Shown: positions 1-47,417 of the stretch, one piece after another
Layout: the number at the start of each line of letters is the position of its first letter
How positions within the stretch are numbered: the stretch's first letter is position 1
The notes under the pieces: model-generated
Told to the model about the DNA's origin: nothing
The model's database searches: none
The model's input: only the letters and a program-made list of their open reading frames with translations
DNA from: Deltaproteobacteria bacterium
GTDB lineage: Bacteria > Desulfobacterota > Deferrimicrobia > J040
Length of the DNA: 47,417 bases
Direction: 5' to 3'
Assembly: GCA_003696505.1 (NCBI GenBank)
Contig: RFHC01000063.1
Span: 1 to 47,417 of the forward strand
Position numbers and translations under genes: made by a program

Positions 1-555
1 CGGGAAGCCGATGACGGGCCTTCCGTAGGGATGCTTCCGGAAGAAGGTTGAGAAGAGGAGCTTCGTGGACACCCGGTCGGGGTCGTCCTCGTTCATCCGG
101 TACTCCTCGAGCACAACTTCCACTTCTTTCCTGAGCTCTTTCTCGTCGAAGACGGAATTTTCGAGGGTATCGGCGAGAATCTCCAGGGCGTTTTCCAGAT
201 ACCTCGAGGAAATGGTGATGTGATAGACGGTGTGATCAAAGGTGGTGTAGGCATTGATGTCTCCCCCCAGAGCCTCCACCTCCTTCGCTATCTCTCCGAC
301 CCCCCTCTTCTTCGTCCCCTTGAAGGCCATGTGCTCGAGGACGTGGGAAATTCCGGCATATTCGGGAGGCTCCGTGGCGGAACCTGCCTTTACCCACACC
401 TGCACGGCCACGATGGGGGAAAGGTGGTTTTCCTTCATCACGACGGTCATCCCGTTTTCCAGGGTGTACTTGACCCCTGACGCCAGAGCGGACGCGACGA
501 GCAGACAAAGGAATGCGGCTACGAAAGGAACAGTTCGGACGAACTTCTTCCTCAT
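1..555 (-). CDS. M16 (pitrilysin/insulinase) family zinc peptidase, N-terminal part. The C-terminus lies beyond the window edge.
   Basis: Absent from the ORF track because it runs off the edge. Reverse translation from the ATG at 555..553 gives MRKKFVRTVPFVAAFLCLLVASALA (signal peptide), then ...PEYAGISHVLEHMAFKGTKKR with the inverted zincin motif HxxEH (HVLEH). The frame stays open to position 1. Confidence 0.8.
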   Translation of the reverse strand, partial: MRKKFVRTVPFVAAFLCLLVASALASGVKYTLENGMTVVMKENHLSPIVAVQVWVKAGSATEPPEYAGISHVLEHMAFKGTKKRGVGEIAKEVEALGGDINAYTTFDHTVYHITISSRYLENALEILADTLENSVFDEKELRKEVEVVLEEYRMNEDDPDRVSTKLLFSTFFRKHPYGRPVIGFP

Positions 556-573
556 GTCGGTCTCCCTTCAGGT

Positions 574-1659
574 TCAATCTCCCTTCTCATCCCAGACGAA
601 CTTCCCCTTCTGAAATACCAGTTTCCCGTCGAAGTATATCTCCCCCTCCTTCCTCAGGTCCTTCACCATGTCCCAGTGGAGAGCGGAGTCGTTCTTTCCT
701 CCCGACTCGGCATAAGATTTCCCCAGCGCGATGTGGATGGTCCCTCCAATCTTCTCGTCGAAGAGGATGTCCCTCGTGTACCTCGTAATCCCGTCATTGT
801 AGCCAATTCCGAATTCCCCGGGAATCCGCGCCCCCCGGTCGGTGTCGATGAGAGCCTTCAGGAGTCCCTCGTTTTTCTCCGCCTTCGCCTCCACAACCCT
901 GCCCTTTCTGAAAACGAGGCGGATACCGGAAACCTCCCTCCCCCCGTAAATGGCAGGAAACTCGTAATATATCTCCCCTTCCACGCTTCCCTCGACGGGG
1001 GCCGTGAAAATTTCCCCGTCGGGCATGTTGCATTCCCCCGCGCAGATAATGGCTTTCCTCCCTTCGATAGAGAAGGTCAGGTCTGTCTCTCTCCCCACGA
1101 TTCGAACCACCTTCGTCTTTTCCATCACTCTTTTTATCCTCCTGAGCCTCCTCTCCATCTTCTTCCAGTCGACAAGGCAGGCGCCGAAGAGAAAATCCTC
1201 GTACTCCCCGAGGGACATCTCCGCTTCCTGCGCGAGGGCTGGCGTCGGGAAGTTCACGAGAACCCACCTGACACGCTTCATGATTGCGTCGGAGACGGGC
1301 TTCGTCGCTTTTCTCCGCCGGGAAATCTTCCGGGGGTCGACGCTCGTGAGCATCCTCGTATTGAGGGGCGAGTGGATGAAGATGGCACAGTCAATCTTCT
1401 TCGCCTCGTACAGTTTCGAAGGGGCGAGGAAGTCCACCTGAAAATCCCTGGCTTCCCTGTAAAATATCTCTCCCGCTTCGTCAAAGGAAACATCCAGAAG
1501 GGGATGCCCCCCCGCCCTGAGGACCTCTCTGTAACAGGCGAGGACGAGCGGTTTCGCCAGGTCGTTTCCCGACACTCTGACAACCTCTCCCCTCTTCACT
1601 CTGAGCGAGTGCCTGACGAGAATCTGTGCCAGCTTCGCCGTCCTTTCGTCCATCGTCAC
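574..1659 (-). CDS. M29 family aminopeptidase (AmpS/PepS/aminopeptidase T-like)
   Basis: 361-aa ORF with full-length resemblance to thermophilic M29 aminopeptidases. Recognisable blocks are PGEFGIGYN and GGTIHIALG...ALHWDMV in the C-terminal half. It overlaps the upstream gene by 4 nt. Confidence 0.85.
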   Translation of the reverse strand: MTMDERTAKLAQILVRHSLRVKRGEVVRVSGNDLAKPLVLACYREVLRAGGHPLLDVSFDEAGEIFYREARDFQVDFLAPSKLYEAKKIDCAIFIHSPLNTRMLTSVDPRKISRRRKATKPVSDAIMKRVRWVLVNFPTPALAQEAEMSLGEYEDFLFGACLVDWKKMERRLRRIKRVMEKTKVVRIVGRETDLTFSIEGRKAIICAGECNMPDGEIFTAPVEGSVEGEIYYEFPAIYGGREVSGIRLVFRKGRVVEAKAEKNEGLLKALIDTDRGARIPGEFGIGYNDGITRYTRDILFDEKIGGTIHIALGKSYAESGGKNDSALHWDMVKDLRKEGEIYFDGKLVFQKGKFVWDEKGD

Positions 1660-2240
1660 TCCTCCCTGAGCACTCTTATTTTCTTCGCCACTTCCTTCGC
1701 CCTCTCCACCTTCTCCCTCGCCTGACGGAGAACTTCCTCGTTTACCTGGTCCCGGGAAAAGGAGTAACAGGTATCTGCGAGAATCGGCGTGGACATCCAG
1801 AGTTGCCTCTCTTCTTCCAGGGTCAGGTCGAGAGCCCCTTCGAAAGAAGCGCCGATGACATTGTATGACCCGGAGAAGACGGCCCGGAAGGTGGACTCAA
1901 TCATCTCGAAGAGGTGGGTGCACCCCTCGACGCGGGGGATGAGCTGGCGGACCTTCTTGAGGACTCCTCTCTCGTAGACCCGGAGCCCCACGAGCCTCTT
2001 CACCGTCTCCGGCGGTTTCTCCTCGCACTGCGGGAAGGGAATCCTCTCCATGGACACGGCCGCGTCTTTCACTTCATAAGATTCATCAAGAAGGAGCGCG
2101 AGGGCAATGTCGTGGAAGTCGTCGTGCATCCGCGTGATGGCGAGAAACCCTCCGTCCACACGGTACATCTCGCACTTGACTATCCTCCCGAATGTCTGTT
2201 TCCTGTGCTTTGCCAGGGATGTCAATTCCTGAAAGTCCAT
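1656..2240 (-). CDS. DUF2889-like protein, function unknown
   Basis: 194-aa ORF with the VEGCTHLFEM block and the overall pattern I associate with DUF2889. It is tightly packed between nfo and the aminopeptidase. Confidence 0.65.
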   Translation of the reverse strand: MDFQELTSLAKHRKQTFGRIVKCEMYRVDGGFLAITRMHDDFHDIALALLLDESYEVKDAAVSMERIPFPQCEEKPPETVKRLVGLRVYERGVLKKVRQLIPRVEGCTHLFEMIESTFRAVFSGSYNVIGASFEGALDLTLEEERQLWMSTPILADTCYSFSRDQVNEEVLRQAREKVERAKEVAKKIRVLREE

Positions 2241-2243
2241 TTC

Positions 2244-3098
2244 CTACCTCCTGGCGATGCGCCTGAGTTTCTCGATGTTCCTCCTGTCGCTCTCTGCCGG
2301 GCTGTCCCCTTTCGGAGTCTCGATGATGAAGGGCACACCCTGAAACATTTCACTTTTAAGGAAGTTCGCAAAGCCCCTCCTGCCTATCTGCCCCTCGAGT
2401 ATGTGCTCGTGCCGGTCCACCCGGGACCCCATTTCCCTCTTCGAATCGTTCACGTGAATGACGCGAACGAGAGGCAAAAGCCCCAGCTCGTCCAGTTCGC
2501 GGAGGAAAGAATCGAACCCCTTTTTCGTGGCGATGTCGTATCCCGCAGCGAAGAGGTGGCACGTGTCGAGGCACACGGCGAGCCTCTCATCTCCTCCCGC
2601 CCGGTCGATGATTTCTCTCAGGTGCGAGAGGCGATACCCCAGCGAATTTCCCTGACCTGCCGTCACTTCCAGACAGAGTGTCACCCCCTTGACCCCCTCG
2701 AGAGCAGACCTGACAGAAAGCGCCACACGTGTGAGGGCCTCGTCAACGGAGGAATTCCCGCTGCTCCCCGGGTGGAGGACGACGTTTCCGATTTCCAGCG
2801 TCTCTGCCCGGCGAAGTTCGTCTCTCAACGATTCGATGGACCTCTCCCTCAACCTCTCGTCTTCAGAAGCCACGTTGATGAGGTAACTTGCGTGGGTTGC
2901 GACCACCCTGACGGGACTCTTCTCTCTCTCCCGGAAAAAAGCGTCCACTTCTTTTCCCGAAAGGGGTGGTGTCACCCATCTCGTCGGGAAACGGGCGAAT
3001 ATCTGAACCACGTCGCAACCGGCATCCTCGCCGTTTGCAAAGGCCCGGGAGATTCCTCCGGCGACGGAGACGTGGGCTCCAATGGCGGGACCTTTCAT
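2244..3098 (-). CDS. nfo: Deoxyribonuclease IV (AP endonuclease family 2)
   Basis: 284 aa with IGAHVSVAGG at the N-terminus. It also has the HASYLIN, VLHPGS, CLDTCHLFAAGYD and IHVNDSK metal-ligand blocks typical of Nfo TIM-barrel endonucleases. Confidence 0.9.
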   Translation of the reverse strand: MKGPAIGAHVSVAGGISRAFANGEDAGCDVVQIFARFPTRWVTPPLSGKEVDAFFREREKSPVRVVATHASYLINVASEDERLRERSIESLRDELRRAETLEIGNVVLHPGSSGNSSVDEALTRVALSVRSALEGVKGVTLCLEVTAGQGNSLGYRLSHLREIIDRAGGDERLAVCLDTCHLFAAGYDIATKKGFDSFLRELDELGLLPLVRVIHVNDSKREMGSRVDRHEHILEGQIGRRGFANFLKSEMFQGVPFIIETPKGDSPAESDRRNIEKLRRIARR

Positions 3099-3588
3099 GA
3101 CCTCTCTATCTCCACGAACTCGACCCGAAGGGGAGACGCCACCTCTACCAGGGCGTATGAGTTGACCGGCGTGAAGACCCTGTCCAGGAGCGACCCCGGA
3201 TTAATCAGGTGAATCCCATCCCTCACCTCGTGAAACCTCTCGTGTGTGTGCCCGAAAAAGATGGCGTCCACCTTCTCGTCCCGGAAAGCGTAGAGAATCT
3301 TCGAAACAATTCCGTGGGGAGACCCCCACCCGTGAATCACACCGATGCGCACGTCCCCTACCTGAAGGATTTCCCTCTTCGGATAACGCCGCTTGATATC
3401 GAGGGAGTCCATGTTTCCCGCAACGGCAATGACGGGGCGGACCTCTTCGAGCCCTCCAGGACGGGAAGGCCCACAACATCCCCGCAGTGGATGACGGCAT
3501 CCACCTCGCTGAGTCGTCCCCCCAGGACCTCAAGAACTTTCTCCCCGGTCAATTGATGGGTATCCGAGATGACGAGAAACTTCTTCAC
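3095..3588 (-). pseudogene. YfcE/MJ0936-type metallophosphoesterase interrupted by a 1-nt frameshift
   Basis: Two ORFs (3358..3588 and 3095..3412) in different frames encode the two halves of one phosphoesterase. The N-terminal half is MKKFLVISDTHQ...VIHCGDVV. The C-terminal frame reads LEEVRPVIAVAGNMDS...IHGWG...FGHTH...NPGS. The frames meet at the CCC run at 3452..3454, where one extra base would restore VLEG-LEEV. Confidence 0.7.
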
Positions 3589-3595
3589 ACACTCC

Positions 3596-3838
3596 CTACC
3601 CCTTTTTCTTTCTGTGACAGAGATAACACTTCCTGTATTTTGGAGGATGTTTCTCCATCTTCTGAATCGGATTTTCCGCCTCCTCTCCGTGACACGCCAG
3701 GCACTGGGCGTCGGTTGTAGCCGTCATGTGCGCCTCGTCAGTGGGAAGGTAACGAGGTTTCCCCGTGAGAGAGAGGACGACGAGGAGACCGACGACGAGG
3801 ACGACCATCATCAAGAAGTGGAGGTCTCTTTTCTTCAT
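3596..3838 (-). CDS. Small membrane-anchored diheme c-type cytochrome
   Basis: 80 aa. It has an N-terminal hydrophobic helix (FLMMVVLVVGLLVVLSL) and two CxxCH motifs (CLACH, CYLCH). An AGAGG RBS precedes the ATG. Confidence 0.7.
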   Translation of the reverse strand: MKKRDLHFLMMVVLVVGLLVVLSLTGKPRYLPTDEAHMTATTDAQCLACHGEEAENPIQKMEKHPPKYRKCYLCHRKKKG

Positions 3839-3929
3839 AAATTCAAACCTCTTCTGGAGATTTATAACTTATCCATTTTATACCCCCATCCAGACCATTT
3901 CCACACTCAGTTGGACGGGGAAAATCGAG

Positions 3930-3958
3930 TTGACACTTTTAGATAGAATTTTTAACAT
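3930..3958 (+). promoter_or_regulatory. Candidate sigma-70 promoter (TTGACA-N17-TAACAT)
   Basis: Perfect -35 hexamer at 3930..3935 and a 4/6 -10 hexamer at 3953..3958. It sits in the AT-rich gap upstream of the small ORF at 4015. Confidence 0.3.
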
Positions 3959-4014
3959 ATAAAGCATAATGGAACTTTTTTATACATATTAAGGAAGTCC
4001 GGGCAACGTAAAGG

Positions 4015-4212
4015 ATGAAAACGGTAACGGTTTACAGAGTCGACTACGTGAATCGGAGGAAAGTCCCCATCGGGACGGTCGTGGAGAGGAGGACGAAGGA
4101 GAGGGGCGACAACGCTCTTGGCCTTCTCCGCCTGGCGAGAAAACTCTACGCCCGTAACCTGGAGGACGCCCTCCACATCGCGATCGACTGGGACCAGGCA
4201 CGGTCAGGGTAA
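4015..4212 (+). CDS. Small basic hypothetical protein (65 aa)
   Basis: The ORF MKTVTVYRVDYVNRRKVPIGTVVERRTKERGDNALGLLRLARKLY... has protein-like composition. It lies in the only sizeable AT-rich gap of this region, downstream of a candidate promoter. No family recognised. Confidence 0.45.
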   Translation: MKTVTVYRVDYVNRRKVPIGTVVERRTKERGDNALGLLRLARKLYARNLEDALHIAIDWDQARSG

Positions 4213-4857
4213 TTCCTTACCCTTTTTCAGAACCCTTCTCATGTGGAGAATCCTCTCCACTTCCTCCTCCGGCAGAGGAGTCGTTTTTCCCACCTGACGG
4301 GCGATCATCATCGTTTTCAGGACCGACTCCGTCATCTCCACCTTCAGGTAAGCATCGAGAATCGATGACCCGAGTCCGATGACTCCGTGCCTCTCGAGAA
4401 GGAGAACGTCCGATTCACCGGCGTAACCGGAAACCTTATCAGCCAGGTCCCGGCTCGATGGGAGGGCGTAGGGAACAACCGGGACCTCTCCGGCCACGAG
4501 GAGGAGTTCAGCAACCTCTCTTAAGGGAAACTTTTCCTCAAGGAGCGTGTACGCTGTGGAGTAGGGGGGATGAGCGTGGAAGACGGCCCGGACGTCGGGA
4601 CGAACCCGGTAGATTTCCAGGTGAGTGGGGAGTTCGGAGGTAGGGTCCCCCTCCCCGTCTATGAGCTTTCCGTCTTCGCCGACGAGGAGAACGTCTTCCG
4701 GTTCCAGGAGACCTTTGGAAACACCCGACCGGGTGACGTAAATCCCCTCCTCCGTCCTGATACTTCCATTTCCCTCCGTTCCCGACACGAAACCCCGAGC
4801 CGCTGCGAGCCTGAAAACCCTTATAATTTCAATAATTTTTCCTCTGTCTCTGCTCAT
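4204..4857 (-). CDS. Class II aldolase/adducin family protein (fuculose-phosphate aldolase / MTRu-1-P dehydratase-like)
   Basis: 217 aa with GNGSIR, YVTRSGVSKG, TSELPTHLEIY and AVFHAHPPYSTA blocks typical of the class II aldolase fold. Confidence 0.85.
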   Translation of the reverse strand: MSRDRGKIIEIIRVFRLAAARGFVSGTEGNGSIRTEEGIYVTRSGVSKGLLEPEDVLLVGEDGKLIDGEGDPTSELPTHLEIYRVRPDVRAVFHAHPPYSTAYTLLEEKFPLREVAELLLVAGEVPVVPYALPSSRDLADKVSGYAGESDVLLLERHGVIGLGSSILDAYLKVEMTESVLKTMMIARQVGKTTPLPEEEVERILHMRRVLKKGKELP

Positions 4858-4870
4858 CCCCCCTCCTTTC

Positions 4871-5167
4871 TCAAGCCTCGCTCTCGGAGATTTTCAGATA
4901 CTCCTCAATTATATAGTCCCGAAACTTCCTCGCAGCAAGGGGACTGGTCGAGGAGGGTCTGAGGTACTCGAAGAAGCGACGACCCGTCGCATCCTCGTAA
5001 GGCCTGCTGGGAAAAGTGACGAAAGGTCCCCTGGCGCCGTTCCCTCGCCAGACGGCAAAGCCCGTGAGCTTGAGCCCGGCCAGGAGCCCCTCGTCGAAGT
5101 GAATCTCCACATCTGCCAGCTTTTTCTCGGGATGGCCCGACCTGTTCAGGATGAAGTTGATCCGCAT
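4871..5167 (-). CDS. Hypothetical protein, possibly SpoVG-like
   Basis: I chose the start at the ATG of MRINFILNR because AGGAGG lies 7 nt upstream. The pattern ADVEIHFDEGLLAGLKLTGFAVWRGNG..PFVTFPSRPY....RFFEYLRP....ARKFRDYIIEEY resembles the SpoVG beta-sheet and helix layout. This is recall only. Confidence 0.55.
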   Translation of the reverse strand: MRINFILNRSGHPEKKLADVEIHFDEGLLAGLKLTGFAVWRGNGARGPFVTFPSRPYEDATGRRFFEYLRPSSTSPLAARKFRDYIIEEYLKISESEA

Positions 5168-5214
5168 CTTCGCACCTCCTGTTTTTCCCGGAGAAGAGCG
5201 CAAAAGGCGTGCCG

Positions 5215-7647
5215 TCAGTAGAGGAGCTGGTAGGGGTCCACGTCGAATTCTATTCTCACGCCCCCCGACCTTCCCCTCCCCCGGAACTCAGCGGAAATCT
5301 CGCCCATGAGAGGCGCGAAGTCGAAATCGGGAGGAGCCTTGACGAGAATTTGATAGATATAGTTCCTCTTTATCCTCTTCACTGGCGCCGGAGATGGACC
5401 GAGAACCCTCACTTCCGACCTCTCTTCGAACCTCTCAAGGAGGAGTTCGGCCACTTCCTTCGCCCGTGAATTCACCGCCTCTTCCTTAAGCCCCGTGCAC
5501 CTGATGAGGAGGAGCCTCGTAAAGGGCGGATATCCCAGTTCAGCCCGGATGGAAAGCTCCATCTCCATGAACCCTTCGTAATCGTGCCGTGCCGCTGTCG
5601 TGATGGCGTAATGGTCCGGGTGGAAGGTCTGGATAATGACCTTCCCCGGTCTCTCTCTCCTTCCCGCACGCCCTGCCACCTGGGTGAGCACCTGGAAGGT
5701 CCTCTCGGCGGAGCGGAAGTCGGGGAAAGAGAGGGAAAGGTCCGCCAGGACCACCCCCACGAGGGTCACCCGGGGGAAGTCGTGTCCCTTGGCAATCATC
5801 TGCGTCCCCACGAGCACGTCGATTTCCCCCTCCTGCATCCGGCGGAGAATCTCTCCGTAGGCCCCCTTCCTCCTCACCGCATCAGAATCCATTCGTGCCA
5901 CCCTCCTGTCCTTCCAGCGCGATGAAACAAAAGCTTCGAGTCGCTCCGTGCCCAGACCGGGAGCGGCGATTTTCACTCCTCCGCACCGGGGGCAGGCAGC
6001 GGGCTCCTCCCTCATGTGTCCGCAGTAGTGGCAGAGGAGACCTCCAGCTTCCCTGTGGAGAGTGAGGGAAACGCTGCACTCTTCACACCTCTCGACGTGC
6101 CCGCAGTCGAGGCACATGACCCAGGGTGCGTAACCCCTCCTGTTTATGAAGAGCATCACCTTCTCTCCCCGGGAAAAGGCCTCCTCCATCGCCTCCACAA
6201 GTTTCCGGGAAAGATAGCGCCCCGGCCCCTTTCTCTCCACCGGATTGGAGAGGTCAACCACCTCTATGGAGGGGAGTCGGCTCTCGGCAACCCTCTCAGG
6301 GAGGGAAAGGTAAACGTAGGAGCCCGTTCTGGCGCGGAAATACGATTCCGCGGAAGGGGTGGCGGACCCGAGCAAAACGGGAATGGACAGGATGTTCCCC
6401 TTGAGAATCGCCAGGTCCCGGGCGTTGTACCTCACCCCGTCTTCCTGCTTGTATGCCTGGTCGTGCTCCTCGTCGACGACGATGATTCCCGTCTTCCTCA
6501 GCGGGACAAAAAGAGCACTCCTGGGTCCCAGGAGAACCCTCGTCTTCCCTTTCCGTGCCCTCTCCCAGAGGGTTTTCCTCTCTGCTGCCGTGAGCCGGGA
6601 GTGAAACACTCCCACCTCATCGCCGAACATCCTCTGGAATCTGCCCAGGGTGAGCGGGGTGAGAGCGATCTCCGGAATGAGGATGCAGGCTGAGTATCCC
6701 CTCGAGAGGGCCTTCTCCACCGCACGGAGGTAGACCTCCGTCTTCCCCGACCCCGTCACGCCGTGGAGGAGGAAAACCCCTCCCTCCCCCCTCTCCATCG
6801 CCTCTGTCACTCTCCTCAACGCCCTTTCCTGGTGCGGCGTGAGGGAAATCTCTTTCTCCTCCTCCCGAATCGACCCCTCGCCGCCGAGGACGACTTCCTC
6901 GGCAAGGACCTTCCGGAGAATCCCCCGTCCCTCGAGCCTCTCCACAACCCCGCCGGTCACCCCCGTTTCCTCCAGGAGTACTGACCTCTCCACCCTGCCC
7001 TTTTCCCTGACAAACGAGACCACCTTCAGGGCGCTGGGAGAGAGCCTCTCATCGGGGAAAGGCTCCCTCTCCATCTCCAGGAAGACCTTTACCTTCCCCT
7101 TCGCCTCCCTCCTGACTTCCGTCACCCTCCTGATAAAACCTTCCTTCACGAGCGACGCTACCTTCGAGTGGGGCGCGCGGTAACCGATTTTCCGCAAACC
7201 TCTCACTGCCTGAAGGGAGGATATTCCTTTCGCCAGCGTGAAAAGGGCGAGGGCTTCCTTTTCCCTCCCCGAAGCTTTCTCAAACCGGGAAAGCCCCTCC
7301 TCCGTTATCTGGTACCTCACCTTCTCCTCCCGGAAGAAACCGGGCGGAGTCATCACCTGGAGCATCTCCCCCGGCGAAACCCCGTAAAACCGCGCCGCCT
7401 CGATGACGAACTCCAGGTCCTCCTTCGAAAAGAGAGGCTCAGCGTCCAGGACGTCGATGATGGGGAGCGTCTTCTCCACTTCCGTCCTGTCGCTGACGGC
7501 AAAAACGACACCCGTCATCTGCCTCTTCCCGAAGGGGACGAAGACCCTCATCCCCTCGGCCGGGAGAATGGGAAGACCCTCCGGGACGGAATAGGTGAAG
7601 AGCCCCTCAACGGGAAGGGGTATGCAAACCTGAACGAAGGAACTCAC
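5215..7647 (-). CDS. priA: Primosomal protein N-prime (replication restart helicase PriA)
   Basis: 810 aa. It has Walker A (GVTGSGKTEVY), DEEH, the Cys-rich zinc insertion (CLDCGHVERCEECSVSLTLH...CHYCGH...CPRCG) and a C-terminal helicase lobe. Confidence 0.95.
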   Translation of the reverse strand: MSSFVQVCIPLPVEGLFTYSVPEGLPILPAEGMRVFVPFGKRQMTGVVFAVSDRTEVEKTLPIIDVLDAEPLFSKEDLEFVIEAARFYGVSPGEMLQVMTPPGFFREEKVRYQITEEGLSRFEKASGREKEALALFTLAKGISSLQAVRGLRKIGYRAPHSKVASLVKEGFIRRVTEVRREAKGKVKVFLEMEREPFPDERLSPSALKVVSFVREKGRVERSVLLEETGVTGGVVERLEGRGILRKVLAEEVVLGGEGSIREEEKEISLTPHQERALRRVTEAMERGEGGVFLLHGVTGSGKTEVYLRAVEKALSRGYSACILIPEIALTPLTLGRFQRMFGDEVGVFHSRLTAAERKTLWERARKGKTRVLLGPRSALFVPLRKTGIIVVDEEHDQAYKQEDGVRYNARDLAILKGNILSIPVLLGSATPSAESYFRARTGSYVYLSLPERVAESRLPSIEVVDLSNPVERKGPGRYLSRKLVEAMEEAFSRGEKVMLFINRRGYAPWVMCLDCGHVERCEECSVSLTLHREAGGLLCHYCGHMREEPAACPRCGGVKIAAPGLGTERLEAFVSSRWKDRRVARMDSDAVRRKGAYGEILRRMQEGEIDVLVGTQMIAKGHDFPRVTLVGVVLADLSLSFPDFRSAERTFQVLTQVAGRAGRRERPGKVIIQTFHPDHYAITTAARHDYEGFMEMELSIRAELGYPPFTRLLLIRCTGLKEEAVNSRAKEVAELLLERFEERSEVRVLGPSPAPVKRIKRNYIYQILVKAPPDFDFAPLMGEISAEFRGRGRSGGVRIEFDVDPYQLLY

Positions 7648-7774
7648 CCGACCACCCTCTTCTCCGACTCACCTGCCTCCGTTTCCGGGACAGGGTAGCT
7701 CCTTTTTCGATTTATATGAGTATACAGGGAAGCGGAAGCCTCTGGTAGAATTCGGAGGAAAGGGGGAGAAACCG

Positions 7775-8167
7775 TTGGGAAAGAGGGAAATTCTCGTCAC
7801 AGCAGGGGTGGTGGAAAAGGAGGGGAAGGTCCTCATCGCCCGCCGGGGGGACGGTCAACACCTGGCAGGCAGATGGGAGTTTCCCGGGGGGAAGGTGGAA
7901 GCCGGAGAAGACGGTCCAGCCTGCCTGAAAAGGGAACTTCAGGAAGAATTCGGCGTCATCGTGGAGGTGGGCGAATTTCTCGGAGAATTTCATCACGACT
8001 ACGGGGAGAAAAAAGTCGTCCTCCTCGCATACCGGGCGCGAATCATCCAGGGAAATCCCGACCCGAGGGAACACTCGGAAGTAGCGTGGGTGGAGAAGGG
8101 GGAGCTACTCGCCTACGACCTGGCAGAGGCAGACGTCCCCATCGCCCGCCTCGTCTCATCTCCATAA
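7775..8167 (+). CDS. NUDIX hydrolase, MutT-like
   Basis: 130 aa with a TTG start preceded by GGAGGAAAGGGGGAG. The Nudix box is GRWEFPGGKVEAGEDGPACLKRELQEEFGV. Confidence 0.85.
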   Translation: MGKREILVTAGVVEKEGKVLIARRGDGQHLAGRWEFPGGKVEAGEDGPACLKRELQEEFGVIVEVGEFLGEFHHDYGEKKVVLLAYRARIIQGNPDPREHSEVAWVEKGELLAYDLAEADVPIARLVSSP

Positions 8168-8257
8168 CCACATCACAGTTACCTCCGCCTCCTCTCTGAC
8201 GTGTCAAGGGCTTATAATAAAAGGATGAAGTGGATTCACCCATCGGGAGGAGGGGAT

Positions 8258-9754
8258 ATGAGGGCCCTTCTCATTTACCCCAGGTACCCGGAAACCTTCT
8301 GGAGTTTCCGCCACGCTCTTCCCTTCGTGGGGAAAAAGGCGGCCTATCCTCCCCTCGGCCTCCTGACAGTGGCGTCCCTCCTCCCGAAATCGTGGGAGAA
8401 GAAACTCGTGGACTTGAACGTCAGGGACCTGACTCCTGACGACGTCTCCTGGGCGGACGTGGTCCTCATAAGCGCCATGGACGTTCAGGAATCCTCCGCG
8501 CGGTCCCTCATCAGTTCACTGAAAGAGAGGGGCGTGAAAATCGTCGCGGGGGGACCTCTCTTCTCATCCCGGTGGGAGGAGTTTCCCCAGGTTGACCACC
8601 TTGTCATCGGCGAGGGGGAAGGTCTCGTCCAGCGAATGGCCCGGGACCTGGAAGAGGGGAGAGCCGAGAAAATCTACCGCCAGGAAAGGCCCGTCTCCCT
8701 CGAGGAGAGCCCCGTCCCCGACTGGTCCCTCGTGAACCTCAACGACTACTCCTCTCTGGGAGTTCAGTTTTCCCGGGGCTGTCCTTACGACTGCGAGTTC
8801 TGCGACGTGACCGCTCTCTTCGGCCGTCACGTGAGGACGAAGAGGGCCTCTCAGATACTCGCTGAACTTGACCTCATCTATGACATGGGCTGGCGGGGCG
8901 GCGTTTTCTTCGTGGACGACAACCTCATCGGAAACCGCCGGGCTGTGAAGGAAGAACTCCTCCCCTCCCTCATCAGCTGGATGGAGGAGAAAAACTACCC
9001 CTTCGAATTCATCACCCAGGTCTCCATCAACGTGGCCGACGACGACGAACTGCTTTCGCTCCTCCACCGGGCGAACTTCGACGAACTCTTTATCGGTATC
9101 GAGTCCCCCGAGGAGGAAAGCCTTCGCTCAGCCGGAAAAACGGTGAACCTGAACCGCGACATCACGCGGGCAGTGAGGAAACTCCAGAGGAGGGGATTCC
9201 TCGTGCACGGAGGGTTTATCGTCGGTTTCGACACGGACACTCCGTCGGTGTTCGACCGGCTCATCGACTTCATAGACTCAGCCGGAATCCCCGTGGCTAT
9301 GGTGGGACTGCTCAACGCACCCCGGGGGACAAAGCTCTACGCGAGACTGAAAAAAGAGGGAAGGCTCCTCACAGAAATATCGGGAGACAACACCGATTTT
9401 TCCCTCAACTTCCTCCCCGTCATGGACCTGGAAACACTCATCTCGGGCTACCAGAGAGTGGTGAAGACCCTCTATTCGCCGGAGCGCTTCGTGAGGAGAA
9501 CGATATCCTGCCTGAAGAACCTCTCCCCCCGCTTTCGGAAAAAAACCCGTCTCGCCTGGAGAGACGTGAGGGCATTTCTCCTCACGACCGTGAGTATGGG
9601 ATTATCCGAGAGGTGGCGGAGACATTACTGGAAGCTCCTGACATGGGCAGCCATGAAAAGGCCCATCTTCTTCCCCCTCTCGGTGAAACTCCTCATCTAC
9701 GGGTACCACCTGGAAAAGGTTTTCTCGTCCCGGGAGGCGCCAGTCAGGACGTGA
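8258..9754 (+). CDS. B12-binding domain radical SAM protein with DUF4070-like C-terminus
   Basis: The start is moved to the ATG at 8258 (MRALLIYPRY), which has GGAGGAGGGG just upstream. The N-terminal cobalamin-binding Rossmann-like region is followed by SRGCPYDCEFCDV (CxxxCxxC) and a conserved C-terminal extension. Confidence 0.85.
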   Translation: MRALLIYPRYPETFWSFRHALPFVGKKAAYPPLGLLTVASLLPKSWEKKLVDLNVRDLTPDDVSWADVVLISAMDVQESSARSLISSLKERGVKIVAGGPLFSSRWEEFPQVDHLVIGEGEGLVQRMARDLEEGRAEKIYRQERPVSLEESPVPDWSLVNLNDYSSLGVQFSRGCPYDCEFCDVTALFGRHVRTKRASQILAELDLIYDMGWRGGVFFVDDNLIGNRRAVKEELLPSLISWMEEKNYPFEFITQVSINVADDDELLSLLHRANFDELFIGIESPEEESLRSAGKTVNLNRDITRAVRKLQRRGFLVHGGFIVGFDTDTPSVFDRLIDFIDSAGIPVAMVGLLNAPRGTKLYARLKKEGRLLTEISGDNTDFSLNFLPVMDLETLISGYQRVVKTLYSPERFVRRTISCLKNLSPRFRKKTRLAWRDVRAFLLTTVSMGLSERWRRHYWKLLTWAAMKRPIFFPLSVKLLIYGYHLEKVFSSREAPVRT

Positions 9755-10913
9755 GCGCGTCGAAACCGGTCAGGTCCCTTCCGATGACGAGGGTGTGAAT
9801 TTCGTATGTCCCCTCGTACGTATCCACCGTCTCCAGGTTGCACATGTGCCTCATGACGCAGTACTCGTCGGTGATACCGTTCGCTCCGAGAATCCCCCGG
9901 GCAGTCCTCGCAATCTGGAGAGCCATCCTCACGTTGTTCCTCTTCGCGAGGCTCACCTGCTGGTGAGTCAGGCGCCCCGCGTCCTTCAGCCTTCCGAGGT
10001 GGAGGCAGACGAGCTGCGCCTTCGTAATCTCCGTCACCATGTCTGCCAGCTTCGCCTGGGTCAGCTGAAAGGAGGCAATGGGCCTGCCGAACTGAACCCG
10101 CTCCTTCGCGTAGGAGAGGGCCTCCTCGAAGCAGGCCATTGCCGCGCCCACCGAACCCCAGGCGATGCCGTAGCGAGCCTGTGTGAGGCACCTCAGCGCA
10201 GCTTTCAGACCCACAGCGCCGGGGAGAGCGTTTTCTTCGGGTATCCGCACCTCGTCGAAGATGAGCTCCGACGTAACCGAAGCCCTCATGGATAGCTTAG
10301 ATTTGATGTCCCTGGCTTCGAATCCCGGAGTCCCTTTCTCGACAAGGAAGCCCCTCACCTCTCCGTCGCACTTCGCCCAGACCACGGCCACATCCGCTAT
10401 CGACCCGTTCGTGATCCACATCTTCGTGCCGGTGATGACGAACTCGCTCCCGTCCCTCACCGCCCTCGTCTTCATCCCTCCCGGGTCTGACCCGTGGTCG
10501 GGTTCCGTGAGGCCGAAGCATCCGATAGCCTTCCCCGAGGCGAGGAGGGGAATCCACCTCTCCTTCTGCTCCTCGGTCCCGTACTCGAGAATCGGATACA
10601 TCACGAGAGCCCCCTGCACGGAGGCGAAGCTCCGAAGCCCCGAATCGCCTCTCTCCAGCTCCTGCATGATGAGGCCGTAGGCGACGTTGCTAATACCCGG
10701 CAGCCCGTATCCGCTGTAGCAGGCTCCGAAAACACCCAGTTCTCCCAGTCGCGGAATTATTTCCACGGGAAAGGTTCCCTTCCGGTAATGGTCGACGACG
10801 ATGGGGAGGAACTCTTTCTCCACAAACTCCCTCACCGTATCGCGAATGATCCTCTCCTCGTCGGTGAACTCCCTCTCTAATTCAAAGTAGTCGATACCTC
10901 TGAAGACGCTCAT
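9744..10913 (-). CDS. gcdH: Glutaryl-CoA dehydrogenase-like acyl-CoA dehydrogenase
   Basis: 389 aa. The blocks GCFGLTEPDHGSDPGGMKTRA, ARYGIAWGSVGAA and DEYCVMRHMCNLETVDTYEGTYEIHTLVIGR closely mirror GCDH-type ACADs, including the TYEG catalytic-base region. Confidence 0.8.
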   Translation of the reverse strand: MSVFRGIDYFELEREFTDEERIIRDTVREFVEKEFLPIVVDHYRKGTFPVEIIPRLGELGVFGACYSGYGLPGISNVAYGLIMQELERGDSGLRSFASVQGALVMYPILEYGTEEQKERWIPLLASGKAIGCFGLTEPDHGSDPGGMKTRAVRDGSEFVITGTKMWITNGSIADVAVVWAKCDGEVRGFLVEKGTPGFEARDIKSKLSMRASVTSELIFDEVRIPEENALPGAVGLKAALRCLTQARYGIAWGSVGAAMACFEEALSYAKERVQFGRPIASFQLTQAKLADMVTEITKAQLVCLHLGRLKDAGRLTHQQVSLAKRNNVRMALQIARTARGILGANGITDEYCVMRHMCNLETVDTYEGTYEIHTLVIGRDLTGFDALTS

Positions 10914-10930
10914 CTCCGTTCCTCCTTTTT

Positions 10931-11710
10931 TTACCTTCCCGTGAACCGGGGCTTTCTTTTCTCAAGGACGGCGCGAATCCCCTCCCGCTTGTCCTCCGTG
11001 TCGAGGAGGAGGGCGAAGGCCCTCATTTCGTAATCGAGCCCTTCCGGGAGAGGGAGGCTCGATGCCTTCAGGAGGCACTCCTTTGCGAGTCTGAGCGCGA
11101 GCGGGGGCTTTTCGGCCAGTTTCTCCCCCAGTGAAAGGGAAAAGGGAATAAGTTCCTCGTGGGGCACGACGTGGTGAACGAGACCGATTTCTCTCGCTTT
11201 TTCTGCGTCGATCATCTCACCGAGCAGGACCAGTTCCACTGCACGAGAGAGCCCGACGAGCCGCACGAGCCTCTGAGTCCCTCCCATGCCGGGAATGATG
11301 CCCAGGTCCACCTCGGGCTGACCGAACTTCGCCTTCTCCGAAGCAACCCGGAAGGTGCAGGCCATCGCAAGCTCGCATCCTCCACCGAGAGCGTAACCGT
11401 TGACGGCTGCAATCACCGGCTTCGGGAAGTTCTCCACCGCCCTGTCAACGCGGATGGACGGGACGATGCCGTCTCTCGTTGACCTCGCCTCCAGTTCCCG
11501 CAAATCCGCACCCGCGGCGAAACTCTTATCCCCCGCGCCCGTGAGGACAACTGCTCTCACCTCTCCGTCCTTCTCTGCCTCCGCGAGTCCCTCAAGAATT
11601 CCTTCCCTCACCTCTTTTGAAAGGGGATTCCTCTTCTCGGGCCTGTTTATCGTTATCAGGGCCACCCGTCCCCTCTTTTCGTAGAGGACCTCCTTCCCTT
11701 CTCCCATCAC
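10931..11710 (-). CDS. Enoyl-CoA hydratase (crotonase family)
   Basis: 259 aa with LITINRPEKRNPL, FAAGADL, AAVNGYALGGGCELAMAC and FGQPEVDLGIIPGMGGTQRL blocks. Confidence 0.85.
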   Translation of the reverse strand: MMGEGKEVLYEKRGRVALITINRPEKRNPLSKEVREGILEGLAEAEKDGEVRAVVLTGAGDKSFAAGADLRELEARSTRDGIVPSIRVDRAVENFPKPVIAAVNGYALGGGCELAMACTFRVASEKAKFGQPEVDLGIIPGMGGTQRLVRLVGLSRAVELVLLGEMIDAEKAREIGLVHHVVPHEELIPFSLSLGEKLAEKPPLALRLAKECLLKASSLPLPEGLDYEMRAFALLLDTEDKREGIRAVLEKRKPRFTGR

Positions 11711-12477
11711 TCACCTCCCTCGTAATCGTAAAATCCCGCTCCCGCCTTCACTCCGAGCCTCCCCTCCTCGACGAGCCGCCGGAGGAGGGGCGAGGGGCGG
11801 AAGCGCCCGTCTCTGTGGTAATCTTCCAGGTTGTCCAGCACCGCGAGGACCGTGTCGAGTCCGATTCGGTCCCCCCACGCAAGGGGCCCCTCCGGGTAGT
11901 TCACGCCCAGCCTCATGGCATCATCTATTCCCTGAGGCGTCGAAACACCTTCACCCAGGGCAAATGCCGCTTCATTGATGATCCGGTAGAGAACGCGGAC
12001 GATGATAAAACCGGGGGAAAAATCCCCTTCCCTTAACCTGACCCCCATCTCCCTCAGGAGAAACCTTATCTCTCCCTTCGTCCCGTCGTCCACACCTGGC
12101 CCCCAGGCCACCTCGGCGAACGTTCCCACCAGCCCGGGAAGGGGGAAGTGGAGGGAGGCAACTTTCACCTTCCCTCCTGTCCAGCCCTCAAGCCGCTCCG
12201 GCAGATAGGTGGACGAGAGGGAGAGGACGAGCCCGCCCTGGAACGATTCTCCCGCCTCCTGATAAAAGCTTTCCTTCACCCCCCTCTCCTCGGGAAGGCA
12301 CTCGAAGACGAGAGGCGTTTCTCTGAAGAGGTCGGAGAAACTCCGGACGGTTTGGAAACTCCCGTCGGGCGGTGTCTCCTTTAAAGCAACGACGACCTCG
12401 AAGCCCGCAGACCGGAGGAAATCGACGAGGGGTTTTCCCATCACGCCGCATCCGGCAACTCCCGCTCTCTTTTCCAT
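11707..12477 (-). CDS. 3-hydroxyacyl-CoA dehydrogenase family protein (short paralog)
   Basis: 256 aa. It has an N-terminal GCGVMG dinucleotide fold and a C-terminal IDDAMRLGVNYPEGPLAWGDRIGLD...GRLGVKAGAGFYDY domain. It overlaps the crotonase start by ATGA. Confidence 0.75.
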   Translation of the reverse strand: MEKRAGVAGCGVMGKPLVDFLRSAGFEVVVALKETPPDGSFQTVRSFSDLFRETPLVFECLPEERGVKESFYQEAGESFQGGLVLSLSSTYLPERLEGWTGGKVKVASLHFPLPGLVGTFAEVAWGPGVDDGTKGEIRFLLREMGVRLREGDFSPGFIIVRVLYRIINEAAFALGEGVSTPQGIDDAMRLGVNYPEGPLAWGDRIGLDTVLAVLDNLEDYHRDGRFRPSPLLRRLVEEGRLGVKAGAGFYDYEGGE

Positions 12478-12483
12478 CTCCTC

Positions 12484-13335
12484 TCACCTCCCCTCGCGGT
12501 AATCGTAAAACCCTTTCCCGCTCTTCCGGCCGAGCCGGCCCGAGGCAACCAGTTTCTTCTGAAGGTAGACGGGGCGAAACCGGGGGTCGTGGAAGAACTG
12601 CTCGTAAACGTAGGTGCTCACTGCCAGGTTCACGTCTAACCCTACCAGGTCCAGGAGTTCAAAAGGTCCCATCCGAAAACCCGCCTCTCTCATCGTCTCG
12701 TCGATTTCCGAATGCGTAAATTTTCCCTCTTCGAGGATGCGAAGCGATTCAAGGTAAAAAGGGCGTGCCACCCTGTTGACGAGAAAACCGGGGGAGTCGT
12801 TGAGAACGACGGCCGTCTTCCCCAGCTTCTCCGCGAAGGCAACTGTCTCGCTCACCGCCTTCTCCGAGGTTTCCACGCCTCTCACCACCTCTACGAGCTT
12901 CATGAGGGGAACGGGGTTGAAGAAGTGCATTCCGAGAAACCTCTCCGGACGGGAGAGAGCGGAAGAAAGCTCCGTTATGCTGATGGCCGATGTGTTGGAG
13001 GCAATGACTGTTTCCTGAGAAACGACTTCCTCTATCTCCCGGTAGAGACCCTTTTTCACCTCAGCATCCTCCACCACTGCCTCCACGACGAAGCTGCATT
13101 CGGCCGCTCTCTCGAGCGATTCCACCGTCTCAATGAGTGACATAATCTGGTTGACCGTCGCATCCCCGTATTTCCCCTTCGCCACACCCCTCTCGACGAA
13201 TCCGCGAATTTTCGCAACCGCCCGGGAGCACGCCTCCGTCGAGACATCGTAAAGGAGCACCCCGATTCCTTTTTCTGCGCAGACCTGGGCGATACCGGAA
13301 CCCATCACCCCGGCCCCTGCCACGAAGACCTTCAC
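12484..13335 (-). CDS. hbd: 3-hydroxybutyryl-CoA dehydrogenase
   Basis: The start is set to the GTG at 13335 ([17 protein letters not shown]), which lies after GGAGGG and 1 nt after the thiolase stop. It has NAD-binding and C-terminal dimerisation domains ([24 protein letters not shown]...[14 protein letters not shown]). Confidence 0.85.
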
Positions 13336-13336
13336 G

Positions 13337-14554
13337 TCACTTCCCTCCTTTCCTGCCGTCCAGATACTCGACGACGAGCGCAATCCCCTGACCGACGCCG
13401 ATGCACATCGTCGCCAGTCCATACCTCACCCTTCTCCTCTTCATCTCGTGAAAGAGGGTCGTGAGAATCCGGGCTCCGCTGCACCCGAGAGGATGTCCCA
13501 GCGCGATGGCGCCGCCGTTTACGTTCACCCTTTCCGGGTCGAGCCCCATCTCCCGAATGCAGGCGAGCGACTGGGCCGCAAATGCCTCGTTCAATTCCAC
13601 CAGGTCAAGGTCCTCCACCCCTATTCCCGCCCGGGAAAGGGCTCTCTCCGTTGCTGGTACCGGTCCCATCCCCATGTAGGCAGGGTCGACGCCGGAAACG
13701 CCGTATGAACGGACCCGGAAGGAGGTGTCAAAGCCGAGTGCCTGCGCCGTTTCAACCGACGCGATGAGGAGAGCGGCAGCACCGTCGTTGACGCCGGAGG
13801 AGTTCCCCGCCGTCACCGTCCCGTTTTCCCGGAAGGCCGGTCGAAGTTTCGCCAGCTTTTCCAGTGTCGTATCCGGACGGATGTGCTCGTCCTCTAAAAC
13901 GAGTTTTTCTTCCTTCTTCTCCCTCACCGGAACGGGGACGATTTCTTCCCGGAATTTTCCCTCTTTTGTCGCCCGGGCCGCCTTCATGTGGCTCTCGTAA
14001 GCGAAGCGGTCCTGGTCCTCCCGGGCAATCCCGTACCTCTCGGCAACGTTCTCCGCCGTCTCTCCCATGCTGTAGGGGTAGTACATCTCCGCCAGTTTCG
14101 GGTTGGTGAATCTCCACCCGATGGTCGTGTCGTAGAGCGTCATCTGACCTCTCGGGAAATCCACCTCCGGCTTTGCCATGACGAAGGGCGCCCTCGTCAT
14201 GCTCTCCACGCCTCCCGCCACGACCAGGTCGTAATCCCCCGTCTGGATGAACTTGGCCGCCATTGAAACGGCCATGAGACCGGACCCGCAGAGCCTGTTC
14301 ACAGTTACGCCGGGCACTTCCACGGGAAATCCTGCAAGGAGGAGCGACATGCGCGCCACGTTCCTGTTGTCCTCTCCCGCCTGGTTTGCGCACCCAACGA
14401 CGACGTCGTCCACCCGTGCCGGGTCAATGCCCGTTCTCTCCACCAGGGCCCGAATCACGTGAGCCATCATGTCATCCGGCCTCACCGAACGGAGAGCACC
14501 CCTGTATCGACCGATGGGCGTCCTCACGGCATCGACGATGCAGACCTCTCTCAT
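13337..14554 (-). CDS. Acetyl-CoA C-acetyltransferase (thiolase II)
   Basis: 405 aa with the active-site blocks [35 protein letters not shown] and CIGVGQG. Confidence 0.9.
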
Positions 14555-14566
14555 CTCATCCTCCCT

Positions 14567-16021
14567 TCATCCCCAGATTTCTCTCTCTTCTATTCCGTGC
14601 TTCCTCATCTTCTTGAAGAGAGCGGACCGATGGAGCCCGAGGAGTTCAGCGGCACGGGTCCTCGACCCACCCGCCCTTTTCAGGGCGTCGATGATGGCGC
14701 TTCGCTCCGCCCTGTCGAGATATTCCCTCAGAGTCAACCGGCCGTTCCCCTCCTCTGGGAAACGAACCTTCTTCATGTACTCGGGGAGGTCTCCCACGTC
14801 GATGGAAGTTCCCCGCGACGACCAGAGTGCCTGCTCCACCACGTTTTTTAACTCCCTGATGTTTCCGGGCCAGGAATACTCCAGGAGGAAAGAGAGAGCC
14901 CTTCTGGTAAAGCGCTTCCGGGTGATGCCCACTTTCAGAGAGACCTCCTCGAGGAAGTGGTTGAGGTAGAATTCGATGTCGTCTTTCCTCTCCCGGAGAG
15001 GGGGAATATGTATCCTCGTCTGATTGAGGCGGAAAAAGAGGTCTGCCCGGAAACGCTTCTTCTCGACAAGGTCTTCCAGGTTCTGGTTCGACGCGGCGAT
15101 GAGGCGGAAGTCGACTTTCTCGGGCTTCTCATCGGACCCTACCGGGTCAATCTCCTTTTCCTGAATCGCGCGGAGGAGTTTCGACTGGAGTCTCAACGGG
15201 AGTTCGTGAATCTCGTCCAGGAAGATGGTCCCTCCCTCCGCGAGGTGGAACTTTCCCTTCTTCCCCCCTTTCCTTGCTCCGCTGAAGGCTCCTTCGCGGA
15301 ACCCGAAGAGCTCCGATTCCGCCAGTTCTTCCGGAATAGAGGAGCAGTTGACGCTGACGAAGGGACCGTTTCTCCTCCGGCTCTCCCCGTGTATCGCCTG
15401 AGCGAAAAGCTCCTTTCCCGTCCCTGTCTCCCCCGTAATGAGGACAGAACTGTCCGTGGAAGCGATCTTGCGTGCGAGGGACACTATCTCTCCCATCCGG
15501 TCGTTCACGTAGAGGATGTCGTTGAAGGTATAGGGGATCTCTCTCTTCCCTTGAGTCTCCTTCTCTCTCTTTTTCAGCCGGGCCTTCAGGACGGCAACGG
15601 TCCTGGCGAGTTCGTTCAGTTTCTCGCAGTTGTAGAAGATGATTTTCCCGATCGCCCCTTTCACGCTCTTCCCCTCACCGATGATGGGTATGCGGGCAAC
15701 GATTCTCATCTCTCCCCCATCGTAAATGTGGACGTCCCCTATTTCAGGCCTCCCCGTTTCGACGACGACGTTGAGCCTCGTGCTCGGACTGATTTCCGGA
15801 AATGGCCGGAAGAGCGCTTCCTCCGTGGAAACGCCGAAGAACTTCTCATTTGCTCTGGAGAGGAAAATTGTTCGACACCGGTCGTCCACGACGATCATTC
15901 CCTCGTACCTGCTCTGCATGAGGACCCGGATAGCTTCCATCCCCACATCGGTGACGGGATAACCGCCGAAAATCCTTTTCACGTACTCAACGATTTCTTC
16001 ATGGGAAAGTTCTCTGACCAC
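14567..16021 (-). CDS. Sigma-54-dependent transcriptional activator (PAS-like sensor, AAA+, Fis HTH)
   Basis: 484 aa. It has GETGTGKELFA (Walker A), ESELFGFREGAFSGA (GAFTGA-type loop), IFLDEI, and a C-terminal AAELLGLHRSALFKKMRKHGI helix-turn-helix. Confidence 0.9.
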   Translation of the reverse strand: MVRELSHEEIVEYVKRIFGGYPVTDVGMEAIRVLMQSRYEGMIVVDDRCRTIFLSRANEKFFGVSTEEALFRPFPEISPSTRLNVVVETGRPEIGDVHIYDGGEMRIVARIPIIGEGKSVKGAIGKIIFYNCEKLNELARTVAVLKARLKKREKETQGKREIPYTFNDILYVNDRMGEIVSLARKIASTDSSVLITGETGTGKELFAQAIHGESRRRNGPFVSVNCSSIPEELAESELFGFREGAFSGARKGGKKGKFHLAEGGTIFLDEIHELPLRLQSKLLRAIQEKEIDPVGSDEKPEKVDFRLIAASNQNLEDLVEKKRFRADLFFRLNQTRIHIPPLRERKDDIEFYLNHFLEEVSLKVGITRKRFTRRALSFLLEYSWPGNIRELKNVVEQALWSSRGTSIDVGDLPEYMKKVRFPEEGNGRLTLREYLDRAERSAIIDALKRAGGSRTRAAELLGLHRSALFKKMRKHGIEEREIWG

Positions 16022-16022
16022 T

Positions 16023-17003
16023 TTACCCCTCCTTCTTTCTTCCGTGACCCTGCCTCTCCACCCACGTCCCCAGGATACCCCGGGGGAAGAAGAGGATGGT
16101 GACGACGAAGAGGAGACCGTAGACCAGTTTATCCCCCCTCGGGAGGAGTTCCTTAATCAGGAATTCGTCGAGGCAGACGAGTGTAAACGCTCCAACGACG
16201 GGTCCCGTGACCGTCCGGATGCCTCCGAAGAGGGCGGCCACGATTGGCATGAGCGACCAGTACCCGGAATAAGCGGAGTCGGGAGTGAGGAAGTGGATGT
16301 AGTGGACGTAGAATGCACCACCCAGTGCCGTGAAAAAGGCGCTCACCCCCAGGGCGAAGAGCTTGTACCGGAGCGTGTCGATTCCCATCGCTTCAGCGGT
16401 GACCTCATCTTCCCTCACCGCCTCCATCGCAATCCCCGTCTGACTCCCCCTCATCCAGATGCCGGTCCAGAGACCGGCGATGAGGAAGAGGAGGATGAGA
16501 AAGAGGTTCGCCCCCTTGCTCGTGAAGAAATTGACCTCCATCCCCCCGAAAGAATACCTCCCGAAAGAGGGAATGCTGAATATCCCTTCGTCCCCCTTCG
16601 TAATCTCGAGGTTGAGGGCCACGAGTTTCAGAACGTGGGCGTAGGCGAGAATGAGGAGCGCGAAATATGCCCCCTTGAGGCGGAACGAGGGGACGCCGAC
16701 GAGGAGGGAGAGGAAAACAACAGATACGCACGCCCCCGCAATTCCGAGCCAGGGGTTCAGGTGATACTGGGTCGTCAGAATCGCGGACACGTACGCTCCC
16801 GTTCCGAAGAAGGCCGCATGCCCGAAAGATATCTGCCCGCACCCCCCTCCGAGGATGTTCCAGGCAAGGGAGATGAGAGCGAGGAGAGACGCCTGAACGA
16901 GGACGTGGGCCACGAACGGGTCCCGTCGGAAAACGAAGGCAGAGGAGAGGACGAGGAGCGTCACCACTCCGGCGATTTTCTTTTCTGACCTTCTCCTCCC
17001 CAC
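16023..17003 (-). CDS. Branched-chain amino acid-type ABC transporter permease (LivM-like)
   Basis: Multi-TM permease. I chose the GTG start at 17003, which is preceded by GGAGAG and lies 1 nt after the livH-like stop. The longer track ORF would overlap the upstream gene by 100 nt. Confidence 0.85.
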   Translation of the reverse strand: MGRRRSEKKIAGVVTLLVLSSAFVFRRDPFVAHVLVQASLLALISLAWNILGGGCGQISFGHAAFFGTGAYVSAILTTQYHLNPWLGIAGACVSVVFLSLLVGVPSFRLKGAYFALLILAYAHVLKLVALNLEITKGDEGIFSIPSFGRYSFGGMEVNFFTSKGANLFLILLFLIAGLWTGIWMRGSQTGIAMEAVREDEVTAEAMGIDTLRYKLFALGVSAFFTALGGAFYVHYIHFLTPDSAYSGYWSLMPIVAALFGGIRTVTGPVVGAFTLVCLDEFLIKELLPRGDKLVYGLLFVVTILFFPRGILGTWVERQGHGRKKEG

Positions 17004-17004
17004 G

Positions 17005-17868
17005 TTACTCTCTCCTCCCGAATATCCCTTCCGGCCGGAGAAAGAGGACGGCAACGAAAAGAGCGAGGGCAAATATCCCCTGAAACATCGTGGAAGCAAA
17101 GACAACGATTATCGCTTCGCCCAGTCCAAGGATGATCCCTGCGAGGAGGAGTCCCGGGATCGACCCGAGTCCGGCAAGCACCGTGAGGATGAACGCGTTG
17201 ATGGTAACCGCTTCTCCCCCCACGGGATTGATGTGGGAGACGATTCCGAAGAGGGGACCGGCAAACCCGGCGAGAGCGCACCCGAGGACAAAGGCGAATC
17301 GGTCTATCCTCTCCACGTCAACCCCCACGAGAGCGGCGGCCTCCCTGTCCATGGAGGAGGCGCGGATCATCTTCCCCGTCTCCGTCCTTGCGAGGAAGAA
17401 CGTTAGCCCTCCGATAATCAGGAGGCTCACCAGGCCGGAAACGAGGTTCCCTCTGTTCACCTGAACGGGTCCGAGCCACACCCCCTCGGTCAACCAGGGG
17501 ATGTTGATGATGCGCTCGTCCGCGGTGAAGAGGAGGAGAAAGAGGTTCGTCAAGATAACCCCCACCCCGTAGGTGAGTATGAGGGTGTTCAACTCATCAT
17601 CCCGGATCCTCCGAACCACGAAGTAATAGAGGTATCCCACAATTCCGACGGAAAGTCCGGAAAAGAGGAGGGCCAGGGGGAGGGGAACCCCCATCCCCCG
17701 GATGGCGAAATATCCCACGTAAGCCCCCGCGAGGAGGAGCTCCCCGTGGGCAAGGTTGATGATTTTCAGAACACCGAAAACAAGACTCAACCCGACGGCA
17801 AAGAGAGCGTAGTTCGCTCCCATGAGGAGACCGGATGCGATGGAATTCGCAAGGAGAGAAAAACTCAT
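17005..17868 (-). CDS. Branched-chain amino acid-type ABC transporter permease (LivH-like)
   Basis: 287 aa and about 8 TM helices. The INLAHGELLLAGAY block is typical of LivH-type permeases. Confidence 0.9.
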   Translation of the reverse strand: MSFSLLANSIASGLLMGANYALFAVGLSLVFGVLKIINLAHGELLLAGAYVGYFAIRGMGVPLPLALLFSGLSVGIVGYLYYFVVRRIRDDELNTLILTYGVGVILTNLFLLLFTADERIINIPWLTEGVWLGPVQVNRGNLVSGLVSLLIIGGLTFFLARTETGKMIRASSMDREAAALVGVDVERIDRFAFVLGCALAGFAGPLFGIVSHINPVGGEAVTINAFILTVLAGLGSIPGLLLAGIILGLGEAIIVVFASTMFQGIFALALFVAVLFLRPEGIFGRRE

Positions 17869-17887
17869 CGTCTCCCCTCAACCCACC

Positions 17888-19069
17888 TCACATCCAGGGA
17901 ACCGCCGGATATACGGCGTCCGCGTTTTTCCTGTCCTCAGGATAGACGACGGTGAAATCGTTCCCCCGTATCTGGATGATGAGGCAGGTGAAGTATTTCG
18001 GGTCTCCCTTCTCGTCGAACGCGACCCTCCCGATGGGAGTGACCCGGTCCGTCTTCCTCAACTCCTCCAGAAGCCCCTCACGGTTCAACTTCCCTCTCTC
18101 GAAGGCTCTCTCCGCTGCCTCGAGCATCAGCTTCGCCCCGATATACCCGAGCATGGAGAGGTATGAAGGGTCCTTCCCGAACTTCTTGACGAAGAGGTCG
18201 ACGAAGGTCTTCTCCTCGTCCCTGGCCTCCTTCGGTGCCGTCCCCTTCTCCCAGAGGGAGGTGCCGTAGATGTAGTTACTCAGAGGCCCGAGTTCCTTAA
18301 TGAATTCGGGAGAGCCCACTCCCCAGGCCCCGATGTAGGCGTCCAGCTTCACCCCGAGGGTTTTCGCGCTCCGAATTGTCGCGACATAATCGGGGAAGTA
18401 CCCCTCGACGATGAGGATGTTCGCTCCCGACTCTTTCACCTTCAGGAGAAGCGGGTCGAAGTTCGTCGTCTTCGCGGCAAACTTCTCGAAGAAGACGACG
18501 GGTATTTTCTCAGACTCGAGCATTTTTTTAATGTTATTCGCAATGTCAAGCGTCGCCACTTTGCTGTTCGAGATGATTGCGACCTTTTTCTCACCGGAGA
18601 AAACGTCCCGGATGAGGCCGAGCTGTGCCTTCGCGTAGCCGGGAATGTTGTTCACCCGGTAGTAGTTCTTGAGCCCCCGGGCAGTGAGCTTCGAGCTGAC
18701 ACCCCCTACGGAGAGATATGCTACACCGTATTGAGCTGCCGTTTCGGAGGAAGGGCCGATAATGTGGCTTCCGTATCCCCCGTTAATTCCGATGACTCCC
18801 TCCCTGGCGATGAGTTTCTCAACAGCTGCAACCCCTTTCTGGGGGCTGCTCTCGTCGTCTACGACGATCATCTTCGCCTTCAACTTCCCTCCACGGGAGT
18901 TGAACTCATCAAAGGCAATCTGAGCCCCTTCAAGGCATCCCTGCCCGTGCTTGGCGAGTTTCCCCGTCAGGGGGTACTGGACCCCGATCTTCACCGTTTC
19001 CCCGAATCCTTTGTGGGGAAGAACAAGCAAGAAAACGAAACTGACAAAAAACAGAGTAAACTTCTTCAT
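17888..19069 (-). CDS. ABC transporter periplasmic substrate-binding protein (LivK/type I PBP)
   Basis: 393 aa. The signal peptide is MKKFTLFFVSFVFLLVL, followed by IKIGVQYPLTGKLAKHG characteristic of Leu/Ile/Val-binding-protein-family receptors. Confidence 0.85.
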   Translation of the reverse strand: MKKFTLFFVSFVFLLVLPHKGFGETVKIGVQYPLTGKLAKHGQGCLEGAQIAFDEFNSRGGKLKAKMIVVDDESSPQKGVAAVEKLIAREGVIGINGGYGSHIIGPSSETAAQYGVAYLSVGGVSSKLTARGLKNYYRVNNIPGYAKAQLGLIRDVFSGEKKVAIISNSKVATLDIANNIKKMLESEKIPVVFFEKFAAKTTNFDPLLLKVKESGANILIVEGYFPDYVATIRSAKTLGVKLDAYIGAWGVGSPEFIKELGPLSNYIYGTSLWEKGTAPKEARDEEKTFVDLFVKKFGKDPSYLSMLGYIGAKLMLEAAERAFERGKLNREGLLEELRKTDRVTPIGRVAFDEKGDPKYFTCLIIQIRGNDFTVVYPEDRKNADAVYPAVPWM

Positions 19070-19088
19070 TTGCCCCCTCCTTTCTTTT

Positions 19089-19805
19089 TTAAAGTCCCAG
19101 ATAGGCCCTCCTCACTTTCTCGTTTTCCTCCGCCTCTTCAGGTGGGCCGGAAAAACGGATCTCTCCGTTCTCCAGGACCCACACATAGTCTGAAATCTCG
19201 ATTGCCTTCTTCGCGTTCTGCTCCACCAGGAGCACCGTCTTTCCCGCTTCCCTCATTCGTTCAATGACCCGGAAAACCTCCGCCACGACCATCGGAGCGA
19301 GCCCGAGGGAGGGCTCGTCGAGCAACACCATGTCCGGGTCACCCATAAGTGCCCTGCCAATTGCAACCATCTGCTGCTCTCCCCCGGAGAGGGTGCGGGC
19401 AGTCTTTCTCAGGAGACGCCTCAGGTGGGGAAAGATTTCCAGCACCTCTTCGAGCCTCTCCTCCAGAGAATCTCCCTCTCTCCGCAGGAGATACCCCATC
19501 TCCAGGTTCTCCCTGACGGTCATATCTCCCCAGAGCCTCCTTCCCTCAGGGACGAGGGCAATCCCTTTCCGGGCAATCTGGTGAGTTTTCAACCCTCTCA
19601 CGCTCTCTCCCCTGAAGGTGATCTCCCCCTCGATGGGGGGAAGAACTCCCATGACCGTCCTCATCAGAGTCGTTTTCCCCGACCCGTTCGACCCGAGAAC
19701 CACCGTTATCTTCCCCTCTTCCGCCGACAGCGATACGCCCCTGAGGACGACAACCTCGCCGTATCCTGCAACAACACCTGACAGGCTGAGGATGGCTTCC
19801 GGCAC
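19089..19805 (-). CDS. ABC transporter ATP-binding protein (LivF-like)
   Basis: 238 aa with Walker A GSNGSGKTT, signature LSGGEQQM and Walker B VLLDEPS. Confidence 0.9.
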   Translation of the reverse strand: MPEAILSLSGVVAGYGEVVVLRGVSLSAEEGKITVVLGSNGSGKTTLMRTVMGVLPPIEGEITFRGESVRGLKTHQIARKGIALVPEGRRLWGDMTVRENLEMGYLLRREGDSLEERLEEVLEIFPHLRRLLRKTARTLSGGEQQMVAIGRALMGDPDMVLLDEPSLGLAPMVVAEVFRVIERMREAGKTVLLVEQNAKKAIEISDYVWVLENGEIRFSGPPEEAEENEKVRRAYLGL

Positions 19806-19806
19806 G

Positions 19807-20514
19807 CTACACCCCGAGGTACGCTTCTATGACGCCCCTGTCCCTCGTCGCCTCATCCGGAGGACCCTCGAAAATCTTCTCCCCGAAATTGAGGACGATA
19901 ATTCTCTCGCAGAGGGCATGGATGACGTGCATGTTGTGCTCCACCACAACGATGGTGAGCTTCTCCTTATCCTTTACCCGTCTCACCGTCTCGAGCATCC
20001 CCTCCACCTCGCGGGGGAGGAGACCGGCCATTACCTCGTCCAGAAGGAGGAGCACCGGAGAAGTGGCGAGAGCCCGGGCAAATTCGAGTTTCTTCTTCTC
20101 CGGAAGGCTCAGATTCCGCGCGGGAACATCCGCTTTCTTACCCAGCCCGAAGAGGTCGAGTATCTCTTGAACCCTCCCCTCTCCTGCCCTCCGGGGTTCC
20201 CGCCCGAAGAGGCAACTCGCCCTGACGTTTTCCTCAACGGAAAGGTCCGCCAGCGGTCGAACCAGCTGAAAGGTCCGGGCGACGCCCAGTTTTACTATCC
20301 GGTTCGGGCGAAGGCCGTCAATCCTCCTCCCCCGGAAGACGACGCGCCCCTCATTCGGCCTGAGGAAACCCGTGATGATGTTGAAGAGAGTCGTCTTCCC
20401 CGCCCCGTTGGGACCGATGATCCCCACTATCTCCCCCTCTTTCACGGCGAAGGTAAGGTCGCGAAGGACGGTAAGCCCCCCAAAACTCTTCGTCACCCCC
20501 TCAACCTTCAGCAC
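19807..20514 (-). CDS. ABC transporter ATP-binding protein (LivG-like)
   Basis: 235 aa with Walker A GPNGAGKTT and Walker B LLLDEVMAG. The signature region is degenerate (LSLPEKKKLEFARAL). Confidence 0.9.
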   Translation of the reverse strand: MLKVEGVTKSFGGLTVLRDLTFAVKEGEIVGIIGPNGAGKTTLFNIITGFLRPNEGRVVFRGRRIDGLRPNRIVKLGVARTFQLVRPLADLSVEENVRASCLFGREPRRAGEGRVQEILDLFGLGKKADVPARNLSLPEKKKLEFARALATSPVLLLLDEVMAGLLPREVEGMLETVRRVKDKEKLTIVVVEHNMHVIHALCERIIVLNFGEKIFEGPPDEATRDRGVIEAYLGV

Positions 20515-21662
20515 TCTCCCCCCTTTTTCAGGCAGTGCCTGGCAATAATGAGCCTCTGAATTTCTGACGTCCCCTCGTAAATTCTCGTGAGGCGGAGGTC
20601 TCTGTAAAATCGCTCCACTGGAAGGTCCTTCATGTATCCCATCCCCCCATGGACCTGGAGCGCCCGGTCAGCTATCTCGCACGCCTTCTCTGTGGCGAAA
20701 AGTTTTGCCATCGCCACACGGTGAGGAATCTTCTTCCCCTCGTCCATTTCCGCAGCGGCGGAGTAAATCATATTTTCCATTGCGTATATCTCCACGGCGG
20801 AATCGGCGATCATCCACTGGATCGCCTGAAAGCTCCCGATGGGCTTCCCGAAGGCAACCCTCTGATTCGCGTGCTCCACCATCATTTCGAGGAGCTTCCT
20901 GGCTGCGCCGAGGGCGCTGGCGGCTATTATGAGACGACCCTTGTCGAGGACTTCCATGGCGAGGCGGAAGCCCTTCCCCTCTCCGCCCACGACGTTTCCG
21001 GCAGGGACGCGGCAGTCGTCAAAGAAAAGCTCGCAGGTGTGCGACCCGCGGAGCCCCATCTTTTTCTCCGGCGGACCTACAGTGAACCCTGGAGTTCCCC
21101 GCTCTACCAGGAACATGGTGAGTCCGTCGTGCTTTTTCTCCCTGTCTGTCACGGCAATGACAGAAAAGAGGGAGGCTACGTCGGCGTTCGTGATGAACTG
21201 CTTCGTCCCGTTGAGGACGTAATTATCCCCCGCTCTAACGGCACTTGTCTTGATTCCGGCCGCATCGGAGCCTGCGCCGGGCTCAGTGAGTGCGAAGGCA
21301 GTGATGTATTCCCCCGTCGCGATTTTCGGGAGATACTTCTCCTTCTGCTCCGGAGTCCCCGCCAGGACGAGTCCGGTAACTCCAATACCGTTGTTCGTGC
21401 TGATAATCGTCCGGAAACACGCGTTGGTTCTCCCCATCTCCTCCATAACGGCGCACTGCCCCGTTACGGAGAAACCGAAGCCTCCGTACTCCTCGGGGAC
21501 GCTCATCCCGAAAAGGCCGAGCTGCCGCATCTTCGAGATGATCTCCTCAGGAATTCTGTCTTCCTCTTCAACCTGTGCGGATATCGGTTCAAGTTCCGTC
21601 TTGACGAATTTCCTCACCGTCTGGATGAAAATCTCCTCCTCCCGTTTCAGGACAATCCTCAT
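20508..21662 (-). CDS. Acyl-CoA dehydrogenase (short/medium-chain type)
   Basis: 384 aa with FALTEPGAGSDAAG, the catalytic-base region IYEGTSEIQRLIIAR, and GGMGYMKDLPVERFYRD. Confidence 0.9.
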   Translation of the reverse strand: MRIVLKREEEIFIQTVRKFVKTELEPISAQVEEEDRIPEEIISKMRQLGLFGMSVPEEYGGFGFSVTGQCAVMEEMGRTNACFRTIISTNNGIGVTGLVLAGTPEQKEKYLPKIATGEYITAFALTEPGAGSDAAGIKTSAVRAGDNYVLNGTKQFITNADVASLFSVIAVTDREKKHDGLTMFLVERGTPGFTVGPPEKKMGLRGSHTCELFFDDCRVPAGNVVGGEGKGFRLAMEVLDKGRLIIAASALGAARKLLEMMVEHANQRVAFGKPIGSFQAIQWMIADSAVEIYAMENMIYSAAAEMDEGKKIPHRVAMAKLFATEKACEIADRALQVHGGMGYMKDLPVERFYRDLRLTRIYEGTSEIQRLIIARHCLKKGGEC

Positions 21663-21693
21663 CCTCCCCTCCCTGGGGTTTTCCCCTCCTCAC

Positions 21694-21709
21694 TGCGAGG
21701 AGCGTGCCC
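21694..21709 (-). promoter_or_regulatory. Sigma-54 (-24/-12) promoter candidate for the acyl-CoA/ABC operon
   Basis: The minus strand reads GGGCACGCTCCTCGCA against the consensus TGGCACG-N4-TTGCA. The GG and GC dinucleotides have exact spacing and 14 of 16 positions match. The -12 element lies about 32 nt upstream of the ATG at 21662. Confidence 0.6.
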
Positions 21710-21783
21710 GTGGCAGCGAACCTAATTTCCCTTGACATTCAGCCATTTACGCCCCCTCCCCCCGTGAGGTATTCCTGAAGAAC

Positions 21784-21892
21784 GTTTCCATTCGGAAACA
21801 CTTGATGACGTTCTGGATTATACACGGCAGCACTGGAGGTTTCACGGAAATAAAATGTCGCAAAAAGGAAACGACAGTTTCCTGATGGAAAC
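21784..21892. promoter_or_regulatory. Cluster of GTTTCC/GGAAAC inverted repeats (candidate enhancer-binding sites)
   Basis: GTTTCC-attc-GGAAAC lies at 21784..21799. GGAAAC-gaca-GTTTCC-tgat-GGAAAC lies at 21867..21892. That is five copies of the hexamer, 80-185 bp upstream of the -24/-12 element. Confidence 0.4.
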
Positions 21893-21925
21893 GCCTGTAC
21901 CTGCGGGTGGAAGAGGAAAGGAGAA

Positions 21926-21946
21926 GGGGGAGGAATTTCCTCCCCC
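21926..21946 (-). terminator. Hairpin terminator after the cytochrome operon
   Basis: GGGGGAGGA-att-TCCTCCCCC forms a perfect 9-bp GC-rich stem. It starts 5 nt after the TAA at 21952..21954. On the minus strand a pyrimidine/T-rich stretch (TTCTCCTTTCC) follows. Confidence 0.5.
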
Positions 21947-21951
21947 GAATT

Positions 21952-23412
21952 TTACTTCTTCGCCAGAACCTTCTCGAAGAGTTTAATCGCCTCCTGCGCG
22001 TCCTCCTTGACCTTATCAAGGACGGCCTCGGCGTATTCCACGTTGTGGAATCCGTTGCCCAGTTTCACGAATCGGTAGTTGTAACGGGCCCTGTTGAGCT
22101 TTATCATCGCCCGTCGGAAATCGTCGTTCCTCGTCCTGACGGAGCGGGCGAGCTCCTCCGCGCGCTCGAGAATGGGGGCTGTCGCCTCGAGAGCTTCCTC
22201 AACCGTGCTCTTCCACTCGTCAAGAACTCCCTCATAGTCCTCGCCGTGGCATCCGATGCAGGCGGCCTCGGAGGCCTTGTAGGTCTGGCCGGTGAATTCC
22301 GCCTCGCCGGCCCCTACCTCCGGGACCTTGTGACAGCCGATGCAGTCAACCTGGGCGAGGAACATGACAGATGGCATCCTTTCAACGCCCTTTGCTCCCG
22401 TCCCGGCGTACATCTCTTTTGTAGCGTTGTGCTTGTTCTCGTGGCAGATGGAGCAGTCGTACTGGAGGGGTTCAACAGCCGTCCTCACCTTATGCTTGAT
22501 TTCGAAGTGACAGTGTGTGCAGTCCACCTTGTGTTCCGTCACGTGCATTCTGTGGATGAAGACCGTGTCCTCATACCTGGAGAGTCGTTTCTCGTCGTTG
22601 TGACACTGGAAACAGCGGTCCTTGGGAGCATCTCCCGTCCCCTGGATGGCGTCGAGGTGGCAATTCTGACAGTCCACTTTCCTCTCGCCGACGAAGTCCT
22701 GGTGATTGAAGGTGACTCCCTCAAACTCGATATCCTGCTTCGGGGCAGTGTGACAGGATGGACAACCTCCGATGGGCTCTTCCTGCCGCCCCTTGACCAT
22801 CCCCTTGAAGTGACAGAGGAAGCAGGTGTTCTCCGTCACCTCCATGTGATTTCCCACGACGATCTGGCTGTGACACGACGTGCACCTGAGCTTCTTTCCC
22901 CTTCTCTCCTGGGTCAGATGGGGTTTGTGGTCGAACTTGATCCCTCTCTTGAAGATGACCTGCCCCTCCAGGAGGCGCTTCTCGTGGCATCCCTTCCTGA
23001 GACAGGAATCGTCGCTAATCTCTGCGTAGGGCTTCGAGCTGTAGGTTCGCGTCACGTACTTCACCACCTGGGAAACAGCCTGGAACTTGAGCCAGAGCTT
23101 TTCCCTCAACTCCGGAGGGTAGTGGCAGTCCACGCAGGGAACGTGGTTGTGGCTCGAGGTTTTCCACGCCTCGTAGTAAGGCTTCATTATGTGACAGGAA
23201 CTGCAGAAGTAGGGACTGGTGGAGAACTCGAACATACCGATGGAAAAGATGAGAAAGAGGACCCCCAGGAACCCGAGAAACTTGAAGAATCTCGGGCGGA
23301 TGTGTAGCTTGTCCTCTTTCCCCTCGGGGATGTGCATCCCCAGGGTCTCGAGGACCCGGTGTTTCTTCCTGCCCCCTTCATTCCCCTTTTTGTCTCCACT
23401 GCCTGTAACCAT
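21952..23412 (-). CDS. NapC/NirT-like membrane-anchored multiheme cytochrome c (11 CxxCH plus 1 CX4CH)
   Basis: 486 aa. After one TM helix (FLGFLGVLFLIFSIGMF) comes FCSSCHIMKPYYEAWKTSSHNHVPCVDCH, the classic NapC/NirT opening. The remaining motifs are CTSCH, CFLCH, CPSCH, CQNCH, CFQCH, CTHCH, CSICH, CIGCH and CIGCH, plus CLRKGCH. The RBS is GAAGGAAGG. Confidence 0.85.
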   Translation of the reverse strand: MVTGSGDKKGNEGGRKKHRVLETLGMHIPEGKEDKLHIRPRFFKFLGFLGVLFLIFSIGMFEFSTSPYFCSSCHIMKPYYEAWKTSSHNHVPCVDCHYPPELREKLWLKFQAVSQVVKYVTRTYSSKPYAEISDDSCLRKGCHEKRLLEGQVIFKRGIKFDHKPHLTQERRGKKLRCTSCHSQIVVGNHMEVTENTCFLCHFKGMVKGRQEEPIGGCPSCHTAPKQDIEFEGVTFNHQDFVGERKVDCQNCHLDAIQGTGDAPKDRCFQCHNDEKRLSRYEDTVFIHRMHVTEHKVDCTHCHFEIKHKVRTAVEPLQYDCSICHENKHNATKEMYAGTGAKGVERMPSVMFLAQVDCIGCHKVPEVGAGEAEFTGQTYKASEAACIGCHGEDYEGVLDEWKSTVEEALEATAPILERAEELARSVRTRNDDFRRAMIKLNRARYNYRFVKLGNGFHNVEYAEAVLDKVKEDAQEAIKLFEKVLAKK

Positions 23413-23436
23413 GGCTGCACCTTCCTTCTGTGTGGT

Positions 23437-24738
23437 TTACTCCTCCCGGTCCCCTTCTTCCCGGCGCACCTGGAAGAGTTTCGCCACGAAGAGGAGACCG
23501 AGGATGAGGAAGAGTCCGGACCCGGCGAGGGCCACCCGCACCCTCAGCCTGTCCTGGGCACGCATCTTCTCCACTTCCTCTTCAGCGATACGTATCTGGT
23601 CATCGGCGTCGATGAGGTTTCGCCGAAGAATCCCGGGATTGAGAGCGTGGGTTTTGGGCCTCATCTGGACGAACTGAGCAGACAATTCCGTGACAGCGCT
23701 TTCAAGCCTGTCGATGAACTTCCCCGTTTTTTTCGCTTCTTCGAGGACGCCTGTCAGCTCCTCGAGCTTTTCCTGAACGAAGAGAATTTTCTCCTTTAAC
23801 TCCTGTCCCACCTTATACGCCTCTTCGGACTCGTCGTGGCAGTAACCGCAGTGTCCTTCTTCGCTCCCGTCAAACATGGCCGGCGTGGGAAGGTCGTTTT
23901 TGTGATTTCCATGGCAGTCGACGCAGCGCGGCTCACCCGTTTCCTTAACGGCCTCGCCGTGAGGGCCCATCCTGAAATACTCGTAAATGTTGGAGTGACA
24001 GTTACCGCACACGTTCGGCACCTCCTCAACGCCGGGAGGCCGGGCACCGTGGATTCCGTGACAGGTAGCGCAGTTCGGAACGAGGAGAGGGTTTTTCCCC
24101 TCAACTTCCCCGTACAGGATTTTCCCGTGGTACCCCTTGCGGTAGAGGTCGTACTGGTTTGCCGGGATACCGTACTTCGACATCAGTTCTTCGTTGGCGT
24201 GGCACTTCGCGCAGGTTTCCGGCACGTTCGTGTGAAATACAGATGAGAGAGGGTCGCTCTTTTTCCTGATTTCGTGGGTCCCGTGACAGCTCACGCAGGT
24301 GGCGACGTTCGGGTCTCCCTGAGCGAGGAGAATTCCGTGCTGGCTCGTCTTGTACTCCTCCCACTGGTCCGTCCGGAGGTTATACTGCTTCATCATCTTC
24401 ACATCGGAATGGCACGAACCGCAGAGTTCCGGTATCTCAAAGGGTGTTGGCACTCCCCGGAAGTTGTACTTCTCGCTCATCGAATCTTCCGAGGTGATGT
24501 ATGGATTTCCCCCGTGGCAGACGTCGCAGGTAATACCCACTTTCCGGTGAATGCTCTTCTCCCATCCATCTGCGGAGACTTTCATCCTCCCGCCCAGCTG
24601 GTAATGGCAGTTGTAACAACTGTTGTCCGTCTCTACCTTTCCGTGGGCAATTCCCCCGGTAAAAATCACACCGCACATCAGGAGGATGACGCAGAGGACG
24701 ACGGCGGCAACATTTCGCTTTGACCGGTTCTCCCTCAT
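23437..24738 (-). CDS. Nonaheme c-type cytochrome with N-terminal signal/anchor and C-terminal TM helix
   Basis: The start is set to the ATG at 24738 (MRENRSKRN), which forms an ATGA overlap with the upstream stop. The nine CxxCH motifs are CYNCH, CDVCH, CGSCH, CVSCH, CAKCH, CATCH, CGNCH, CVDCH and CGYCH. It shows the repeated pattern CxxCHGxHxI...DPLSSV...TCxKCH. The C-terminal helix is VALAGSGLFLILGLLFVAKLF. Confidence 0.85.
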   Translation of the reverse strand: MRENRSKRNVAAVVLCVILLMCGVIFTGGIAHGKVETDNSCYNCHYQLGGRMKVSADGWEKSIHRKVGITCDVCHGGNPYITSEDSMSEKYNFRGVPTPFEIPELCGSCHSDVKMMKQYNLRTDQWEEYKTSQHGILLAQGDPNVATCVSCHGTHEIRKKSDPLSSVFHTNVPETCAKCHANEELMSKYGIPANQYDLYRKGYHGKILYGEVEGKNPLLVPNCATCHGIHGARPPGVEEVPNVCGNCHSNIYEYFRMGPHGEAVKETGEPRCVDCHGNHKNDLPTPAMFDGSEEGHCGYCHDESEEAYKVGQELKEKILFVQEKLEELTGVLEEAKKTGKFIDRLESAVTELSAQFVQMRPKTHALNPGILRRNLIDADDQIRIAEEEVEKMRAQDRLRVRVALAGSGLFLILGLLFVAKLFQVRREEGDREE

Positions 24739-25172
24739 CACGAGAAATACCCCCAGGCCGTGAAGATGATGTAGAGTATGGCGAGCGTTATCCCGATTCT
24801 CAGGGCGTACGGCCTCTCTGAGGGACGAACGGACGGATTTCTGTCTATGAAAGGAAGGAAGAAGAGGAGGAGGCCGATTACTCCCTGGGCGAGAATGCCT
24901 ATGATTTTCGGCGCCCACATTCCGATGAACTGGAGCTTATCAGCGGCCTTCAAAAACTGGTACGCCGCCAGGAAGTACCACTCGGGTTTGATGTGTTCCG
25001 GCGTGACGTAAGGGTCTGCTTTTGGAAGGTAGGGAGGAGGGAAAAAGGCCGCAAGGGAAACGAGTAGCGCCATGAGGATGCAGATGAGAACGAGTTGCTT
25101 CAATATGTGGTTCGGATAAAAGGGCTCAGACCCGTATTTCCAGGTTTTTTCCTTTTCCACGGTTCCCTCCAT
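24738..25172 (-). CDS. Cytochrome b C-terminal domain protein (b6f subunit IV-like)
   Basis: It has the PEHIKPEWYFLAAYQFLK block and three TM helices. I chose the ATG at 25172, 7 nt after the cytochrome b6-like stop. The track ORF begins at a TTG at 25202 instead, so the start is uncertain. Confidence 0.8.
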   Translation of the reverse strand: MEGTVEKEKTWKYGSEPFYPNHILKQLVLICILMALLVSLAAFFPPPYLPKADPYVTPEHIKPEWYFLAAYQFLKAADKLQFIGMWAPKIIGILAQGVIGLLLFFLPFIDRNPSVRPSERPYALRIGITLAILYIIFTAWGYFS

Positions 25173-25179
25173 GAGTCTC

Positions 25180-25953
25180 TCAAAGCGGGTCGGCAATGCC
25201 AAGCCGACGAATCATTAGGAAGTGAACGGTCAGAAAAAGCATCGTTATCCCGGGAAGGATGACGACGTGCATCGCGAAGAACCTCGTGAGCGCGAGCTGT
25301 CCCACATCGTGTCCCCCCCGGATGAGGTATTTCAGCGTTTCCCCCACAAGGGGGATGGCTGACACTCCCTCCGTCCCCACCGTCGTCGCCCAGTAAGAGA
25401 GCTGATTCCAGGGGAGGAGGTACCCGGAAAAGCCGAAACCGAGGGTGAGTGCGAGGAGAACCACTCCCGAAACCCAGGTAAGCTCCCTCGGTGGCTTATA
25501 AGCGCCCGTGAGGAACACGCGGAGCATGTGGAGGAAGACCATCACGATGAGGAGGCTCGCCCCCCACGCGTGCATTCCCCGAATGAGCCATCCGAAAGGG
25601 ACCTGTCCTGTTATCTCCATCACAGACTGATACGCCTCTGAGACCGTGGGCCGGTAGTAAAAAAGGAGGAGCACTCCCGTGAGAATCTGAACGAGGATGA
25701 GAACGAAGGACATTCCGCCGAGGCACGCGAGCAGGTTCGTCTCCAGTTTCGTCCGGTAGTGAGGCGCCGGTTTTTTCAACTGCTGGGCCAGTGCCTCGTC
25801 GAAGTCGAGCCTGTCGTCCAGGGCCCCGTAGAGGAACCCGATGAGGGACATGAGGTTGAGGATGTCTATGTATGCCCGCTTTTTCGTCTCTTCCAGGTCG
25901 GTCTGAGGTTGCCTCTCCGTATCGTTTTTCTGACTCCCTGTCATTCCCCTCAT
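25180..25953 (-). CDS. Cytochrome b N-terminal domain protein (cytochrome b6-like)
   Basis: 257 aa with HAWGASLLIVMVFLHMLRVFLTGAYKPPRELTWVSGV and RFFAMHVVILP blocks carrying the heme-ligating His residues. Its start overlaps the Rieske stop by 4 nt. Confidence 0.85.
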   Translation of the reverse strand: MRGMTGSQKNDTERQPQTDLEETKKRAYIDILNLMSLIGFLYGALDDRLDFDEALAQQLKKPAPHYRTKLETNLLACLGGMSFVLILVQILTGVLLLFYYRPTVSEAYQSVMEITGQVPFGWLIRGMHAWGASLLIVMVFLHMLRVFLTGAYKPPRELTWVSGVVLLALTLGFGFSGYLLPWNQLSYWATTVGTEGVSAIPLVGETLKYLIRGGHDVGQLALTRFFAMHVVILPGITMLFLTVHFLMIRRLGIADPL

Positions 25954-26378
25954 CCTCCAACGACGATTTTGTCACCGGCCACTCTCGCGTCGTACACCCT
26001 CAGCGGAGAGGGGGGAGGGCCTGCAAGGACGGAACCGTTCAGGTCGAATTTCCCTCCGTGGCAGGGGCAGGAGATGAACCCCTCCTTTTTATACATGACG
26101 ATGCACCCCAGGTGGGTGCAGACGGCGGAAAGCGCGTAGACCCTATCGCCCGTCCTGACCACGATAACCTTGTCCCCCCGGAAGGGATACACCTTGTACC
26201 CGTTAAGGGGGACCTCTTCCAGCGGAACGGACAACGCCTCTCCCGACGTGCGGGCCCCGCTCCTCGGCCAGAGAAATGAGATAACCGGGTAGAGGACAGA
26301 GAGCCCGATCACTCCGCCGACGAGAGCGATGAGTCCGTTGAGGAACTTTCTCCGGGTCGTCTTCCCTTCCTCCGCCAT
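25950..26378 (-). CDS. Rieske [2Fe-2S] protein with twin-arginine signal
   Basis: 142 aa. It has a TRRKFLNGL Tat motif followed by a TM helix. The cluster boxes are CTHLGC and CPCHGG. Confidence 0.9.
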   Translation of the reverse strand: MAEEGKTTRRKFLNGLIALVGGVIGLSVLYPVISFLWPRSGARTSGEALSVPLEEVPLNGYKVYPFRGDKVIVVRTGDRVYALSAVCTHLGCIVMYKKEGFISCPCHGGKFDLNGSVLAGPPPSPLRVYDARVAGDKIVVGG

Positions 26379-26385
26379 GAGAGCA

Positions 26386-26766
26386 TCACTCCTCTTCGAT
26401 GAATTCCTCGTATTCCTCTTCGGTCATCAACTCTTCCAGCTCGTCGGGGTCGGAAATTTCGATTTCGACGAGCCAACCCTTCCCGAAGGGATCAGTGTTT
26501 ATCAGGGAAGGGTCGTCGATGACGTTTTCGTTCACATTGATGATGGTCCCGGATATGGGAGAGATGAGCTCCGCCACGGCCTTCTGCGACTCTATCTCTC
26601 CGAAGCTGTCTCCGGCGTCGACGTAGGTGTCCGCGTCCGTCAGGTTCACCTCGTCAATCTGCCCCAGTTGCTCCTGCGCGAAATCCGTTATTCCCAGGCG
26701 GGCCACATCTCCGTCGACGAGAACCCACACGTGGTCCTCTGAAAATCTCAGTCTCTCTTCGCCCAT
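26386..26766 (-). CDS. gcvH: Glycine cleavage system H-type lipoyl carrier protein
   Basis: 126 aa with the HVWV..DGDVARLGITDFAQEQLG opening, the lipoyl-lysine block GEIESQKAVAELISPISG, and an acidic C-terminus. Confidence 0.85.
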   Translation of the reverse strand: MGEERLRFSEDHVWVLVDGDVARLGITDFAQEQLGQIDEVNLTDADTYVDAGDSFGEIESQKAVAELISPISGTIINVNENVIDDPSLINTDPFGKGWLVEIEISDPDELEELMTEEEYEEFIEEE

Positions 26767-26798
26767 GAGCCGACTCCGTTGGGAAATGTTCGTTTATT

Positions 26799-26826
26799 TT
26801 TATATTAGGGGCACGGAGGGTGTCAA
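26799..26826 (-). promoter_or_regulatory. Near-consensus sigma-70 promoter for the gcvH-Rieske-cytochrome operon
   Basis: The minus strand reads TTGACA (26826..26821), a 16-nt spacer, then TATAAA (26804..26799). It lies about 33 nt upstream of the gcvH ATG. Confidence 0.55.
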
Positions 26827-26878
26827 TCCGTTTTTCCCGCCAGAGAATACCCCGATTCCCGGAGCGGCGACTTTCCCC

Positions 26879-27280
26879 TCACGAATTCCGGGAGAGACAG
26901 CTGGCACAGGTTCCGTAAAAGACGACCTGGAAAGATGCGACCTTACCCACGCCTTTTAAAACCGTCTCGTCGATGAAATCCCCGCTCCTTACTCCATGGA
27001 CGTCGATGATGGAGTCGCAGGTTGTGCAGTGAAAGTGTCCGTGGGGACTCACTTCGGCATCATATCGGGCGCTCGGGCTGAATTCGCTTTTGATTTCGAT
27101 TATTTTCCCCTGGTCCTTCAGGATTTTCAGGTTCCTGTAGACCGTTCCCAGGGATAGATTGGGAATGATTTTCCTGGCCTCCTGGTAAATCCACTCGGCG
27201 TCGGGGTGGCTGTGGGTGTTTTTCAGGACGCTGAGGACGACGTTCCTCTGCCTCGTATTTCTCCTCTTGACCTCCTTCAT
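26879..27280 (-). CDS. Fur family metalloregulator (Fur/PerR/Zur, subtype not resolved)
   Basis: 133 aa with NTRQRNVVLSVL...HPDAEWIY...LSLGTVYRNLKIL winged helix, an HGHFHCTTC box and a C-terminal CASC box. Confidence 0.85.
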   Translation of the reverse strand: MKEVKRRNTRQRNVVLSVLKNTHSHPDAEWIYQEARKIIPNLSLGTVYRNLKILKDQGKIIEIKSEFSPSARYDAEVSPHGHFHCTTCDSIIDVHGVRSGDFIDETVLKGVGKVASFQVVFYGTCASCLSRNS

Positions 27281-27326
27281 CTTTCCCCCCTTCTTCCTGT
27301 CCGGTTCACGACAATCCCCGATTCAC

Positions 27327-27341
27327 TGTATAATGTATTGA
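27327..27341. promoter_or_regulatory. Fur-box-like 15-mer upstream of the fur-family gene
   Basis: TGTATAATGTATTGA lies 47-61 nt upstream of the fur-family ATG. It matches 12 of 15 positions of the palindrome at 38470..38484. Confidence 0.3.
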
Positions 27342-27477
27342 CCGTGCTCTCTCACTGATGGTAAAAGTTATCCTTACTCTGAAGGATATTAGCACAACTT
27401 TTACGGGAGTGTGAACCGGAATTTTGATTTTCTTATAATATTTTCAAGGCTCCAGAGGAATGGGGCTTTCCGGAAGC

Positions 27478-27571
27478 GGAGGGGTGCCGGAGCCTGGCTG
27501 AACGGGGCCGACTCGAAATCGGCTTGGCGGTTAGCCCCGCCACGGGGGTTCGAATCCCTCCCCCTCCGCCA
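27478..27571 (+). tRNA. tRNA-Ser (anticodon CGA), CCA encoded
   Basis: Acceptor stem GGAGGGG/CCCCTCC. Anticodon stem GCCGA/TCGGC with loop CTCGAAA. Long variable arm (GGCGG..CCGCC), T-loop GGGGGTTCGAATCCCTC, and 3-prime GCCA. Confidence 0.9.
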
Positions 27572-27613
27572 TTTTTGATTCTTCCGGAAACCGCCCGCGG
27601 AGGCTCACCCGCA

Positions 27614-27979
27614 ATGCCGGGAGAACAGAACTTCTACAGAGAGTCGGCCACCGACTCGGAAATCAAAACCGTCTACATCATCTATGCCCTCCTCCTGGCG
27701 GGGCTCGTCATCGGTATTACGGGAATAATTGGCGTCATCGGCGCCTACATCTACCGGGGAGACCTCCCCCCCTGGCTGGAGACCCACATCCAGAACCAGA
27801 TTCGGACATTCTGGGGCGGCTTTCTCATATTCCTCGTCTCCATTCCCCTCATGATGATTCTCGTCGGCTATCCCCTTCTCGTGGCGGGAATCATCTGGTA
27901 CATCGTGCGGTGCGTGAAGGGTCTGAAGTGTCTCAACCAGAGGCAACCCTACCCCAAACCGGATTCCTGGGGTTTTTAA
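27614..27979 (+). CDS. Small integral membrane protein (COG3671/DUF4870-like)
   Basis: The start is set to the ATG at 27614, which lies downstream of the tRNA and has GGAGG 11 nt upstream. The blocks YIIYALLLAGLVIGITGIIGVIGAYIYRGD.PPWLETHIQNQIRTFW and IVRCVKGLKCLNQRQPYPKPDSW match a widespread small membrane protein family of unknown function. Confidence 0.7.
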   Translation: MPGEQNFYRESATDSEIKTVYIIYALLLAGLVIGITGIIGVIGAYIYRGDLPPWLETHIQNQIRTFWGGFLIFLVSIPLMMILVGYPLLVAGIIWYIVRCVKGLKCLNQRQPYPKPDSWGF

Positions 27980-27989
27980 CGGCTCGGAG

Positions 27990-30383
27990 ATGAACATCCC
28001 CTTTATCCCCGAGGAAACGCTCGAACTCCTGGAGTGGGAGAAAATCCGTTCCCGCGTCGAGCAACTCTGCAGCACGGAGGCAGGGAGAGTCCGGGCGCGG
28101 GAAATCACTTTTTCTCACGACCCCGAAGAGGTGAGGAGAGCCCTCGGGGAGGTCACCCAGATGCGGTCACTCCTTTCGACGGAGAATCTCCCGCCCTTAA
28201 CGCCCCTGCCCGTCGTCGACGAGGAACTGGAAAGAGCGCGCGCCGGGGGAATTCTCCCCGCCGCCACCCTGGGAAAGATACTGAGCGGACTCCTCTCCAC
28301 GGAAAGGATTCGCAGATTTTTCCGGGAGAGGAAGGGGAAATACCCTCTCCTCTCCCGAATCGTCCGGGAGATTCCCGACCTCTCATCGCTCACATCGTAC
28401 CTGGACTCGAAGGTGGACGAGAAAGGGGACGTGAGGGAGACGGCATCGCCCATTCTGAAGCAGCTGAAGGAGAGGCTCGAGAGAGCGAGGAAACGCGTTC
28501 AGGAAACCGCTCAGGCCATTATGGACCACCCCACCTACCGCCGCCACCTCCAGGACCGCTTCGTCACTCTCCGGGGAGAAAGGAGCGTCCTTCCCTTCAA
28601 ACCGTCCATAAGGAGCGTTTCCCGGGGAATCCTTCACGAGACATCCCAGTCGGGACAGACTCTGTATTTTGAGCCGGAAGAGCTCGTTCAGGCGAACAAC
28701 GAGTATGCCCGGGCAAAGTCTGAGTTCGACGAGGAGGTAACCCGCATTCTGGCAGAGGTATCACTCCGCATCGGGGGGGAAGCCGACCAGGTGGCAGATG
28801 CGTTTCGGTGGGGTGGGTACCTCGACTACACAGTCGCCCGGGCTCTCTTCGGAGAAGAGCTCGGTGGGAGCGAACCGGCCGTGCAAACGTCGGGGAGAGT
28901 GAGACTCGTTTCCGCCCGTCACCCCATCCTCGTCATGAGCGGAAAGGACCCGGTCCCCAATGACGTATCGCTGGGTGGGGAAAGGAACTTCCTCATCGTC
29001 ACTGGTCCCAACGCGGGAGGAAAGACCGTCCTCCTCAAGACGGTGGGGCTCTCGGTCCTCATGACGATGGCAGGGCTTCCCATTCCAGCGGGAAGCGACT
29101 CAACCGTCTCCCTCTTCGAGAAGGTGCTCGTGGCCATGGGGGACATGCAGGCTCTCGACCGGGACCTCTCCACCTTCTCCGCCGATATTCTCGCGCTGAA
29201 GAAGTTCTACGAAGAAGCCCACGCAAAGACGCTCATCCTCCTGGACGAGGTCATTACCGGGACGGACCCGAAAGAGGGGGGAGCGCTCGGGAGAGCGTTT
29301 CTGAAAAAACTCGCCGACAGGGGAGCCGTCGGCATCGTGACGACTCACTTCGAGGAGGTGAAATACCTCCCCTTCGAGGACAGGCGCTTTGCCGTCGGCA
29401 CAATGGGTTTCTCTGAAACGGAGGGGAAGCCCACATTCAGGCTCGAGGAGGGGATACCCGGAAGGTCCATGGGAATCTCCGTGGCCGAGAAGCTCGGCTT
29501 CCCGCAGGAAATCATTGCGGAAGCGAGGAAAAACCTGGGAGAAGAGGGAGAAAATGTGGAAGCCCTCGTGAGAGAATTGACGTCCCTCCGGGAAGAACAG
29601 GCACGCCTCAGGGAAAAGCTGGAAGAGGAGAGAAAGAGGCTGAGGCAGGAGAGGGAAAGGCTGGAGGAGCAGAGGAAAAGACTTCTCCGCCAGAGAGAGG
29701 AACTCATCCAGGAAGCCAGGGAGAAAGCTCTCTCCCTCATCTCCCGCGTCGAGGAGAGGGTGAGGGAGGTCCAGCAGGAACTGAAAAAGTCGCGAAAGCT
29801 GGATGTGGTCCGGAAAGCCTCAGAGGTCATGCGCACACTGAAAAAGGAGGTGGGCGAGAAACCCCTCTCCCCCGACCTCCAGAAGAAGATGAGTTCTACC
29901 CGACCTGTCTCCTCCCCGGATGAGGTCAGGCCCGGGATGACCGTCTTCGTCCCGTCGCTCGAGAAAGAAGGGACCGTCGAGTCGGTGGGGAAGGATGAAG
30001 TCTCCGTCGCATTCGGACTCGTCAAGACCCGCGTCAAACTCCACGACATAAGGGTTTACGGTCACAGAGGAAGGGAAGCGGAGGAAAAGAGACGGAGGCC
30101 CCCCCTCACCGGGAAGGGAAGGGATATCGTGGTGAGAGGGAGCGAGAACACCATCGACCTGCGGGGGAAAACGGCGGAGGAAGCGCTCGAGGAGGTGGAC
30201 CGCTTCCTCGACGGCGCTTCCCTCAGAGGAGTCCCCGCCGTCTTCATCATTCACGGGCACGGGACGGGAATTCTCAGGAAAAGGGTCCGCGACTACCTGA
30301 AGGAGTCGCCTTACGTCTCTTCATTCAGGCCGGGAGACGAGTCGGAGGGAGGCGACGGCGTCACCGTGGCTTACCTGGAGTGA
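27990..30383 (+). CDS. mutS2: Endonuclease MutS2 (MutS domain plus C-terminal Smr domain)
   Basis: 797 aa with Walker A TGPNAGGKTV, DEVITGTDP, a long coiled-coil, and the Smr domain (IDLRGKTAEEALEEVDRFLD...IIHGHGTGILRKRVRDYL). Confidence 0.95.
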   Translation: MNIPFIPEETLELLEWEKIRSRVEQLCSTEAGRVRAREITFSHDPEEVRRALGEVTQMRSLLSTENLPPLTPLPVVDEELERARAGGILPAATLGKILSGLLSTERIRRFFRERKGKYPLLSRIVREIPDLSSLTSYLDSKVDEKGDVRETASPILKQLKERLERARKRVQETAQAIMDHPTYRRHLQDRFVTLRGERSVLPFKPSIRSVSRGILHETSQSGQTLYFEPEELVQANNEYARAKSEFDEEVTRILAEVSLRIGGEADQVADAFRWGGYLDYTVARALFGEELGGSEPAVQTSGRVRLVSARHPILVMSGKDPVPNDVSLGGERNFLIVTGPNAGGKTVLLKTVGLSVLMTMAGLPIPAGSDSTVSLFEKVLVAMGDMQALDRDLSTFSADILALKKFYEEAHAKTLILLDEVITGTDPKEGGALGRAFLKKLADRGAVGIVTTHFEEVKYLPFEDRRFAVGTMGFSETEGKPTFRLEEGIPGRSMGISVAEKLGFPQEIIAEARKNLGEEGENVEALVRELTSLREEQARLREKLEEERKRLRQERERLEEQRKRLLRQREELIQEAREKALSLISRVEERVREVQQELKKSRKLDVVRKASEVMRTLKKEVGEKPLSPDLQKKMSSTRPVSSPDEVRPGMTVFVPSLEKEGTVESVGKDEVSVAFGLVKTRVKLHDIRVYGHRGREAEEKRRRPPLTGKGRDIVVRGSENTIDLRGKTAEEALEEVDRFLDGASLRGVPAVFIIHGHGTGILRKRVRDYLKESPYVSSFRPGDESEGGDGVTVAYLE

Positions 30384-30389
30384 CCCCTC

Positions 30390-31775
30390 TCACCCGACCT
30401 CGTTGTACTCTCTCACTCTGAGCGGAACGCCCAGCTCCTCTGCGAGGCGGCGGCATGCCTCCACGTCGAGCCCTGGAAGGTCCACGACCGTGACCTGAAC
30501 TTCACGGAAGTGCTTCCTCGACTCACGGACGAAGTCGAGGAGAAATTGAAAGGACGCCTCCCCGTAAGGGTTTGGACAGAGGCGGGCGTAGGTCGCCGCG
30601 TCTGGAGCGTTGAGGCTCACGGAAACGGAATCGATCACCCCGGCAAGTTCGGGAACGACGTTCCTCCCGTGGACCAGGTTTGCCAGGCCGTCGGTGTTGA
30701 GCCGGATTTTCCGGGCCCCTCTCTCCCGGAGAATGCGAGCCAGGGTTTTTATCTCCTCCAGCCGGAGGGTGGGTTCCCCGAAACCGCAGAAGACCACCTC
30801 GTCGTAGGGAGTCACGTCGCCTGCCGCCTCGAGTATCTCCTCCACCGTCGGTTCCCGGTCCAGCTTCAGGTAGTGCCCCTTCACGAAGAAGTCCTTCCTC
30901 TTGCTGCAGAAAACACAGCGGTTCGTGCACCTGTTCGTCACGTTCAGGTAGAGGGAGTTCCGTATCTCATAGGCGAGCTTCGTCTCGAAGCGCTCCTGAA
31001 TTCCGAAGAAGAGGAAAGCGTTCGTCGCCGTGACCCTCCCCACGTCCTTCAGGGAGAGTCCTTTCAATTGTGCAATTCTCTCCGCGGTGTGGACGATGAG
31101 CGCCGGCTCGTTGGGTTTCCCCCGGTGAGGCTCCGGCGTCAGGTAGGGCGCATCCGTCTCGATGAGGAGACGGTCTATCGTCACGTTTTCGACCACCTGA
31201 ACGATCTTCTTCGCGTTCCTGTAGGTGACGACCCCCGGAATGGAAAGGTAAAACCCCATGTCGATGAGGCGCTTCGCGAAATCGAGAGACCCGGAGAAAC
31301 AGTGGAAGAGAACTCCCCTTTCCGGAGGGCCCTCCTCCTGGAGAATCTCCATAACCCTGCCGTGGGCCTCCCTGTCGTGGATGATGAGGGGCTTCCCCAC
31401 CTCTTTCGCGAGGCGGATGTGCCTCCGAAACGCCTCTTCCTGGGCGCTTCTGTCTGCGTAGTTTCGGTAGAAGTCGAGCCCGGTCTCTCCCACGGCCACG
31501 ACCCGGGGATGGCCGGCCAATTCCTTAAGGTCCTCCATCGCCCCGTCGTCTGCCTCATCCGCGTTGTGGGGATGAATCCCCACCGCCGCAAAGACGCCGT
31601 CATATCTCTCGGCAAAGCGAATGTTCTCCCGGCAACTCTCCAGGTCGATGCCTATCGTGACCATCCACCCCACTCCCGATTCCCGGGCCCTCTGAACGAC
31701 GGCATCCGGGTCATCCGAGAGAGGGGGAATGTCCAGGTGGGTGTGGGAATCGAAGAGGAACCCCTCCATGGTCAC
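30390..31775 (-). CDS. TatD-family metal hydrolase fused to a small radical SAM domain
   Basis: 461 aa. Residues 1 to about 255 are TatD-like (DSHTHLD, GETGLDFY, IHDREAH, ETDAPYL). The C-terminal 200 aa or so carry NVTNRCTNRCVFCSK (CxxxCxxC, nt 30897..30950) and a GFGEPTL glycine-rich SAM motif. Confidence 0.85.
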   Translation of the reverse strand: MTMEGFLFDSHTHLDIPPLSDDPDAVVQRARESGVGWMVTIGIDLESCRENIRFAERYDGVFAAVGIHPHNADEADDGAMEDLKELAGHPRVVAVGETGLDFYRNYADRSAQEEAFRRHIRLAKEVGKPLIIHDREAHGRVMEILQEEGPPERGVLFHCFSGSLDFAKRLIDMGFYLSIPGVVTYRNAKKIVQVVENVTIDRLLIETDAPYLTPEPHRGKPNEPALIVHTAERIAQLKGLSLKDVGRVTATNAFLFFGIQERFETKLAYEIRNSLYLNVTNRCTNRCVFCSKRKDFFVKGHYLKLDREPTVEEILEAAGDVTPYDEVVFCGFGEPTLRLEEIKTLARILRERGARKIRLNTDGLANLVHGRNVVPELAGVIDSVSVSLNAPDAATYARLCPNPYGEASFQFLLDFVRESRKHFREVQVTVVDLPGLDVEACRRLAEELGVPLRVREYNEVG

Positions 31776-33301
31776 TCAATCCTCGGAAAGACGATGGCCC
31801 TCTCCGGCAGGTTGACCCCTTCAGGGTAGAGGCCGAACTCCACATCTTCGGGAATCCTCTTCTCTCCCAGGTCCTTCCCCAGGCCGAGAATTTCCCATAT
31901 CCTCTCCGCGCTTCCGGGCATGAAAGGATAGACGAAAATTGTGGAAATCCTGAGGGTTTCGAGGACGGAATAGAGGACGGTCTCGAGCCTTCCCTTCGCC
32001 GATGGGTCTTTTGCGAGTGTCCAGGGAGCCGTGTCGTCAAGGTATTTGTTGGCAGCGTTGATGACGCCCCATATCGTCTCGAGGGCCCGGTGAAACTCGA
32101 GACGTTCCATTCTCTCCTCCAGGTCTGCCGTGGCCTGCTTGATGTCGCCGATGAGACGCCTCTCCCTGTCGGAAAAAGTTCCTTTCGACGGAGAGCGTCC
32201 GCCCAGGTAGCGGCGGACCATGTTCAGTGTCCTGTTGAGGAGATTCCCGTAGTCGTTGGCCAGGTCCGAGTTCACCCGGTGGACCATCGCAGCGTGGGAA
32301 AAGTCTCCGTCCAGCCCGAAGGGGACCTCCCTCAGGAGAAAGTAGCGAAACTGGTCAACGCCGTACTTGTCTGTCACCTCGTAGGGGTCCACCACGTTTC
32401 CCAGCGACTTGGACATCTTCTGCCCCTCAACGGTCCACCACCCGTGAGCGAAGACCCTCCGGGGAGGCTCTATTCCCGCAGACATGAGGAAGGCGGGCCA
32501 GTACACGGTGTGGAACCGGAGGATGTCCTTCCCGATGAGGTGAACGTCGGCGGGCCAGTACCTCTCGAACATCTCCCTGTTATCCGGGTAGCCCACGCCG
32601 GTGATGTAGTTGGTGAGCGCATCGAACCAGACGTAGATGACGTGAGACTGGTTCACGGGGACAGGGATTCCCCACGAAAAGGAGGTGCGGCTCACGCTCA
32701 AATCCTTGAGCCCCTCGCTGACGAAGGAAACGATCTCGTTCCTCCTCGTTTCGGGCATGATGAAGTCGGGGTTCTCCTCGTAGTACCTGAGGAGGCGGTC
32801 CTGATACTTCGAGAGCCTGAAGAAGTACGACTCCTCCTTCAGCTTCTCCACAGGCCTCCTGCAGTCAGGACAGAGGCCGTCCACGAGCTGCATCTCCGTC
32901 CAGAAAGACTCGCAGGGAGTGCAGTACCAGTCCTCGTACTCGCCCAGGTAGATGTCCCCGTTCTCGAGAGCTTTCTTGAAAATATCCTGGACGGCCGTAT
33001 AGTGACGGGGCTCCGATGTCCGGATGAAGTCGCTGTTGCTGATGTTCAATTTCTCCCAGAGTTCTTTGAAACGAACCACCACCCGGTCAGCCAGTTCCTT
33101 CGGTTTCAACCCCTGGGAAAGGGCGGACTTCTCCACCTTCTGCCCGTGCTCGTCCGTCCCGGTCAGGAAGAAGACGTCGTATCCCGTCAACCGCCGGTAC
33201 CGGGCCATCACGTCAGCGGCAATGGTCGTGTAGGCGTGACCGATGTGAGGGATGTCGTTGACGTAGTAGATGGGCGTGGTGATGTAGAATTTCCGTCCCA
33301 T
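31772..33301 (-). CDS. metG: Methionine--tRNA ligase
   Basis: 509 aa with the HIGH motif (PHIGHAYT), the zinc knuckle CTPCESF...CPDC, and KMSKS. Confidence 0.95.
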   Translation of the reverse strand: MGRKFYITTPIYYVNDIPHIGHAYTTIAADVMARYRRLTGYDVFFLTGTDEHGQKVEKSALSQGLKPKELADRVVVRFKELWEKLNISNSDFIRTSEPRHYTAVQDIFKKALENGDIYLGEYEDWYCTPCESFWTEMQLVDGLCPDCRRPVEKLKEESYFFRLSKYQDRLLRYYEENPDFIMPETRRNEIVSFVSEGLKDLSVSRTSFSWGIPVPVNQSHVIYVWFDALTNYITGVGYPDNREMFERYWPADVHLIGKDILRFHTVYWPAFLMSAGIEPPRRVFAHGWWTVEGQKMSKSLGNVVDPYEVTDKYGVDQFRYFLLREVPFGLDGDFSHAAMVHRVNSDLANDYGNLLNRTLNMVRRYLGGRSPSKGTFSDRERRLIGDIKQATADLEERMERLEFHRALETIWGVINAANKYLDDTAPWTLAKDPSAKGRLETVLYSVLETLRISTIFVYPFMPGSAERIWEILGLGKDLGEKRIPEDVEFGLYPEGVNLPERAIVFPRIE

Positions 33302-33319
33302 ATCCCCTCCTTCCCCCGT

Positions 33320-34045
33320 TTATTCGAAAGAATCGTCCGCTCCCGCCGTGAGCGAACTCTCTTCCTCCTCAGGATAACCCTTTTCCTCCTCCTCTTCCAC
33401 CTGGTTCCCCAGAGCATAGGAGCCGTGCTCGTAAATGAGGCAGCACATGAGCCGACCGCAGAGGCCGGAGAGCTTCGCCGGGTTGAGGACGAGGTTCTGG
33501 TCCTTTGCGAGCTTCACCGAAATCGGCTCGAAGTCGTTCAGGTGGGAAGCGCAGCAGAGTTCCTTCCCGCACGGACCTATTCCCCCGATCATCCTTGCCT
33601 CGTCGCGGACTCCTATCTGCCTCATCTCGATTCGGGTCCTCAACTTCTGCGCAAGGTCCCTCACGAGTTCACGAAAGTCGACGCGACCGTCTGCGGTGAA
33701 GTAAAAGACGACCTTTGACCGGTCCAGGAGGTATTCCGTGCGGACGAGCTTCATCGGAAGGTTTCGAGCTTCTATCCTCTCCAGGCAAAATCGGTGGGCG
33801 AACTTCTCCTTCTCCCGGTTTTCCTCGCTTCTCCGGAGGTCCTTTTCCGTCCCCTTCCTGATGACGGGGGGAATCTGCGCCTTCCCGTTCGGCGTCACCC
33901 CGCGGAAAACCTTCACCACCCTGCCCAGCTGGATGCCCCGGAATCCCTCGACGACGACCCAGTCGCCGGGGGAAATCTCTTTCCCGGTGGCGTCGTATCT
34001 CATGCAGCGAGCTACCCCTGGAAGTTTGACGAGAACGATGTCCAT
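33320..34045 (-). CDS. ricT: PSP1 domain protein, RicT/YaaT-like
   Basis: 241 aa. FYFTADGRVDFRELVRDLAQKLRTRIEMRQIGVRDEARMIGGIGPCGKELCC...GLCGRLMCCL is nearly colinear with Bacillus YaaT. Confidence 0.85.
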   Translation of the reverse strand: MDIVLVKLPGVARCMRYDATGKEISPGDWVVVEGFRGIQLGRVVKVFRGVTPNGKAQIPPVIRKGTEKDLRRSEENREKEKFAHRFCLERIEARNLPMKLVRTEYLLDRSKVVFYFTADGRVDFRELVRDLAQKLRTRIEMRQIGVRDEARMIGGIGPCGKELCCASHLNDFEPISVKLAKDQNLVLNPAKLSGLCGRLMCCLIYEHGSYALGNQVEEEEEKGYPEEEESSLTAGADDSFE

Positions 34046-34047
34046 CG

Positions 34048-34845
34048 CTACCTGCCTGATCTTTTCATCAGGGAAACGAGAGACGCTCTGACGATGAAAG
34101 ACCTGTCAAGCCCAGCCGACAGGTCCTCAACGGGGCGAATTCTATCGGAAATCTCCCGCAAAAGGTCGGGAGACCGGGCGAGCAGTCTCGCTTTCCCTTC
34201 ACTCACGCCGAGTTCTATTATACCCCTTTTCGACCCGAGGGAAAGCTCCAGGAGGGCGTTGAAAAACCTCCTGAGGAGGAAAATCCGCCTGTCCACATCC
34301 TCTCTCTCTGCATCCCGGAAGAACTTCGAGAAAGCCTCCACCTCCCTCATGTCCTGCTGGACGAGGGCATCAAGGAGGCGGGAAACCGGATAATCCTCCT
34401 CCGCAGGCTCTCTCCCGACCTCCAGGCGATGGGAGTGAAGTCGCGAGAGAAGCGTGACGGGAAGCCTTCCCCTGTTCCCGACCGTGAGAATGAAGAAGAC
34501 GCCCCCGGGGGGTTCCTCCAGCACCCTCAGGAGAGCGTTCGCCGCGTTTCTGTTCAATTTTTCCGCCGGGTGGATGATGACCACCCTCCTCTCTCCGGTG
34601 AGAGCCTTCAGGGAGACTTCGCCCCTTATCCTCCTCACGTCGTCGACGCGAATCTCTCCTTCTTCGGGGGTGACGAAGAAAAGGGAAGGGTGGGTCCGTT
34701 CGAAGACGGAACGGCACTCTTCACATACCCGGCAGGGAGGTTCCGCCTCTCTGCAAAAAATCGCCGCCGCCACGGCAAGGGCTTCTCCCTCCCTGAGAGA
34801 AGGGGGTCCTCCTTCCAGGAGGAGACATTGCGGATATTCCTTCAT
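34048..34845 (-). CDS. holB: DNA polymerase III delta-prime subunit (short form)
   Basis: 265 aa. It has a Cys-rich zinc module (CRVCEECRSV), NAANALLRVLEEPP, and an SRL-type sensor (LLSRL). The Walker A is degenerate, as is usual for delta-prime. It sits between tmk and ricT. Confidence 0.7.
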   Translation of the reverse strand: MKEYPQCLLLEGGPPSLREGEALAVAAAIFCREAEPPCRVCEECRSVFERTHPSLFFVTPEEGEIRVDDVRRIRGEVSLKALTGERRVVIIHPAEKLNRNAANALLRVLEEPPGGVFFILTVGNRGRLPVTLLSRLHSHRLEVGREPAEEDYPVSRLLDALVQQDMREVEAFSKFFRDAEREDVDRRIFLLRRFFNALLELSLGSKRGIIELGVSEGKARLLARSPDLLREISDRIRPVEDLSAGLDRSFIVRASLVSLMKRSGR

Positions 34846-34853
34846 CCTCCCCT

Positions 34854-35489
34854 CTATCTCCCCAGCTTCCCCTCCACGACGCTCACGATCCGGGAAAAGA
34901 TTTCGTCCTCCCCCATTCTCCCGTCGAGGACGACGATTCTCTCCTGTTCCCGCGCGGCGAGCTCGAGGTATCCCCGCCTCACCTTCTCGTGAAACTCAAG
35001 GCTCTCCGATTCGAGGCGGTCAAGAGTCCCCCTGCTCTTCCTCACTCTTTCCAGCCCCTCCCGGGCGGGAACGTCCAGGAGAAAAGTGAGGTCGGGGACG
35101 ATACCCTCCGTCGCATACCTGTTCAACCCTTCCAGAAAAGCCAGGTCCAGCCCCCGTCCGTATCCCTGATACGCCAGCGTCGCGTCAGTAAAGCGGTCGC
35201 AGATGACGGTGATTCCCTGCCTGAGAGCCGGCTTGATGACGGAGTGGACGTGCTGGGCCCTGCTCGCCAGGTAGAGGAAGAGTTCGGCCCGGGGACTCAC
35301 CTTCTCCGTCCGGTTGGCGAGAATCAGCTCCCGGACCCTGTCCGCCAGGGGAGTCCCCCCCGGTTCTCGCGTCGCCAGGACGGGTTTCCCCAGCGCTTCG
35401 AAGTGTTCCCTCAATCTCCGTATCTGCGTCGTCTTGCCCGAGCCCTCTATTCCCTCGAAGGTGATGAAGAGAGCGCTGCCCGCCGTCAT
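34854..35489 (-). CDS. tmk: Thymidylate kinase
   Basis: 211 aa with FITFEGIEGSGKTTQ (P-loop), the DRF motif (CDRFTDATLAYQG) and a LID region. Confidence 0.9.
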   Translation of the reverse strand: MTAGSALFITFEGIEGSGKTTQIRRLREHFEALGKPVLATREPGGTPLADRVRELILANRTEKVSPRAELFLYLASRAQHVHSVIKPALRQGITVICDRFTDATLAYQGYGRGLDLAFLEGLNRYATEGIVPDLTFLLDVPAREGLERVRKSRGTLDRLESESLEFHEKVRRGYLELAAREQERIVVLDGRMGEDEIFSRIVSVVEGKLGR

Positions 35490-35510
35490 CTCATCTCCAT
35501 CTCCCCTGCC

Positions 35511-37952
35511 TCAGCACTCGGAGAACCCGCAGGAGCGGCACTTCTCGCACCCTTCCTGGAGTTCCGTCTGAGAACCGCACTCGGGGCAGGCTCCCCTTCG
35601 GCGCGTGAACTCTGAGAGGTCCATCTCTTCGTCCACCGGGGAGAGACTCCTCTCTCCCCCGTTTCCCCCCTCCTTTGCCGGCGGAAGTTCTTTCAAAACG
35701 TCCTCGTAGGTGTCGAGATACCACTCGATCGCCTTCGCCACGGCGTCGGCGCAGGAGAGAATTCTCCCGCCGTTGGAGAAGGAGTTCATCTGGCAGCTTA
35801 TCCCCTTGAGCTGCTTGACGATGGCCCTTCCGTCGACGCCCGAGCGGAGGGCCAGGGAAACGAGCCTCCCGATTGCCTCGGACTGGCTGGAGGCACAACC
35901 TCCTGCCTTGCCCATCTGGTTGAATATCTCGAAGAGCCCTCGCTCGTCCCGGTTCATCGTCACGTAGAGCTTCCCGCACCCTGTCCTCATCTCCTTCGTG
36001 ATGCCCACGAGCGTGTCCGGCCTGGGCCTGGGACGGACCTTGACGGGCTGGGCGGACTCTTCCTTCACCCCCCCTTCAGCCTTTTCCTTCCCGGTCCCCG
36101 CCGTGAGGACCTGTCCCTCTCTGGAGCCGTCCCGGTAAACGGTCACGCCCTTGCAGCCGAGGCGGTAGGCGAGGAGGTACGCTTCCCTTATGTCCTCTCG
36201 GGTTGCCTCACGGGGGAAGTTCACCGTCTTCGAGACGGCGTTGTCGGTAAATTTCTGGAATGCCGCCTGCATCCGCACGTGCCAGTAGGGAGTCACGTCG
36301 TAGGCTGTGACGAAAACCCTCTTCGCTTCGTCGTCAAACTCCTCGTGGTCGCGTATCCTTCCCCCGGCCTTGCTCACCCGGGCAATAAGTTCTTCGCTGT
36401 CGAGTCCGTGCTCCCGCAGGTATTCGAGGAAGATGGGGTTGACCTCGTACAGCGTCTGGTTATCCAGAACGTGGCGCTCGTAGACGAGGGCGAAGACCGG
36501 CTCGATTCCGCTGGAACAGCCGGCGATGATGCTGATCGTCCCGGTGGGGGCAATCGTCGTCGTCGTGGCGTTCCGGAGCGGCTCCTCTCCCCGGGCGGCG
36601 TAGATGGAAATCCCGAAGTTCGGGAAGGAGCCCCTCTCCCGCGCCAGAGCCCGGGACGCGGCCTTGGACTCCTCCTGAACGAAGGCCATCACCTCTTCAG
36701 CCAGCTGGAGGGCTTCCTCCGAATCGTAAGGAATGCCGAGACGATAGAGCATGTCGGCGAAGCCCATGATTCCGAGCCCGATCTTCCTGTTCTTCTTCGT
36801 GATTTCCTCGATCTGAGGGAGGGGATAGTTGTTCATGTCGATGACGTTGTCGAGGAAGCGGACCGCCCGGTGAACCCTCTCTCTCAACTTCTCGTAGTCG
36901 ATTTCCCACTTCTCCCCTCTGCGGGTGAGCATCCGGGAAAGGTTCACGGAACCCAGGTTGCACGACTCGAAGGGGAGGAGCGGCTGTTCACCGCAGGGAT
37001 TCGTGCTCTCAATCTCCCCCAGAGCCGGCGTGGGATTGTCGCGGTTTATCCTGTCGAGGAAGATGATACCCGGCTCCCCGTTCTCCCAGGCTGACTCGAC
37101 GATTTTATCGAAAACCTCGCGGGCGGGGAGATACTCCACCACCTCCTTCGTGCGTGGATTCACCAGAGGATAATCGGTCCCCTCTTCCACAGCCTTCATG
37201 AATTCCTCTGTCAGGGCGACGGAGATGTTGAAGTTGTTCAGTTTCTTCGTGTCCCTCTTGCAGGTGATGAAGTCGAGGATGTCGGGATGGTCCACCCGGA
37301 GGATGCCCATGTTGGCACCTCTCCTCGTCCCTCCCTGCTTTATCGTTTCCGTTGCGGAATCGAAGACGGTCATGAAGGAGATGGGGCCCGAAGACACTCC
37401 CTTCGTGGAGCGGACGACGTCGTTTTTCGGCCTCAAACGGGAGAAGGAAAAGCCCGTGCCCCCGCCGCTTTTGTGAATGAGCGCCGTAAACTTCACGGCG
37501 TCGAAAATCGACTCCATCGAGTCATCCACGGGGAGAACGAAGCAGGCAGAGAGCTGCTGAAGTTCCTTCCCCGCGTTCATGAGCGTGGGGGAGTTGGGCA
37601 TGAATTCGAGGGAATTTATCATCTCGTAGAACCTCTCCGCCCAGAAGAGGACATCTTCCATCTTCCTCCCGTAAGAGAGCGCTTCGGCCAGAGCGATGTT
37701 GTAGGAAACGCGGGCCACCATGTCTTCTGGAGTTTCCAGGACGCGTCCCTCCTCGTCCTTCTTGAGGTACCTCTTCTCCAGGACGACACGAGCGTTGTCC
37801 GTCACCGGCATGGGGCCGTACTTCCGGACCATCTCTTTCTTCCACTCCTCGGGCGGATTCAGCGGGACCTCCGCCGAGAGCGTAACGCTGTTTTTCCCTT
37901 TTCCCTTCATTTCACCAATTTCCCTGTCGAAAAAATCTCCTCCAACTGACAT
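35511..37952 (-). CDS. nrdJ: Adenosylcobalamin-dependent (class II) ribonucleotide reductase
   Basis: About 813 aa. The start is set to the ATG at 37952, 8 nt after GGAGGGG. It has NSPTLMNAG, STNPCGEQPL (active-site Cys/Glu), TIAPTGTIS, and a C-terminal Cys-rich tail (CPECGS...CEKCRSCGFSEC). Confidence 0.9.
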   Translation of the reverse strand: MSVGGDFFDREIGEMKGKGKNSVTLSAEVPLNPPEEWKKEMVRKYGPMPVTDNARVVLEKRYLKKDEEGRVLETPEDMVARVSYNIALAEALSYGRKMEDVLFWAERFYEMINSLEFMPNSPTLMNAGKELQQLSACFVLPVDDSMESIFDAVKFTALIHKSGGGTGFSFSRLRPKNDVVRSTKGVSSGPISFMTVFDSATETIKQGGTRRGANMGILRVDHPDILDFITCKRDTKKLNNFNISVALTEEFMKAVEEGTDYPLVNPRTKEVVEYLPAREVFDKIVESAWENGEPGIIFLDRINRDNPTPALGEIESTNPCGEQPLLPFESCNLGSVNLSRMLTRRGEKWEIDYEKLRERVHRAVRFLDNVIDMNNYPLPQIEEITKKNRKIGLGIMGFADMLYRLGIPYDSEEALQLAEEVMAFVQEESKAASRALARERGSFPNFGISIYAARGEEPLRNATTTTIAPTGTISIIAGCSSGIEPVFALVYERHVLDNQTLYEVNPIFLEYLREHGLDSEELIARVSKAGGRIRDHEEFDDEAKRVFVTAYDVTPYWHVRMQAAFQKFTDNAVSKTVNFPREATREDIREAYLLAYRLGCKGVTVYRDGSREGQVLTAGTGKEKAEGGVKEESAQPVKVRPRPRPDTLVGITKEMRTGCGKLYVTMNRDERGLFEIFNQMGKAGGCASSQSEAIGRLVSLALRSGVDGRAIVKQLKGISCQMNSFSNGGRILSCADAVAKAIEWYLDTYEDVLKELPPAKEGGNGGERSLSPVDEEMDLSEFTRRRGACPECGSQTELQEGCEKCRSCGFSEC

Positions 37953-38028
37953 GACCGTCACCCCTCCAGGATAATTATACCACGTTTTTCAATGATATAG
38001 GCTATGTTGTGGTCTCTCGACCGACGTC

Positions 38029-38044
38029 ACACAATATATTGTGG
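38029..38044. promoter_or_regulatory. NrdR box upstream of nrdJ
   Basis: ACACAATATATTGTGG is 15/16 self-complementary and fits the NrdR operator consensus acaCwAtATaTwGtgt. A degenerate half-site (TATGTTGTGG within 37997..38012) lies 32 bp away, which is the usual tandem spacing. Confidence 0.6.
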
Positions 38045-38138
38045 CATTCACTCAGTGTCAAGGAGAAATGTGGAGCAGAAGGAAATTTTTCGGAAGGAAT
38101 TTCGAATTACCGAAGATGCGAAGCAATAAAACGTCGTT

Positions 38139-38381
38139 TCATTTTAACCGGGATATCCTCTTCACGATTTCCGGGCGTATTCCCGGAGGTGCCGGGTCTC
38201 CCCTGAAGAGCATCCCTTCAAGGTCCCGGTCCTCCATCTCCAGGAGACGGAGAAATTCCTCTCGCTCCTCTCGACTCAACCCCTCCCACTCCCTTTCGAA
38301 GAAGTCGAGAAGGAGGGTCTCCAGTTCGAGGGTGGAGCGTCGGGAGCAGAGGAAACGAACTTTCCTGGTCACTTCGTTCAC
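38139..38381 (-). CDS. SdhE/YgfY-family FAD assembly factor (DUF339)-like protein
   Basis: 80 aa with a GTG start 5 nt after GGAGGA. The block CSRRSTLELETLLLDFF...FLRLLEMEDRDL matches the RRGxLELD...helical pattern of SdhE-like flavinylation factors. Confidence 0.6.
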   Translation of the reverse strand: MNEVTRKVRFLCSRRSTLELETLLLDFFEREWEGLSREEREEFLRLLEMEDRDLEGMLFRGDPAPPGIRPEIVKRISRLK

Positions 38382-38469
38382 CCGAATCCTCCAGGAGTTT
38401 CATTTTAACACTCCCCCGGCCCCGGGAGAAGAGAGACAAAAAATTTGCCTTCTCTTCCAGAATTCGCTA

Positions 38470-38484
38470 TGTATATTGTATACA
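38470..38484. promoter_or_regulatory. 7-1-7 palindrome in the divergent promoter region of the second cytochrome operon
   Basis: TGTATAT-T-GTATACA, with the half-sites complementary at 6 of 7 positions. The geometry is that of Fur-family operators. It lies 111-125 nt upstream of the 9-heme cytochrome ATG and 89-103 nt upstream of the SdhE-like start. Confidence 0.35.
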
Positions 38485-38594
38485 GTCGACAGATAGGGCA
38501 GTGAACCCGGAAAAAGGCGTTCTCCGCAGTGAACTTTCCTCAGGACCGGGTGAGAATCACGACCTCCACCCGGCGGAGAAAGGGGGTTCCCCAG

Positions 38595-39668
38595 ATGAAG
38601 TGGAGAGTTGCTGCCCTCTTCCCTCTCATTCTCATTCTCTTCCTTCCCCTCGCCCCGAAAACATCTCAAGGAGAGTGGGTCGGACAGTCCCGCTGCCTCG
38701 TCTGCCACGGGAAGAGGGAGTACCGTTTTTACAAAAAAGGAGGATACGCGAAGAACCTCTACGTCTCACTCGAAGAACTCAGAGCATCCGTCCACAAAGA
38801 GAAGTTTTGCTCCGACTGCCACACCGACGTGGTGGAACTCCCCCACAGGGGAACGCCTTCCCGCGTCTCCTGTACCACCTGTCACTACAAGGGGAACCCT
38901 GAAGGAGCGCCCCAGCTGGATGCATATCTGGAGTACGAAAGGAGCATTCACGGGCTCGAAGCGAAAGAGGGGAATCCGGATGCTCCCCTCTGCCAGGACT
39001 GCCACGGGTCCCACAACGTCCGTCCCCCCGAAGACCCCCTCTCGACGGTGAACAAAAGGAACGTCGCGCGCACCTGCGGGAAGTGCCACATCGACATCTA
39101 CGCCGAGTTCAGGACGAGCATCCACGGCGTTGCCGTCGCACGGGGGGTGGAGGACGCTCCTTCCTGCCCCGACTGCCACGGCGAACACAACATCCTCGAG
39201 CCGACGAATCCGGAGTCTACGGTCTACCCCTCCCACGTGCCGACGCAGTGCTCGAAGTGCCACGCCCGGGAGGCGATTCGGGAAAAGTACGGGATCAAAG
39301 CGGAGCCCGTCAAGACGTACAGGGAGAGTTTCCACGGAGTGGCCATAGAATTCGGCGCGAGGACCGTGGCAAACTGCGCCTCCTGCCACGGGACACACGA
39401 CATTCGCCCGCCTGAAGACCCCCTCTCTTCCGTCAATCCTGAGAACATCCCGAAAACCTGCGGGAAGTGCCACCCCGGCGCGACGCCGAAATTCGCGGAG
39501 GGGAAGATTCACATAGACCCGACGAAGAAAGAGGCAGGCGCCGTCTACTACGTGGCCTCCTTCTTCAAATACCTCACCATCACGACGATGCTCGGGCTTA
39601 TCTGCCACATCCTCCTCGACCTGTACGGGAGGGTCAGGAGGATGAGGAGAAAGGAGAGAATGAGATGA
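38595..39668 (+). CDS. Nonaheme c-type cytochrome with signal peptide and C-terminal TM helix
   Basis: The start is at the ATG at 38595 ([17 protein letters not shown]) after GGAGAAAGGGGG. The nine CxxCH motifs are CLVCH, CSDCH, CTTCH, CQDCH, CGKCH, CPDCH, CSKCH, CASCH and CGKCH. It shows the repeated pattern CxxCHGxHxI.PPEDPLS.VN..N...TCGKCH. The C-terminal helix is [24 protein letters not shown]. Confidence 0.85.
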
Positions 39669-40585
39669 GCTCCAGAGAGAAAGAACTGATCGACCTCCTC
39701 GTGAAAGAAGCGGAAGACGAATTCCTCAGGACGGCTGGAGACCTCCCCCCCGAAGAACTGGAGAGAATCCGGCAGAAGGTGCGGGAGAGAGCGCGGGCAG
39801 AGGCGGAGAGAGAGGTGAGGAGACTCCTCCGGAAGAGGGAGGAAGAGGAGAAGAGGGAAAGAGAAAGAGTGGAGGAGGAAGAGGAGTACTTCATCCGTTT
39901 CAACCGGAACTTCCGGTTCCAGCACATGGTCCTCTTCACATCCGTCATCATCCTCATCATCACGGGACTCCCCCTGAAGTTCCCCGACTTCGCCCTCTCC
40001 CGCTGGCTCATGAGCCTGTGGGGAGGAGTCAAGTACAGCACCGTCATTCACCGGATTGGCGCAACGATGCTCATCTACTTCATGGTCCACCACCTCCTCT
40101 ACACGCTCCTGAGCAGGGACGGGAGGAGAGACTTCATCATGCTCATCCCCACACCCAAAGACTTCCGCGATTTTTTCCAGAACATCCGCTACTTCGTCGG
40201 GAAGACGGAGGACCCGCCGAAGTTTGACCGCTTCTCTTACATCGAGAAGTTCGACTACTGGGCCGTCTACTGGGGATGCGTCATCATGATCGGGTCGGGC
40301 CTCATCCTCTGGTTCGAGGAAACGGCCATGAAGTTCCTCCCCAAGTTCTGGGTCGACATGGCCCACGAGGCCCACTCGGACGAGGCCCTCCTGGCAACCC
40401 TTGCCATCGTCATCTGGCACTTCTACAACGTCCACTTCAACCCCGACAGGTTCCCGGGGACACTTTTGTGGTGGCACGGAAAGATCTCGAAAGAGGAGAT
40501 GCTCAAGGAGCACCCGCTGGAGTACGAGCGCATCATGGCTGAAAGGGCCCGCCGAAAAGAGGCGGGAGAGGAGGGGAGACAATGA
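39665..40585 (+). CDS. FdnI/HydC-type diheme cytochrome b (4 TM) with a charged N-terminal extension
   Basis: The start ATG at 39665 overlaps the upstream stop (ATGA). Four predicted helices carry His residues ([54 protein letters not shown]), as in Ni/Fe-hydrogenase and formate dehydrogenase b-type subunits. The first 75 aa or so are Glu/Arg/Lys-rich. Confidence 0.8.
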
Positions 40586-42564
40586 GGGAGATGATATCCG
40601 ATTTCTTCCGCTTCCTCGGGGAATACCGGCGGCCCATCCTGAAAATCGTGATTTTCCTCCTCATCCTCTTCGTCGCATACAACGGTGTCTTCTTTATCTC
40701 CCTGAACCACCCGAAATCGTGCACCGTCTGCCACTACATGGACCCTTACTACGAGCAGTGGAAGAGTTCCTCACACAACGGGGTGAAGTGCCTCAAGTGC
40801 CACACCTTCAAGCCTCTCTTTATCACGGTGACGACGGTCAAGTACCTGACGGGGACTTACAACCCCAGACCTCACGCCGTCGTGAAAGACGATTCGTGCC
40901 TCTCGAAGGGATGCCACTCCCTCCGTCTGGAGAAACCTGAAGTCCCCTTCGCAGAGGAGGTGGTCTTCGACCACAAGGAACACATGGAAAAACTCAAGCG
41001 GGGGGAGAAACTCACCTGCACCTCCTGCCACTACCAGGTTGTCCAGGGGGAGCACATGACCGTGGACTCCCGTGTCTGCTTTCTCTGCCACTTCAAGGGA
41101 ACGGGCCCGGGACAGGCCGTGGGGGGATGCACTTCCTGTCACAGAAACCCGGGAGAGGTGGAAACGCACGTGGGCTTCCGATTCAATCACGCCCCTTACC
41201 TGAAGAGAGGGCTCGAGTGCCACAACTGCCACCTCCGGGTTGCCGAAGGAACGGGAAAAGTTGAGAAGGACCGTTGCTATTCCTGCCACGTGGAGAGGAA
41301 GAGGGAGAAACTCGACCGCATCTCGCTCCACAAAATCCACGTCACCGGCCAGCACCTTCCCTGCCTCTCCTGCCACGAGGAGATACGCCACGAAATCGTC
41401 GAAATGGCGAAGATGTTCGGAGGGAACTGCACGTCCTGCCACGGGTCTCTCCACGAGGAAAAGGAGGAAATCTATATGGGGACAGGTGCCCGGGGAATTC
41501 CCCCATCCCCTTCCCTCATGTTCGTCGCCCAGGTCGCCTGTGACGGCTGTCACAAAGGTGCTGTCCGGGGAGAAACGAAGGGGGAAAGGCAGATTTCCGC
41601 TCTCAGGCAGACCTGCGTGGAGTGCCACTCCACGGAGTACGGAAAGATGCTGAACACGTGGATGACATGGGGGGAGAGAATTATCAAAGAAACGAAGAAG
41701 GTGAGAGCCAGAGGGCGGGTCCTCCTCGCGAAGGCGAAGGAGAAGGGAATAAAGGACGCTGTCTCCCTGCTGGAGGACATATCCGCCAACGCAGAGCTCC
41801 TGGAAAGGGGAGTCCCTGCCCACAACATCACCTTCGCCTGGGAGATAGCCAGGACTGCCTACACTCAGTACAGCATCGCCGCAGGTTATCTGGGGGAGAA
41901 GCCTCTCCCCCTCCCCGACTTCCTCTCCTCTCCCGAGAAGACCTGCATCTCCCTCTGCCACGGCGACCTGGGAATACCCGGAGATGTGGAAGTTGAATCC
42001 CTCGGGACGGCATTTCCCCACTCCACCCACCGGGAAGACCTGGGCCTTCCCTGCACCCGGTGCCATACGCCGGAAAAACACCGGGTCGAGAAGTTCCGAC
42101 CCGGGGAATGCACAGGCTGCCACCACGGCGGGGAAGCAGAGCTCGAGTGCGCCACCTGCCACGTGAAGACATCGGCCCTTTACGCGGGGAAGAGCGATGG
42201 AAACCTCCCCCCGTCGGAGATGTTCGAGGCGGAAGTCAACTGCACGGACTGTCACGGAGAGGGAAGCCACATCTCCGCCGACACGCGAAAAATAAGAGAA
42301 AGGTGCATCGAATGTCACGACGAATCCTACGGGGAAACTCTGGAGGAATGGCTTGACGCATCCGCAGAGGTGAGAAAGCGCGGGGAAAAACTCCTGGAGG
42401 AACTCCTCCTCGTCACGGAAAAGAGGGAAAACCCCGACGAGAAGGCTCTGCTGGAAGAAACGAGAAAACTCGTTTCCTCCATACTCGCTGCCAATCCGGT
42501 CCACAATCTGGATGGGGCGGAGAAAGCCCTCGCAGAGGGCGAGAAAGCGCTGAGGAAGGAATAG
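40582..42564 (+). CDS. NapC/NirT-like membrane-anchored multiheme cytochrome c (16 CxxCH plus CX4CH and CX3CH)
   Basis: 660 aa, with an ATGA overlap to the cytochrome b gene. After the TM helix ([21 protein letters not shown]) comes [29 protein letters not shown]. It is colinear with the 21952..23412 protein over about 440 aa, and a 5-heme C-terminal extension follows. Confidence 0.85.
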
Positions 42565-42662
42565 CCCTCACCCGCCCCACCCTGTCTTTTACCCCGGCGC
42601 GAGTCGAGAGAGGAAACCTCTTCCCGTCACCGCCTCCTGACCGGTATAATTTCAAAAGCGGT

Positions 42663-42739
42663 CGGGGCGTGGCGCAGCCTGGCAGCGCACTTGCCTTGGG
42701 AGCAAGGGGTCGCCGGTTCAAATCCGGCCGCCCCGACCA
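42663..42739 (+). tRNA. tRNA-Pro (anticodon UGG), CCA encoded
   Basis: Acceptor stem CGGGGCG/CGCCCCG, D-stem GCGC/GCGC, anticodon stem CTTGC/GCAAG with loop CTTGGGA, and T-arm GCCGGTTCAAATCCGGC. A TATAAT lies at 42644..42649 upstream. Confidence 0.9.
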
Positions 42740-42763
42740 TCTTCTCCCGGAAAAAGTGTTTAA

Positions 42764-42830
42764 TTCGGAGTGCGGATGCGGGATGCGGAATCTGGCCCCG
42801 AACAGCAGGCTCCGGTATCCGCACTCCGAA
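42764..42830. repeat. Perfect 14-bp inverted repeat with 39-nt spacer (possible bidirectional terminator or protein site)
   Basis: TTCGGAGTGCGGAT (42764..42777) pairs with ATCCGCACTCCGAA (42817..42830). It lies between the convergent tRNA-Pro and the 675-aa gene. The spacer contains the tandem GCGGATGCGGGATGCGGAA. Confidence 0.4.
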
Positions 42831-42847
42831 CATGACGACTCTTCATA

Positions 42848-44875
42848 TCACTGCAATCTGACAGCCACTCCCATCGTCGAGTCCGTGGACCCCGGGTAAC
42901 AATTTCCTGAACCGCCGCTGCAGGAAGAATCGGAATTCTGAGGAATATCGTCCGTGTCTATCGGGGTCCACACCAAACCGACATCACCCGTCTCATCGAT
43001 AGCGATTCTGGCCACGTAGGCGCCGTCGGCTGGCGAGTAGATTTTATACACGGGAATCGCGATGCCCCCGGAGCAGGTCGCATCGCTCAGGGGAAGATCT
43101 TCTCCGTAACACTCCGTAACGAGCTCAATCGTTCCGTTCCCTGTATCAAAATCGACCAGACCGGAAAACGAATCTTTATGTATGAAAGACCACGAGACAT
43201 CACACGTCGCAGACCCGCAGGACGTGATGGTCACATCACCGTAGGTCACTCCGAAATCGAGGGTCTCGTTCCCGTTTCCCCAGGTCCCGTCGGTATCAGA
43301 AACCTCTGTGTTGACGAGAGAGAGGAACCATCTCCCCTCGATATCCCCGAGGGAGGGATTCTCATCGACGTTGAGAATGAAACCGGTTACCACATTGTGG
43401 TTCCCGGAGTTATCGGGGTCCTTCTCCGTTTTCTGACCCCCCGTGATACCGTTCCCCCGGGAGTTGAGGGCTCCGAAGAACGAGGGGTCAGTGGCCACGT
43501 CAAGGAGACCATCATTCTGGACCGTGACGAAATTGCCGACCGGCGTGCTGTCGCTGGATACGTGCTCGAAGGAGCCATATGTACTCCAGTTCTGGAGCAC
43601 GGAATTGATGTAAACCGGGGAGAAATCGGTAACAGAGCGCCACTCCACCGTGCTCGGGGTCTGGCCCTGAGCGTCAGCGTCGATAACCAGCAGACTGCTT
43701 CCCTGCAGAGTCACTCCTGCCGACGGATACGGGTTCGGCTGCGTCTCGTCATACCGAAGGCCAAAGTGGGGAGAAGCTACGAGGTACTTTCCGGTAAAGG
43801 GGGGTGCAGTCGAAGGTTTTTTCACCGCGTAAATCACGTCGTTCTCCCTCATGTCGGAGACGTGGGCTCCCACAAAGGTGGAACAGTCAGACGAAACGGC
43901 ACCCTCCAGGAATCCACCGCCCGTAAAGAAGAGGAAGACCCTGTTTCCCGATTGAACGTATGTCCCCGTCATGGGTCCCTGCGCCGAAGGGTTCACCGGG
44001 TCAACGACGCCCTCGTCGATCGCATCTGTCGTGTCCCAGCTGTCCAGGTTGTGCCTGTGCTCAGCCATTCCTCCCTGGTCGAAAGTTTTCGTCTGGTCCA
44101 CTGAGATTCCGCCGTTTCCGTCGAACGTTGCCACTCCCCATCCCGATATTGCCATCGAATTCCGGAACATGTCGTCAAGTGTCGGGTTCTGGATGAGATT
44201 TCCGGTATCGTCATAGGGGTCTGAACTCAAATTGAAGTGGACGAACCAGTATTCTCCCGAAAGGGTACAGGCACCAGGTTCTTCCACATAATCGACGAGA
44301 CTGACTGTAGGAGGGAGGAGTTCTGCGCTGTTATTGACGCACCTCAGGGTGTCAGCCGTGTTGAAAATCATCTTCACGACCGTGTTGGCATTCGCTTCCA
44401 CGACCACGGGGGACTGAAGGAGAAAAGGAGACGACGACGAACCGTCATTCGTCCACCCCGTTCCCCCGCCATCGTCGGCAGTGGCGAAATAGATTTCCAC
44501 CTGGGCGTCAGGTGGGAGCGAATCGTCGACGAGCAGGGTCTGTGTGACGGGAGAACCGGATCCGCACGGGTCTGGCCCGGAGTAAGAAAACTGATTTTTC
44601 ATGACGAGCTTCAACCTCCTGTAGGTCCCGGCCGGCACCTGTCCCTGGCCGAAAACATCTCCCGGGTTTGCCACCAGGTCGGAAAGAATTCCCCCGGAGT
44701 CACTGAATATCTCTACGGGCATGCCCGAGGAATCCGTCATGAGCGCCGCAGAGTATATCGTCACTTCCAGTCCCGTGGGGTCTTCCGCTTCCAGGTGTGG
44801 GGAGTTCATTACGCCGGCAAAAAGCACCAGGAGGGCAACGGCGAGTCCTGTCAGTATGAGATTTCGTCTTTCCAT
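42848..44875 (-). CDS. Large secreted acidic Gly/Ser/Thr/Asp/Asn-rich protein of unknown function (N-terminal region DUF4382-like, tentative)
   Basis: The start is at the ATG at 44875 (MERRNLILTGLAVALLVLFAGV signal peptide) after GAGGGGGGG. There are no TM helices downstream. Paired Cys residues occur near the C-terminus (TSCGSATC, TECYG...ATCSG, SSCSGGSGNC). The segment LEVTIYSA...DLV...VPAGTYRRLKLVM recalls DUF4382. Confidence 0.75.
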   Translation of the reverse strand: MERRNLILTGLAVALLVLFAGVMNSPHLEAEDPTGLEVTIYSAALMTDSSGMPVEIFSDSGGILSDLVANPGDVFGQGQVPAGTYRRLKLVMKNQFSYSGPDPCGSGSPVTQTLLVDDSLPPDAQVEIYFATADDGGGTGWTNDGSSSSPFLLQSPVVVEANANTVVKMIFNTADTLRCVNNSAELLPPTVSLVDYVEEPGACTLSGEYWFVHFNLSSDPYDDTGNLIQNPTLDDMFRNSMAISGWGVATFDGNGGISVDQTKTFDQGGMAEHRHNLDSWDTTDAIDEGVVDPVNPSAQGPMTGTYVQSGNRVFLFFTGGGFLEGAVSSDCSTFVGAHVSDMRENDVIYAVKKPSTAPPFTGKYLVASPHFGLRYDETQPNPYPSAGVTLQGSSLLVIDADAQGQTPSTVEWRSVTDFSPVYINSVLQNWSTYGSFEHVSSDSTPVGNFVTVQNDGLLDVATDPSFFGALNSRGNGITGGQKTEKDPDNSGNHNVVTGFILNVDENPSLGDIEGRWFLSLVNTEVSDTDGTWGNGNETLDFGVTYGDVTITSCGSATCDVSWSFIHKDSFSGLVDFDTGNGTIELVTECYGEDLPLSDATCSGGIAIPVYKIYSPADGAYVARIAIDETGDVGLVWTPIDTDDIPQNSDSSCSGGSGNCYPGSTDSTMGVAVRLQ

Positions 44876-44886
44876 GATTCCCCCCC

Positions 44887-45030
44887 TCACTGGTTTGTCC
44901 CACCGGAGACGGTGACCGTCCCCTGTGATTGACCATTACCTCCTCCCCCTCCTCCGCAGGAGACGGCGAAGAGAAAAGCAGACAAAAGGAGAGCTACCGC
45001 GATTGCTCTTTTCCCGCTAAATCCTTTCAT
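44887..45030 (-). CDS. 47-aa signal peptide/lipoprotein-like stub
   Basis: Below the ORF-track size cutoff. The ATG at 45030 follows AAAGGAGGAAGGA directly. The protein is MKGFSGKRAIAVALLLSAFLFAVSCGGGGGGNGQSQGTVTVSGGTNQ. It has a hydrophobic core, an AVSC lipobox-like site and then a Gly linker. The TGA at 44887..44889 lies 11 nt before the next gene's ATG. Confidence 0.4.
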   Translation of the reverse strand: MKGFSGKRAIAVALLLSAFLFAVSCGGGGGGNGQSQGTVTVSGGTNQ

Positions 45031-45447
45031 TCCTTCCTCCTTTCTCGATTTTTGCCGGGAGACGAGTCAGAGAGACGAGCGACCGGGCTTTTTGATAATC
45101 CCGTATAGTTAAAATGGGACACATGGATAAACTATTAAACATATTTTCGTCGTATTCAAGAAAAAACTTCATCAAATGGGAGATTTCTTTTTTTTAAAGC
45201 TGATTATTTGGAAGGGAAGAAATTGACGCGTCGAGTAAGCCGCGCAGTCACCGGCCTATCAACCCCCTCCCTGCATTCCGCACTGCCTCGCATTTCCCGG
45301 AACTCTCCCGTTCGCGAAAAACCGACCCGCCTCTGTCCGCCCCTTTTTCGCTTTACGTCACGATAGCGAAGAATACCTGGAGGACCTGCGCGCTCGGAGA
45401 TTCGGTGGCTCAGTTGCTCCGTGATTCCGGGGGACAGGGGTTGCCCA

Positions 45448-47417
45448 TCAGGAATTTTCCTTCCCCATCGCCTCCCTGACGGCCTTCGAAAGCTGGGAAA
45501 GGGTGAACGGTTTCGAGAGGAACTTCACCCCCTCGGGGAGAAGCCCCCGGGAGGCCACGTAATCGTCCGTGTACCCTGAGATATAAAGGACTTTGAGGGA
45601 GCTTACGAGTTTCTTTGCCCGCTCCGCCAGATGATACCCCCTCATGCCGGGGAGGATGAAATCTGTGATGAGAAGGTCCACGTCCTTTTTCCCCTCGAGA
45701 ATCTTCAACGCCTCCTCGCCCGACGAGGCCGTCTCCACCGTGTATCCCAGGGTAACCAACAGGTCCCTCGTCAGAAGCCGAATCTCCTCGTTGTCCTCGA
45801 CGAGGAGGATTGTCCCCTCCCCCTTTTCCAGGAGAGGGGAATCCCCCTCTTTCCCCCCGCTCACCTCATCGCCCTCTCTCACGAGGGGGAGGTAGATGCG
45901 GAATGTCGTCCCCTCTCCCGGTTCGCTGTAAACCCAGATAAAGCCGTTGTTCTGCTTTACGATTCCGTAGACGGTGGAAAGCCCGAGACCGGTCCCTTTC
46001 CCCTTCGGTTTCGTCGTGAAGAAGGGGTCGAAAATCTTTCCCTGAATCTCTTTCGGGATGCCCACACCCGTATCGGTCACGGAGATGACGGCGTAATCTC
46101 CTTCGGGCATGAGGGTCCTCTTCCCCCTCGACTGCTTGTCAACGAAGCGGGTTTCCGTCTCTATGAAAATCGTTCCCCCCTCGGGCATGGCGTCCCTGGC
46201 GTTGACGACGAGATTGACGAAGACCTGCTCCAGCTGAGCCGGGTCCATTTTCACAGGGATGGGTTCCCCGTACAGAGAAACGGAAAAGGAGATGTCCTCC
46301 CCGATGAGTCTCCTGAGCATCCCTTCCATCTCCTGTATCGTCTCGTTCACGTCGATGACGCGGGGACGGGCAACCTGCCGGCGGGAAAAAGCGAGAATCT
46401 GGCTGATGAGGCGGGCCGCTTTTTCCGATACAGAAAGAATCCCCTCAACGTTTTTCATGATTTTCTCAGAATTCCGGCACTCCCGGGGGCAGATCATCTT
46501 CAACAACTCACCGTACCCCGTCACTGCCGAGAGGTAGTTGTTCATGTCGTGGGCAATCCCTCCAGCCAGCTTGCCGATTGCGTCCATTTTCTGGGCCTGG
46601 AGAAACTGCCGTTCCAGCTCCCTCTCCCGCGTCAGGTCGATGAGCGTCCCGATTATCGCCGGCCTCCCCCTCACGTCGCACCGGTTCCCCATAACGCGGA
46701 CGGGGAAAGCGGTTCCGTCCTTCTTCACGCAGGTGAACTCGTACTCGATGGACCGAACCTCACCCCTCAGTCTCTTCGCGATGTTCTCCCTCACCAGGTC
46801 CCTGTCGTCGGGATGGGTAAGGTCCAGCGGGCCGAGTCTCCCCACGATTTCGTCGAAATCGTACCCGAATATTTCGCAGAAGCGTCGGTTGACGAAGCGG
46901 AACAACCCGTCCTCGATCAGGTAAACGCCGACGAGCGACTCTTCCACGAGGCTCCGGTAGCGCTCCTCCGACTCCCTCAGGGCCTCTTCCCGTGCTCGAA
47001 CCTGCTTTTCCAGATGTATTATCTCCGTGATATCCGTGAGGACACCATCAACGTGAAGGAAGCGTCCCCCACCGTCAAGGGTCACTTTCCTCCTATCCTC
47101 GACCCACCGGATAGAACCGTCCCGGTGAGTAATCCGGTAGCGAATTGCAACGAGTTCCTTTTTCTTCGCCACTGCCTCCCGGTTGGCATCCCGGATTTTT
47201 CCCCTGTCCCCTGGATGGACGATGCATGTCCACCGGACCTTCCCCTCGAGGAAGTCGCGCGAATCGTAACCGGTCAACACCCTGTTGTTCTCACCGACGA
47301 AGCGGATGGACCAGTCCCTGTACCCCCGGTATATGACGACGGGCAGATTTCTCAGGACAGAGGAGAGGATGCCCCCCTCGTCAGGCGCTGCGCTCTCTCC
47401 TGACGGTAGGTTTTCCC
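45448..47417 (-). CDS. Hybrid sensor histidine kinase (PAS repeats, HisKA, HATPase, receiver). The N-terminus lies beyond the window edge.
   Basis: The frame stays open upstream of the track's first Met to the window end (...[35 protein letters not shown]). There are at least two PAS domains, an H-box ([14 protein letters not shown]), N/G boxes ([23 protein letters not shown]) and a C-terminal receiver ([11 protein letters not shown]...[12 protein letters not shown]). Confidence 0.85.

What the first reader, a model, noticed from the sequence alone, without database searches (positions are those of the whole stretch)
21952..26826. gcvH, Rieske, split cytochrome b, nonaheme and undecaheme genes form one operon: a bc-type complex wired to at least 20 c-type hemes
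Six co-directional genes are packed together.
- gcvH stop to Rieske start: 7-nt gap.
- Rieske to b6-like: 4-nt overlap.
- b6-like to subunit IV-like: 7-nt gap.
- Subunit IV-like to 9-heme: ATGA overlap at 24738.
- 9-heme to 11-heme: 24-nt gap.

The block is bounded by a TTGACA-N16-TATAAA promoter (26799..26826) and a GC hairpin (21926..21946).

No cytochrome f or c1 is present. In its place are a 9-heme protein anchored at both ends and an 11-heme NapC/NirT-type protein. NapC/NirT proteins are themselves quinol dehydrogenases, so one operon carries two putative quinone-reactive modules.

Rieske/cytochrome b loci with multiheme partners are known from anammox planctomycetes and metal reducers. 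I do not recognise this exact gene set, and no terminal reductase or outer-membrane conduit lies nearby.
Basis: partly seen in the sequence, partly recalled or inferred. Interest (0 to 1): 0.8.

Follow-up and report, generated by a model that had tools for sequence, protein, structure and literature searches.

The report
Rieske/cytochrome b operon with 21-heme partners
This is a real, tightly packed operon for a b6f-like quinol-oxidising membrane complex whose usual single-heme cytochrome is replaced by a 9-heme and a 12-heme protein; the same module is common in uncultured bacteria but has never been named or studied.

Summary
Six minus-strand genes (26766 to 21952) encode GcvH, a Tat-signal Rieske protein, a split cytochrome b (b6-like plus subunit IV-like), a 9-heme and an "11-heme" cytochrome c. 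The gaps and overlaps are as reported, apart from one junction.

Refinements:
- Cytochrome b carries the CxGG cysteine that binds heme cn in b6f.
- The Rieske protein has the CPCHGG box, which I read as the low-potential type.
- The 9-heme protein has a signal peptide and one C-terminal helix, the topology of cytochrome c1/f.
- The 11-heme protein has an invariant extra CX4CH, so 12 sites. It combines an NrfH-like module (invariant CXXCHXM) with an OcwA/NrfA-like module.

Context: in 75 of the 80 best genome loci the 9-heme gene follows cytochrome b directly. This is the conserved c subunit of a widespread, unnamed Rieske/cytochrome b class. The 12-heme gene follows it in several lineages. gcvH sits upstream only in Deferrimicrobia-like genomes.

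The complex is not Geobacter Cbc6/ExtP; curated cut-offs are missed.

The most likely function is menaquinol:multiheme-cytochrome electron transfer. Direction, acceptor and the role of gcvH are inferred or unknown. I rate it a new variant of a known kind, of moderate interest.

The parts
26799..26826 (-). Candidate sigma-70-type promoter, TTGACA-N16-TATAAA. The second hexamer ends 32 nt upstream of the gcvH ATG.
   Evidence: Read from the sequence. Not listed by the consensus scan, because the second hexamer lacks the final T. No transcript data.
26386..26766 (-). gcvH: glycine-cleavage H / lipoyl-carrier protein, 126 aa, with the lipoyl-lysine context ESQK (K62).
   Evidence: Pfam GCV_H 4.5e-41. 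TIGR00527 126.2 bits (cut-off 115.85) and NF002270 149.3 bits (cut-off 117). K62 position. Directly upstream of Rieske in 14 Deferrimicrobia-like loci only.
25950..26378 (-). Rieske [2Fe-2S] subunit, 142 aa. It has a Tat motif (T-RRKFL), one TM helix (residues 15-33), and the boxes CTHLGC (87-92) and CPCHGG (104-109).
   Evidence: Pfam Rieske 4.4e-14 and a TM_PetC hit. Best NCBIfam hits are bc1/b6f iron-sulfur subunits, all below cut-off. Motifs.
25180..25953 (-). Cytochrome b6-like four-helix cytochrome b, 257 aa. Heme ligands His128/142 and His229/244. CLGG at residue 77, the position where heme cn/ci is attached in b6f.
   Evidence: Pfam Cytochrome_B 1.3e-57. Closest solved proteins are cyanobacterial b6 (2zt9, 8e-64), against 1e-36 or weaker for mitochondrial-type bc1 cytochrome b. 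NCBIfam: b6 263.9 bits (cut-off 325), ExtP 255.8 bits (cut-off 290). A C[LF]GG motif is present in all 38 short (split-type, under 320 aa) cytochrome b ORFs in which the regex matched. The ATG at 25944 (M4) has better RBS spacing and is an alternative start.
24738..25172 (-). Subunit IV-like C-terminal part of cytochrome b, 144 aa, three TM helices, Qo motif PEWY at residue 63.
   Evidence: Pfam Cytochrom_B_C 4e-17. TIGR01156 41.6 bits (cut-off 127); ExtQ model 14.5 bits (cut-off 150). TM helices.
23437..24738 (-). c9: nonaheme cytochrome c, 433 aa. It has an N-terminal signal-like helix (10-28), nine CXXCH, a helical stalk and one C-terminal TM helix (400-418). It is the proposed stand-in for cytochrome c1/f.
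   Evidence: Nine CXXCH, all invariant, plus 8 invariant non-motif His and 2 invariant Met. TM scan. AF2 pLDDT 89.1. Foldseek best hits are HAO/HOX with TM about 0.40, then NrfA and OcwA. In 75 of 80 genome loci it lies directly downstream of cytochrome b.
21952..23412 (-). c11: membrane-anchored multiheme cytochrome, 486 aa, with 11 CXXCH plus an invariant CX4CH (137-143), so 12 sites. It has a 44-aa cytoplasmic N-terminus and a TM helix (45-63). An NrfH-like module with CSSCHIM (70-76) follows, then an OcwA/NrfA-like C-terminal module and a three-helix bundle.
   Evidence: Pfam Cytochrom_NNT 3.7e-12. NrfH model 62.8 bits (cut-off 134.2). Invariant columns. PDB profile hits: OcwA 6i5b 6.6e-22 (residues 251-477) and NrfH 2j7a 5.2e-12. 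6I5B is OcwA. The AF2 model is poor overall (pLDDT 61.8), with a confident C-terminal helix bundle and a moderately confident TM helix.
21926..21946 (-). Intrinsic-terminator-like GC hairpin with a T-rich tail, 5 nt after the c11 stop codon.
   Evidence: Terminator scan: 9 pairs, 7 G-C, loop of 3, tail TTCTCCTTTC.
26879..27280 (-). Fur/PerR-family regulator gene directly upstream on the same strand. It is a possible regulator of the operon.
   Evidence: Pfam FUR 2.8e-21. Best NCBIfam hit is PerR, 108.9 bits (cut-off 200). The same neighbour is present in L001, L002 and L009. Regulation was not tested.
38595..42564 (+). A second, paralogous cytochrome cluster. It holds a 9-heme c9 paralogue (38595-39668) and a b561-type cytochrome b (about 39665-40585). 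The third gene is a 16xCXXCH c11 paralogue (40582-42564) that also carries CXXCHXM and CX4CH.
   Evidence: Heme counts. Pfam Ni_hydr_CYTB and cytochrome families. phmmer against window proteins: 126 bits to c9 and 315 bits to c11. In L014, L016, L018, L021, L023 and L026 the homologous cluster lies immediately after c11, convergent. The start codons are my choice within longer ORFs.

Best explanation
The block is an operon for a membrane-bound, b6f-like Rieske/cytochrome b quinol oxidoreductase. The mono-heme cytochrome f/c1 is replaced by two membrane-anchored multiheme cytochromes.

**Proposed mechanism**
1. Menaquinol is oxidised at a Qo site. The site is formed by the four-helix cytochrome b, the PEWY-bearing subunit IV and the Tat-exported Rieske protein.
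2. One electron goes through the [2Fe-2S] cluster into the nine-heme protein c9. This protein sits on a single C-terminal helix, as c1 and f do.
3. The electron then passes to the 12-heme protein c11 and on to periplasmic or extracellular acceptors.
4. The second electron crosses the membrane through hemes bL and bH, and probably a covalently bound heme cn, to a Qi site. This is a Q-cycle and would conserve energy.

**Shown:** the domain identities, the catalytic motifs, the topology predictions, and the conserved gene order Rieske, cytochrome b, c9 (c11).

**Inferred:** co-transcription, physical assembly of c9 and c11 with the core, menaquinol as substrate, Q-cycling, outward electron flow and the final acceptor.

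gcvH is co-located in one lineage only. I treat it as a co-transcribed neighbour, not a subunit.
For: - **Packing.** Gene packing, promoter-like site and terminator hairpin.
- **Core identity.** Pfam gives Rieske, Cytochrome_B and Cytochrom_B_C. Cytochrome b is closest to solved b6 (8e-64).
- **Catalytic motifs.** Four heme-ligand His at b6 spacing, CLGG at the heme-cn position, PEWY, CTHLGC/CPCHGG, and the Tat motif RRKFL.
- **Literature on CxGG.** The CxGG motif correlates with heme cn, and with short (split) cytochrome b, in the diverse 'subfamily G' (PMC5600118). The same correlation appears in my loci.
- **c9 as the c subunit.** It always has nine hemes. It lies directly after cytochrome b in 75 of 80 loci and after Rieske plus cytochrome b in 71 of 80, across many phyla. 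It has a single C-terminal TM helix.
- **c11 association.** It follows c9 in Deferrimicrobia-like, Nitrospinota, Thermodesulfobacteriota and other loci, and is in the same cluster in Schekmanbacteria.
- **Electron-transfer role.** Eight invariant His plus two invariant Met serve nine hemes in c9. There is no CXXCK.
- **Associated cytochromes.** Multiheme and b561 clusters lie next to the operon in sister genomes and 11.7 kb away in this window. This fits delivery of electrons into a periplasmic heme network.
Against: - There are no transcript, protein or activity data. The organism is uncultured, and every related locus is a metagenome-assembled genome.
- Bis-His multiheme cytochromes usually have potentials well below a Rieske cluster (my knowledge). 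Rieske-to-c9 transfer could therefore be uphill unless the His/Met hemes provide a high-potential entry point. This was not testable here.
- c11 carries the NrfH heme-1 signature and could oxidise quinol on its own, so it need not be downstream of c9.
- One relative (L088) has cytochrome b, c9 and c11 without an adjacent Rieske gene.
- No experimental evidence of Q-cycling exists for this part of the cytochrome b tree (PMC5600118).
- No terminal reductase is encoded in the operon.
Confidence: 0.62

Rival explanations
1. Two parallel quinol entries ('two gears'). c11 is an autonomous NrfH-type, non-electrogenic menaquinol dehydrogenase. The Rieske/cytochrome b/c9 unit is a separate, energy-conserving quinol oxidase. 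Both feed the same periplasmic heme network, and which one runs depends on acceptor potential. This would resemble the ImcH/CbcL/CbcBA branching of Geobacter.
For: - c11 keeps the NrfH-specific CXXCHXM heme-1 motif. Its four-heme N-terminal module includes the CX4CH site. These features are invariant in 26 homologs.
- The profile hit to NrfH 2j7a is 5.2e-12. The invariant K109 of c11 lines up with a Lys in the NrfH stretch LPFKAIA.
- c11 paralogues occur with b561-type cytochromes and without any Rieske protein (L005, and the window's second cluster).
- Potential-dependent branching is documented in Geobacter (PMC13591261).
Against: - The NrfH equivalog cut-off is missed (62.8 against 134.2 bits).
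- The quinol-site residues beyond the motif could not be checked.
- The tight c9-c11 adjacency in many loci fits a single wire equally well.
- There are no functional data.
Confidence: 0.2
2. Inward or reverse operation. The 21-heme chain collects electrons from extracellular or periplasmic donors, such as Fe(II), reduced humics or a syntrophic partner. It passes them to the quinone pool through a Rieske/cytochrome b complex working in reverse, or to the Qi side.
For: - The low potentials expected for bis-His multihemes make heme-to-Rieske transfer downhill (my knowledge).
- No terminal reductase is encoded nearby.
Against: - Neighbouring genes are for beta-oxidation and branched-chain amino-acid uptake. 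That suggests a heterotroph needing an electron sink.
- Relatives in the same phylum were predicted to be Fe(III) reducers (PMC9386147).
- Nothing in the sequence sets the direction.
Confidence: 0.12
3. The multiheme proteins are catalytic reductases, not wires. In this reading c9 (HAO-like fold) and/or c11 (OcwA/NrfA-like C-terminal module) reduce a soluble N- or S-oxyanion, and the Rieske/cytochrome b core is their dedicated quinol dehydrogenase.
For: - Foldseek's best matches for c9 are hydroxylamine oxidoreductases (6t5e and 4n4m, TM about 0.40, prob 1.0), then NrfA.
- Residues 251-477 of c11 are homologous to OcwA (6.6e-22) and weakly to NrfA.
- From my memory of the OcwA study, that protein also reduces nitrite and hydroxylamine.
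- In Schekmanbacteria the cluster is followed by a molybdopterin oxidoreductase.
Against: - There is no CXXCK motif.
- c9 has ten invariant candidate distal ligands for nine hemes, so no obviously open heme.
- TM scores of about 0.4 show only shared heme-packing architecture.
- The family associates mostly with other multiheme cytochromes, not with known catalytic partners.
Confidence: 0.06

Closest known systems
Cytochrome b6f / Firmicute-type b6c complexes (PetBDC; QcrABC)
   Same: - Split cytochrome b: a four-helix b6 plus a three-helix subunit IV.
- CxGG cysteine at the heme cn/ci position.
- PEWY Qo motif.
- Membrane-anchored Rieske protein with CxHxGC...CxCH.
- The closest solved sequences are cyanobacterial b6.
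   Different: - No cytochrome f, and no mono- or di-heme c.
- A 9-heme and a 12-heme protein are present in its place.
- All NCBIfam b6f models are missed at their cut-offs (b6 263.9/325, subunit IV 41.6/127, PetC 73.5/250).
- The Rieske box is CPCHGG, which I read as the low-potential (menaquinol) type.
Geobacter Cbc6 / CbcMNOPQR = ExtMNOPQS (GSU2935-2930)
   Same: - A Rieske protein (14 kDa) and a short cytochrome b, plus a small membrane subunit, are encoded with two large multiheme cytochromes (12 and 10 hemes).
- It is proposed to be a quinol:cytochrome c oxidoreductase, and its role is still unknown (PMC2825233, PMC5877670, PMC13591261).
- The window's cytochrome b scores 255.8 bits on the ExtP model.
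   Different: - The ExtP cut-off (290) and the ExtQ cut-off (150; observed 14.5) are missed.
- Gene order differs: in Geobacter the multihemes come first.
- There is no ExtS, and no porin, rhodanese or selenoprotein genes.
- One MAG locus (L041) carries both a c9-type set and a separate set whose cytochrome b scores 288.4 on ExtP. The two are therefore paralogous systems.
- Homology of c9/c11 to ExtN/ExtM could not be tested.
Anammox Rieske/cytochrome b complexes with multiheme and HAO-like subunits (Kuenenia R/b-2, R/b-3)
   Same: - Short cytochrome b with CxGG, in the taxonomically diverse 'subfamily G' (PMC5600118).
- Multiheme proteins take the place of c1/f.
- From my own knowledge, an HAO-like octaheme protein is encoded in those clusters. 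The c9 model resembles HAO.
   Different: - There is no NAD(P)-binding or FeS oxidoreductase subunit in this operon.
- c9 has nine hemes and a C-terminal anchor.
- The window's cytochrome b was not placed on a tree here.
NrfH (NapC/NirT family) menaquinol dehydrogenase
   Same: c11 residues 47-184 have an N-terminal TM helix, the CXXCHXM heme-1 motif and four heme sites. NrfH model 62.8 bits; 2j7a 5.2e-12.
   Different: - It is fused to eight further hemes and a helical bundle.
- The third heme site is CX4CH.
- There is no NrfA partner.
- The score is below the equivalog cut-off (134.2).
OcwA (Thermincola potens nonaheme cell-surface terminal reductase, PDB 6I5B)
   Same: c11 residues 251-477 align to OcwA residues 267-501. 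The aligned stretch includes four heme motifs and the C-terminal helices ending in the G-x-HN motif (E 6.6e-22).
   Different: OcwA is a soluble, surface-exposed protein of a Gram-positive bacterium with no NrfH module. c11 is anchored in the inner membrane and encoded with a Rieske/cytochrome b core.

Membership tests
Rieske/cytochrome b (bc) complex superfamily | Rieske protein with the cluster boxes CxHxGC and CxCH (including the disulfide cysteines) and a membrane anchor or Tat signal | tested here: met
   CTHLGC 87-92, CPCH 104-107, RRKFL at residue 9, TM helix 15-33. Pfam Rieske 52.6 bits (cut-off 20.3).
Rieske/cytochrome b (bc) complex superfamily | Cytochrome b with two His pairs on helices B and D, and a PxW[YF] Qo motif | tested here: met
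   His128/142 and His229/244; PEWY at subunit IV residue 63. Pfam Cytochrome_B 195 bits and Cytochrom_B_C 62.8 bits, both above the gathering cut-off.
Rieske/cytochrome b (bc) complex superfamily | Quinol:cytochrome c activity with a Q-cycle | not testable with these tools
   Needs biochemistry. The literature reports no experimental Q-cycle evidence for non-classical subfamilies (PMC5600118).
Cytochrome b6f sensu stricto | Split b6 plus subunit IV, with the CxGG cysteine for heme cn | tested here: met
   Separate genes with a 7-nt gap; CLGG at residue 77.
Cytochrome b6f sensu stricto | Cytochrome f (PetA) as the c-type subunit, and curated b6 / subunit IV / PetC model cut-offs | tested here: not met
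   There is no cytochrome f or c1 gene. NCBIfam scores against cut-offs: 263.9/325, 41.6/127.05, 73.5/250.
Geobacter Cbc6 / ExtMNOPQS | Cytochrome b and membrane subunit reach the ExtP and ExtQ equivalog cut-offs | tested here: not met
   ExtP 255.8 bits against 290; ExtQ 14.5 bits against 150. In L041 a second, ExtP-like cytochrome b (288.4 bits) coexists with the c9-type set.
Geobacter Cbc6 / ExtMNOPQS | Multiheme subunits orthologous to ExtM (12 hemes) and ExtN (10 hemes) | not tested
No Ext model matched c9 or c11 at E up to 10. I do not know whether such models exist in the library.
NapC/NirT/NrfH quinol dehydrogenases (for c11) | N-terminal TM helix followed by a tetraheme module; for NrfH, heme 1 in CXXCHXM | tested here: met
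   TM helix 45-63; CSSCHIM 70-76; sites at 93, 137 (CX4CH) and 177, all invariant. Pfam Cytochrom_NNT 46.8 bits (cut-off 24.1).
NapC/NirT/NrfH quinol dehydrogenases (for c11) | Curated equivalog score (NrfH, NapC or TorC), and quinol dehydrogenase activity | tested here: not met
   NrfH 62.8/134.2, NapC/NirT 16/310.6, TorC 28.7/478.2. Activity is not testable here.
Glycine cleavage system H protein (for gcvH) | GcvH equivalog score and a lipoyl-lysine | tested here: met
   TIGR00527 126.2/115.85; NF002270 149.3/117. K62 lies in ESQK.
Glycine cleavage system H protein (for gcvH) | Works with GcvT, GcvP and Lpd in glycine cleavage | tested here: inconclusive
   No gcvT or gcvP was found among the window ORFs I scanned, but not every ORF was scanned and the genome is not available. 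In GWC2_65_14 relatives the gene follows metH and MTHFR genes.
HAO / octaheme cytochrome family (for c9) | Eight-heme core with a five-coordinate catalytic heme | tested here: not met
   Only a partial fold match (TM about 0.40). Nine hemes with ten invariant His/Met distal candidates. Sequence hits to PDB octahemes are 1e-3 or weaker.
Alternative complex III | ActB (CISM FeS/Mo-like) and ActC/F (NrfD-like) subunits | tested here: not met
   No such domains appear in the six genes.

The most novel reading that the evidence does not exclude
The operon encodes a 'two-gear' respiratory module. An energy-conserving Q-cycle unit (Rieske/b6/IV/c9) and a non-electrogenic NrfH-type quinol dehydrogenase (the N-terminal module of c11) share one 21-heme periplasmic wire.

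A cytoplasmic lipoyl protein of the GcvH fold acts as a redox sensor or regulator of this machinery. It may act through the conserved cytoplasmic N-terminus of c11.

Three observations are the leads:
- The conserved gcvH-Rieske linkage in Deferrimicrobia-like genomes.
- A receiver-GcvH fusion next to a histidine kinase, beside the same cluster in another lineage (L088).
- Receiver-c11 fusions in Schekmanbacteria.
Probability: 0.08. Interest if true: 0.8.

Novelty: new variant of a known kind. Interest (0 to 1): 0.5.

Why it matters
Rieske/cytochrome b complexes are the central energy-conserving step of most respiratory and photosynthetic chains. Outside the classic bc1, b6f and bcc enzymes, their partners and even their ability to run a Q-cycle are unknown.

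This locus, and the hundreds of related loci found here, define a coherent and widespread class. In it a nine-heme, C-terminally anchored cytochrome takes the place of c1/f. In several lineages a 12-heme NrfH/OcwA-like protein is added.

If the class links the menaquinol pool to long heme wires with energy conservation, the predicted ATP yield of metal reduction or extracellular electron exchange would change. That would apply to abundant uncultured sediment and groundwater bacteria (Deferrimicrobiota, Nitrospinota, Acidobacteriota, Zixibacteria and others). It would also give a clear target for structural work on how a Rieske cluster hands electrons to a multiheme chain.

Tried and rejected
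- **Exact-match look-up of c11** found no contig, so the source organism could not be identified directly. c9 has one identical database protein, on a 3.2-kb Logan contig.
- **AlphaFold2 of c11** with 26 sequences gave a poor model (pLDDT 61.8). I did not use it for fold search and relied on profile-to-PDB hits.
- **Membership in Geobacter Cbc6/Ext** was considered because cytochrome b hits the ExtP model. I rejected it on the curated cut-offs and on the coexistence of both types in L041.
- **Looking for cultured carriers.** I spent the third protein search on an Ignavibacteria c9 homolog. Only generic names and MAGs came back.
- **Literature searches** for a nine-heme partner of a Rieske protein, and for GcvH together with Rieske, found nothing relevant. 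The Deferrimicrobium genome paper does not mention this operon.
- **Alternative complex III and canonical NrfHA** were considered and rejected for lack of their defining subunits.
- **The roughly 700-aa protein (k5)** upstream of Rieske in Acidobacteriota looked like an outer-membrane barrel, but it has no Pfam match. I make no claim about it.

Full report
**1. The observation**

ORF listing and direct reading of the junctions confirm six co-directional minus-strand genes:
- gcvH, 26386-26766
- a Rieske gene, 25950-26378
- a b6-like cytochrome b, 25180-25953
- a subunit IV-like gene, 24738-25172
- a 433-aa protein with nine CXXCH, 23437-24738
- a 486-aa protein with eleven CXXCH, 21952-23412

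The subunit IV/9-heme junction reads GTGATGA. That is a 1-nt overlap for the ATG start, the start of an identical database protein (P0121). It is a 4-nt overlap for a GTG start.

TTGACA-N16-TATAAA lies at 26826-26799. The tool's promoter scan does not list it because it demands a T at the last position of the second hexamer. The same scan finds the GC hairpin at 21946-21926 with a T-rich tail.

**2. What the genes are**

*Domain hits.*
- Pfam gives GCV_H, Rieske (with a weak PetC anchor hit), Cytochrome_B, Cytochrom_B_C and multiheme families. For the last gene it gives the NapC/NirT N-terminal region.
- GcvH passes the NCBIfam equivalog cut-off.
- The Rieske, b6 and subunit IV proteins hit bc1/b6f models best, but all fall below cut-off.

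*The core proteins.*
- Among solved structures, cytochrome b is far closer to cyanobacterial b6 (8e-64) than to mitochondrial-type bc1 cytochrome b (1e-36 or weaker).
- Cytochrome b has the four heme-ligand histidines at b6 spacing (128/142, 229/244). It has CLGG at residue 77, the CxGG motif that marks covalent heme cn in b6f-type enzymes (PMC5600118).
- Subunit IV has PEWY.
- The Rieske protein has a Tat motif (RRKFL), one TM helix, CTHLGC and CPCHGG.
- By textbook knowledge, Gly in place of Ser after CPCH goes with low-potential, menaquinol-type Rieske proteins. That is my inference, not a test.

*The 9-heme protein (c9).*
- It has a signal-peptide-like N-terminus ending in AHG and a single C-terminal TM helix at 400-418.
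- Its AlphaFold2 model is confident (pLDDT 89.1). It shows a heme domain on a long helical stalk that runs into the TM helix.
- This is the topology of cytochromes c1 and f, so 'anchored at both ends' is probably wrong.
- All nine CXXCH are invariant in 26 homologs, as are eight other His and two Met. That is enough to six-coordinate every heme.
- Foldseek's best matches are hydroxylamine oxidoreductases, NrfA and OcwA, at TM about 0.4. This shows shared heme-packing architecture only.

*The '11-heme' protein (c11).*
- It has an invariant twelfth site, CLRKGCH (CX4CH) at 137-143. It also has an invariant CSSCHIM at 70-76, the CXXCHXM signature of NrfH heme 1.
- Residues 47-184 match NrfH (2j7a, 5.2e-12). 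Residues 251-477 match OcwA, the nonaheme terminal reductase of Thermincola potens (6i5b, 6.6e-22), and match NrfA weakly.
- c11 is therefore an NrfH-like module fused to an OcwA/NrfA-like module, with a TM helix at 45-63 and a conserved 44-aa cytoplasmic N-terminus.
- Its AF2 model was too poor to use.
- The operon thus specifies 21 CXnCH heme sites, plus probably heme cn and two b hemes.

**3. Context from other genomes**

*Conserved gene order.* The same six-gene order occurs in three sources:
- a JGI metagenome contig (c11 90% identical);
- GCA_964429585.1;
- 'Deltaproteobacteria bacterium GWC2_65_14'.

In the last of these the genes upstream of gcvH are metH, rubredoxin and MTHFR, not Fur.

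*Genome scan.* A profile scan of 185,579 species genomes found at least 577 stretches that encode c9 relatives. The 80 best are all MAGs. I classified their ORFs with phmmer against the window proteins:
- c9, always with nine hemes, lies directly after cytochrome b in 75 of 80 loci. It lies after Rieske plus cytochrome b in 71 of 80. Three of the other five (L012, L017, L028) are cut off by contig ends.
- Lineages with split cytochrome b include Deferrimicrobia, Nitrospinota, Nitrospirae, Thermodesulfobacteriota, Abyssubacteria and Poribacteria. They keep the C[LF]GG motif.
- Lineages with a fused cytochrome b of about 355 aa include Acidobacteriota, Zixibacteria, Aminicenantes, Ignavibacteria and Armatimonadota. 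They lack the motif.
- This is the correlation described for cytochrome b 'subfamily G' (PMC5600118).

*Family size.* In a library of 1.84 billion representatives, c9 has 504 relatives at E ≤ 1e-30 and 1803 at E ≤ 1e-10. Source names are generic, such as 'cytochrome c3 family protein'.

*c11 and gcvH.*
- c11 follows c9 in the Deferrimicrobia-like loci. It also does so in Nitrospinota (L029), Thermodesulfobacteriota (L011) and others.
- c11 is in the same cluster in Schekmanbacteria (L087) and in a closed 3.4-Mb genome (L088).
- gcvH precedes Rieske only in Deferrimicrobia-like loci, 14 in all.

*Second cluster.*
- This window holds a paralogous set at 38.6-42.6 kb on the plus strand.
- The set is a 9-heme c9 paralogue, a b561-type cytochrome b and a 16xCXXCH c11 paralogue with the same CXXCHXM and CX4CH motifs.
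- In six sister loci this cluster lies immediately after c11, convergent. The statement that no partner cytochromes lie nearby therefore needs a caveat.

*Rest of the window.* It encodes beta-oxidation enzymes, a branched-chain amino-acid ABC transporter, MutS2, ribonucleotide reductase and similar genes.

**4. How it most likely works**

See the best explanation. The parts list and motifs are shown. The assignment of c9 as the electron acceptor of the Rieske protein rests on its c1/f-like topology and its near-universal position after cytochrome b. Everything about direction, acceptor, Q-cycling and the role of c11 is inference.

- One real difficulty is thermodynamic. Bis-His multihemes are usually far more negative than a Rieske cluster. 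The two invariant Met in c9 may provide a higher-potential entry heme, but this is untested.
- Because c11 keeps the NrfH quinol-site signature, a 'two parallel quinol entries' model is a serious rival.
- Reverse (inward) electron flow and a catalytic role for the HAO/OcwA-like modules are less likely. Neither is excluded.

**5. Comparison with known systems**

- **Geobacter Cbc6.** The closest named system is Geobacter Cbc6/CbcMNOPQR, also called ExtMNOPQS. It has a Rieske protein, a short cytochrome b, a small membrane protein and 12- and 10-heme cytochromes. Its role was still unknown in a 2026 review. The window's proteins miss the ExtP and ExtQ cut-offs. A Thermodesulfobacteriota MAG carries both a c9-type set and a separate ExtP-like set at 288.4 bits. 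I treat the two as paralogous systems.
- **Others in the same broad kind.** Anammox Rieske/cytochrome b complexes with multiheme or HAO-like subunits belong here. So does the general proposal that multiheme cytochromes were early Rieske acceptors (Dibrova 2013, as cited in PMC5317091).
- **Literature.** I found no paper describing the nine-heme subunit, the NrfH-OcwA fusion, or the gcvH linkage.

**6. Verdict**

The finding is real and well described. It is a lineage-typical example of a widespread but unnamed and uncharacterised class of Rieske/cytochrome b complexes.

It is a new variant of a known kind, not a new kind. It is not rare in public data. Its interest lies in the clear c1/f replacement by a nonaheme protein, the conserved NrfH-type second quinone module, and the unexplained association with a GcvH-fold protein.

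Noticed in passing
L088:9324-10184 (minus strand); closed genome CP070770.1: A 286-aa protein fuses a response-regulator receiver domain to a GcvH-like domain (33% identical to the window's GcvH, E 3e-17). A HAMP/HisKA histidine kinase gene comes next. The pair lies convergent to a cytochrome b / c9 / c11 cluster. This is a second, independent link between a GcvH-fold protein and this cytochrome cluster.
   Followed up: partly
L087:8001-9815; also P0061 and P0110: Schekmanbacteria c11 homologs carry an N-terminal cytoplasmic receiver (Response_reg) domain fused to the TM-anchored multiheme protein. In L087 a molybdopterin oxidoreductase with 4Fe-4S, membrane and NapC-like genes follows the Rieske/b/IV/c9 genes.
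   Followed up: no
window 38595-42564 (+): A second cytochrome cluster holds a 9-heme c9 paralogue, a b561-type (Ni_hydr_CYTB) cytochrome b and a 16xCXXCH c11 paralogue with CXXCHXM and CX4CH. It resembles 'cluster 1' described for a Deferrimicrobium MAG (PMC9386147) and the Methylomirabilota locus L005.
   Followed up: partly
window 42848-44890 (-): A 680-aa ORF has a signal-like N-terminus, is rich in Ser, Gly, Asp and Thr, and has no heme motifs and no Pfam match. It is convergent to the 16-heme gene. Function unknown.
   Followed up: no
L046, L059, L071 and other Acidobacteriota loci, directly upstream of Rieske: A roughly 330-aa decaheme cytochrome (cluster k3) and a roughly 700-aa protein with no Pfam match (cluster k5, in 11 loci) sit directly upstream of the Rieske / fused cytochrome b / c9 genes. 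The pair might be a porin-cytochrome pair, but the barrel nature of k5 was not tested.
   Followed up: partly
L041:1185-1913 and L040:929-1639: The same Thermodesulfobacteriota contigs carry a second Rieske/cytochrome b set whose cytochrome b scores 288.4 bits on the ExtP model (cut-off 290). It is flanked by 5-heme and 8-10-heme cytochromes. ExtP-like and c9-type complexes therefore coexist.
   Followed up: partly
Subunit IV genes of close relatives (L007, L008, L010, L014, L018, L019, L021, L022, L025): The Qo motif varies among near relatives. It is PEWY in the window and in L001/L002, and PDWY, PVWY, PVWF or PDWF elsewhere. In six other relatives the regex found no motif. This may reflect tuning of the quinol site.
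   Followed up: no
window 26799-26815 (-): An AT-rich stretch, CTAATATAAAAATAAAC, overlaps the second promoter hexamer in a genome of about 58% G+C. It lies just downstream of a Fur/PerR-family gene (26879-27280) that is conserved at this position in L001, L002 and L009. It could be an operator; this was not tested.
   Followed up: no
window 9744-21662 (-): Downstream of the operon lies a long minus-strand run of genes. It holds two acyl-CoA dehydrogenases, an enoyl-CoA hydratase, two 3-hydroxyacyl-CoA dehydrogenases, a thiolase, a sigma-54 activator and a LivFGHMK-type ABC transporter. This suggests fatty-acid or branched-chain amino-acid catabolism that would supply reducing equivalents.
   Followed up: no

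Follow-up and report, generated by a model that had tools for sequence, protein, structure and literature searches.

Three overlapping genes for multiheme and b-type cytochromes raise the question of whether their products form one inner-membrane unit that carries electrons from the quinone pool to the periplasm, and, if so, which of the products would react with quinol. A preliminary description of the locus had answered in favor of electron export, reading the genes as a split relative of CbcL followed by a NapC/NirT-type cytochrome. Here the genes, their relatives and the competing readings are examined in turn.

Gene layout and conservation

The genes, designated A, B and C, lie on the forward strand of the window, which is the whole stretch of 47,417 nt that was analyzed. 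The features referred to in the text are as follows.

38595..39668, + strand: gene A, 357 aa, predicted periplasmic 9-heme c-type cytochrome with signal sequence and membrane anchor
39561..39629, + strand: C-terminal transmembrane (TM) helix of A, residues 323-345, from a hydropathy scan, with a basic cytoplasmic tail after it
39665..39668, + strand: ATGA overlap of the A stop and B start, read directly from the sequence
39665..40585, + strand: gene B, 306 aa, predicted 4-helix diheme cytochrome b of the FdnI/HyaC (PF01292) family
39665..39889, + strand: charged N-terminal cytoplasmic extension of B, residues 1-75, with 20 K/R and 26 D/E
40229..40261, + strand: 11-residue motif of B, residues 189-199, invariant in two alignments and the most conserved stretch of the family
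40582..40585, + strand: ATGA overlap of the B stop and C start, read directly from the sequence
40582..42564, + strand: gene C, 660 aa, predicted membrane-anchored c-type cytochrome, most likely with 18 hemes
40582..40917, + strand: NrfH/NapC-NirT-like head of C, with a cytoplasmic N-terminus, a TM helix (residues 22-40) and hemes 1-3
40897..40917, + strand: CX4CH motif CLSKGCH of C, residues 106-112, invariant across the family
41926..42531, + strand: internally duplicated module of C, residues ~449-650, with six hemes and a three-helix bundle
41944..41961, + strand: CX3CH motif CISLCH of C, residues 455-460, conserved across the family
21952-26378, - strand: Rieske/cytochrome b6 operon, comprising Rieske protein, b6, subunit IV, a 9-heme cytochrome (E) and a further multiheme cytochrome (F)

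Both ATGA junctions and all three open reading frames are found in the sequence as first described, and a purine-rich ribosome-binding site stands ahead of each start. Between A, B and C no terminator-like site above background was detected. On one side the unit is flanked by an oppositely oriented SdhE-like gene (38139-38381), on the other by a tRNA-Pro gene (42663-42739). The window around it carries genes for beta-oxidation and amino-acid uptake, not for autotrophy, and no outer-membrane conduit gene or porin gene adjoins the operon there. Homologue searches returned 754 matches for C and 2284 for B, and relatives of B were found in at least 593 species genomes. Since A, B and C have homologues by the hundred, they are real genes and not chance open reading frames.

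The arrangement itself is widely kept. About 40 of 47 genome loci with a close B retain the A-B-C trio, under at least 14 phylum-level labels, and when C served as the anchor, 58 of 69 metagenome loci had B directly upstream. The B/C junction is ATGA or GTGA in 45 of these 58 loci and in about 22 genome loci, and A and B overlap by 1-14 nt in 21 of the 37 related loci whose junction could be called, out of 38 examined. Three loci have giant cytochromes with 26-37 hemes in place of C. The closest relatives of the window are labelled Ca. Deferrimicrobiaceae.

A cluster of matching composition is mentioned once in the literature, for MBNT15, and the trio itself has never been characterized there. 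This is ‘Cluster 1’ of Ca. Deferrimicrobium borealis SHF-111 (Begmatov et al. 2022, PMC9386147), with four multiheme cytochromes of 9-16 CxxCH motifs and two 4-helix cytochromes b. The cluster was proposed to serve Fe(III) reduction in a lineage predicted to consist of organotrophic iron reducers, and its subunits were assigned to no families (PMC9386147). By composition it resembles A-B-C joined to three further cytochromes, one b-type, one with 9 hemes and one with 11, as found in locus L001 of a different genome. In the window, however, the two halves are 13 kb apart and on opposite strands.

Properties of the three cytochromes

Exactly nine CxxCH motifs were counted in A, the number previously given. 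Besides these, nine more His are invariant among 21 orthologues, which fits nine bis-His hemes, and Pfam recognizes Cytochrome_C7 and Paired_CXXCH. Within the C-terminal helix D342 is invariant, and H338 is common, with another residue in 4 of 21 orthologues. One fused bc protein of 653 aa aligns with both A (33% identity over 327 aa, E 5e-61) and B (41% over 249 aa, E 9e-52). The two match the halves of this protein in the same order, the linking TM helix included, and the C-terminal helix of A aligns with the helix that joins the c and b domains of the fused relative. A Geobacter-type CbcL-like gene in locus L083, a frameshifted metagenomic homologue, likewise matches A (E 1e-24, 27% over 334 aa) and B (1e-23); its link to GSU0274 is a 30-residue match (94% identity) with a supplementary figure whose text was poorly read by machine.

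Judged by sequence, then, A is the counterpart of the c domain and B that of the b domain in CbcL-type proteins. The likeness of the 9-heme protein to the CbcL c domain, proposed from the outset, is supported by the matches in the fused protein and the L083 gene, and the term ‘split CbcL’ appears apt in that both genes are homologous to and colinear with fused proteins of CbcL architecture. That architecture had been given as a 9-heme c domain fused to a HydC/FdnI b domain, in agreement with the literature. Because A and B are separate genes and not one fused polypeptide, they make a split relative rather than a CbcL.

B contains no CxxCH, four hydrophobic helices and 10 His. Its assignment to the FdnI/HydC type holds: PF01292 scores 52 bits (cut-off 30), the alignment with E. 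coli FdnI (1kqf_C) is near full-length at an identity of about 19%, and in Foldseek the best PDB matches of the AlphaFold model are 1kqf_C (FdnI) and 6g94_A (HyaC). In the 1kqf_C alignment H87, H129, H237 and H252 fall on all four FdnI heme ligands. Orthologues of B are 62-75% identical. B proteins coupled to C (286-349 aa) carry the charged N-terminal extension, modelled by AlphaFold as a long helix continuing into TM1, whereas those relatives of B that occur without C (226-281 aa) lack it. The 11-residue motif aligns with FdnI residues 108-118, a loop that reportedly lines the menaquinone/HQNO pocket; by analogy this motif, at the cytoplasmic end of TM3, is a candidate quinone-site loop.

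C was first described as a 16-heme protein. It does have exactly 16 CxxCH motifs, but a heme count of 16 does not follow, as two non-canonical motifs probably make 18. CLSKGCH aligns with a canonical CxxCH (e.g. CLK--CH) in 11 of 34 orthologues, and the column of CISLCH is a canonical CxxCH in loci L023, L033, L042, L045 and L081; because both motifs align in this way, C most likely binds 18 hemes. A conserved sixth ligand is assignable for every one of the 18, namely 15 His together with M313, M547 and M53, so that an electron-transfer rather than a catalytic protein fits. The family of C comprises 307 clusters at E<=1e-30, and its AlphaFold model has a pLDDT of 82.

The kinship of C with NrfH is confined to its N-terminus. 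Heme 1 of the head is bound by CTVCHYM and is followed by heme 2, heme 3 being that of the CX4CH motif. A profile of residues 1-180 matches D. vulgaris NrfH (2j7a_C) with an E of 7.8e-12 over the TM helix and hemes 1-2, and M53, the Met in the CxxCHxM of heme 1, is kept in 45 of 48 sequences. C stays under the family cut-offs of PF03264 (19.4 bits vs 24.1) and TIGR03153 (44.9 vs 134.2), and the NCBIfam NrfH model finds it at 1.2e-11, below its cut-off. The NapC/NirT-like label suits only the first ~100 residues and not the remainder of the protein. Further along, the three-helix bundle of the duplicated module ends, in the AlphaFold model, in an invariant H641-N642.

Much of C has a paralogue within the window. 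F, the last gene of the Rieske/b6 operon, encodes an NrfH-headed cytochrome with 11 CxxCH motifs to which residues 8-419 of C are 38% identical (E 3e-98). The duplicated module of C aligns with residues 261-465 of F, and residues ~250-419 of C match the same stretch. A is in turn related to E, the 9-heme cytochrome of that operon (32%, E 1e-33). Both operons combine a b-type membrane core, a 9-heme cytochrome and an NrfH-headed multiheme cytochrome c. They differ in that the core of the other operon is Rieske, b6 and subunit IV and not an FdnI-type b, in that F is without the duplicated six-heme module of C, and in gene order.

Proposed role and alternatives

The reading we favor, with a probability of about 0.6, is that A, B and C would constitute one inner-membrane unit that oxidizes menaquinol and connects the menaquinone pool to periplasmic cytochromes. 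We infer that the three products associate physically, that they have quinol oxidase activity and that electrons flow outward to an acceptor beyond the inner membrane; ‘electron export’ may apply in this sense. A and B would together act as a two-gene version of the CbcL/MtoC/MtrH bc cytochrome. B would hold two stacked b hemes within the membrane, H87/H252 lying toward the cytoplasm and H129/H237 toward the periplasm, and its quinone pocket, by analogy with FdnI, would likewise face the cytoplasm. In A the nine bis-His c hemes would form a chain, held to the periplasmic face of B by the C-terminal helix. C, presumably produced in fixed proportion to B by way of the ATGA overlap, would use its one N-terminal helix as an anchor and would present the NrfH-type quinol-dehydrogenase head first, and beyond it a wire of 18 hemes, to which two three-helix bundles would lend rigidity. 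Menaquinol would be oxidized at B and/or at the head of C, and the two heme chains would hand electrons on to soluble cytochromes of the periplasm, which would deliver them to an acceptor in the periplasm or outside the cell. Such a unit would amount to a hard-wired pairing of quinol oxidases that are separate in Geobacter, CbcL or CbcBA on the one hand and ImcH on the other. A point against this reading is that, should the site of B face the cytoplasm like that of FdnI, oxidizing quinol there works against the membrane potential.

The locus had been thought to place two candidate quinol-oxidizing modules in one unit. Both modules can be recognized, an FdnI-type B and an NrfH-like head on C, but the paralogy of C to F weakens the view that C has to oxidize quinol on its own. 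In the operon of F quinol oxidation is the job of the Rieske/b core, and so an NrfH-like head is no proof of an independent oxidase. C could instead be no quinol oxidase at all but an electron-collecting or electron-distributing wire docked on B and/or A, as F serves Rieske/b6. The extent of the C-F similarity and the shared composition of the two operons speak for this, as do the strict B/C overlap, the C-specific extension on B and the replacement of C by giant cytochromes in three loci. However, the NrfH TM helix and the CxxCHxM, kept as they are in nearly all sequences, would be needless for a passive wire, and F keeps the same head (CSSCHIM), so that F may also touch quinol. We regard a purely passive C as possible, though on the unlikely side.

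Relatives of CbcL/MtoC are also found in Fe(II) oxidizers, and electron flow through the unit may for that reason run inward. Periplasmic or extracellular donors, such as Fe(II), reduced cytochromes, or H2 or formate via periplasmic cytochromes, would then reduce menaquinone at B, as has been proposed for MtoC and shown for FdnI. B has the FdnI ligand set and a conserved loop aligned to the cytoplasm-side region of FdnI, and FDH-N is known from the literature to reduce quinone at the n-side. The CbcL/MtoC/MtrH family occurs in reducers and metal oxidizers alike, with no sequence feature that tells direction. Against inward flow, the lineage of the nearest relatives is predicted to be one of organotrophic iron reducers, the genes around the operon are those of beta-oxidation and amino-acid uptake and not of autotrophy, and the characterized relative, Geobacter CbcL, is a quinol oxidase. 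An inward-directed unit accordingly seems rather unlikely to us.

An improbable arrangement is a redox loop in which low-potential A would pass electrons to B, B would reduce menaquinone on the cytoplasmic side and the head of C would re-oxidize the menaquinol on the periplasmic side. In this loop the electrons would then leave via higher-potential hemes of C, two protons being moved per two electrons. Two quinone-reactive modules in one operon, with predicted sites on opposite membrane faces, are what such a loop would call for, and the tight coupling and wide conservation of the trio are in keeping with it. The hemes of A all appear to be bis-His, and two conserved Met-bearing motifs in C suggest higher-potential His/Met hemes. 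Yet A and C are both periplasmic and could short-circuit the loop if they touch, the location of the quinone site in B rests on analogy, and no precedent is known for such a complex. Were the loop real, it would be a new kind of energy-conserving respiratory complex, comparable to bc1 as a coupling site but built from hemes alone, and more than a dozen phyla would have it.

Hardly credible is a reading that makes B the gamma subunit in a formate dehydrogenase or hydrogenase and C an MtrA-like terminal reductase of the outer membrane: in JGI the orthologues of B are called ‘formate dehydrogenase subunit gamma’, the NCBIfam DmsE-family model finds C at 7e-12 (below its cut-off), and the 16-heme protein of MBNT15, weakly similar to MtrA, was read as an outer-membrane MtrA-like reductase (PMC9386147), but no catalytic genes of either enzyme adjoin B in the window or in loci L001-L082, B comes nowhere near the equivalog cut-offs for FdnI and HybB (35 vs 116 bits), no porin gene is adjacent, and the N-terminal membrane helix of C with its NrfH-type head argues against an outer-membrane location.

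Comparison with known systems

The menaquinol-oxidizing unit that we favor can be set beside several characterized proteins, among which CbcL, CbcBA and ImcH are inner-membrane quinol oxidases in the literature. B shares its fold and the same four heme-ligating His with FdnI (1kqf_C) and HyaC. It differs from them in having extra N- and C-terminal cytoplasmic helices and in adjoining multiheme cytochrome genes and no molybdopterin or NiFe catalytic genes.

With NrfH, CymA and the NapC/NirT proteins C has in common a single N-terminal membrane helix, and with NrfH a heme 1 in CxxCHxM-P, with a conserved His and heme 2 at equal spacing. However, C would carry 18 hemes in 660 aa, whereas NrfH and NapC/NirT proteins have 4-5 hemes in about 160-200 aa, and C is not accompanied by an NrfA-type partner gene. 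ImcH, as described, has seven CxxCH motifs and three TM helices at its N-terminus, where C has 16+2 motifs and one helix.

Split pairs of b and c cytochromes are already known from CbcBA (GSU0593-0594) of G. sulfurreducens. As in the unit studied here, the c and b subunits have separate genes, the upstream one for a multiheme c whose membrane helix is C-terminal and the downstream one for a 4-helix diheme b, and the product is predicted to be an inner-membrane quinol oxidoreductase. According to the published description CbcA has seven hemes and A has nine, and CbcB reportedly supplies three heme His, the fourth coming from the CbcA helix, while B has all four and H338 in the helix of A is sometimes replaced. 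According to the literature, CbcL and CbcB are not homologous in sequence; A and B stand on the CbcL side and not that of CbcB, CbcBA having been compared by description.

The unit also resembles CbcL, MtoC and MtrH, in which nine bis-His c hemes precede a HydC/FdnI-type diheme b, the order of A and then B. Among the traits that define this family is a requirement for respiration of acceptors below about -0.1 V. In CbcL of Geobacter sulfurreducens (GSU0274) the nine c hemes lie in the periplasmic domain, and six helices and five candidate His are given in its published description. In the present unit the same parts are divided between two polypeptides encoded with an ATGA overlap, A having a signal sequence and one helix, and B four helices and a 75-aa charged N-terminal extension. 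Moreover, the A-B module is followed by an 18-heme partner, whereas cbcL stands without such a partner.

Layout and surroundings of the A-B-C operon

Three plus-strand ORFs occupy window positions 38595-42564:

38595-39668, plus strand: gene A, ORF of 357 aa
39665-40585, plus strand: gene B, ORF of 306 aa
40582-42564, plus strand: gene C, ORF of 660 aa

At both the A/B and the B/C junction the stop codon overlaps the following start codon as ATGA, and a purine-rich ribosome-binding site lies ahead of every start. The products of A, B and C contain nine, zero and 16 CxxCH motifs respectively and each has many homologues; the sequence of C is the same as that of P0001, a protein from an NCBI MAG. 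A, B and C are real genes, and the preliminary description of a three-gene operon joined by ATGA overlaps is accurate, with the ORFs and both junctions read where it had placed them. An SdhE-like gene in divergent orientation and a class II ribonucleotide reductase mark the upstream border of the operon and a tRNA-Pro its downstream border, while its remaining neighbours in the window are housekeeping genes. A terminator scan between A, B and C gave nothing exceeding background, and the tRNA was the sole match of an Rfam scan.

A perfect palindrome, TGTATATTGTATACA, is located at 38470-38484, 110 nt upstream of A, with a layout like that of the 7-1-7 boxes bound by Fur-family regulators. The window contains this exact sequence just once; a degenerate version, TGTATAATGTATTGA, at 27327-27341 precedes a Fur-family regulator gene (26879-27280, minus strand) by 47 nt. 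Judging from this pair of sites, the A-B-C operon may be under iron- or peroxide-responsive control. From the far side of the tRNA-Pro, a minus-strand gene at 42848-44890 converges on the operon; it encodes a 680-aa protein rich in Gly, Ser, Thr and Asp with an N-terminal signal-like helix, for which a Pfam search returned no match at E<=0.001. Elsewhere in the window, positions 9744-21662 (minus strand) hold a beta-oxidation block of acyl-CoA dehydrogenases, enoyl-CoA hydratase and 3-hydroxyacyl-CoA dehydrogenase, together with a sigma-54 activator and a branched-chain amino-acid ABC transporter, with which an organotrophic host would fit.

Genes A and B as a split CbcL-type pair

The product of A carries a signal sequence, nine CxxCH motifs and nine more invariant histidines, which suffices for nine bis-His hemes, and ends with a membrane helix and, behind it, a basic tail. 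PDB sequence searches with A alone and with an A profile yielded no close structure, the best matches being MccA and an unnamed cytochrome, 28pb_A (E 1e-6 to 3e-5).

B belongs to PF01292 (prokaryotic cytochrome b561 / Ni-hydrogenase cytochrome b) with a Pfam score above threshold, and gives only weak matches to the NCBIfam equivalog models of both the formate dehydrogenase gamma subunit and the hydrogenase cytochrome b. In a PDB sequence search, residues 87-304 aligned with nearly the whole of E. coli FdnI, placing H87, H129, H237 and H252 on FdnI His18, His57, His155 and His169, which we take to be the heme ligands of FdnI. All four are invariant among B orthologues. The only meaningful PDB matches to the AlphaFold model of B (pLDDT 79) were FdnI (1kqf_C, probability 1.0) and E. 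coli HyaC, and hydropathy and charge distribution give an FdnI-like topology with cytoplasmic N- and C-termini. B is thus of the FdnI/HydC type, as had been proposed. The best-conserved stretch of the family, 11 residues long (189-199 of B), aligns with FdnI loop 108-118, which presumably forms part of the cytoplasm-side menaquinone pocket. Quinone reduction by FDH-N occurs at the n-side (PMC10772276). A histidine in the A helix as fourth b-heme ligand, as suggested for CbcA, was considered and rejected, as B has the four FdnI histidines and H338 is not invariant.

Among orthologues B is much better conserved than C (62-75% versus 40-47% identity). Its residues 1-75 (39665-39889, plus strand) form a highly charged cytoplasmic N-terminal extension, predicted to be a single long helix continuous with TM1. 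Versions of B with C behind them are 286-349 aa long and have the charged extension, while relatives without C measure 226-281 aa; the extension is present only where a C-type or giant multiheme cytochrome comes next. P0127, P0134, P0135 and many more B orthologues are labelled 'formate dehydrogenase subunit gamma' or 'cytochrome b subunit of formate dehydrogenase'. Because no formate dehydrogenase genes are adjacent to B in any examined locus, this naming is probably a systematic misannotation.

CbcL is a single polypeptide: its residues 30-279 make up the periplasmic domain, which binds nine bis-His hemes, and its C-terminal part is a HydC/FdnI-like diheme b domain of six helices. The preliminary description had likewise given CbcL as a fusion of a 9-heme c domain with a HydC/FdnI b domain. 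A protein of the same fused architecture, 653 aa in length, is encoded in the related locus L002. A matches its N-terminal half (33% identity over 327 aa, E 5e-61), with the alignment taking in the helix behind the heme domain, and B matches its C-terminal half (41% over 249 aa, E 9e-52). A Geobacter-type comparison was obtained with CbcL fragments of a machine-read supplementary alignment (PMC9129911). A homology search with these fragments retrieved two short proteins, one of which (P0242) led to a frameshifted CbcL-like gene in locus L083. The relevant features of this locus are:

L083:4635-6511: Geobacter-type CbcL-like gene, broken by frameshifts
L083:7076-8524: NapC/NirT-like cytochrome of 482 aa, behind the CbcL-like gene

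The CbcL-like gene is not GSU0274 and, being frameshifted (probably through assembly errors), was compared by tblastn. It matched A at 27% over 334 aa (E 1e-24) and B at 36-44% (E 1e-23 and 2e-11), with the A-then-B order kept. The gene adjoins ATP synthase F0 genes, and the 482-aa cytochrome behind it has the heme-1/heme-2 signature alone in common with C. From these colinear matches to the L002 and L083 genes we infer that A and B are a two-gene version of the CbcL/MtoC/MtrH type, which upholds the split-CbcL reading; being unfused, the pair is not a strict CbcL.

Gene C and the window's Rieske/cytochrome b6 operon

C is held in the membrane by one N-terminal helix (residues 22-40), and its body is periplasmic. 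In addition to the 16 canonical motifs it contains CLSKGCH (residues 106-112) and CISLCH (455-460), both kept throughout the family and aligned with ordinary CxxCH in orthologues having 17 or 18 canonical motifs, so that on motif evidence C is best counted as an 18-heme cytochrome. Conserved non-motif residues offer candidate sixth ligands for all 18 hemes (13 invariant and two near-invariant His, invariant M313, and near-invariant M547 and M53), a pattern that would fit an electron-transfer protein.

A profile built from residues 1-180 of 23 C orthologues matched the D. vulgaris NrfH quinol dehydrogenase (2j7a_C) with E 7.8e-12. The match spans the helix, heme 1 and heme 2 with the NrfH CxxCHxM-P signature, M53 being kept in 45 of 48 sequences, and stops past approximately residue 100. 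C scores beneath the Pfam and NCBIfam cut-offs for the NapC/NirT/NrfH family. A fold search with the full-length model (AlphaFold, pLDDT 82, two three-helix bundles visible) found no significant PDB match and merely local likeness to NrfA and octaheme nitrite reductase; as it was uninformative on the NrfH head, the head was settled by the 180-residue profile. The earlier assignment of C as a 16-heme NapC/NirT-like protein therefore holds for the head, but not for the heme count or for the protein beyond about residue 100. Public annotation labels C orthologues 'hypothetical' or 'cytochrome c3 family'.

A second respiratory operon in the window contains relatives of both A and C:

21952-26378, minus strand: the whole operon
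25950-26378, minus strand: Rieske protein
25180-25953, minus strand: cytochrome b6
24738-25202, minus strand: subunit IV
23437-24918, minus strand: E, 9-heme cytochrome, paralogue of A (32%, E 1e-33)
21952-23412, minus strand: F, NrfH-headed cytochrome with 11 CxxCH, last gene of the operon

C residues 8-419 are paralogous to F (38% identity, E 3e-98), and the final third of F is present a second time in C residues 449-650, as six hemes and a three-helix bundle. The E/A and F/C paralogy points to one plan common to both cytochrome operons, in which a b-type membrane core is combined with a 9-heme c and with an NrfH-headed multiheme c; the membrane cores themselves are unrelated. The Rieske/b6 set is located directly beside the A-B-C genes in loci L001, L002, L007, L017, L039, L045 and L063.

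Conservation, proposed function and relation to known systems

Searching species-representative genomes for two B motifs gave B relatives in at least 593 of them. Among 47 close-B loci, about 40 have A immediately before B and C immediately after it, three have a 26-37-heme cytochrome in C's place, two have nothing downstream and in one the downstream sequence is absent. The giant cytochromes (26-37 CxxCH) stand behind long-form B:

L017:10936-13305
L020:10933-12723
L026, downstream of 10720

A 4-nt overlap like that between B and C marks the junction in L017 and L020. Of 38 loci examined, 37 had a callable A/B junction, and in 21 of these the two genes overlap. In a C-anchored scan of metagenomes, B was immediately ahead of C in 58 of 69 loci with sufficient upstream sequence, with ATGA or GTGA at 45 of the 58 junctions; the other 11 loci encode F-like proteins. 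Clustered at 50% identity, the C/F superfamily falls into 307 clusters with E<=1e-30.

By record label, trio-bearing genomes belong to 'Deltaproteobacteria'/Deferrimicrobia, Acidobacteriota, Ignavibacteriales, Calditrichota, Zixibacteria, Latescibacterota, Bacteroidota, Poribacteria, Aquificota, WOR-3, Hydrothermae, Bipolaricaulia, Methylomirabilis and Syntrophorhabdales, with Schekmanbacteria added from beyond the B-anchored genome scan; most of these groups are uncultured. Many loci contain a longer array of a fused 11-heme bc, an 11-heme c and a short b, then A-B-C, of which the window holds the minimal form. A short C of ~520 aa with 13 CxxCH, lacking the duplicated C-terminal six-heme module, is found in L018, L019, L024, L025, L027, L028 and L050 (hosts from Ignavibacteriales, Calditrichota, Zixibacteria and Methylomirabilis). 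More distant relatives of B are either paired with 5-7-heme cytochromes, as in Desulfosporosinus hippei and Thermincola ferriacetica, or fused to such proteins.

The cofactor-binding motifs, topology signals, family relationships, tight translational coupling and wide conservation of the trio are established features. The most economical reading is that A-B-C is an inner-membrane unit passing electrons from menaquinol through two heme chains to periplasmic carriers. A would dock onto the periplasmic face of B via its helix, as fused relatives imply, and B would swap electrons with menaquinone or menaquinol. C would be produced in step with B and act beside or on it, and menaquinol may also be oxidised at the periplasmic face by the head of C. 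Such an outward unit would fit the roles of CbcL, CbcBA and ImcH in Geobacter; it also fits the Deferrimicrobiaceae labels of the nearest relatives. A role in Fe(III) reduction has been proposed for the MBNT15 cluster of the same composition (PMC9386147), with which an outward unit would likewise be compatible. The preliminary interpretation is supported overall, with corrections such as the heme count of C. C may instead be merely a wire, a reading supported by its paralogy with F of the Rieske/b6 operon, or the unit may run inward, CbcL/MtoC relatives being present in iron oxidisers. B and C may also constitute a redox loop across the membrane.

The passage of electrons from the quinone pool to periplasmic cytochromes is the least understood step of extracellular electron transfer and, to our knowledge, has been studied almost solely in Geobacter and Shewanella. 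If A, B and C form one complex, it would be a target for asking how electron export or uptake is wired beyond model organisms, why several quinol oxidases are kept per cell and whether such a unit conserves energy. The trio also corrects routine annotation of B and C orthologues.

Our literature search found no description of the trio apart from the MBNT15 cluster: for Ca. Deferrimicrobium borealis a cluster of matching composition has been drawn, with no family assignment (PMC9386147). L001 (CP070770) was considered as the published SHF-111 genome of that organism and rejected, the accession in the paper being JAMHFW. The search did not find the strict A-B-C trio, an 18-heme NrfH-headed partner with CX4CH, CX3CH and an internally duplicated part, the N-terminal extension of B that goes with C, or the parallel between A-B-C and the Rieske/b6 operon. 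Fused CbcL/MtoC/MtrH proteins have been reported from about 15 phyla, split b and c pairs are known from Geobacter, and in Rhodoferax a single cluster contains both cymA and a CbcL-type gene. The A-B pair differs from CbcBA of Geobacter in the heme number of the c subunit (nine in A, seven in CbcA), and CbcB reportedly takes one heme histidine from the CbcA helix whereas B supplies all four. The trio is a conserved, tightly coupled union of both known module types, the CbcL-type bc and the NrfH type.

What the first reader, a model, noticed from the sequence alone, without database searches (positions are those of the whole stretch)
40582..42564. The two NapC/NirT-like cytochromes are paralogs with a conserved non-canonical CX4CH site, and one carries a duplicated 5-heme module
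The proteins at 21952..23412 and 40582..42564 are colinear over about 440 aa. All 11 CxxCH motifs appear in the same order.

Matching blocks (first protein / second protein):
- FCSSCHIMKPYYEAWKTSSHNHVPCVDCH / [29 protein letters not shown]
- KLRCTSCH / KLTCTSCH
- CFLCHFKG in both
- MFLAQVDCIGCHK / [13 protein letters not shown]

Both keep DDSCL(R/S)KGCH. This is a CX4CH arrangement like the atypical heme sites of tetraheme cytochrome c3, so there may be a 12th heme.

The longer paralog adds residues from about 440 to 660 (nt 41899..42564). This region has five more CxxCH motifs plus CISLCH (CX3CH), and it repeats the block [12 protein letters not shown].

A terminal module recurs three times: CxxCH-x3-Y-x3-L-x2-W ([48 protein letters not shown]). 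Each copy is followed by a charged helical stretch of roughly 50-70 aa that runs into an HN dipeptide (GFHN, PAHN, PVHN).
Basis: seen in the sequence. Interest (0 to 1): 0.65.

Follow-up and report, generated by a model that had tools for sequence, protein, structure and literature searches.

The report
Membrane-anchored 12- and 18-heme NrfH–NrfA-like cytochromes
The two genes encode related membrane-anchored cytochromes that carry 12 and 18 hemes, each built from a quinol-oxidase-like head fused to one or two nitrite-reductase-like five-heme modules, and they belong to a large, widespread and uncharacterised family that always sits next to membrane cytochrome b complexes.

Summary
ORF A (21952..23412, minus strand, 486 aa) has 11 CxxCH plus one CX4CH. 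ORF B (40582..42564, 660 aa) has 16 CxxCH plus CX4CH plus CX3CH. They align at 38% identity over 432 aa (E=4e-98).

B's C-terminal part (residues 446-660) is an internal repeat of residues 228-432 (hhalign E=2.6e-35).

Both odd motifs are invariant in 113 homologues. A few homologues carry a plain CxxCH at exactly those positions, so both are very likely real heme sites, giving 12 and 18 hemes.

New points:
- The repeated unit is the NrfA/OcwA-type five-heme module with its three-helix bundle (OcwA E=3.5e-26; NrfA E=2.6e-6).
- The N-terminus is NrfH-like: transmembrane helix, CxxCHxM, E~1e-10.
- The duplication is ancient. 12-, 15-, 18-, 21- and 24-motif forms exist in more than 550 species across many phyla, and A probably lost the second module.
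- A always ends a Rieske/cytochrome b operon, and B always follows an FdnI-like cytochrome b.

Most likely function: inner-membrane electron wires that link the quinol pool to periplasmic or extracellular acceptors. A catalytic heme is not excluded.

This is a new variant of known modules, of moderate interest.

The parts
40582..42564 (+). ORF B, 660 aa: an 18-heme-motif, membrane-anchored cytochrome c. It consists of an NrfH-like head, a heme linker and two NrfA/OcwA-type modules.
   Evidence: The start ATG overlaps the stop of the upstream cytochrome b gene (ATGA).
40627..40701 (+). B residues 16-40: the single N-terminal transmembrane anchor helix. The first heme Cys lies 6 residues after it.
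   Evidence: Kyte-Doolittle 19-mer mean 2.58; AlphaFold2 helix 16-40.
40702..40881 (+). B residues 41-100: the NrfH/NapC-like hemes 1-2. It contains CTVCHYM (CxxCHxM) and W60..S63.H65...C70xxCH.
   Evidence: profile A3 against NrfH 2j7a_C, E=3.7e-11.
40897..40917 (+). B CX4CH site (C106 LSKG C111 H112), here called heme 3.
   Evidence: Invariant in 113/113 homologues. Replaced in place by CxxCH in 4 homologues.
41263..41889 (+). B residues 228-436: the first NrfA/OcwA-type module (hemes 8-12). It includes the three-helix bundle 351-436, the invariant M313, and H414-N415 at nt 41821-41826.
41917..42561 (+). B residues 446-660: the second NrfA/OcwA-type module (hemes 13-18). It contains CX3CH at nt 41944-41961, the extra heme CATCH at nt 42148-42162, the three-helix bundle 582-658, and H641-N642 at nt 42502-42507.
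21952..23412 (-). ORF A, 486 aa: a 12-heme-motif paralogue with an NrfH-like head and one NrfA/OcwA-type module. Landmarks: transmembrane helix residues 40-64 (nt 23221-23295); Lys109, the equivalent of NrfH Lys82 (nt 23086-23088); CX4CH at nt 22984-23004; module at nt 21958-22626; HN at nt 22042-22047.
39665..40585 (+). Partner of B: an FdnI/HydC-type (PF01292) membrane cytochrome b of 306 aa, counted from the internal Met. It has a charged cytoplasmic N-terminal extension.
   Evidence: It lies directly upstream of the B-type gene in 49 of 53 related loci.
38595..39668 (+). MH1: a 9-CxxCH cytochrome c with an N-terminal signal-like segment and a C-terminal hydrophobic helix. It is the first gene of the B operon.
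23437..24738 (-). MH2: a 9-CxxCH cytochrome c with N- and C-terminal hydrophobic segments, directly upstream of A. The likely start is the Met at nt 24738.
   Evidence: It lies upstream of A-type genes in 24 of 44 related loci.
24738..26378 (-). The Rieske/cytochrome b part of the A operon: Rieske 2Fe-2S protein (25950..26378), cytochrome b6-type N-terminal subunit (25180..25953) and subunit-IV-like C-terminal part (24738..~25172).
26386..26766 (-). GcvH-like ORF, the first gene of the Rieske/cytochrome b/MH2/A operon. Its role is unknown.

Best explanation
A and B are old paralogues of one large, uncharacterised family of inner-membrane-anchored, periplasm-facing multiheme cytochromes c.

Each protein has three sections:
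- A single N-terminal transmembrane helix followed at once by an NrfH/NapC-type heme pair. Heme 1 carries the CxxCHxM signature.
- Further hemes, including one attached through CX4CH.
- An NrfA/OcwA-type pentaheme module that ends in a three-helix bundle. The third helix opens with the invariant His-Asn.

A has one such module (12 hemes). B has two in tandem (18 hemes). In B's second copy the heme at the position of the NrfA catalytic heme is attached through CX3CH, and one extra heme has been inserted.

The proteins most likely act as heme wires. They take electrons from the menaquinol pool, either directly at the NrfH-like heme 1 or through their membrane partners. The partner of A is a Rieske/cytochrome b complex plus a 9-heme cytochrome. 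The partner of B is an FdnI-type dihaem cytochrome b plus a 9-heme cytochrome. Electrons then pass through the periplasm to soluble or outer-membrane acceptors, or flow in the reverse direction.

Shown here: the motifs, the homology, the duplication, the membrane anchor, the synteny and the distribution. Inferred: heme occupancy, the axial ligands, quinol reactivity, the direction of electron flow and the acceptor.
For: Paralogy and duplication:
-.
- All C-modules form one clade against all N-modules (NJ split, 98/100 bootstraps). 18-motif forms lie on both sides of the 12-motif A clade in the core tree. So the duplication happened once, long ago, and was later lost in the A lineage.
- 24-motif proteins with three modules also exist.

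Heme sites:
- Invariance.
- In-place CX4CH-to-CxxCH and CX3CH-to-CxxCH replacements.

NrfH-like head:
- Pfam PF03264 and TIGR03153 hits.
- phmmer and profile hits to NrfH 2j7a_C at E=2e-8, 3.7e-11 and 2.6e-10, covering the transmembrane helix, hemes 1-2 and Lys82.
- Foldseek against NrfH: TM 0.53-0.55 on NrfH length, rmsd 3.4-3.7 A, 29-30% identity, probability 1.00.
- Met of CxxCHxM is at least 90% conserved.

NrfA/OcwA module:
- phmmer of A against OcwA 6i5b, E=4e-8. The family profile gives E=3.5e-26 over OcwA 268-503, that is hemes 5-9 plus the helix bundle with '...GVHNYDLAVKLL'.
- NrfA chains at E=2.6e-6 to 2e-4, including 'GFHNP'.
- The Foldseek top hits for both models are only OcwA, NrfA, ONR, MccA, HAO and NrfH.
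- AlphaFold2 three-helix bundles, pLDDT above 90.
- OcwA hemes 5-9 superimpose on the NrfA core (PMC6703420).

Wire rather than enzyme:
- The conserved free ligands are just enough for six-coordination of all hemes except heme 1. The core has 10 His plus Met313 for hemes 2-12. The second module has 5 His plus Met547 for 6 hemes.
- There is no CxxCK motif.

Partners:
- Conserved synteny in 87 loci from many phyla.
- Translational coupling of B to the cytochrome b gene.

Lineage context:
- The relatives are Deferrimicrobiaceae, which have been predicted to be iron reducers with such clusters (PMC9386147).
Against: - Nothing biochemical is known for any member of the family.
I could not check that His414/His641, His291 or Met313/Met547 actually face a heme, or that heme 1 sits at the membrane surface.
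- Foldseek E-values are only 2e-3 to 2e-2, and global TM-scores are low because the matches are to parts of the protein.
- B lacks the 7-residue segment that holds the NrfH Lys82 equivalent, and it scores below Pfam's NapC/NirT cut-off. Its own quinol site is therefore doubtful.
- Having a second quinol-reactive protein (Rieske/cytochrome b, or cytochrome b561) in the same operon is unexplained.
- Homology to an enzyme family (NrfA, ONR, MccA, HAO) leaves a catalytic role open.
- No outer-membrane conduit or terminal acceptor gene is present in the window.
Confidence: 0.62

Rival explanations
1. The proteins are enzymes rather than wires, a natural fusion of an NrfH-type quinol dehydrogenase with NrfA/ONR-type catalytic module(s). 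Heme 8 (C232 in B, C267 in A) occupies the position of the NrfA catalytic heme and of OcwA heme 5. It would be five-coordinate and would reduce a small substrate such as nitrite, hydroxylamine, NO or sulfite with electrons from quinol.
For: - The module is homologous to OcwA hemes 5-9 and to NrfA, and structurally to ONR, MccA and HAO.
- OcwA heme 5 is five-coordinate with CxxCH, not CxxCK, and reduces nitrite and hydroxylamine (PMC6703420).
- The invariant His291 (B) / His328 (A) aligns with His380 of the non-ligating OcwA His380-His381 pair above that heme (PMC9250108).
- The ligand count is exact only if His291 and Met313 are both ligands. One open site is therefore possible.
- Anammox Rieske/cytochrome b complexes are known, from my own knowledge, to include HAO-like octaheme subunits.
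Against: - There is no CxxCK motif.
- OcwA His381, the non-bonding distal histidine, is not conserved here.
- The module has an extra F-x-H-x-x-H pair (H250/H253) that OcwA lacks. This supplies additional ligands.
- In B's second module the pocket position is taken by the proximal His of an inserted heme, which suits electron transfer better than catalysis.
- The module number varies from 1 to 3, which is typical of wires.
- No nitrogen- or sulfur-oxide metabolism genes are nearby.
Confidence: 0.17
2. The B-type protein is an outer-membrane or cell-surface terminal Fe(III) reductase with 16 hemes. This was suggested for what appears to be its orthologue in Candidatus Deferrimicrobium borealis.
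For: - PMC9386147 describes a cluster of four multiheme cytochromes and two cytochromes b. The fourth cytochrome has 16 CxxCH motifs and was proposed, on 24% identity to MtrA, to be an outer-membrane terminal reductase.
- The gene order in L001/L002 matches that description.
- OcwA, the closest solved relative of the module, is a cell-surface reductase.
Against: - The N-terminus is a 25-residue hydrophobic helix with heme 1 only six residues after it, exactly as in the inner-membrane anchor of NrfH. There is no lipobox or cleavable signal pattern that I could see.
- The gene is translationally coupled to an inner-membrane cytochrome b gene.
- No porin gene is adjacent in any of the loci inspected.
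- The heme count ignores the invariant CX4CH and CX3CH sites.
- I did not verify by sequence that the protein in that paper is the orthologue.
Confidence: 0.05
3. The CX4CH and CX3CH motifs are not heme sites but structural or metal-binding cysteines, giving 11 and 16 hemes. On this view the similarity between A and B reflects only generic multiheme composition.
For: No direct evidence of occupancy exists. Atypical spacings can need special maturation in some systems, for example the CX15CH site of MccA (from my own knowledge).
Against: - E=4e-98 with composition adjustment.
- Strict invariance of Cys, Cys and His.
- Replacement by canonical CxxCH at the same alignment position in several homologues.
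- The CX3CH aligns with a canonical CxxCH of the first module.
- CX4CH and CX3CH sites bind heme in Desulfovibrio cytochromes c3 (established knowledge).
Confidence: 0.04

Closest known systems
NrfH (Desulfovibrio vulgaris; PDB 2j7a/2vr0) and the NapC/NirT/CymA family of membrane-anchored quinol dehydrogenases
   Same: - A single N-terminal transmembrane helix followed immediately by heme 1 with CxxCHxM.
- The W..S.H....C.xCH block and heme 2.
- In A, a Lys at the position of NrfH Lys82.
- Sequence E~1e-10 and Foldseek TM~0.54 on NrfH length.
   Different: - NrfH has 4 hemes and about 150 aa, and it docks onto a separate NrfA. Here the head is fused to 8 or 14 further hemes.
- The third site is CX4CH.
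- NrfH Asp89 is not conserved.
- B lacks the Lys82 segment and falls below the Pfam cut-off.
OcwA of Thermincola potens (PDB 6i5b) and, more distantly, NrfA, ONR, MccA and HAO: the NrfA-type 'C-terminal module' of Soares et al. 2022
   Same: - Five hemes in the same order.
- The motif ...KEM.(Y/N).G..G...PS.M(F/Y).A.V.C..CH.
- The last heme followed by Y...L..W and a three-helix bundle whose third helix begins G.HN.
- A conserved Met where OcwA has the PSVMY Met, and OcwA heme 9 is His/Met coordinated.
- Profile E=3.5e-26 to OcwA and 2.6e-6 to NrfA.
   Different: - OcwA is a soluble or surface nonaheme protein with a c554-like N-terminal half and two five-coordinate hemes.
- Here the module follows an NrfH-like head and can be repeated one to three times.
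- It has an added FxHxxH ligand pair and lacks OcwA His381.
- In the second copy it uses CX3CH and has a sixth heme.
Geobacter sulfurreducens inner-membrane quinol:cytochrome c oxidoreductases (ImcH, CbcL, CbcBA and the predicted Cbc3-6)
   Same: - Inner-membrane multiheme c-type cytochromes paired with or fused to HydC/FdnI-type cytochrome b.
- Several such units are clustered together.
- Relatives of this locus carry a CbcL-like fusion of a multiheme domain with a cytochrome b domain (PMC13591261).
   Different: - I did not test sequence homology to the Geobacter proteins.
- None of those proteins is described as carrying NrfA-type modules with helix bundles or 12 to 18 hemes.
- Linkage to a Rieske/cytochrome b operon is not a feature of ImcH, CbcL or CbcBA.
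Tetraheme cytochrome c3 (Desulfovibrio)
   Same: It contains CX4CH heme-attachment motifs (established knowledge). Pfam c3/c7 models hit parts of A and B.
   Different: The Pfam c3 hits lie at B198-287 and do not cover the CX4CH at B106. The resemblance concerns motif spacing only, not an orthologous site.

Membership tests
NapC/NirT (NrfH/CymA) quinol dehydrogenase family, PF03264 / TIGR03153 | Score above the curated family cut-off | tested here: inconclusive
   For PF03264, A scores 46.8 bits against a 24.1 cut-off (met) and B scores 19.4 bits (not met). For TIGR03153 NrfH, A scores 62.8 and B 44.9 against a 134.2 cut-off, so neither is an NrfH equivalog.
NapC/NirT (NrfH/CymA) quinol dehydrogenase family, PF03264 / TIGR03153 | A single N-terminal transmembrane helix with heme 1 directly after it, and the NrfH-type CxxCHxM motif | tested here: met
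   Hydropathy and AlphaFold2 helices. CTVCHYM in B and CSSCHIM in A, with the Met at least 90% conserved. Alignment to NrfH residues 20-82.
NapC/NirT (NrfH/CymA) quinol dehydrogenase family, PF03264 / TIGR03153 | A tetraheme (or pentaheme) protein of about 150-200 aa | tested here: not met
   12 and 18 heme motifs in 486 and 660 aa. Only the head is NrfH-like.
NapC/NirT (NrfH/CymA) quinol dehydrogenase family, PF03264 / TIGR03153 | Quinol-site residues of NrfH (Lys82, Asp89) | tested here: inconclusive
   The Lys82 equivalent is present in A (K109, at least 90% conserved in the A clade). It is deleted in B (alignment). The Asp89 equivalent was not found.
NapC/NirT (NrfH/CymA) quinol dehydrogenase family, PF03264 / TIGR03153 | Menaquinol oxidation activity | not testable with these tools
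   This needs biochemistry.
NrfA / ONR / OcwA / MccA / HAO superfamily (NrfA-type C-terminal module) | Sequence-detectable homology of the five-heme core in conserved order | tested here: met
   phmmer of A against 6i5b_A, E=4e-8. Profile A2 against 6i5b_A, E=3.5e-26. NrfA chains at E=2.6e-6 to 2e-4.
NrfA / ONR / OcwA / MccA / HAO superfamily (NrfA-type C-terminal module) | Three long C-terminal helices after the last heme | tested here: met
   AlphaFold2: B 351-388/391-410/412-436 and 582-614/618-637/639-658; A 396-424/430-452/458-485, with pLDDT above 90. The Foldseek top hits are restricted to this superfamily plus NrfH, although E is only 2e-3 to 2e-2.
NrfA / ONR / OcwA / MccA / HAO superfamily (NrfA-type C-terminal module) | A five-coordinate catalytic heme (CxxCK, or CxxCH with an open distal pocket) | tested here: inconclusive
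   There is no CxxCK. The count of conserved ligands allows full six-coordination but only just.
Class III cytochrome c3 (PF02085) | A tetraheme c3 fold that contains the CX4CH sites | tested here: not met
   PF02085 matches B198-287 and A231-324 only. The CX4CH at B106/A137 lies outside the match.
Cbc-type cytochrome bc quinol:cytochrome c oxidoreductase clusters (Geobacter CbcL/CbcBA-like) | A HydC/FdnI-type cytochrome b (PF01292) encoded with multiheme c-type cytochromes | tested here: met
   Window 39665..40585 scores 51.6 bits on PF01292. Synteny is conserved in 49 of 53 loci.
Cbc-type cytochrome bc quinol:cytochrome c oxidoreductase clusters (Geobacter CbcL/CbcBA-like) | Sequence orthology to characterised Geobacter subunits | not tested

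The most novel reading that the evidence does not exclude
The family is a fused, membrane-anchored 'NrfH-NrfA' type of respiratory enzyme. In this reading each NrfA-type module keeps a substrate-binding heme: heme 8, and the CX3CH heme 13 in the long form. A single polypeptide, docked to a Rieske/cytochrome b or FdnI-type cytochrome b complex, would then couple quinol oxidation directly to reduction (or oxidation) of a small inorganic substrate. This would define an unrecognised respiratory complex that is widespread in Deferrimicrobia, Acidobacteriota, Gemmatimonadota, Methylomirabilota, Planctomycetota and other phyla.
Probability: 0.15. Interest if true: 0.8.

Novelty: new variant of a known kind. 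Interest (0 to 1): 0.5.

Why it matters
They are annotated only as 'cytochrome c3 family' or 'NapC/NirT family' proteins.

This analysis shows four things:
- The proteins are built from an NrfH-type quinol-dehydrogenase head and one to three NrfA/OcwA-type modules.
- They carry 12, 18 or 24 hemes once the invariant CX4CH and CX3CH sites are counted.
- They sit in the inner membrane.
- They are fixed partners of Rieske/cytochrome b or FdnI-type cytochrome b complexes.

Together these points give a concrete, testable model for how such organisms move electrons from the quinol pool into the periplasm.

The analysis also corrects heme counts and a published localisation guess. It adds a clear case of 'grafting' and tandem repetition of the NrfA module to the evolutionary picture of multiheme cytochromes.

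Tried and rejected
1. A recent, genome-specific duplication in B. Rejected: the same 18-motif string occurs in 144 of 237 homologues, and the C-modules are monophyletic.
2. Chance similarity from CxxCH richness. Rejected by E=4e-98 and hhalign E=2.6e-35.
3. The CX4CH belongs to a c3 domain. Rejected: the Pfam c3 hits lie elsewhere.
4. Testing directly whether the HN histidine, His291 and Met313 contact hemes. Not possible: structure prediction returns no coordinates and /data holds none.
5. Aligning the CX4CH with NrfH heme 3. The sequence alignments to NrfH stop at residue 82. Only the TIGR03153 model coverage (positions 10-136 of 138 on A49-184) and the 107-112-column Foldseek match suggest it, so this stays open.
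6. Literature searches for a description of this architecture. They found only the Deferrimicrobium genome paper, which mentions the cluster, and papers on OcwA, NrfA and the Geobacter Cbc proteins. One search failed on term syntax.
7. A search of protein representatives with B's second module alone. It gave 385 hits, mostly the same family or fragments of it, and no new context.
8. The promoter/terminator scan around the B operon was uninformative.
9. A Pfam survey of the rest of the window found no cytochrome maturation, porin or nitrogen/sulfur-oxide genes.


Full report
**Observation**

The two ORFs exist as stated. A is 21952..23412 on the minus strand (486 aa) and B is 40582..42564 on the plus strand (660 aa).

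A carries 11 CxxCH motifs and one CX4CH (C137LRKGCH). B carries 16 CxxCH, one CX4CH (C106LSKGCH) and one CX3CH (C455ISLCH).

BLASTP gives 38% identity over 432 residues, E=4e-98. A second alignment places B449-650 on A261-465 at E=1e-13. A profile-profile comparison of B446-660 against B1-445, using an 82-sequence family alignment, gives 99.9% probability and E=2.6e-35, aligned to residues 228-432. The paralogy and the internal repeat are therefore real and far beyond compositional chance.

**Are the odd motifs heme sites?**

A search of the 5.8-billion-protein collection with B found 752 relatives at E<=1e-10, and a search with A found 2620.

In 113 full-length relatives of B, down to about 30% identity, the following are invariant or nearly so:
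- every Cys and His of the 16 CxxCH motifs;
- the CX4CH and the CX3CH;
- His414-Asn415 and His641-Asn642.

The same holds in an 81-sequence alignment centred on A.

Writing each protein as the string of Cys-Cys spacings gives 224222222222322222 for 144 of 237 proteins and 224222222222 for 55.

Four relatives (P0102, P0104, P0106, P0110) have a canonical CxxCH exactly where the others have CX4CH, for example DRSCLKCH. Four (P0104, P0108, P0109, P0110) have CxxCH in place of CX3CH. The CX3CH of the second module also aligns with a canonical CxxCH of the first module.

This is the pattern expected of true heme-attachment sites. I therefore count 12 hemes in A and 18 in B. Occupancy itself is inferred, not shown.

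**What the parts are**

*The N-terminus.* In both proteins it is a single hydrophobic helix (Kyte-Doolittle 2.2-2.6; AlphaFold2 helices B16-40 and A40-64). Heme 1 follows within about six residues, and its motif is CxxCHxM. This part matches the NrfH quinol dehydrogenase of Desulfovibrio vulgaris (2j7a_C):
- phmmer of A: E=2e-8.
- Profile of the head region: E=3.7e-11.
- Whole-family profile: E=2.6e-10.
- The match covers NrfH residues 20-82, that is the transmembrane helix, hemes 1 and 2 and Lys82.
- Foldseek on the A model finds NrfH with TM 0.53-0.55 (normalised to NrfH), rmsd 3.4-3.7 A, 29-30% identity.

A keeps a Lys (K109) at the Lys82 position. B has a seven-residue deletion there and scores below Pfam's NapC/NirT cut-off (19.4 against 24.1 bits; A scores 46.8).

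It is the NrfA-type module.
- A aligns to the outer cell wall cytochrome OcwA of Thermincola potens (6i5b) at E=4e-8. The family profile aligns at E=3.5e-26 over OcwA residues 268-503. That stretch is OcwA's last five hemes and its helix bundle, including '...SPSVMYKAGVTCVDCH...', 'CSSCH...DYLQNVIDTW' and 'NGVHNYDLAVKLL'.
- The same profile reaches bona fide NrfA chains at E=2.6e-6 to 2e-4, through the last hemes and the bundle with 'GFHNP'.
- AlphaFold2 models (B: pLDDT 85.8, pTM 0.71; A: pLDDT 80.1) place three long helices after heme 12 and again after heme 18, with HN at the start of helix 3.
- Foldseek returns only OcwA, NrfA, octaheme nitrite reductases, MccA, HAO and NrfH as meaningful hits. 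The E-values are modest (2e-3 to 2e-2) because each match covers only part of the query.

According to the OcwA paper (PMC6703420):
- Hemes 5-9 superimpose on the NrfA core.
- Heme 5 is five-coordinate, with a His380-His381 pair above it.
- Heme 9 is His/Met coordinated.
- The three helices are the hallmark shared with NrfA, HAO and MccA.

Soares et al. (PMC9250108) call this unit the NrfA-type C-terminal module.

Counting the atypical sites, B's first module is hemes 8-12 and its second is hemes 13-18. Three consequences follow:
- The CX3CH heme 13 and heme 8 sit at the position of the NrfA catalytic heme.
- The invariant His291 aligns with OcwA His380.
- In the second module that same position is the proximal His of an inserted sixth heme (C523ATCH).

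**History of the duplication**

All second modules, from both the A-like and the B-like sides of the family, form one clade against all first modules (98 of 100 bootstraps). In a tree of the shared 12-heme core, the 12-heme proteins form one group flanked by 18-heme proteins. Forms with 15, 21 and 24 motifs also exist. The 24-motif proteins end in a third G.HN helix.

The duplication is therefore old and family-wide. The short paralogue A most likely descends from a long form by loss. This is suggestive only, because the tree is a midpoint-rooted neighbour-joining tree.

**Genomic context**

B is the last gene of a three-gene operon:
- MH1, a 9-heme cytochrome with a C-terminal helix (38595..39668).
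- An FdnI/HydC-type cytochrome b (39665..40585; PF01292, 51.6 bits).
- B itself, whose ATG overlaps the cytochrome b stop codon.

A is the last gene of a minus-strand operon. The genes, in order of transcription, are:
- a GcvH-like gene;
- a Rieske protein;
- cytochrome b;
- a subunit-IV-like part;
- MH2, a 9-heme cytochrome;
- A itself.

I examined 87 related loci from Deferrimicrobiaceae, Acidobacteriota, Gemmatimonadota, Ignavibacteriota, Planctomycetota, Methylomirabilota, Schekmanbacteria and others.
- B-type genes directly follow the cytochrome b homologue in 49 of 53 cases.
- A-type genes follow the MH2 homologue of a Rieske/cytochrome b operon in 24 of 44 cases.
- In several genomes the two operons are adjacent.

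Close relatives share the ribonucleotide reductase gene upstream, which places the window in or near the Deferrimicrobiaceae.

**Mechanism**

The best-supported reading is that A and B are inner-membrane-anchored heme wires. They connect the quinol pool to periplasmic or extracellular acceptors, or work in reverse. Electrons would enter at the NrfH-like heme 1, or through the partner Rieske/cytochrome b or FdnI-type cytochrome b.

The ligand count fits a wire. Ten conserved free histidines plus Met313 are available for hemes 2-12. Five histidines plus Met547 are available for the six hemes of the second module. Met313 and Met547 align with the Met of OcwA's PSVMY, so the last heme of each module may be His/Met coordinated.

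The HN histidine is invariant and is homologous to the conserved helix-3 His of OcwA and NrfA. I infer that it is an axial ligand. I could not measure this, because the tools do not return the model coordinates.

The enzyme alternative is not excluded (about 0.17). In that reading heme 8 stays five-coordinate as in OcwA and NrfA, and the protein is a fused NrfH-NrfA-like reductase. The ligand count is exact only if both His291 and Met313 bind iron.

A published suggestion holds that the apparent orthologue in Ca. Deferrimicrobium borealis is a 16-heme outer-membrane Fe(III) reductase (PMC9386147). This does not fit the NrfH-type anchor, the coupling to a cytochrome b gene, or the two extra invariant heme sites.

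**Comparison and novelty**

The head works like NrfH/NapC. However, the whole protein is not a member of the tetraheme family, and B fails the Pfam threshold. The module belongs to the NrfA/OcwA superfamily by sequence and by predicted fold, but its catalytic-heme criterion could not be settled. The operons resemble Geobacter Cbc-type quinol:cytochrome c oxidoreductases in composition (PMC13591261), but I did not test homology to those proteins.

I found no paper that describes an NrfH head fused to one to three tandem NrfA-type modules. I rate the finding as a new variant of a known kind, of moderate interest (0.5).

Noticed in passing
window 26386..26766 (-); also L001 10134-10496, L003 13907-14767, L008 7999-8367, L025 4430-4804: A GcvH-like (lipoyl-carrier fold) gene is the first gene of the Rieske/cytochrome b/MH2/A operon. 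It recurs next to these cytochrome clusters in many Deferrimicrobia-like genomes, and in L003 it is fused to a response-regulator receiver domain. Its role in a cytochrome operon is unexplained.
   Followed up: partly
L004 10244-12046; proteins P0178, P0181, P0182, P0206, P0225, P0227, P0232: Some A-type 12-heme proteins (about 600 aa; Schekmanbacteria and others) carry a cytoplasmic N-terminal response-regulator receiver (REC) domain ahead of the transmembrane helix. In L005 a free-standing REC gene precedes the Rieske gene. This hints at phosphorylation-linked control or sensing through the cytochrome.
   Followed up: partly
window 39665..~39900 (+): The FdnI-type cytochrome b partnered with B has a cytoplasmic N-terminal extension of about 75 residues, very rich in Glu, Arg and Lys. 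Orthologues next to B-type genes are 306-345 aa, whereas the other cytochrome b genes of the same clusters are 231-234 aa.
   Followed up: partly
window 37962..38594; compare L001 1982-7054: Close relatives carry a CbcL-like fusion of a multiheme domain with a cytochrome b domain, plus one or two extra multiheme/cytochrome b gene pairs, between the ribonucleotide reductase gene and MH1. The window has only a short gap there. The ORF in that gap (38041..38496) is Ser/Arg-rich with no Pfam hit and is probably not a gene.
   Followed up: partly
proteins P0253, P0265 (about 900-921 aa), P0066/P0068/P0072 (774 aa), P0199 and relatives (about 527 aa): The family has 15-, 21- and 24-heme-motif members. 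The 24-motif proteins look like the core plus two further NrfA-type modules, so the number of modules varies from 1 to 3.
   Followed up: partly
window 42848..44890 (-): A 680-aa ORF with a hydrophobic N-terminus and no Pfam match lies downstream of B, beyond the tRNA-Pro gene. It may be a secreted protein of unknown function.
   Followed up: no
window 42663..42739 (+) and 27478..27571 (+): tRNA-Pro(TGG) lies about 100 nt downstream of B. tRNA-Ser(CGA) lies between the A operon region and mutS2.
   Followed up: yes
window 9744..21662 (-): This stretch holds a block of fatty-acid beta-oxidation genes (acyl-CoA dehydrogenases, enoyl-CoA hydratase, 3-hydroxyacyl-CoA dehydrogenases, thiolase). With them are a sigma-54 activator and a Liv-type branched-chain amino acid ABC transporter. 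The block lies directly downstream of A and has no evident link to the cytochromes.
   Followed up: partly
PMC9386147, section 'Possible mechanisms of iron reduction': The Ca. Deferrimicrobium borealis paper counts 16 hemes (CxxCH only) for what appears to be the B orthologue and proposes an outer-membrane location. The invariant CX4CH and CX3CH sites and the NrfH-type anchor suggest 18 hemes and an inner-membrane location. I did not check orthology by sequence.
   Followed up: partly
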